DNA of 25,611 nt from Micrococcales bacterium (lineage in GTDB: Bacteria; Actinomycetota; Actinomycetes; Actinomycetales; Dermatophilaceae): NCBI GenBank assembly GCA_031406655.1, contig JANOHS010000581.1:1-25611 (forward strand). Reading direction: 5' to 3'. This document shows, in pieces, positions 1-25,611 of the stretch. The notes under the pieces are model-generated. The model saw only the letters and a list, made by a program, of their open reading frames with translations. It was not told the origin of the DNA and did no database searches. How positions within the stretch are numbered: the stretch's first letter is position 1; the number at the start of each line of letters is the position of its first letter. Position numbers and translations under genes: made by a program.

Positions 1-1416
1 CCCTTCCAGAACCGTTGTGGTGATCGTGCCCGTCGCGCCGGCGACGTTCACGCTGCCGAAGGCGCCGGTCATCGGGGTGCCGAAGCCGGGGCCGGTAGTG
101 ACGGCATCGTCGATGACGATCTCGGCCTGGTCGACGTTCGAACCACCGGTGGTGGCATCGCTGAGGTCAGCGGTCACGGTGACATCGCTCAGGCCGTTGG
201 ACGGGTTGGGGGTGACGCTGATGCTGGAGGAGACCGGGCCGACCACGTCGTCGTTGGGCAGGGGCGCAGCTGTGTCCAGGAAGGTGAGCATGCCACCAAA
301 GGCAAAGGACAGCGGGTCTGTGGTGGTCTGCCCGTTGTTGTCCAGGCGGCCGGCAGCCTCGAAGAGCGTGACCTTGGACTCCGGCCCGGAGGGCATCGTG
401 ACAAGGGTGTCGAGGGTGACTCCGGGGTCGACCGACGCGATGACCTCGGTCTCGGCGTACTGCGTGGCGTGACCACCCTGCGCGACCTGCGTCTGGTCGG
501 CGCCCAGCAGGCTCATGGCGTGCGACTGCGAGCCGACGTTGACGTAGCGCAGCAGGACCCGGTGTCCCTGGTCGGTGCTGATCGGGTCCGTCTCCGGGAA
601 GGGCTTGCCGTTGATCAAACGGTATGCCGGGGCGAACTTGCGCATGTCGAAGGTGGCCGGTGCGGCGTTGAGGGCGGGGTCGATCTCGCTGAGCACGACC
701 ACTGCGTCATCGTCGTACGTCGTGTCGGGGTAGTCCCTCACCACGCCGTAGGCGTTGTGTGTCTCGGACGGCGGGTCGGTGGCGGGGACGACCGGGACAG
801 CCGGAGGAAGAACCACCAGTGCCCCCGCGAGGCCCATCGCCACCTGACGGGTGCCGTTGGCGGTGTGGCCGGCCTCGTAGATGAAGGTGCCTGCCCGGGC
901 GGCCGAGAACGTATAGGTCGCGGTGGCGCCCTGGGCGACGCCGACCTCCTCCGCCTGGGCAGAAAGGCCCGCGGTGAAGGCGGTGGTCGGCTGCCCCGGG
1001 AAGGCCAGGGAGACCTGTTGCCCGGCGAGCTCGTTGTGCAGGGTGACGGTGACGGTGTCGCCCTGGTTGACCACCAGCAGCGGTCCGGGCGCGGTGGCCG
1101 TCTCAGCAGCGCCAGTGCTCGAGAAGCCCCAGATGGGGATCGGCGCACCGAGCACTGAGGTGGTGCCGGCCATCGCATAGAGATGACAGGTGGGCGTGGT
1201 TCCGTTCGCGGTGCAGCCCTGAGGAGCCAGCCTGCCCACCGCGATCGCGGGAACCACGGCGGACGGGTGCGAAGCCGCCGCCGTGGCGGCGTTCGCACTC
1301 AGCGGTGTCGCGAGCAGGCTGATCGCGGCCACCATGCTGGCGGTGGCGATGAGTGCGACGCCACGCAAGGTGTACGAACGCGGGGCTGACGGGTCAGCCG
1401 ATCCGATGAGTGTCAT
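1..1416 (-). CDS. MCO-C: secreted two-domain cupredoxin (multicopper-oxidase-like) protein lacking canonical Cu ligands, fused to a C-terminal Ig-like region; 3' end lies outside the window
   Basis: Absent from the ORF track because it has no stop in the window. I translated it by hand from ATG 1416 (GAGGA RBS overlapping the upstream stop at 1426-1428); it is open for 472 codons to position 1. MTLIGSADPSAPRSYTLRGVALIATASMVAAISLLATPLSANA is a signal-like N-terminus. It has PGPLLVVNQGDTVTVTLHN, SLAFPG, TFIYEAGH, AMGLAGALVV, LSEIDP, LINGKPFP, VLLRYVN, HAMSLLG and FGGMLT, collinear with the two upstream paralogs. A beta-rich segment (GPVSSSISVTPNPSNG...VTVTADLSD...GGSNVDQAEIVID) follows. Confidence 0.85.
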   Translation of the reverse strand, partial: MTLIGSADPSAPRSYTLRGVALIATASMVAAISLLATPLSANAATAAASHPSAVVPAIAVGRLAPQGCTANGTTPTCHLYAMAGTTSVLGAPIPIWGFSSTGAAETATAPGPLLVVNQGDTVTVTLHNELAGQQVSLAFPGQPTTAFTAGLSAQAEEVGVAQGATATYTFSAARAGTFIYEAGHTANGTRQVAMGLAGALVVLPPAVPVVPATDPPSETHNAYGVVRDYPDTTYDDDAVVVLSEIDPALNAAPATFDMRKFAPAYRLINGKPFPETDPISTDQGHRVLLRYVNVGSQSHAMSLLGADQTQVAQGGHATQYAETEVIASVDPGVTLDTLVTMPSGPESKVTLFEAAGRLDNNGQTTTDPLSFAFGGMLTFLDTAAPLPNDDVVGPVSSSISVTPNPSNGLSDVTVTADLSDATTGGSNVDQAEIVIDDAVTTGPGFGTPMTGAFGSVNVAGATGTITTTVLEG

Positions 1417-1425
1417 CGCCAGTCC

Positions 1426-2730
1426 TCAATTCGCCTGGCAGCCGTTGGGAGGATCGATGCGGAAGACCGTCATCATTCCTCCGAAGGCTGCGCCGTAGTT
1501 GGTGGCTTGCTCCAGCGCGTGGCTGTGGGCGATGTGGTAGTACTCGCCGCACTCGTTGTTGGAGGTGATGTTCGTCGGCAGGGGGTTCTTGGTCCCGAGG
1601 TAGGGGCTCTCGCTGAACCACGAGTCCGGGCCGACGAGGTCCTGGTCGGTGATCGCGGGGATCTCTGTGGGGATGGGGTTGGTCTCGGCGTTCCACTGCT
1701 CGACGTCGCGCCAGTCCATCAGGGCGTCAACGGTCTGCCCGGGCTTCACATCCAGGAGGTACTTCAGGTAGGACAGGTCCTGATCCTGACCTGCGGGGCC
1801 GGCCAGGGCGTGTCCGTCCTTGTTGACCACCCGCTCGTCGCTGCCGTGGGGGTGGAACGGGAAGTTGACGCTGCCCGCGTTGATGTACCGGATGACTGCG
1901 GGCAACGGGTTGGTGGTCGCGTCGTAGGGGCGGATGTGCACCAGCGCTCCGTAGGGCTGACCCGGAAGCCACGAGGCGTTGTTCGGCGCCAGGGTGTCCG
2001 GCATGCTGCGCCCGTTGATCATGAAGTACCGGGGATGGAACGCCTTCCAGTTGATCGGCTGCGACATCTCCACTGCCAGGTGCAGGTCGGGGTCGACCTC
2101 GGAGAGCATGTACACGTACTCGTGTGCCGGGTTGAAGGCGGAGTCGGCGCGGCCGTTGACCTGGCCAGGCGCTCCGGCGGGGCGCACGACGAGGGCGCCG
2201 TACAAGCCCATCTGCTTCTGCTTGTTGACGTCGGTGCCGCTCTCATAGAGGTAGGTGCCGGGGCTGCCGGCGGTGAACGTGTAGGTCACCGAGCCGTTTG
2301 TCTTGGCGGCACCCTGCACCAGGGAGGTCAGCGAGCCGCCGGTGTCCAGCTGCGGCTGGGCCGGGTTGCCGTTGGCCTTCACGCCCTTCTGCCCCGGGAA
2401 CACGATGGAGGTCGCCTCGGGAAGGGTGTTGTGCAGGATGACCGTGACGGGCAGACCGGAGGTCACGCACAGGGTCGGCCCCGGCAGCTGGAAGCCGCGC
2501 TTGCTGTTGCCGTAGCTCCACATGTAGATCGAGTTGCCGTCCGGGGTCAGGACGTAGCCGTCCTGCGCGGTCAGCGAGAAGGTCTGTTGTGCGTCTGTGT
2601 CGCACAGCAGCCCCTCGGAGGTCGCGGCCCCGGCAGCGCCGGGGTTGGTCACCGCTGCGGAAACGATCAGCGCGACGACCGTCGCTGCGACGGCGAGCCG
2701 CCGCGGTGCGAGGTGGGAAACGAGATTCAT
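1426..2730 (-). CDS. MCO-B: secreted two-domain multicopper-oxidase-like protein retaining only domain-2 HxH motifs
   Basis: 434 aa with a GGAGA RBS and a signal-like N-terminus (PRRLAVAATVVALIVSAA...AAGA). Cupredoxin motifs include FQLPGPTL, QMGLYGALVV and FMINGR. Domain 1 is degenerate (TSIVFPG, TYLYESG). Domain 2 has FPFHPHG (about 1843-1863) and HIAHSH (about 1519-1536), with no type-1 Cys. Confidence 0.9.
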   Translation of the reverse strand: MNLVSHLAPRRLAVAATVVALIVSAAVTNPGAAGAATSEGLLCDTDAQQTFSLTAQDGYVLTPDGNSIYMWSYGNSKRGFQLPGPTLCVTSGLPVTVILHNTLPEATSIVFPGQKGVKANGNPAQPQLDTGGSLTSLVQGAAKTNGSVTYTFTAGSPGTYLYESGTDVNKQKQMGLYGALVVRPAGAPGQVNGRADSAFNPAHEYVYMLSEVDPDLHLAVEMSQPINWKAFHPRYFMINGRSMPDTLAPNNASWLPGQPYGALVHIRPYDATTNPLPAVIRYINAGSVNFPFHPHGSDERVVNKDGHALAGPAGQDQDLSYLKYLLDVKPGQTVDALMDWRDVEQWNAETNPIPTEIPAITDQDLVGPDSWFSESPYLGTKNPLPTNITSNNECGEYYHIAHSHALEQATNYGAAFGGMMTVFRIDPPNGCQAN

Positions 2731-2752
2731 GGCATCTCCTCGGTCGGTGTCG

Positions 2753-4027
2753 TCACGCGTTCGCGCTGGTCTGTGTTGGATAGGCGTCGACAGCCTGCGG
2801 GTCCCTGACGAGGATCTTCGTCATCATGCCGCCGTAGCCCGGGCCGCCACCGTTGTGCAGGTAGGAGTACTTGCGGTCGTAGAGGAGGTACTCCCCGGGG
2901 TCGGGCGCCTCGAAGATGACGTCCCGGCTCTCGCCGGGGCCGACGTCGACGGTGTTGGAGATGAGGTAGTTCGTTGTGCCGTCGCGGCCCTTGAGCAGCA
3001 TGGCGTCCTTGGCCACGACCTGGAGGTCGACGTTGTCGACGCTCATCGTGTGGTTCTGGTAGCCCAGGTTGGACAGCCGCAGCAGCACCCGGTCACCGGA
3101 GTTGCACGTGACCAGGGACGAGATCGGCTGGTACTGAAGCCGTCCGGCAGCCGCCGACAGCGGGTTGCCCGTGGGCTCGATCGTGTCGGGGTAACCACGT
3201 CCGTTGAGCAACCAGAAGTTGGGGTCGTAGTCGGTCCAGTCGCTGACCTGGATGTGGGCGTCGCGCCAGTGGGCGGCCGACCACATCTCCGTGATCATGA
3301 ACGCGAACTCGCGGTCGTAGCGGGTGGAACCGTCTCCGTCGTTGTAGGCGTACTTGGTCCCGACCGGGTCGGTGCCGATCGGCGTCTTGTTCTGCTTCGG
3401 CCGGACGAAGACCATCCCCGTCATACCCATCTGCACGTGCTCCACGTCCTCGAAGTGGCAGTGGTACATGTACGTACCGGCGTCGTGTGGGCGGTAGAAG
3501 TAGGACAGGTCGCGACCGACCGGGACCGCGAGCGAGAGCTCGGGGACGCCGTCGAACAGCGGGATCGCGTTGACGAAGCCGTGCCAGTGCAGGGTGTGCC
3601 CGTCGAACAGGTCCGGGCGTACCAGAAGCCCCAGGTTGGTCAGGGTGATGATGATGTTGTCCTCCTCGTCGAAGGCAAGCATCGGCGCGCTGATCTGCGC
3701 CTTGCCCCGCTGTGCGGCCACCCCGGCGGCGTCCATGCCGGTGACGTCGCGGAAGCCGAACACATACGTGTCGAAGGGACTGGGCGCCAGGGAGTCGGGG
3801 AAGAACGGCGGGTCGACCGGGGAGTTCGCCGGCATGGAGACCCAGCCGTCGGTGCCTGCCAGGTGCAGCTCCTTGGTGCCGGGCGGTAACGCCCGGACCA
3901 ACCCTCCCGCCGTCCTCGTGGTGGCCCCCGCCATCTGGGAGCCCAGCAGGGTGGCGCCGGCCACGACCGCTCCTCCGGTGAGGAACGACCGGCGGCTGAA
4001 GCCGGGGCGTGATCTGTTCTCGTTCAC
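2753..4027 (-). CDS. MCO-A: Tat-exported two-domain multicopper-oxidase-like protein with type-1 Cu site and HxH motifs in domain 1 only
   Basis: Start reassigned to GTG 4027 (GGAGA RBS at 4032-4036), giving 424 aa. Twin-arginine signal SRRSFLT. Domain 1 has HTLHWHG (3578-3598) and YHCHFEDVEHVQMGM (about 3420-3466). Domain-2 equivalents are degenerate (NHTMSVDN, YLLYDRK). Confidence 0.92.
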   Translation of the reverse strand: MNENRSRPGFSRRSFLTGGAVVAGATLLGSQMAGATTRTAGGLVRALPPGTKELHLAGTDGWVSMPANSPVDPPFFPDSLAPSPFDTYVFGFRDVTGMDAAGVAAQRGKAQISAPMLAFDEEDNIIITLTNLGLLVRPDLFDGHTLHWHGFVNAIPLFDGVPELSLAVPVGRDLSYFYRPHDAGTYMYHCHFEDVEHVQMGMTGMVFVRPKQNKTPIGTDPVGTKYAYNDGDGSTRYDREFAFMITEMWSAAHWRDAHIQVSDWTDYDPNFWLLNGRGYPDTIEPTGNPLSAAAGRLQYQPISSLVTCNSGDRVLLRLSNLGYQNHTMSVDNVDLQVVAKDAMLLKGRDGTTNYLISNTVDVGPGESRDVIFEAPDPGEYLLYDRKYSYLHNGGGPGYGGMMTKILVRDPQAVDAYPTQTSANA

Positions 4028-4082
4028 GGGATCTCCAGAAGGGTGAGTCGGGCTGGTGCAGGGGTCGGCAGCAGGACGGTGG

Positions 4083-7000
4083 TCATGGCTGGAACTGGTC
4101 GGAGCCGGCGTCGTACCGTCGGTTCGGAGCGATACCTGTGGGCCGGGGCTGTCCGTCGATGTCCGGGCTGGGTGCGTTGACGGTGTAGGTCCAGCCCGAC
4201 GTACCAGGTCCCCAGACCGCCAGGGTGCTGGCGGCACCTCGCCCGTAGGCGGGGGAGGAGGAGCTGAGCAGGTGGTAGTTGCCCATCAGGCTCGGCGGCA
4301 GGATCTCGGTGACGATCACCGCCTGTCGGAAGGCCGGCCAGGTGCGCAGGCCCAGGAAGCTGACCGACACGTCGAACGGGTCCACGAACATCGGGTCGTC
4401 GCTCAGCGTCGTGTTGGTGCCGCCGTCGGTTCCATCGGCGCTCTGGATGACCGAGCTGACCGGCGAGAGCACACCGGAACCGTCCGCGGCACCCATGTCC
4501 CAGTTGGTGACGTCGGTGGGGCCGGCGAGCCCCAGACCGGAGACGAGACCGCCGCTGAAGGCGCCTGCTCGGTTGTCCGAGAACACGTTGTTCAGCAAGG
4601 TGGGCTTGCTGAAGACCGTGTTGGCCAGAATTGCCGAGCCGGGGAACAGAGTGGTGGTACGCAACCTGGCCTGCAGCGGGTCGCTGTTGGCACCCGTGGA
4701 CAGGCCCGCGGGGGCCGCAGAACCGTCGCTGGTGACTGCGGTCGCGGTGGTGAGGTTCTTGACCACTGTGTTGTTCGCGATGTTCACGAAGACCGCGTCG
4801 TCCAGGGCCAGCCCACCGCCCTCATGGGCGGAGACGTTGTTGGCGATGGTGTTGTTGGTGATCGTGATGAGCTCGGGCCTGCTCCGCCTGATGTGGTTGC
4901 CGCTGGTCTGCAGCAGCCGCACGCCACCGCCGTCGTCGTTGGCCAGGTTGGCCTGGATCACGTTGGCGTCGATGGTCACGGGACCCGACCCCTCCGACAA
5001 CGCGGTCGGGACGGCCGGCAGCTCGCCGGCGATCATGACGCCGCCGCCTTCGTCGTAGGAGGCGTTGAACCAGATCCGGTTCTTGATGATCCTGCCGCCG
5101 CTGGCGTTGTAGCCGAAGGCCGAGACCGCGCCGCCATACTCGGCGGAGTGGTTGCCGCAGATCGCGTTGGCCTCAACGGAGTAGTTGTTGGTGCCGGCGA
5201 ACAACCCGATGGCACCGGCGAGGTTGGTGCCGCCGTTGTCACGGATCTGGTTGCGCGCCACGACCAGGTTGTCGTTGTTGTTGTCGCCGACATACGGCGT
5301 GCCCACCCGGAGAGCTCCGCCGTAGGAGCCGCCGTTGCCACGGATCACGTTGTCGGTCAGCCGCAGTCCGCGGACGTTGTTGTGCACGTAGATGCCGCCG
5401 CCTTGGGTGATCAGTGCACCGGTGGCGCCGTATGGCGTGCTGACACCGCCCGTGATCGCGTTGATGTTGCCCACGAAGTCGGACTGCGCCCCGCCGGTGA
5501 TGGTGAATCCGTCGATGGCCAGGTTGTAGGACGCCGGAACCAACCCAGCCAGAGCCGGGTCGTCCAGGACCGTGACCACAGCGGCGCTGGGCACCGCCGG
5601 GTTGCCCGAGTAGGTCAGGCCGCTCAGCAGGGTGATCCAGTTGTCGCCGCTGGGCTGGTCGGGGTTGAAGCCTGCCCCGTCGATGATCGATCCCGGCACG
5701 TACGTGCTGCCCTGGAAACCGCCCGGGCCGACACCCTGGATGCGCACCTGGTGGTGCACGATCAGGTTCTCCGTGTACTCACCTCGGGGGTTGTCGGTGG
5801 TCTGGGCGTTGGGCCAGACCACGACCAGCCAGAACGGCTTGGCGGAGGTGGGCGTTGCAAACTCGAGCGCCTGCTGGATCGTGTTGAACTGCCTGCCCGG
5901 GCCGACCTCGGCGAGCCGTGGCCTGCCCGCAGTGGTTCCGTCGACGCTGGCGCTGGCCGTGCCCAGGACGTGGATGGTCAGGGCGTTGTACGTCGAGAGG
6001 CCGGTATCCGCCCTGGTGATGCTCAGGGCGTATGCCCCGGTATTGAAGGCAAAGGGCACCACGAAGGACACCTGGGTGTCGGTCCAGCTGGTGGTGGGCC
6101 TGGTCGCGCCGTTGAGCCTGAGCACGCCGGCCGTGCCGAAGCCGATGCCCTTGACCGTCACCGTTCGGTTGGGAGCGGAGGCCTCGTTGCGCACATACGG
6201 CCGGTTGACCGCGAATATCTGGGGTGCGCCCGCTCCCAGGTCGCACATGGTCGGGTTGGCCGCCGTGGCGCCGGGCGCAAGGATCGTCGCGGCCACCTGG
6301 GTGGGCGCCTCGTCGGTCACCGTGTAGAGCCCGGGCCAGGCCTGGAAGTTCGTGGCAATCGTCCTGAACCGGGGGTTGAAGTCCGGGTTGAGCGCGCCTG
6401 GCTGGCCTGGGTCGTTGCCCACGAACCGGTACATGTTCGCGCAGGGCCCTGCGGGAACCGGGCAGTTGAACGTGCCGGTCGAGGGGACCAGCGCCTCATA
6501 GAATCCGTTGAAGTCGGTGTGGGTGGTGTAGGAGAGCCGGCCGAAGGAGTCATACAGGCCGACCGGCACGTGTGCCAGGCCCTGTGCCTCGCCGTAGTTG
6601 ACGCTTCGCTTGTCCAGAGCCAGACCAAGGTCGTTGATCGTGATGCCCCAGAAGTGGGTCGGCAGCGGCACCTCGGTGAAGAGGGTGAAGCTGGGCGCCG
6701 TGGCCTGGGCGTTGCGCACCGTGACGAGCTTGTCCTCGCAGGAGGGCCTGTCCATGCCCTCGAACGGGCTGCCGCCACCGTCCACGAACGCAGGGTGGGT
6801 GACATGGACCGTGTGCAGTGCGCCGGCGCACGGCGAGACGATGCCACCGGTCTGCGACGGGTCGGCGCTCGGCTGCGTCGGGTCCGCAGGTGGCGGCGGA
6901 GCGGCGCCGTCAGCCTCCTGCGCGGTTGCGGGCGGGAAGTTCTGCTGTGGCAGGAAGCTGTCACCGTCGAAGACGTTGAGGTCCTCCTCCGAGGTCGCCT

Positions 7001-9533
7001 TGTACATCGGCTTGCCACCGACCGGGTTGTCCGGGATGTCGACCGAGACGATGTAGTCGCCGGGCCGCAGGTTCTGCTCCGCGCCCCCCGTCAGAGGCGC
7101 GTAGAGCGCCAGACCGTCGGGGTTGTGCACGGTGTCACTTGCTGGCCACAGGTTGAGTGTCGAGGTGCCGAACCCGTAGTTGCCGTTGACGGTCTGACCC
7201 GCCGAGAGTGGGTCGGTCGTGTCGCTCGGGCCGATGGCGACGCCCATCATCGGTGCCTCCACGCAGAGCTGGTTGGCGGCCGCGCCGAACGCGGGCAACG
7301 CCTGCTGGTCGGTCAGCGGGGTCCCGTCGTGCTGCCGGGCGGTGCAACCGCGTGGGGGCGCAAAGGACTCCGACGTCGTTGTGTTCAGCTGGGGCCCCTT
7401 CAGCAGAGCACCACGGTTGGGATCGGGGTTGGTGATGAGCGGAACCGGAACCGGGATCGCGGGGTCGGGCTGAACGAAGGTCGGGTCTGGGATCTGCAGC
7501 GGGACGATTGCCTTGCCCTGGCGGCACGCGTTGGCGATGTCCTCGGGGGTGGTTGCCGTGCAGGGAGTCGACGCGTAGAGGTTCACCGGAAGATCCGGGA
7601 TGCCAGGGGAGTAACCCTCGACCGCCGCGTCCGCAGGGTCCAGCTCGTTGCGGGTCGTGTCGTAGAAGACCGTGCCGACGATGCCACCGTTGGTGCCGCT
7701 CTCGTAGGGCTGCACACCCCAGTCGATCTGGCCACGGAGGCCGATCACCGGCAGGAAGGCCAGGTCCACCAGGCCGCCCAGCTTGGTTGTGGCCGTTGGG
7801 TCGTTCTCGGCCTTGTAGGTGATGCCGGTCGTCCGGTACTTGGTGTTGAAGGCTTCCAGGATGAGCCACTTGCTCAGCGGGTAGACCTCACGGATGTCGT
7901 AGGCGCCGGAGGAGTCGGTGACTGCGGTGTTGGTGTACTGGTCCATCAGAGAGTTGTCGCGCTCGCGGACCGTCAGCCCGAAGCCTGGGACACCCTGCTC
8001 CCCGGTATCCAGCCTGCCGTTGGCGTTGTCGTCCACGAACACCCGACCGTGGATGCGGGTGAACCAGCCGACCAGCATCTCGGTGCCGACGTCGGTCACC
8101 GCTCCGCCGGAGACCTCGACGTTGACGCTCCACAGGAGGTAGTCCTGGTCGTCGTCCCACATCGTCAGCTGGTAGGTGCCGTCGGGCACGTGCTCGATGT
8201 TGAAGGAGCCGTTGTCGGCACCACGGCCGACATACACCGCGGTGTCACCCGCGCCCAGGTCGCTCAGGGCCACCCAGGGCTTCTTGATCGGCCCGTCGAT
8301 CTTGGATCCCCCCAGACCCGGCTCCCCCGGGCTCACCAGGCCACCTTGACCACCGATGTACATCAGACCGGCCACCACGACGCCCTTGACACCACCGGTG
8401 ACGGTGGGTGGGGTGGTGAGTGCCCGGGTCTTCACGAAGCCGAACTGCACCGATGGCACCAGCTCGTTGCCCTTGAGCATCTCCGTGTCGAACCCGGTCG
8501 CGCCCTCCTGGCTCCAGATGTCGTGGTCGTGGCCACCCTCCAGGGTCGTGGTCTGGACCCACTGGCCGTCGGTGGTCGCCGGCGGCGTGACGGTGGCACC
8601 CAACCGGTTCGGGCCCATGTTGGGGATGAGGATCAGGCCGCTGGCGTCGCTGACGCAGCGACCCGTGGTAGCTGGGTCGACCACGGGACTACCGTCGGTG
8701 TCGAACTTGATCGGTGCGTTCGGCCTCTGGGCGTCGGTGTAGTCCGCGCCCCCCTCTGTGTGCATGTACTTGGTACACAGGACGTTGCCGTAGTAGTCGA
8801 CTCCGACGTCGCCGAAGATGTCTGCGAGGTGTCCGGTGAAGCCGGCGAGACCCTGCTCGGCGCCGATCTCGTAGGTTGCGTCGACCGGGGTGTTGTCGTT
8901 GAACACCTGGATCCGCAGAGTGGTCAGCGGCAGCGGCGTCGGGTTCATCTCCACGACCACCGGGGTAGCCACCTGGCCCGGTTCAACGGTGAAGTGCTGG
9001 CCGTCGATCTTGTAACCGTCCGCGGTCACGGAGATGAGGTACTTGCCCGGCGGGAGGTCCGCGAGAGCCGTGTCGACATCCAGGTCGCTCTGGTTGCCCT
9101 GGGCGATGATGGGCGCCTGACCCGAGGTCTTGCGCACAGATGGCCACTGGCAGCTGTCGGCGTAGTCCGGGGCCGTACTGCCCATGAAGTTCGGGTCGGT
9201 GGTGCCCGCAACAGTTGCGGATGCCGGAAGGCACGCCTGTGTGCCCTGGGCTGCCGCCGTGCCCGGGTCGCCGGTGTCGTCCAGGTTGATCAGCCACTTG
9301 TACTCGGTGATCGCATCGCCCTTCTGCACCATGCTCACCGCCGGAGGGACCGCAGGACCCACTGCTGGGTTCAGCGACCGGGCGCTGATGACGCTCAGCG
9401 TGATGCTGCCGGGATCCGTTGGGGCCGCCAGAGCTGGCGGTGCCAGAAGGGGCACCGTGAACTGGGCGGCGACGATGGCAAGCGCTGCCAGCACCACGAC
9501 TACCGCACGTCCATGCGTAATCCGACGTCCCAT
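4083..9533 (-). CDS. Very large secreted multidomain protein: SdrD-B/Cna-B-like (carboxypeptidase-regulatory-like) beta-sandwich repeats, IPT/TIG domain, pectin-lyase-like right-handed beta-helix, choice-of-anchor-Q-like C-terminus
   Basis: Start reassigned to ATG 9533 (GGAGG 5 nt upstream), giving 1816 aa. Signal peptide MGRRITHGRAVVVVLAALAIVAAQ...PPALA. Recognised motifs: VFVDDNANGRLDTGEQGVPG (SdrD-B-like, about 7990-8043); PQIFAVN...VTVKGIGFG...SWTDTQVSFVVP (IPT/TIG, about 6050-6230); FNTIQQAL followed by repeated Asn-ladder coils (ITDNVIRGN-type, e.g. LTDNVIRGN, ARNQIRDN, DANVIQAN, TNNTIANN); C-terminal DPMFVDP...NYHL...DIDGQPRP...YDAGSD. Domain names come from motif recognition, not a search. 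Confidence 0.85.
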   Translation of the reverse strand: MGRRITHGRAVVVVLAALAIVAAQFTVPLLAPPALAAPTDPGSITLSVISARSLNPAVGPAVPPAVSMVQKGDAITEYKWLINLDDTGDPGTAAAQGTQACLPASATVAGTTDPNFMGSTAPDYADSCQWPSVRKTSGQAPIIAQGNQSDLDVDTALADLPPGKYLISVTADGYKIDGQHFTVEPGQVATPVVVEMNPTPLPLTTLRIQVFNDNTPVDATYEIGAEQGLAGFTGHLADIFGDVGVDYYGNVLCTKYMHTEGGADYTDAQRPNAPIKFDTDGSPVVDPATTGRCVSDASGLILIPNMGPNRLGATVTPPATTDGQWVQTTTLEGGHDHDIWSQEGATGFDTEMLKGNELVPSVQFGFVKTRALTTPPTVTGGVKGVVVAGLMYIGGQGGLVSPGEPGLGGSKIDGPIKKPWVALSDLGAGDTAVYVGRGADNGSFNIEHVPDGTYQLTMWDDDQDYLLWSVNVEVSGGAVTDVGTEMLVGWFTRIHGRVFVDDNANGRLDTGEQGVPGFGLTVRERDNSLMDQYTNTAVTDSSGAYDIREVYPLSKWLILEAFNTKYRTTGITYKAENDPTATTKLGGLVDLAFLPVIGLRGQIDWGVQPYESGTNGGIVGTVFYDTTRNELDPADAAVEGYSPGIPDLPVNLYASTPCTATTPEDIANACRQGKAIVPLQIPDPTFVQPDPAIPVPVPLITNPDPNRGALLKGPQLNTTTSESFAPPRGCTARQHDGTPLTDQQALPAFGAAANQLCVEAPMMGVAIGPSDTTDPLSAGQTVNGNYGFGTSTLNLWPASDTVHNPDGLALYAPLTGGAEQNLRPGDYIVSVDIPDNPVGGKPMYKATSEEDLNVFDGDSFLPQQNFPPATAQEADGAAPPPPADPTQPSADPSQTGGIVSPCAGALHTVHVTHPAFVDGGGSPFEGMDRPSCEDKLVTVRNAQATAPSFTLFTEVPLPTHFWGITINDLGLALDKRSVNYGEAQGLAHVPVGLYDSFGRLSYTTHTDFNGFYEALVPSTGTFNCPVPAGPCANMYRFVGNDPGQPGALNPDFNPRFRTIATNFQAWPGLYTVTDEAPTQVAATILAPGATAANPTMCDLGAGAPQIFAVNRPYVRNEASAPNRTVTVKGIGFGTAGVLRLNGATRPTTSWTDTQVSFVVPFAFNTGAYALSITRADTGLSTYNALTIHVLGTASASVDGTTAGRPRLAEVGPGRQFNTIQQALEFATPTSAKPFWLVVVWPNAQTTDNPRGEYTENLIVHHQVRIQGVGPGGFQGSTYVPGSIIDGAGFNPDQPSGDNWITLLSGLTYSGNPAVPSAAVVTVLDDPALAGLVPASYNLAIDGFTITGGAQSDFVGNINAITGGVSTPYGATGALITQGGGIYVHNNVRGLRLTDNVIRGNGGSYGGALRVGTPYVGDNNNDNLVVARNQIRDNGGTNLAGAIGLFAGTNNYSVEANAICGNHSAEYGGAVSAFGYNASGGRIIKNRIWFNASYDEGGGVMIAGELPAVPTALSEGSGPVTIDANVIQANLANDDGGGVRLLQTSGNHIRRSRPELITITNNTIANNVSAHEGGGLALDDAVFVNIANNTVVKNLTTATAVTSDGSAAPAGLSTGANSDPLQARLRTTTLFPGSAILANTVFSKPTLLNNVFSDNRAGAFSGGLVSGLGLAGPTDVTNWDMGAADGSGVLSPVSSVIQSADGTDGGTNTTLSDDPMFVDPFDVSVSFLGLRTWPAFRQAVIVTEILPPSLMGNYHLLSSSSPAYGRGAASTLAVWGPGTSGWTYTVNAPSPDIDGQPRPTGIAPNRRYDAGSDQFQP

Positions 9534-9609
9534 GACTGCCTCCACTGAATAGACCATTGGGCGAGTGTTGCGCCGTGGAGTTCAGGGCACGGGCTTCCCC
9601 ACCGCCACC

Positions 9610-9699
9610 TCATGCGACTTTCATGCAGAGCCATCTGCGCGTCATCCACCATCACCTGATGGTCATGAACGGAGCAGATGGCGGTCATCAATCCGTCAT
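9610..9699. promoter_or_regulatory. Helically phased TCAT direct-repeat array, candidate transcription-factor binding region
   Basis: TCAT at 9610, 9621, 9642, 9663, 9685 and 9696, with CCAT at 9631 and TCAC at 9652, on a 10-11 bp period. It lies between the divergent operon and the two-component genes. Confidence 0.5.
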
Positions 9700-10135
9700 C
9701 TGGCTCGCCACGCGACACCTCAGTGGTCCGAGGTCGGTGGGGCCTGTTCTATCCGGCTGCGCGAAACCTGGCCGGTTCGTCATGATCCGGTATGACGTGG
9801 GCGTTTTCCGCGGGGTTGTGCCGGTATGAATGCGATGTGCGCATTGTCGTAGCCCGTTCATGGCCCGTTGGGACCAGAGGCAATAGCTCCATTTGAACGG
9901 GATTGATCACCAGGCGGGCCATTAATCTACCTGGCCCTTACCAAGTCTTTACTTCCGGACGTACATTTTCATAGGTAAGGCGGCCCTTCGGACCGCCTTC
10001 TCGAAAGGCAGGGGTTTGGGGAATGAGACTTTTCGGTTTGCCCGATGGAGCCGGCCGTAGCCCGGCCGCGCACCCGCACTCGACGTCGCACTCCGGCGAT
10101 GTGCTGTTCTCTGTTGAAGCTGGGAGCTGACCGCG

Positions 10136-10810
10136 ATGGCTCTCCTGCTCGTAGCGGATGACGAACCGCGGATCCGCACGGTTCTGAACCGATCGCTGTC
10201 CTCCCAGGGCCATACCGTCTGCGAGGCCTCTGACGGTCAGGCTGCGCTGGACCAGCTCGACTCTCGTGACGTGGACCTCGTCCTGCTCGACCTCGCCATG
10301 CCGCGTCGCGGTGGGCTGGACGTCCTGACTGTGTTGAAACAGCGCGAATCCAGCCCGCCGGTCATCGTGCTGACCGCGGTCACCGAGATGTCCGCCCGGA
10401 TCCAGGCGCTCGACCGCGGCGCGGTGGACGTCGTCGCCAAGCCCTTCTCCACCGTTGAGCTGTCCGCCCGAATCCGTCGGCACCTGCAGCCCAAGGCATC
10501 AGCGCCGTCCGGCGAGCAGCGCTACCTCGAGGTCGGCGGCGTACAGCTCGACCTGCACCGCCGCCGGGCCGTCACCGCCAACGGGCCGGTAAGCCTGACC
10601 GGGCGGGAGTTCGCGTTGCTGGCTCACCTGATGCGGCGCAGCAACGACGTGTGCTCCCGCGAGGAGCTGCTCCACGACATCTGGGACCTGGCCTTCGACC
10701 CCGGCAGCAACGTCGTCGACGTCTGCGTGGGCCGGCTCCGCTCGAAGCTCCAGCCCACCCCTCCGATCGAGACGGTGCGCGGTGCCGGCTACTGCTTCTA
10801 CGACGAATAA
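10136..10810 (+). CDS. OmpR/PhoB-family DNA-binding response regulator
   Basis: 224 aa. Receiver motifs ADDE, DLVLLDLAMP (phospho-Asp), VLTA and KPF; winged-helix motifs LTGREFALL, SREELL..IW, NVVDVCVGRLRSKL and IETVRGAGY. GGGAG RBS upstream. Confidence 0.95.
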   Translation: MALLLVADDEPRIRTVLNRSLSSQGHTVCEASDGQAALDQLDSRDVDLVLLDLAMPRRGGLDVLTVLKQRESSPPVIVLTAVTEMSARIQALDRGAVDVVAKPFSTVELSARIRRHLQPKASAPSGEQRYLEVGGVQLDLHRRRAVTANGPVSLTGREFALLAHLMRRSNDVCSREELLHDIWDLAFDPGSNVVDVCVGRLRSKLQPTPPIETVRGAGYCFYDE

Positions 10811-12044
10811 CCGCGCGTGGCCAGCGCGTTGGAGCGACGTCAGCCTGTTCGACCGCCGACACGTGGTCACGGCATGGACGGTGTGGGGCCTGGGCTGCGT
10901 CATCGCCATGTACCTGCGGCCTGGTCAGGAGACCGTCCCTTACCATCTGGGCTGGGCCGGCTTCGCTCTTGCCTTTGGGCTCGGTATCTGGAGCACCTGG
11001 CAGCTGGTGGTATCCCTGACCTGGTACACGCTCGCCTCAGGGCTCTTCCTCGCTCGCAGCTGGTGGGTGGGCAACGTCGGTTGGGACGAGACCACCGAGA
11101 TCCCGCTCATGTTGTTGCTGGCGTTCCTGATGGTGTGGCACGTGCGGCGCCGCCAGGCAGCCCTGGCCGACGTGACGAAGCTGGCAGAGCGCGAGGTCCA
11201 GGCCTGCCTCGACCGAGAACAGCTGATGCAGCTGACGTCCCACGAGCTGCGCACCCCGTTGACCATCGCCCGGGGCTACCTCGAGCTGCTGCAGTCACGG
11301 GCCACTGAGCTCGAGAACAAGCAGGACCTCGCCGTGGTGTTCGACGAGCTCCAGCGGCTCTCCAGGGTCAGCGACCGGTTGATCCGGATGATCCGGCTGC
11401 AGGACGATACGACCACCGAGATCGTCGACATCGACCATGTGATGGCGGAAGCGGTCGAGCGCTGGCGCGTGGTTGCGGACCGAAGATGGATCCTGGACGC
11501 CCGTGCCGGGCGCGATATCGGGTCGCCCGAGCGGTTGCGCACCGGCCTCGACACGTTGGTCGAGAACGCGATCCGATACACGTCCGAAGGTGACACCATC
11601 CGGGTGGTCGGATCTCGAGACCGCAGGAATGTTGTCGTGGGCGTGTTCGACAGTGGGGCCGGCCTGACCGAGCATCAGATCGCTGCGATCAACGCCGGCG
11701 AAGAGTCCCCGCTGCTCCCCACTACCCAGGACCCGGCAACGGCAACAGACGCGACAACGGATACTGATGCAGCCACGGATGCCGCCGACACGGCAAGGGA
11801 CGGAGCGACGGAATGCGAGGCGGACACCAAGGACGACCTCTCGGGCACCGGCCTCGGCCTGAGCATCGTGCGCGCGCTTGCGAACGCACGCGGGGGGACT
11901 CTGCACGCGTCACGGGCACCCGATGGCGGCGCCGCGATGATCCTCACGTTCCCGCTGGACACGCCTGGTGTCGTCGGGCCGTTCGTACCTCGGCTCGCCT
12001 CAGAAACCACGGGCACCCAGTCCGAGAGGCGCGTGAGCGCGTAG
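10782..12044 (+). CDS. Membrane sensor histidine kinase (HisKA + HATPase_c); start uncertain (GTG 10782 or GTG 10863)
   Basis: N-terminal hydrophobic segments; H-box SHELRTPLTIARGYLE; N-box LVENAIRY; G1 DSGAGL; G2 GTGLGLSIV. Directly follows the response regulator. Confidence 0.92.
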   Translation: MPATASTTNNRAWPARWSDVSLFDRRHVVTAWTVWGLGCVIAMYLRPGQETVPYHLGWAGFALAFGLGIWSTWQLVVSLTWYTLASGLFLARSWWVGNVGWDETTEIPLMLLLAFLMVWHVRRRQAALADVTKLAEREVQACLDREQLMQLTSHELRTPLTIARGYLELLQSRATELENKQDLAVVFDELQRLSRVSDRLIRMIRLQDDTTTEIVDIDHVMAEAVERWRVVADRRWILDARAGRDIGSPERLRTGLDTLVENAIRYTSEGDTIRVVGSRDRRNVVVGVFDSGAGLTEHQIAAINAGEESPLLPTTQDPATATDATTDTDAATDAADTARDGATECEADTKDDLSGTGLGLSIVRALANARGGTLHASRAPDGGAAMILTFPLDTPGVVGPFVPRLASETTGTQSERRVSA

Positions 12045-12046
12045 CT

Positions 12047-12110
12047 CATGGTTCCCGGGGGAGCAAAGAGCTGAAGACCTGAGGCGCGCTTGTTCTCGCG
12101 GGGAACCATG
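12047..12110 (+). terminator. Imperfect inverted repeat just downstream of the kinase stop, possible terminator
   Basis: CATGGTTCCC (12047-12056) pairs with GGGAACCATG (12101-12110), with a further imperfect inner stem and a ~23-nt loop; no U-tract. Confidence 0.4.
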
Positions 12111-12182
12111 CTGCGCCAAGGAGGTCCGGCGGTTCGCCGTCGGTCTGCCGATGCCCGCGGAATGGCCCTCGAAGCGTCTATG

Positions 12183-12188
12183 TAGGCT
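12183..12188 (+). promoter_or_regulatory. Putative -10 hexamer (TAGGCT) of a leaderless nuoA transcript
   Basis: TAnnnT hexamer ending 7 nt before GTG 12196; no clear Shine-Dalgarno sequence in between. Confidence 0.45.
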
Positions 12189-12195
12189 GTCCCGC

Positions 12196-12555
12196 GTGTC
12201 CCCATACCTGACCGTTGCCGGAGCAGTCCTCGCTGGGGGGTTCCTCTTCCTCGCAGCGATGGTGGCCGGTCGGCTGTTCGCGCCGAGTGCGCCGACGACC
12301 GCGAAGCTCAAGACCTACGAGTGCGGTGTCGACCCCGTTGGGGAGGGGTGGGCGCAGACCAATGTGCGCTACTTTCTCTACGCCTTTCTGTACCTGATCT
12401 TCGCCGTTGACGCGGTCTACCTCTTTCCTTGGGCCACGGTGATCCGCAGCGCGGATCTCGGCATGGCCTCCCTCGCCGAGATGGGCATCTTCATCGGTGT
12501 GCTCCTGGTCGGGCTGGCCCACGCCGCCCGGCGTGGGCTGCTCCGGTGGATCTGA
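12196..12555 (+). CDS. nuoA: NADH-quinone oxidoreductase subunit A
   Basis: 119 aa from GTG 12196; three TM segments; [25 protein letters not shown] and RRGLLRW motifs. Confidence 0.92.
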
Positions 12556-12595
12556 TGTCCTCGGTTCCGCTGACGTTGAATGCCGTGGTGAACCG

Positions 12596-13216
12596 ATGAC
12601 CGTTCAGCTGCCCATGCCTCGAGTCGGGCCGGTCACCGGTGACGCGCCCCGCCCGATCAAGGTCGTTCTCAACTGGGGCCGGCGCTACAGCCTGTGGGTG
12701 TTCAACTTCGGGCTTGCCTGCTGCGCCATCGAGTTCATCGCCGCATCCATGGCGCGACACGACTTCATCCGTCTTGGCGTCATCCCCTTCGCGCCGAGCC
12801 CACGCCAGGCGGACCTGATGGTTGTCTCCGGCACGGTCACGGACAAGATGGCCCCGGTGATCCGCAGGTTGTACGACCAGATGCCCGAGCCCAAGTACGT
12901 CATCTCGTTCGGCGCCTGCTCCAACAGCGGGGGCCCCTACTGGGACTCCTACTCCGTCACCAAGGGCGTCGACCAGCTCATGCCGGTCGACGTCTATGTG
13001 CCGGGCTGCCCGCCGCGACCAGAGGCGCTTCTGCAGGGCATCATCCGTCTACAGGAGAAGATCGGCTCAGAAACGTTGTCCAACAAGGCTATTCGTGCAA
13101 AGTATGCCGGGTCGCGCCACGCCGCGGCTGGCGAGGTCACCCGTGGCCTGCTGACCCGGCCGCAACCAGCCAGCTCAGAGGCAACCGGCCGCGAGACCGG
13201 TGGAGAGCTGTCGTGA
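12596..13216 (+). CDS. nuoB: NADH-quinone oxidoreductase subunit B (N2 Fe-S cluster)
   Basis: Start ATG 12596; [33 protein letters not shown] and [16 protein letters not shown] motifs. Confidence 0.95.
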
Positions 13217-13764
13217 ACGAGACGCCTTGTCGCGATGTCCCCCTGCTTGAGTGGACGGCCGCGCTGAGCACTGCCCGCGACGAGGGCTTCGACTTCTTCG
13301 ACTGGCTGACCGCGGTGGATGAGCAGGATGCCGAGGAGAACCCCGGTTTCGACCTCGTCTGCCACCTCATGAACAGCTCGACCGGCAAGGGTTCGCTGGC
13401 TCGGGTCCTCATCCGCACCCGGGTGCCCAACGGTCAGTCGGCTGCCAGTGCAACGGGTGTGTGGGCCGGCGCGGCGTGGCACGAACGCGAGACCCACGAG
13501 ATGTTCGGCGTGGACTTCGAAGGGTTCGACGACGGGACCGGCCTGGGTCTGCGACCGCTGCTGCTTCCCGACGGCTTCGACGGCACACCGCTGCGCAAGA
13601 CGTTCGTCCTGGCGTCACGTGCCAGCAAGGCATGGCCCGGCGCCAAGGAGCCCGGCGAGGGCGCGGGTGGCCCGGCGGACGGCGAGGCGAAGCCCGACAA
13701 GCCGGGTCGCCGCAAGACGGTCCAAGCGCCGGGCGTGCCCGACAGCACGTGGGGACCACGGTGA
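13213..13764 (+). CDS. nuoC: NADH-quinone oxidoreductase subunit C
   Basis: GTGA overlap with the nuoB stop; [22 protein letters not shown] and PLRKTF motifs; Pro/Gly/Lys-rich tail. Confidence 0.9.
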
Positions 13765-14723
13765 ACGCCTGGCTCGACGTACTCGTGCGTCTGGTGATCC
13801 TGTTGCTCGCCTTCGTCGTGATGTCGCTGGTCGTCGGCCAGACCGAGCACAAGGTGATGGCGCACATGCAGGGCCGACTGGGCCCGATGTATGCCGGCGG
13901 GTTCCACGGGTGGGCGCAGCTGGTGGCCGACGCGGTCAAGTTCGTCCAGAAGGAGGACGTCACCCCGCGCGCCGCCGACCGGGTGGTGTTCAAGCTGGCT
14001 CCGGCTGTCGCGCTGGCGCCTTATCTCGTTGCGTTTGCGGTCATTCCGATCTCCCCGACACTGGTAGCAGCAGACGTCGACGCAAGCGTGCTGTTCGTCC
14101 TTGCGGCCAGCGCCGTCGGCATCCTCGGCGTCCTGATGGCGGGTTGGTCCAGCGCCAACAAGTACTCCCTGCTCGGTGGCATGCGTGCGGCGGCGCAGCT
14201 GCTCAGCTACGAGCTGCCCATGGTCCTTTCGGCAGCGTCGGTCGCCCTCGCGGCCGGGAGCCTGTCCCTGACGGGCATCGTCGACGTCTGGCACCCGATG
14301 TGGTTGCTGTGGCAGCTCCCCGGAGCATTCGTCTTCCTGGTCGCCGCGGTCGCCGAGCTCAAGCGCACTCCCTTCGACATGCCGGTCGCCGAACCCGAGA
14401 TCGTCATGGGACCGCTGACCGAGTACTCCGGCCTCAGGTTCGCGTTCTTCATGCTCTCCGAGTACGCGGGCATCGTCGTGATGTCCCTGTTGTTCACCGT
14501 GCTCTTCCTGGGCGGGTCGAACGGCCCGTTCTCGGACGCCCTGGGTCCGGTGTGGACGCTCGTCAAGAGCGCGCTCATCTCCGTGCTGATCATCTGGCTG
14601 CGCGTGTCCTGGCCGCGCCTGCGTGAGGACCAGCTTCAGCGTCTGGCCTGGCTGGTTCTCGTCCCCCTGGCGCTGGCTCAGCTGGCCCTGACCGCAGTTT
14701 GGGTGGTGTTGAGCTCGCGATGA
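13761..14723 (+). CDS. nuoH: NADH-quinone oxidoreductase subunit H
   Basis: GTGA overlap; [42 protein letters not shown]...TEYSG and PRLREDQL motifs. Confidence 0.95.
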
Positions 14724-15286
14724 CCGATCACCAGCATTCACAAGGGGTCCCGCCCAAGGCCCGCGGAATCATACCCGGACTACTCAAAGGAATGGCCACC
14801 ACTGCCAGGACGCTGGCCACGCCGACCCACACGGCTGAGTACCCCAACGTCAAGCCGCACCTTCCACCGCGCACGCGGGGCGTCATCGCGCTGCTCGAGG
14901 AGAACTGCACGAGCTGCATGTTGTGCGCTCGCGAGTGCCCTGACTGGTGCATCTACATCGACTCCCACAAGGAGACTCTCCCGGCAACGACCGAGGGCGG
15001 ACGGGAGCGCCAGCGCAACGTGCTCGACCGGTTCGCGATCGACTTCTCGTTGTGCATGTACTGCGGTATCTGCGTCGAGGTCTGCCCGTTCGACGCCCTG
15101 CACTGGAGTCCTGAGTTCGAGTACGCCGAGTTCGACATCGTGGACCTGGTGCACGAGAAGACCCGGCTCGGGCAGTGGATGCAGACCGTGCCACCGCCTC
15201 CCGCGCTCGACCCGAGCTCGGCGGAGCCTCAAGAGATCGCAGCGGCGAACAAGCCTGTGCGAACAGCCCCAACGGGGAGCGAATGA
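14720..15286 (+). CDS. nuoI: NADH-quinone oxidoreductase subunit I (2x[4Fe-4S])
   Basis: ATGA overlap; [12 protein letters not shown] and [12 protein letters not shown] ferredoxin motifs. Confidence 0.95.
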
Positions 15287-15804
15287 CAAGCCTGGACGTC
15301 CTATTCGGTGCTGTTGGACTGATCACGGCAGCGAGCGCGGTTCTTGCCGTCACCACCCACCATCTGGTGCACGCCGCGCTCTGGCTCGTCGTCGCCCTCG
15401 GCACGCTGGCCGGCTGCTATCTCGTTCTGGGTGCTGAGCTGGTGGCCCTGGTACAGCTCCTCATCTATGTCGGCGCCGTTGTGGTGCTCGTGCTCTTCGC
15501 GCTCATGCTGACGCGTGCGCCCATGGGCAGCAGTCCTGAGCACAGCTCGAGCGCAGCCCAGCGCATCGCGGCCGCCGTGGTTGGGGCCGGGACCACAGCA
15601 CTGCTGGCCTCGGTTCTGCTGCCAGCTCTTGGCGGAGACCTTCTGTCGGTCAAGACCGCTGACACGCAAGGGATTGCCACCCAGCTCTTCGGTTCGTGGG
15701 TCTGGCCGTTCGAGCTGCTCTCTCTGTTGCTGCTCGTGGCGCTGATCGCCGCGCTTGCCATCTCCCGGATGCCGGCCGCGACCAGCGAGCGGGAGTCCGC
15801 ATGA
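15283..15804 (+). CDS. nuoJ: NADH-quinone oxidoreductase subunit J
   Basis: ATGA overlap; hydrophobic; [19 protein letters not shown] and [14 protein letters not shown] motifs. Confidence 0.92.
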
Positions 15805-16100
15805 TCCACATGTGGCTTCCGCTCATGCTTGTCTGCGTCCTCGCCGGCGTAGGGGCCTATGGGGTGATCGCCCGTCGCAACGCCGTGCTGGTCCTGATCG
15901 GGGTGGAGCTGATCCTCAACTCCGCAAACCTGCTGTTCGTCACGATGGGCTCGGTGCGGGGCGACGCGCTACGTACCGGCCACGTCCTGACCCTCTTTCT
16001 CATCACCATCGCCGCCGCCGAGATCGGAGTCGCGCTGGCCGTGGTTCTGGCACTGTTCCGCGACCGTGGCCACATCGACCTAAGTGAGCCCGGCGCATGA
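15801..16100 (+). CDS. nuoK: NADH-quinone oxidoreductase subunit K
   Basis: ATGA overlap, 99 aa; RRNAVLVLIGVELILN and IAAAEIGVALA motifs with both conserved Glu residues. Confidence 0.92.
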   Translation: MIHMWLPLMLVCVLAGVGAYGVIARRNAVLVLIGVELILNSANLLFVTMGSVRGDALRTGHVLTLFLITIAAAEIGVALAVVLALFRDRGHIDLSEPGA

Positions 16101-18094
16101 GCGATCTCCTGTCCCAGGCGGCCCGGTTGGTCGTTCTGGTCCCCTTCCTTGCGGCGCTGGTCGGTCTGTCGGTGGCTCGCCGCCGGCTCGCCAGCGCAGT
16201 CGTCGCTGGCACCGGCGCAGTGGTGACCTTGCTCGCCGGCTCCTACGTGCTCTATGGCGTCCACCAGGGCCCGTTCACCGCAGAGGTCTCCACCATCGGA
16301 GCCCTCCCGCTGGGCCGGCTGCAGATGCCGTTGAACCTGCTGCTGGACGACCTCAGTGCGATCGTGGTCTTCGCCGTGGCCATCGTCGGACTGGCGATCC
16401 AGATCTTCACCAAGTGGTACCTGCATGACGACGACCGCTATGGCGCCTTCACGGCCTCGGTCTCGCTGTTCCTCGCCGGAATGTTCCTGGTGGTCCTGTC
16501 CGGAGACCTCATCCTCACCCTCGTGGGCTGGGAGGTCATGGGCTGGTGCTCCTACCTGCTGATCGGTCACAACAGCCGGCGCGAGTCCGCGAGCCGGGCT
16601 GCCACCAAGGCGTTCCTGGTCACCCGGACGGCCGACCTCGCCTTCGTCATCGGGCTGATCATCCTGGCCACCGGCGCCGAGACGACATCCATCCCGGATC
16701 TGATCACGTCCTGGTCCGCCCTGCCCGGTGCGACCCTGACAGCCGCGTTCATCTGCCTGCTCAGCGGCATCGCCGGTAAGTCCGCCCAGTTCCCGTTCCA
16801 CGACTGGCTGCCGGACGCGATGGAGGGCCCGACACCGGCCTCGGCGCTCATTCACGCGGCGACGATGGTCGCGGCCGGAACCTTCGTCCTGGCACGGCTC
16901 TTCCCGATCTTCGTCCTTGCGGAACCGGCACGACTGCTGCTCGCGGTGATCACGGCCATCACGATGATCGGCTCAGCGATCATCGCCTTCGGTCAGTCCG
17001 ACATCAAACGTCTGCTCGCTTACTCGACCATCAGCCAGATCGCGATCATGCTCTCCGCCCTCGCCATCGCGCCGGTGTCCACCGGAGCCGGGCCTGCGGT
17101 GCTGTACCTGCTGTCGCACGCGATGTTCAAGGCCTTGCTGTTCCTCGCGATCGGTTGGCTCAGCGTGCTGGTCGCCGGCACCGCCGCCGTGAAGATGTCC
17201 GGTGGCGTGCGCCATCACCCGCAGCTGAAGGCTCCGATCGCCATCGGCCTCCTGTCGCTCGCCGGAGTCCCCCCTCTGGTCGGGTTCGTGGCCAAGGAGT
17301 TCGTTCTGGGAGCTGCCCATGACAACACGTCCGAGACCGGTTCGGCCGCCGGGTGGATCGTCCTGGTGGCGGTGGGGCTCAGCGTCGTCCTGACCGCTGC
17401 GTACTGCACCCGTGCCTGGCTGGTCCTCACCCACCGCAGCGCTGAGGAGGAGGTCGTCCACCAGGAGACGCTCCGCAGCTCGGCGGAGACCGAGGACGTC
17501 AGTCTCCAGAAGATGCTGACCGAGCCGGCGTCAGAGGTTGAGATCACCCCGGGCGCCGAAAGTGGGTCGGACCCGACCATCGTCGGCGACCCCGTCGAAC
17601 CAGATCATGGCCATGCTGACATCCATACCAGTGCCCGTCTGTCGATCTGGCTCCTCGCCTTCCTATCCGTCGTCGGAGGACTGATCATCTTCACCCCACT
17701 GGTCCCGGTCGAGCCACACATCACCTGGTGGCTGGCAATAGGCTCCGTGCTCCTGATCCTCGCGAGCGGGTTCGCGGTCCGGTCCATGGCAGCGGTCCCT
17801 TCGAGCGGTGATGCGGCCGAACGCCTTGGCGCCGAGCGAATGTCATTGTTCGACAGGGGCCTTGGCGCGGACGGCGTCTATGTCGCCGTGGCGTCCCGGG
17901 TCGTGCAGCTGGCCCGCGTGGTTGTGGTGGCGGACCGCGAGGTCATTGACGCCTACGTGCGCGGGACCGTGGTGGCAACGCGCTGGGTCGGCATCGCCGG
18001 CGAGCGGACCCACACGCGCAAGCCGTCCTCGTACCTTGTGTGGTTGCTGTTCGGACTGCTGGCAGTCGGCTTCACGGGGGTGACGTTGTGGTGA
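16097..18094 (+). CDS. nuoL: NADH-quinone oxidoreductase subunit L (antiporter-like)
   Basis: 665 aa; GWEVMG..SYLLIG, KSAQFPFHDWLPDAMEGPTPASALIHAATMV, DIKRLLAYSTISQ and HAMFKALLFL motifs. Confidence 0.95.
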   Translation: MSDLLSQAARLVVLVPFLAALVGLSVARRRLASAVVAGTGAVVTLLAGSYVLYGVHQGPFTAEVSTIGALPLGRLQMPLNLLLDDLSAIVVFAVAIVGLAIQIFTKWYLHDDDRYGAFTASVSLFLAGMFLVVLSGDLILTLVGWEVMGWCSYLLIGHNSRRESASRAATKAFLVTRTADLAFVIGLIILATGAETTSIPDLITSWSALPGATLTAAFICLLSGIAGKSAQFPFHDWLPDAMEGPTPASALIHAATMVAAGTFVLARLFPIFVLAEPARLLLAVITAITMIGSAIIAFGQSDIKRLLAYSTISQIAIMLSALAIAPVSTGAGPAVLYLLSHAMFKALLFLAIGWLSVLVAGTAAVKMSGGVRHHPQLKAPIAIGLLSLAGVPPLVGFVAKEFVLGAAHDNTSETGSAAGWIVLVAVGLSVVLTAAYCTRAWLVLTHRSAEEEVVHQETLRSSAETEDVSLQKMLTEPASEVEITPGAESGSDPTIVGDPVEPDHGHADIHTSARLSIWLLAFLSVVGGLIIFTPLVPVEPHITWWLAIGSVLLILASGFAVRSMAAVPSSGDAAERLGAERMSLFDRGLGADGVYVAVASRVVQLARVVVVADREVIDAYVRGTVVATRWVGIAGERTHTRKPSSYLVWLLFGLLAVGFTGVTLW

Positions 18095-19578
18095 TCCTGA
18101 TCGCTGCCCTGGCGATCCCGCTGCTGACAGGGACTGCCCTGATCGTCGCCGGACGCGGGTCCACGGGAGTGCGCGAGGGCAACGCCAACCTGGTCAGCCT
18201 GGTCGCCAGCGTGGCCACTGCCGCCCTCGTTCTCGCAGCGGTGATCTCACGGCCGATTGTGGACGCGCCATGGCTGCCTTCGCTCGGGGTCAGGTGGCAG
18301 TTCGAGGTCGACGGCATCAGCGCGCCCCTCTTGCTCCTGACGGCTGCGCTCAGCATCGCGGTCGTGGTTCACGCCCGATCGCACGCTCCGCACGGCGGCT
18401 CGCCCACGCTGTTCTACGGGTGCCTTCAGCTTGTCGAACTCGGAGCGCTGGCAACGTTCCTGAGCCGCGACGCCGTCATCTTCTTCCTCTCCTTCGAGAT
18501 CGTGCTCATTCCCATGTGGGTGCTGATCTCGCGGTTCGGTGACGCTCACGATCTGGTGGCGCGCGCGGACGCATCGGGCCGCTTCGTGCTCTACACCGTG
18601 CTCGGCTCCACCCTGATGCTGGTTGGCATCCTCGCCCTCGTCCAGGCTTCGGGCACGTCCAACCTGGACGCCCTTGCGGACCTTCGCGGGGCGGGGCTGG
18701 AACCGCACAGTCAGGTCGTGATCGCGGCGCTGCTGCTGGTTGGGCTGAGCATCAAGATCCCCCTGTTCCCGCTCCACACGTGGCTGCCTCCGGCACACAC
18801 CATCGCGCCGACGGCTGGCTCGGTGCTGCTGGCGGCCGTCCTGCTGAAGATGGGCACCTATGGGGTCGTGCGGCTGGTCATCGCGCCGCTGCCCCTCGGG
18901 TTCGGCACGCTGGCACCGGCGTTCGCCACCCTTGGCGTCATCGGCATCCTCTGGGGTGGCTTGGCCTGCCTGGTCGAGAACGACCTCAAGCGGCTCATCG
19001 CCTACTCGTCCGTTGCGCACATGGGTTTCGTGGTTCTGGGGCTGTCCAGCGGGACGACCGTGGGGCTGCAGGCAGCGCTGTTCGCCAACGTCGCCCACGG
19101 CGTCGTGTCCGCCCTGCTCTTCTTCCTGGTCGGCGGCCTCAAGGAACGGTGGGGATCGGCTGACCTGGCCACCGCTCGCGCCGCACTGCGTGAGGTCTCG
19201 CCTCGTCTCGGCATCGCTCTGGTCGTCGGCTTCGCCGCATCGCTCGGGCTTCCGGGTCTGGTGGGCTTCTGGGGTGAGTTCCTGGCCATGTACTCCGCGT
19301 GGTCCCCGGCGCCCGACCGACCGCAGCTCCTGATGCGGGTCCTGGCCGTGGTGGCTGTGACCGGTACCGCTGTGGCGGCCGGCTACTCGCTGAGGGTCTT
19401 GCGGCTGATCTGGTCCGGAGACCGCACCTCACCCGCCCATGCGGATGCCCGAGGCGGCGAATGGTCCGTGCTGGCAGTCCTGGTCGCGACGGTTCTGGTC
19501 CTCGGGGTCGCCCCCGGGATCGTGTTGAACTCGACCATCAAGGACGTTGCCGTTATCACTGCTGAGGTGTCCCGATGA
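18091..19578 (+). CDS. nuoM: NADH-quinone oxidoreductase subunit M
   Basis: GTGA overlap with nuoL; VDGIS, FFLSFE..LIPM, KIPLFPLHTWLP.AH, LLKMGTYG, DLKRLIAYSSVAHMG and GLPGLVGFWGEF motifs. Confidence 0.95.
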   Translation: MILIAALAIPLLTGTALIVAGRGSTGVREGNANLVSLVASVATAALVLAAVISRPIVDAPWLPSLGVRWQFEVDGISAPLLLLTAALSIAVVVHARSHAPHGGSPTLFYGCLQLVELGALATFLSRDAVIFFLSFEIVLIPMWVLISRFGDAHDLVARADASGRFVLYTVLGSTLMLVGILALVQASGTSNLDALADLRGAGLEPHSQVVIAALLLVGLSIKIPLFPLHTWLPPAHTIAPTAGSVLLAAVLLKMGTYGVVRLVIAPLPLGFGTLAPAFATLGVIGILWGGLACLVENDLKRLIAYSSVAHMGFVVLGLSSGTTVGLQAALFANVAHGVVSALLFFLVGGLKERWGSADLATARAALREVSPRLGIALVVGFAASLGLPGLVGFWGEFLAMYSAWSPAPDRPQLLMRVLAVVAVTGTAVAAGYSLRVLRLIWSGDRTSPAHADARGGEWSVLAVLVATVLVLGVAPGIVLNSTIKDVAVITAEVSR

Positions 19579-21065
19579 GCCAGGCCATGGTCACTGTGGA
19601 TGTCGGGGTGCTCCTGCCGGTGCTTGCGCCTGCCCTGGGAGCTGCCGCCATCCTCGTGGCTGACGTGGTGGCACAGCGCCTCCGTCGCGCGCACTATGTG
19701 ATCGCGCTGGTCAGCCTCCTGGTTGGCATCGTGGCCACGTTCGGCGGTCTGGGAATGGGTGCCGGAGATGCCCGCCGGTCGCTGTGTCTTCCCGACGGTG
19801 GCCAGTGCATGTATGCCGCGGACTCGGTCACCTCGGCCCTGCAGCTGGCGGCACTGCTGGCTGCAGTGGTCACCTTGCTGCTGAGCTGGCCCGACGACAG
19901 GAGACTGTCCTCTGGTGGCACCGCCGTCATGGTCAGTCTCGTGCTGACCGCTACGGCAGGAGCCGCGGCTGTTGCCGGCGCCCGCGACGTCGGGTCGTGG
20001 CTGGTCGCCCTAGAGCTCGCAACCCTCCCGACGGTCGCGCTGGTGGCTCTCCGGGGCGCTCGCTCGGCGATCTCCGGGGCGGTCACCCTGCTGACCACCT
20101 CCTTGGTCTCCTTCGGCCTGCTGGCACTCGCGGCGGCCCTCTGGTTCACGGCCACCTCGAGTGGGTTCCTCACTCCCGCAGCCGCGCTCACGGTGGTCGA
20201 TGATCCGGCCCTACGCTCGATCCTTGTGCTGTCCGTCGTCCTCTTCGTCGCCGGAGTCGGCTTCAAGCTCTCGCTGGTGCCGTTCCATGCGTGGACCCCC
20301 GAGGCCTACGACGGAGCCCCGCTGCCGATCGCGGCCTTCCTGGCCGGCGTCTCCAAGATCGCTGCGCTGGCCGCCCTGGTGGTCGTGATCCGCGCGGTCG
20401 CGCCGCTGGGCGCCCCAGCCCTGACCTCCATCGCCCTCGTGACGGCGGCGAGCATGACCCTGGGCAACATCATGGCGCTGCGACAGGACGGCGTCGTCCG
20501 GCTGCTGGCATGGTCGACGGTGGCACAGGCGGGCTGGGTGGTCATGCCCCTGGCGACGGTCTCCACCGCCGCCGTGCGCGCCTCCGCCGCATACCTGTTG
20601 GCGTACGTCCTCGCAACCCTGCTGATCTTCGCCGTGGTCGCCTCCCTGGTCCAGACCAGGGGAGCGGAGCGCGCGCGCGACCTCGCGTCCTACAAGGGCC
20701 TCCTGCGAGACCATCCTGTTCTGAGTGCGGCCCTGGCGCTGGGCCTGATGTCGCTGGCCGGGCTGCCGCCGGGCATCCTCGGTCTCGTGGCCAAGGTCAC
20801 CGCGCTGCGACCAGTCGTGGCCGGCGAGCTCTGGCTGCTGGCCGTCGTGGCCGCGGTGAACGCCGTCCTGGGCGTCGCCGTCTACGTGCGCTGGCTCCGT
20901 GCTGTCCTTGCCACACCGGACGAGCGGCCAGACACCATTGCGCCAGCGGCTTCCCGCTCCCTTCGGGCGCACCCGGCCACGCTGGTCGCCATCGGTTTCG
21001 CCGCTGTGGCACTGGTGTTGACCAGCCTGAGCCCGCAGCTGATCTTGGGGCTGATGGGCTCCTGA
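19575..21065 (+). CDS. nuoN: NADH-quinone oxidoreductase subunit N
   Basis: ATGA overlap; VALELAT, FKLSLVPFHAWTPEAYDGAP, LGNIMALRQ...RLLAWST and SLAGLPP motifs. Confidence 0.93.
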   Translation: MSQAMVTVDVGVLLPVLAPALGAAAILVADVVAQRLRRAHYVIALVSLLVGIVATFGGLGMGAGDARRSLCLPDGGQCMYAADSVTSALQLAALLAAVVTLLLSWPDDRRLSSGGTAVMVSLVLTATAGAAAVAGARDVGSWLVALELATLPTVALVALRGARSAISGAVTLLTTSLVSFGLLALAAALWFTATSSGFLTPAAALTVVDDPALRSILVLSVVLFVAGVGFKLSLVPFHAWTPEAYDGAPLPIAAFLAGVSKIAALAALVVVIRAVAPLGAPALTSIALVTAASMTLGNIMALRQDGVVRLLAWSTVAQAGWVVMPLATVSTAAVRASAAYLLAYVLATLLIFAVVASLVQTRGAERARDLASYKGLLRDHPVLSAALALGLMSLAGLPPGILGLVAKVTALRPVVAGELWLLAVVAAVNAVLGVAVYVRWLRAVLATPDERPDTIAPAASRSLRAHPATLVAIGFAAVALVLTSLSPQLILGLMGS

Positions 21066-21113
21066 CCGTGCGCTGACGGTGGCGCCTGGGGCTCTCAACC
21101 GGGCACTCCTTGC

Positions 21114-21140
21114 GGAACACCGGGTCGGGTAGCCGCGTTG
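21114..21140 (+). promoter_or_regulatory. ECF sigma (SigE/SigH/SigR-type) promoter upstream of htpX
   Basis: GGAAC (21114-21118) - 18 nt - GTT (21137-21139, in CGTTG) matches the established actinobacterial GGAA(C/T)-N18-GTT consensus; it ends 9 nt before the htpX ATG. Confidence 0.65.
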
Positions 21141-21148
21141 GGAAGAGT

Positions 21149-22024
21149 ATGCACAACCATTACAACGGGCTGAAGACCACACTTCTCCTCAGCGGCATCT
21201 TCGGCCTCCTGCTCGCGATCGGCGCTCTGGTCAGCAGCGGCCGGTACATCTGGGTCTTTGCCCTGTTCGGGGTGGCCATGACGGCCTATGGCTACTGGAA
21301 CAGCGACAAGATCGCGATCAAGGCGATGCGCGCCCGGCCCGTCAGCGAGACCGAGGCTCCGGCGATGTACCGAATCGTGCGCGAGCTCTCCACCGCCGCC
21401 AACAAGCCCATGCCCCGCTTGTTCATCTCCCCCACCGAAGCGCCGAATGCCTTTGCCACCGGCCGCAACCCGGCCAATGCGGCGGTCTGCTGCACTGAAG
21501 GGATCCTGCAGCTGCTCGATGAACGCGAGCTGCGCGGGGTCCTGGGGCACGAGCTCATGCACGTGTACAACCGCGACATCCTGACCTCTTCGGTGGCCGC
21601 AGCCATCGCCGGGGTCATCACCAGCGTCGCCCAGATGTTCATGTTCATGGGACTGTTCGGCGGCGGCAACAACGACGACAACCGGTCCAACCCGTTCGGC
21701 ATGCTGCTCATGGCTTTCCTGGCCCCGCTCGCCGCCACGACCATCCAGCTGGCCATCACCCGCACGCGTGAGTATGACGCCGACGAGGACGGTGCCAGGC
21801 TCACCGGCGACCCGCTGGCACTGGCCTCCGCCCTGCGCAAGCTCGAGAGGGGAACGGCCGCCGCGCCCCTGGCCCCCCAACGTGACCTGGTCAACGCGAG
21901 CCACATGATGATCGCCAACCCATTCCGCCAGCAGGACGTCTCGCGGCTGTTCGCGACCCACCCGCCCATGGCCGAGCGGATCGCCCGCCTGGAGACGATG
22001 GCCACGGGGTACCGCGGCTACTGA
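21149..22024 (+). CDS. htpX: Zinc metalloprotease HtpX (M48B)
   Basis: Start ATG 21149, 291 aa; [23 protein letters not shown] (HEXXH), [14 protein letters not shown] and ATHPP..ERI motifs. Confidence 0.95.
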
Positions 22025-22079
22025 CCGCGGCTGCTGACCTCACCGACCGGCGCCGGTGGCGTCTGGAAGAGTGGCCGAC

Positions 22080-24572
22080 ATGGCCAACCTGACCCGCGTG
22101 GAAGCCGAGGCCCGATCCGCGCTCATCGACGTCACCGGATACCACCTCGAGCTCGATCTCGACCGGGGGGACGCGACCTTCGAGTCCTCCAGCATCGTGC
22201 GATTCCGATGCGTCGAACCGGGCGCGTCGACGTTCCTCGACGTCAAACCCCAGCAGCTTCACCGCGTCTCGCTCAACGGCGTGGAGGTCGATCTCAGCGA
22301 CTTCGATGGGGAGAGGATCGCGCTGACCGGCCTCGTCGCCGAGAACGAGGTCGTGGTGACGGCGACGATGCGGTACAGCAACGACGGTCAGGGCCTGCAC
22401 CGCGCGGTCGACCCCGCGGATGACCGGCACTACGTCTACGGGCACTCTTTCCTGGATGCCGCGCCGCGAGTGTTCGGGTGTTTCGACCAGCCGGACCTCA
22501 AGGCTCCGTATGACGTCCTGGTCAGCGCCCCGGCCGACTGGGTCGTCCTCGGCAACGGTGCCGCCACGCGTACCGGCGAGGGAAGCTGGACGCTGGCGAG
22601 GACGAAGCCCTTGGCCACCTACTTCTTCACCGTCTGCGCCGGCCCGTATGTGTCAGTCCTGGCAGAGCACGACGGTATCCCGTTGGGCATCCACGCACGG
22701 GCCTCGTTGCGCGAACCGTTGGAACGCCAGGCCGAGCAGATGCTCGACATCACCCGGGCGTCCTTCGACTACTACCACTCGTTGTTCGGCATCCGTTACC
22801 CGTTCGGGGAGTACCACCAGATCTTCGTCCCCGAGTTCAACGCCGGCGCCATGGAGAACCCCGGCTGCGTGACCTTCCGCGACCAGTACGTGTTCCGCGG
22901 GGCCTCGACCCACGACGAGGTGCTGACCCGGTCGAGCACCATCACGCACGAGATGGCACACATGTGGTTCGGCGACCTGGTGACCATGCAGTGGTGGGAC
23001 GACCTGTGGCTGAACGAGTCCTTCGCCGAGTACATGTCGCACCGAACCCTTTATGAGGCAACGGAGTTCACCGATGCCTGGGTCGATGCATCCATGGCCC
23101 GCAAGCCATGGGGGTATGCCGCCGAGCGGATGCCGTCAACCCATCCCGTCGCGGGTTCGCCCGCGCCGGACGCCCAGTCGGCTCTGCACAACTTCGATGG
23201 CATCTCCTACGCCAAGGGTTCTGCCACCCTGCTTCAGCTGATCACCCACATCGGCGATGTCGCCTTCATCGCCGGGGTGACGGACTACCTGCACTCACAC
23301 GCCTACGGCAACGCCGCGCTCGTGGACTTCCTGGCGGCGATGGAGCGGGCCAGTGGCAAGGACCTGCAGGACTGGGCCAATGGCTGGCTGCGTACCGCGG
23401 GCCTCGACGCGATCTCGGTGGACATAGCCTCGGTCGACGGCCTGGTCACCTCGGCGAAGGTCCACAGGGTCCCGCCTGCCGCCCATCCTGCCGATCGCCC
23501 GCACACCTTCGATGTCGCCGGATTCACCGACGGCACAGAGGTATTCCGGGTGGTCACCACCGTGGACCGCGACGAGAGCGCCCTGCCCGAGCTCGACGGC
23601 ATACGGGTGCCCGGCCTGGTCATCCCCAACGCGGGGGACCTCACCTGGGCCAACATCAAGCTTGACCCGGACACGATCGCTGCCGCTGCGGCCCAGCTGT
23701 TGGCCGTGCCGCAGGCCCAGGCCAGGGCGGTGCTCTGGACCGCGCTGATCGACGGGGTGGCGCTGACCGAGATCGACCCGCGGCACCTGCTCACGGTCCT
23801 GGCGACGTCATGGGCGGGGGAGAGCAACCAGTCGATCGTCAACCGGGTGGGGCTGCAGGTGTCCGAGCGGATCATTCCGGCGTTCCTCCCTGAGTCTGAG
23901 CAGAGCAGCGCCTACGCGGTGATGGCCAAGGCTGCACAGTCGATGCTGGCCCAGGCAGAGCCGGGCTCGTCACGGGCGTTGGTTGCTGCGCGGTACGTGG
24001 CGACCACCTCGGCGGACGAGAACCTGCTCGAGCAGTGGGCTGCGGGTGAGGCGCTGCCCGAGGGCCTGGGCGGGGACTCGGACTTCCGTTGGGTAGTGCT
24101 TGGCAACCTGGCGAGACGCGGCGCCATCGGACCGGCCGAGATAGACGCCGCACTTGATCTGGATCACACCATGCACGGAAACCTGAAAGCCTTGCAGGCC
24201 AAGGCTTCCGCCCCCGACGCCGTGGCCAAGGTCTGGGCCTGGGGGCAGATCACGGGGGATCACGGGCGGTCCAACTATGAGCTCAACGCGCTGGCCACGG
24301 GATTCTGGCACGCCAGCGACCAGGATGTTCTGCGGCCGTATGTCGCGCGCTACTTCAGCGACGTGCCGGCTCTGTCACCCCGAGTCGGCGAGGACGCGCT
24401 GGCCAGGATCGCGGCGTTGGCCTATCCGGGCCACGTGGTGGAGGAGTCCACCGCGGAGCAGTCCGCGGCGGCGCTGACCCGCAGCGACCCGACGGCCGCG
24501 GTGCGCCGGGCCATCGTGGACGCCGACTCCCAGCTGCGTGAGGCCCTGGCGTCGCGCGCTGCCTTCGGGTGA
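22080..24572 (+). CDS. pepN: Aminopeptidase N (M1 family zinc aminopeptidase)
   Basis: Start ATG 22080, 830 aa; FDQPDLKA, GAMEN, HEMAHMWFGDLVTM.WWDDLWLNE (HEXXH-x18-E) and FDGISYAKG motifs. Confidence 0.95.
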   Translation: MANLTRVEAEARSALIDVTGYHLELDLDRGDATFESSSIVRFRCVEPGASTFLDVKPQQLHRVSLNGVEVDLSDFDGERIALTGLVAENEVVVTATMRYSNDGQGLHRAVDPADDRHYVYGHSFLDAAPRVFGCFDQPDLKAPYDVLVSAPADWVVLGNGAATRTGEGSWTLARTKPLATYFFTVCAGPYVSVLAEHDGIPLGIHARASLREPLERQAEQMLDITRASFDYYHSLFGIRYPFGEYHQIFVPEFNAGAMENPGCVTFRDQYVFRGASTHDEVLTRSSTITHEMAHMWFGDLVTMQWWDDLWLNESFAEYMSHRTLYEATEFTDAWVDASMARKPWGYAAERMPSTHPVAGSPAPDAQSALHNFDGISYAKGSATLLQLITHIGDVAFIAGVTDYLHSHAYGNAALVDFLAAMERASGKDLQDWANGWLRTAGLDAISVDIASVDGLVTSAKVHRVPPAAHPADRPHTFDVAGFTDGTEVFRVVTTVDRDESALPELDGIRVPGLVIPNAGDLTWANIKLDPDTIAAAAAQLLAVPQAQARAVLWTALIDGVALTEIDPRHLLTVLATSWAGESNQSIVNRVGLQVSERIIPAFLPESEQSSAYAVMAKAAQSMLAQAEPGSSRALVAARYVATTSADENLLEQWAAGEALPEGLGGDSDFRWVVLGNLARRGAIGPAEIDAALDLDHTMHGNLKALQAKASAPDAVAKVWAWGQITGDHGRSNYELNALATGFWHASDQDVLRPYVARYFSDVPALSPRVGEDALARIAALAYPGHVVEESTAEQSAAALTRSDPTAAVRRAIVDADSQLREALASRAAFG

Positions 24573-24603
24573 CGGACACGGCATACCGGCGCTGCCCTCT
24601 CAT

Positions 24604-24676
24604 CGACCGAACACCCCGGATCGCGCGTTCGGACCCGTAAACGGGCCCGATTCGCGCGATCCGCGGTGTTCGGTCG
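24604..24676. terminator. Long (about 33 bp) imperfect hairpin between convergent pepN and yajQ, probable bidirectional terminator or REP-like element
   Basis: CGACCGAACACC.CGGATCGCGCG..TCGG.CCCG / TAAA loop / CGGG.CCGA..CGCGCGATCCG.GGTGTTCGGTCG, paired by hand with three mismatches and one bulge. Confidence 0.7.
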
Positions 24677-24694
24677 GGCTGTCGGGGTGCGGGC

Positions 24695-25189
24695 TCAGCG
24701 ATAGTTGGTGAACTGCACCGCGACGTCGAGGTCAGCGCTTCGTAACATCGCCATGACCGCCTGCAGGTCATCCTTGGACTTGCTCGACACGCGTAGCTCA
24801 TCGCCCTGGATGAGCGGCTTGACGGTCTTGCCGAACTCGTCGCGGATCAGCTTGGAGATCTTCTTGGCGTCCTCCTGGGTGATGCCGTCCTTGAGGGAAG
24901 CCTCGAGGCGGTACTCCTTGCCGGAGAGCTGGGGATCCTTGTCACCGAGGTCCAGGGCCTTGAGGGAGACGTTGCGCCGGATCAGCTTGGTCTGGAAGAC
25001 GTCCAGGACGGCGAGCACGCGCTCCTCGGAGTTGGCCTTCATCAAGATCTTCTCGCCGCTCCACTCGATCGAGGCCCCGACGTTCTTGAAGTCGTATCGC
25101 TGGGAGATCTCCTTCTGCGACTGAGTCAGCGCGTTGCTGACCTCCTGCTTGTCGACCTTGCTCACAACGTCGAACGATGCGTCGGCCAT
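24695..25189 (-). CDS. yajQ: YajQ-family nucleotide (c-di-GMP)-binding protein
   Basis: 164 aa; SFDVVSKVD.QEV.NA, RYDFK, IQGDELRVSSKSKDDLQ and QFTNYR motifs; AGGAG RBS. Confidence 0.95.
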   Translation of the reverse strand: MADASFDVVSKVDKQEVSNALTQSQKEISQRYDFKNVGASIEWSGEKILMKANSEERVLAVLDVFQTKLIRRNVSLKALDLGDKDPQLSGKEYRLEASLKDGITQEDAKKISKLIRDEFGKTVKPLIQGDELRVSSKSKDDLQAVMAMLRSADLDVAVQFTNYR

Positions 25190-25337
25190 GTCGGCTCCTT
25201 TTCGGTTGCGCTGTATGGGTCCCCGCGAGAGCGAGGGGGAGGGTGCTGTGGATCGTGTCAGTAGGGGTGGAGTCCGTATATACGGTGCAGCTGGACGCGT
25301 GGCGGCCCGCCCGAGTGGACGGACGCGCCGGTTCTGT

Positions 25338-25346
25338 TGCTATCCT
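25338..25346 (+). promoter_or_regulatory. Extended -10 promoter element (TGc-TATCCT) for tRNA-Tyr
   Basis: TGn plus TAnnnT, ending 14 nt before the mature tRNA 5' end. Confidence 0.5.
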
Positions 25347-25360
25347 TCCATCCGCACCCT

Positions 25361-25444
25361 GGCAGGTTGCCCGAGCGGCCAATGGGAGTGGACTGTAAAT
25401 CCATCGCGAAAGCTTCGAAGGTTCGAATCCTTCACCTGCCACCA
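25361..25444 (+). tRNA. tRNA-Tyr (GTA)
   Basis: Acceptor stem GGCAGGT/ACCTGCC, discriminator A plus encoded CCA, anticodon loop CT-GTA-AA (GTA at 25395-25397), long variable arm, T-loop GTTCGAATC. Confidence 0.97.
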
Positions 25445-25450
25445 CGTGCT

Positions 25451-25494
25451 GAAAGGGCCCCTGACCTGCGGAAACGCCGGTCAAGGGCCCTTTC
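25451..25494 (+). terminator. Hairpin after tRNA-Tyr, probable terminator
   Basis: GAAAGGGCCC.TGACC.GCG-GAAA-CGC.GGTCA.GGGCCCTTTC: an 18-bp stem with two mismatches and a GNRA tetraloop. Confidence 0.7.
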
Positions 25495-25611
25495 GTGCGG
25501 TCCGGCTGTGGCGGGGTCAAACCGGCTGTCTTACCGGCGTTCGGAGGAATACGGGAGGAAGTTTCGGTCACGTCCGGCTCCTCTGCAACCGTCGTCAGTA
25601 GCTCGGCCTCG

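What the first reader, a model, noticed from the sequence alone, without database searches (positions are those of the whole stretch)
1..4027. Split multicopper oxidase: three co-encoded two-domain cupredoxin paralogs whose Cu ligands add up to exactly one 4-Cu catalytic unit
Seen in sequence: MCO-A (2753-4027) domain 1 has HTLHWHG and HCHFEDVEHVQMGM, i.e. a full type-1 set (His, Cys, His, Met) plus four T2/T3 His. Its domain 2 has lost both HxH motifs (HTMSVDN, LYDRK). MCO-B (1426-2730) is the mirror image: domain 1 is empty (TSIVFPG, YESG) and domain 2 keeps HPH and HSH with no Cys. MCO-C (1-1416) has neither set (SLAFPG, YEAG, HAMSLLG, LFEAAG). Established knowledge: two-domain MCOs (SLAC type B; type C with T1 in domain 1) are homotrimers whose trinuclear cluster is built from 4 His of domain 1 of one chain and 4 His of domain 2 of the neighbouring chain. 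Inference: no single gene here can make an active homotrimer, but A-domain-1 plus B-domain-2 supply exactly 8 His and one T1 site. An A-B-C heterotrimer would have one live interface (A1-B2) and two empty ones (B1-C2, C1-A2). That would be an asymmetric, multi-gene counterpart of six-domain single-cluster MCOs such as ceruloplasmin or MnxG. Automated annotation would call these three separate or defective MCOs. I know of no characterised example but cannot search the literature.
Basis: partly seen in the sequence, partly recalled or inferred. Interest (0 to 1): 0.93.

Follow-up and report, generated by a model that had tools for sequence, protein, structure and literature searches.

The report
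Copper oxidase split across three subunits
Three neighbouring, related genes each encode part of a copper oxidase, and the oxygen-reducing copper cluster can only be completed where protein A meets protein B, which points to an undescribed three-subunit form of a well-known enzyme that is conserved in several bacterial phyla.

Summary
On the minus strand, with Shine-Dalgarno sites and gaps of 55, 22 and 9 nt, lie a giant secreted protein G (9557-4083), MCO-A (4027-2753), MCO-B (2730-1426) and MCO-C (1416-1). MCO-C is cut by the contig end and continues on contig C11.

A domain 1 carries a full type-1 site plus four cluster His. B domain 2 carries the other four His. C has none. Alignments to solved type-C two-domain MCOs (3G5W, 2ZWN) put all 12 ligand positions at canonical sites.

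The split is invariant in 82 A and 76 B sequences and holds in A and B at about 46% identity. It also appears in Desulfuromonas and in unnamed organisms with PEP-CTERM proteins. All full-length members of the B family (233 cluster representatives) have a dead domain 1 and a live domain 2. A and B occur in the same 5 of 401 sampled genomes. Natural B-C and C-G fusions exist.

Best reading: an obligate B-A-C heterotrimer with one T1 and one trinuclear cluster, tethered to G. Physical assembly, copper content and substrate are untested, because no multimer model could be run.

I found no description in the searchable literature. This scan has reached the same reading at least ten times on other genomes.

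The parts
2753..4027 (-). MCO-A: Tat-signal two-domain cupredoxin protein (424 aa). Domain 1 carries the type-1 site (H144, C190, H197, M202) and four trinuclear-cluster His (H147, H149, H189, H191). Domain 2 has lost both HxH motifs (S329/D331 and Y383/R385).
   Evidence: 3G5W E 3e-19, 2ZWN E 1e-17, residue-level alignment; ligands 82 of 82; RR in 81 of 82.
3581..3598 (-). A domain 1 motif HTLHWH (T1 His plus HxH).
3422..3463 (-). A domain 1 motif HCHFEDVEHVQMGM (His-Cys-His, T1 His, axial Met), with the same spacing as 3G5W HCHVNVNEHVTMRGM.
1426..2730 (-). MCO-B: two-domain cupredoxin protein (434 aa). In domain 1, T107/V110/P112, E163/S164/G165 and Q171 replace the ligands. Domain 2 keeps H293, H295, H402 and H404.
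   Evidence: 76 of 76; profile alignment to 2ZWN and 3G5W.
1846..1854 (-). B domain 2, first HxH (HPH). It aligns to HSH of 2ZWN and HTH of 3G5W.
1519..1527 (-). B domain 2, second HxH (HSH). It aligns to HDH of 3G5W and lies 12 residues before the conserved GGMMT strand.
   Evidence: (end of strand 397-403).
1..1416 (-). MCO-C, N-terminal 472 aa: signal peptide, a ligand-free cupredoxin pair and the start of an Ig-like tail. It is cut by the contig end and continues on contig C11 (L090:3-1694).
4083..9557 (-). Giant secreted protein G (1824 aa; SdrD_B, CarboxypepD_reg, fn3_3 and CoaZ repeat hits). It is the first gene of the operon. In every fully sequenced cluster examined it is present, separately or fused to the C terminus of C.
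   Evidence: C-G fusion in L097; L101.
10136..12044 (+). Divergent OmpR-family response regulator (10136-10810) and histidine kinase (10782-12044). A two-component pair also neighbours the cluster in Nakamurella and Pengzhenrongella.

Best explanation
A, B and C are subunits of one extracytoplasmic multicopper oxidase built like a type-C two-domain MCO trimer, but from three different chains.

Going round the ring N to C, the order is B, A, C. Three interfaces follow from that order:
- B domain 2 meets A domain 1. Four His from each complete one trinuclear copper cluster.
- A domain 2 meets C domain 1. No copper ligands remain.
- C domain 2 meets B domain 1. No copper ligands remain.

Substrate electrons enter at the single type-1 copper in A domain 1. 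They pass through the Cys190-His189/His191 bridge to the cluster, where O2 is reduced to water. The result is a pseudo-six-domain enzyme with 4 Cu, comparable to ceruloplasmin in having one cluster per six domains.

C closes the ring and links it to the giant surface protein G, through its tail or by direct fusion. The downstream small membrane-anchored protein and the CopC-CopD fusion probably serve assembly or copper supply.

What is shown: the ligand complementarity, its deep conservation, strict co-occurrence and gene order, and the B-C and C-G fusions. What is inferred: assembly, stoichiometry, ring order, electron path and the roles of C, G and the accessory genes. The substrate is unknown.
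For: - A domain 1 aligns residue for residue with the T1 and cluster ligands of 3G5W and 2ZWN, and A domain 2 has S/D and Y/R in place of HxH.
- The B-family profile aligns HPH and HSH to the domain-2 HxH motifs of 2ZWN and 3G5W, and B domain 1 has non-ligands at all seven positions.
- The B model has pLDDT 84.9, with both HxH motifs at strand ends. Its best folds are 3G5W and 2ZWN at TM 0.76-0.78.
- Ligands are invariant in 82 A and 76 B sequences. The same holds in A and B at about 46% identity and in other phyla.
- All full-length B-family representatives, among 233 clusters at E below 1e-30, have a dead domain 1 and a live domain 2.
- Gene order G-A-B-C is present in every locus with enough flank.
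- A and B are found in the same 5 of 401 genomes.
- Real B-C fusions with an intact B C-terminus: P0125, P0274 and P0129.
- Real C-G fusions seen in three assemblies.
- Shine-Dalgarno sites and short gaps indicate one operon.
Against: - No physical or structural evidence of association exists, and heteromer modelling was not available.
- In B-C fusions, B domain 2 and C domain 1 would sit on opposite sides of a B-A-C ring. This is possible only because the linkers are long (130-470 aa). A short-linker fusion would argue for another order.
- In Actinomycetota A has an invariant Tat signal, while C and G look Sec-type. Assembly and copper loading would then have to happen outside the cell or in steps.
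- No expression data were found.
- The substrate is unknown.
Confidence: 0.77

Rival explanations
1. A and B form the active oxidase in another stoichiometry (for example a B-A-B or A-B-A ring, or a higher oligomer). C is not in the ring but is an accessory adaptor or anchor to G.
For: Only A and B carry ligands. C is the least conserved of the three (46-74% identity) and its tail varies from none to more than 2000 aa. B and C are each other's closest paralogs (hhalign score 291 against 198 and 139), so B could occupy C's place.
Against: C keeps the full two-domain cupredoxin core and was present in every cluster examined that is sequenced past B, across phyla. B-C fusions fix a 1:1 ratio. A B-A-B ring would leave an unpaired half-site of four His.
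Confidence: 0.12
2. The proteins do not form a canonical trinuclear cluster. Each half-site binds copper on its own. A would act as a T1 electron-transfer or copper-binding protein, and B as a copper-binding or storage subunit. The operon would then serve copper handling rather than oxidase chemistry.
For: The operon sits next to a CopC-CopD fusion and, in Pengzhenrongella, further CopC, CopD and DUF1775 genes.
Against: Exactly the eight canonical His, in four HxH motifs at canonical strand ends, are invariant over very deep divergence, while every other ligand position is lost. The His-Cys-His bridge in A makes sense only if it feeds a cluster. The Desulfuromonas and PEP-CTERM clusters lack CopCD.
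Confidence: 0.07
3. These are decaying duplicates of a homotrimeric two-domain MCO, and the complementarity is accidental.
For: None beyond the loss of ligands itself.
Against: The ORFs are intact. A is 68-82% identical across orders. The replacement residues at dead sites are themselves conserved. The same pattern is seen in several phyla.
Confidence: 0.01

Closest known systems
Type-C two-domain multicopper oxidases (Nitrosomonas europaea blue copper oxidase, PDB 3G5W; metagenomic mgLAC, PDB 2ZWN)
   Same: The two-cupredoxin fold is shared. The T1 site lies in domain 1, with identical motif spacing (HTxHWHG; HCHxxxxEHxxMxGM). The cluster is built from four His of domain 1 and four of domain 2 of a neighbouring chain. 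These are the best sequence matches for A and the best structural matches for B.
   Different: Those enzymes are homotrimers with three T1 sites and three clusters, and every chain carries all 12 ligands. Here the ligands are divided between two paralogs, a third paralog has none, and at most one cluster per ring is possible.
Six-domain multicopper oxidases (ceruloplasmin, hephaestin; bacterial MnxG of the Mnx complex)
   Same: There would be one trinuclear cluster per ring of six cupredoxin domains, and the other inter-domain sites are degenerate (established knowledge of ceruloplasmin; Mnx in PMC5622069, listed).
   Different: Those are single polypeptides with the T1-plus-cluster domain at the C-terminal end. 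Ceruloplasmin keeps three T1 sites. Here there are three separate genes, or two where B and C are fused, and a single T1 in a domain-1-type position.
Iodide-oxidising enzyme IOX (IoxA + IoxC) of Iodidimonas and Roseovarius
   Same: It is a bacterial multicopper oxidase purified as a complex of at least two proteins, encoded in one cluster with copper-chaperone genes (PMC9415286).
   Different: IoxA carries all four copper-binding regions itself, and the role of IoxC is unclear. There is no split of the cluster ligands between subunits.
Three tandem MCO genes of Sideroxydans lithotrophicus ES-1 (He et al. 2017, PMC5566968)
   Same: Three adjacent genes for predicted extracellular MCOs, noticed in an Fe(II) oxidiser and left without a functional inference.
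   Different: Homology to this trio was not tested here. That cluster is described with a mofC-like cytochrome and an SCO1/SenC gene, not with G. The paper does not mention complementary ligands.

Membership tests
Multicopper oxidase superfamily (cupredoxin domains, Pfam Cu-oxidase_3 / Cu-oxidase_2 / Cu-oxidase) | Cupredoxin-type MCO domains | tested here: met
   Pfam hits above the gathering score in A, B and C. 66 of 67 B-family members hit Cu-oxidase_3.
Multicopper oxidase superfamily | Type-1 copper ligands His, Cys, His (plus axial Met) | tested here: met
   Met in A domain 1 only: H144, C190, H197 and M202, aligned to 3G5W and invariant. Absent from B and C.
Multicopper oxidase superfamily | Eight His in four HxH motifs for the trinuclear cluster, carried by one protein species | tested here: not met
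   A has four (domain 1), B has four (domain 2) and C has none. The full set exists only as A plus B.
Type-C two-domain MCO (3G5W, 2ZWN) | Two cupredoxin domains with the T1 site in domain 1 | tested here: met
   A matches over both domains (E 3e-19 and 1e-17), with T1 in domain 1. The B fold matches at TM 0.76-0.78, but B has no T1.
Type-C two-domain MCO (3G5W, 2ZWN) | Domain 2 of the same chain supplies two HxH motifs, so a homotrimer is self-sufficient | tested here: not met
   A domain 2 has S329/D331 and Y383/R385 where 3G5W has H203/H205 and HDH. These positions vary in distant A proteins.
Type-C two-domain MCO (3G5W, 2ZWN) | Trimeric ring quaternary structure | not testable with these tools
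   Only monomer prediction was available.
Six-domain MCO (ceruloplasmin type) | Six cupredoxin domains in one polypeptide | tested here: not met
   Here there are three genes. The largest natural fusions found are B-C (four domains).
Copper nitrite reductase (NirK) | Type-2 site from two domain-1 His plus one domain-2 His of the neighbour; His-Cys without a following His | tested here: not met
   A has the MCO-type HCH and HxH motifs. TIGR02376 scores 33-41 bits against a cut-off of 296.
IOX-type multi-protein MCO (IoxA/IoxC) | Catalytic subunit with all four copper-binding regions | tested here: not met
   No subunit here has all four regions. IOX as described in PMC9415286.

The most novel reading that the evidence does not exclude
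The A-B-C ring, docked on the giant G protein, is a cell-surface redox machine. It would couple oxidation of an extracellular or mineral-bound substrate (Fe(II), Mn(II), humic or phenolic matter) to O2 reduction. It would also be a living intermediate between homotrimeric two-domain MCOs and six-domain single-cluster oxidases such as ceruloplasmin. It occurs in Desulfuromonas and Geobacter-like bacteria, in one case beside an OmpB/MofA-like copper protein, and B-type proteins carry Nitrospirota source names. This would place it among metal-cycling organisms.
Probability: 0.3. Interest if true: 0.9.

Novelty: new variant of a known kind. Interest (0 to 1): 0.82.

Why it matters
Multicopper oxidases are textbook enzymes. 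The known forms are single chains of three or six domains, or homotrimers of two-domain chains.

An obligate heterotrimer whose only oxygen-reducing cluster sits between two different gene products would be a new quaternary solution. It would give a natural snapshot of how six-domain, single-cluster oxidases could arise by duplication and complementary loss.

It would also correct annotation. Hundreds of species carry these genes labelled as separate "multicopper oxidase domain-containing proteins", and some as "manganese oxidase". Expressed one at a time, each would be inactive.

Cultured carriers make the hypothesis directly testable. Examples are Kribbella, Terrabacter, Nocardioides pocheonensis, Nakamurella panacisegetis, Pengzhenrongella phosphoraccumulans and Desulfuromonas versatilis.

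Tried and rejected
1. The apparent G-A and B-C fusions in contig L096 (P0152), and the apparent B-C fusion P0144, were rejected. tblastn and direct reading show that the C-terminal parts of G and B lie in another frame, so these are frameshift read-throughs, not fusions.
2. The first AlphaFold run of B used 37 close sequences and gave a poor domain 2 (pLDDT 71). It was replaced by a run on a 67-sequence diverse alignment.
3. Global hhalign of A against B misplaced the second HxH because B has an insertion of about 45 aa. The profile-to-PDB alignment and the spacing to the GGMMT strand settled it.
4. A NirK-like reading of A was rejected on motif type and NCBIfam scores.
5. A search for RNA runs found only runs of unknown type. 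Laying contigs showed presence in freshwater-sediment metagenome contigs and in runs of unrecorded type, but gave no transcript evidence.
6. Ten literature searches found no heteromeric two-domain MCO. The Sideroxydans transcriptome paper does not mention MCOs.
7. The small downstream protein matched no Pfam, NCBIfam or named Atlas family.
Full report
**What is in the window**

The window is a contig of a 3.29-Mb metagenome-assembled genome (624 contigs, 92% complete). It starts at the contig end. Four genes lie on the minus strand:
- G, a giant secreted protein, at 9557-4083 (1824 aa);
- MCO-A at 4027-2753 (424 aa);
- MCO-B at 2730-1426 (434 aa);
- MCO-C from 1416 to base 1 (472 aa, open).

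The gaps are 55, 22 and 9 nt. A, B and C are each preceded by a GGAG or GAGGA site. The remaining 563 aa of MCO-C lie on contig C11. There they are followed by a small membrane-anchored protein, a CopC-CopD fusion and an SLT-domain protein. An OmpR-type response regulator and a histidine kinase lie divergently upstream of G.

**Check of the observation**

All three MCO genes hit Pfam Cu-oxidase domains. No NCBIfam equivalog comes near its cut-off.

MCO-A matches the type-C two-domain MCOs best: 3G5W at E 3e-19 and 2ZWN at E 1e-17.
- HTLHWHG aligns to HTIHWHG, and YHCHFEDVEHVQM-GM aligns to YHCHVNVNEHVTMRGM. Domain 1 therefore holds the T1 set (H144, C190, H197, M202) and four cluster His (H147, H149, H189, H191).
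- In domain 2, S329 and D331 align to H203 and H205 of 3G5W, and Y383-D-R385 aligns to HDH. Both HxH motifs are lost.

For MCO-B, a profile of 37 family members aligns as follows.
- fhPhG aligns to MHSHG of 2ZWN and IHTHG of 3G5W.
- ahsh aligns to IHDH of 3G5W.
- In domain 1, T107, V110 and P112 stand where the three His of HxxHxH should be. E163-S164-G165 replace His-Cys-His, and Q171 replaces the T1 His.

Profile-profile alignment places C's residues (VSLAFPG, YEAG, HAMSLLG, FEA) at the same positions with no ligand. All codon coordinates were verified.

**Structure**

An AlphaFold2 model of B built on a diverse 67-sequence alignment has mean pLDDT 84.9 and pTM 0.83. Only the signal peptide and an insertion at about 350-390 are poorly modelled. 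H293/H295 and H402/H404 sit at the ends of strands 290-294 and 397-403, as HxH motifs do in MCOs.

Foldseek ranks 3G5W (TM 0.76 by target) and 2ZWN (TM 0.78, rmsd 2.8 A) first. B is thus a complete type-C-like two-domain protein whose four cluster His would be exposed at a subunit interface.

**Conservation**

MCO-A has thousands of relatives. The top 120 are 72-95% identical and come from Dermatophilaceae, Cellulomonas, Nakamurella, Nocardioidaceae, Frankiales and others.

A scan of one genome per species returned 403 loci, of which 80 were fetched. Every locus with enough flank has the order G, A, B, C. The ligands are invariant in 82 of 82 A and 76 of 76 B sequences. The replacement residues at dead sites are also conserved, for example A D331 and R385, and B S108 and F111.

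In an even sample of 401 Actinomycetota genomes, only 5 carry A, and the same 5 carry B. The four besides this genome have A at about 46-48% identity, and they keep the gene order and the exact split.

An exhaustive HMMER search with B found 233 cluster representatives at E below 1e-30. Every full-length one has a dead domain 1 (SIVFPG-like, YxSGT) and a live domain 2 (HPFHxHG, HSH).

Every distant cluster examined in which the neighbouring genes are fully sequenced (L095, L097, L099, L100, L101, L103, L104) shows three things: an A-type gene with a complete domain 1 set and no HxH-type motif in domain 2, a B-type gene, and a ligand-free C-type gene.
- L103 is the complete genome of Desulfuromonas versatilis.
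- L104 is a Geobacter-like contig in which the cluster lies near an FKBP gene and an OmpB/MofA-like fn3 copper protein.
- L097 and L100 come from organisms with PEP-CTERM proteins.

Source names of B-type proteins also include Nitrospirota, Leptospirillia, Methylocaldum, Desulfococcus and Bryobacteraceae. Context there was not checked.

**Gene fusions**

Two kinds of fusion survive scrutiny.

*B-C fusions.* P0125 (884 aa, L095), its cluster mate P0274 from a separate JGI assembly, and P0129 (1156 aa) have an intact B C-terminus. It is followed by a linker or Ig-like region of 130-470 aa and then by C. In L095 the fusion lies in the usual context: A, then B-C, then the small protein, then CopCD.

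*C-G fusions.* In L097 and L099 (three independent assemblies) and in L101, one ORF holds the C cupredoxin pair followed by a region collinear with nearly the whole of G.

The apparent G-A and B-C fusions of L096, and the apparent B-C fusion P0144, are frameshift artefacts and were discarded.

**Mechanism proposed**

In two-domain MCO trimers, the cluster lies between domain 2 of one chain and domain 1 of the next (established knowledge; see the closest-known entries).

Electrons would enter at the T1 copper of A and reach the cluster through the Cys190-His bridge.

At dead interfaces the former ligand positions hold conserved Arg, Asp or Glu, or hydrophobic residues. This fits sites that are filled rather than metal-binding.

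HHalign scores (B-C 291, A-B 198, A-C 139) suggest that A split off first and that B and C arose by a later duplication. That is consistent with stepwise complementary loss from a type-C homotrimer. This last point is inference.

C would be the adaptor to G. Its tail ranges from none to about 600 aa, or it is fused to G.

In Actinomycetota, A has an invariant twin-arginine signal. RR is frequent in B, and C and G look Sec-type. In Desulfuromonas, A has a Sec-like signal. Where and how copper is inserted therefore remains open.

**What is not shown**

No tool here could model heteromers, so association, stoichiometry and geometry are inferred. No transcript data were found. The contigs laid place the organism in a freshwater-sediment metagenome and in runs of unrecorded type, and the run search also lists permafrost and soil metagenomes. 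The substrate is unknown. The JGI label "manganese oxidase" on some members is automatic.

**Literature and earlier scan notes**

Ten full-text searches found no natural heteromeric two-domain MCO.
- Nmar_1354 is described as an alpha-alpha-alpha' trimer, but of one gene product that is partly truncated (PMC11761707).
- IOX is a two-protein MCO in which IoxA has all four copper regions (PMC9415286).
- He et al. 2017 noticed three tandem extracellular MCO genes in Sideroxydans lithotrophicus ES-1 and could not infer a function (PMC5566968). Whether these are A, B and C was not tested.

This scan has reported the same split-ligand trio on at least ten other genomes, with the same reading. My tests here were made independently on this window's sequences.

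**Verdict**

It is a new variant of a known enzyme kind, of high interest, and it awaits biochemical proof.

Noticed in passing
L090:1843-2238 (own genome, contig C11); also L003:15789-16349, L095:4622-5116, L097:19154-19627, L100:12916-13323, L104:13334-13723: A small protein of about 130-190 aa follows MCO-C in both actinobacterial and Gram-negative-type clusters. In the actinobacterial versions it has an N-terminal membrane anchor. Its core is conserved (GVRFSRVAVV..GG...L.Y.VLD.EKA ... G.L.L.HVPV). It matches no Pfam, NCBIfam or named Atlas family. It may be an assembly or anchoring factor.
   Followed up: partly
L090:2235-4169 (own genome, contig C11): A CopC-CopD fusion protein (645 aa, YcnJ-like layout) follows the small protein. 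The same arrangement is seen in Nakamurella, Pengzhenrongella and L095. It is absent from the Desulfuromonas and PEP-CTERM versions, which carry a Peptidase_S8 gene instead.
   Followed up: partly
L104:16291-21269: In a Geobacter-like contig, the G-A-B-C cluster lies about 3 kb upstream of an FKBP isomerase gene. That gene is followed by a protein of more than 1300 aa with an fn3 domain and an HCHxxxH..M motif, resembling the OmpB/MofA class of outer-surface copper proteins.
   Followed up: no
L096 (ENA contig_35350), 1893-11997: G is split into several ORFs, and the called G-A and B-C 'fusion' proteins are read-throughs after frameshifts, probably assembly indels. Database proteins P0152 and P0144 are therefore unreliable.
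   Followed up: yes
window 12497-21065 (+): A complex-I-like gene row with domains of NuoB, NuoC, NuoI, NuoJ, NuoL, NuoM and NuoN. No NuoE, NuoF or NuoG domains were seen among the ORFs scanned. A Peptidase_M1 aminopeptidase follows at 22056-24572.
   Followed up: no
window 1-9600: Near-identical DNA (up to 93% of sampled words) occurs in freshwater sediment, permafrost and soil metagenome runs. The organism is an environmental actinobacterium.
   Followed up: partly
window 3989-3994 (A residues R12-R13) and homologs: The twin-arginine motif of MCO-A is invariant in 81 of 82 actinobacterial sequences. The Desulfuromonas A protein has a Sec-like or lipoprotein-like N-terminus instead. The export route of the catalytic subunit therefore differs between lineages.
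   Followed up: partly
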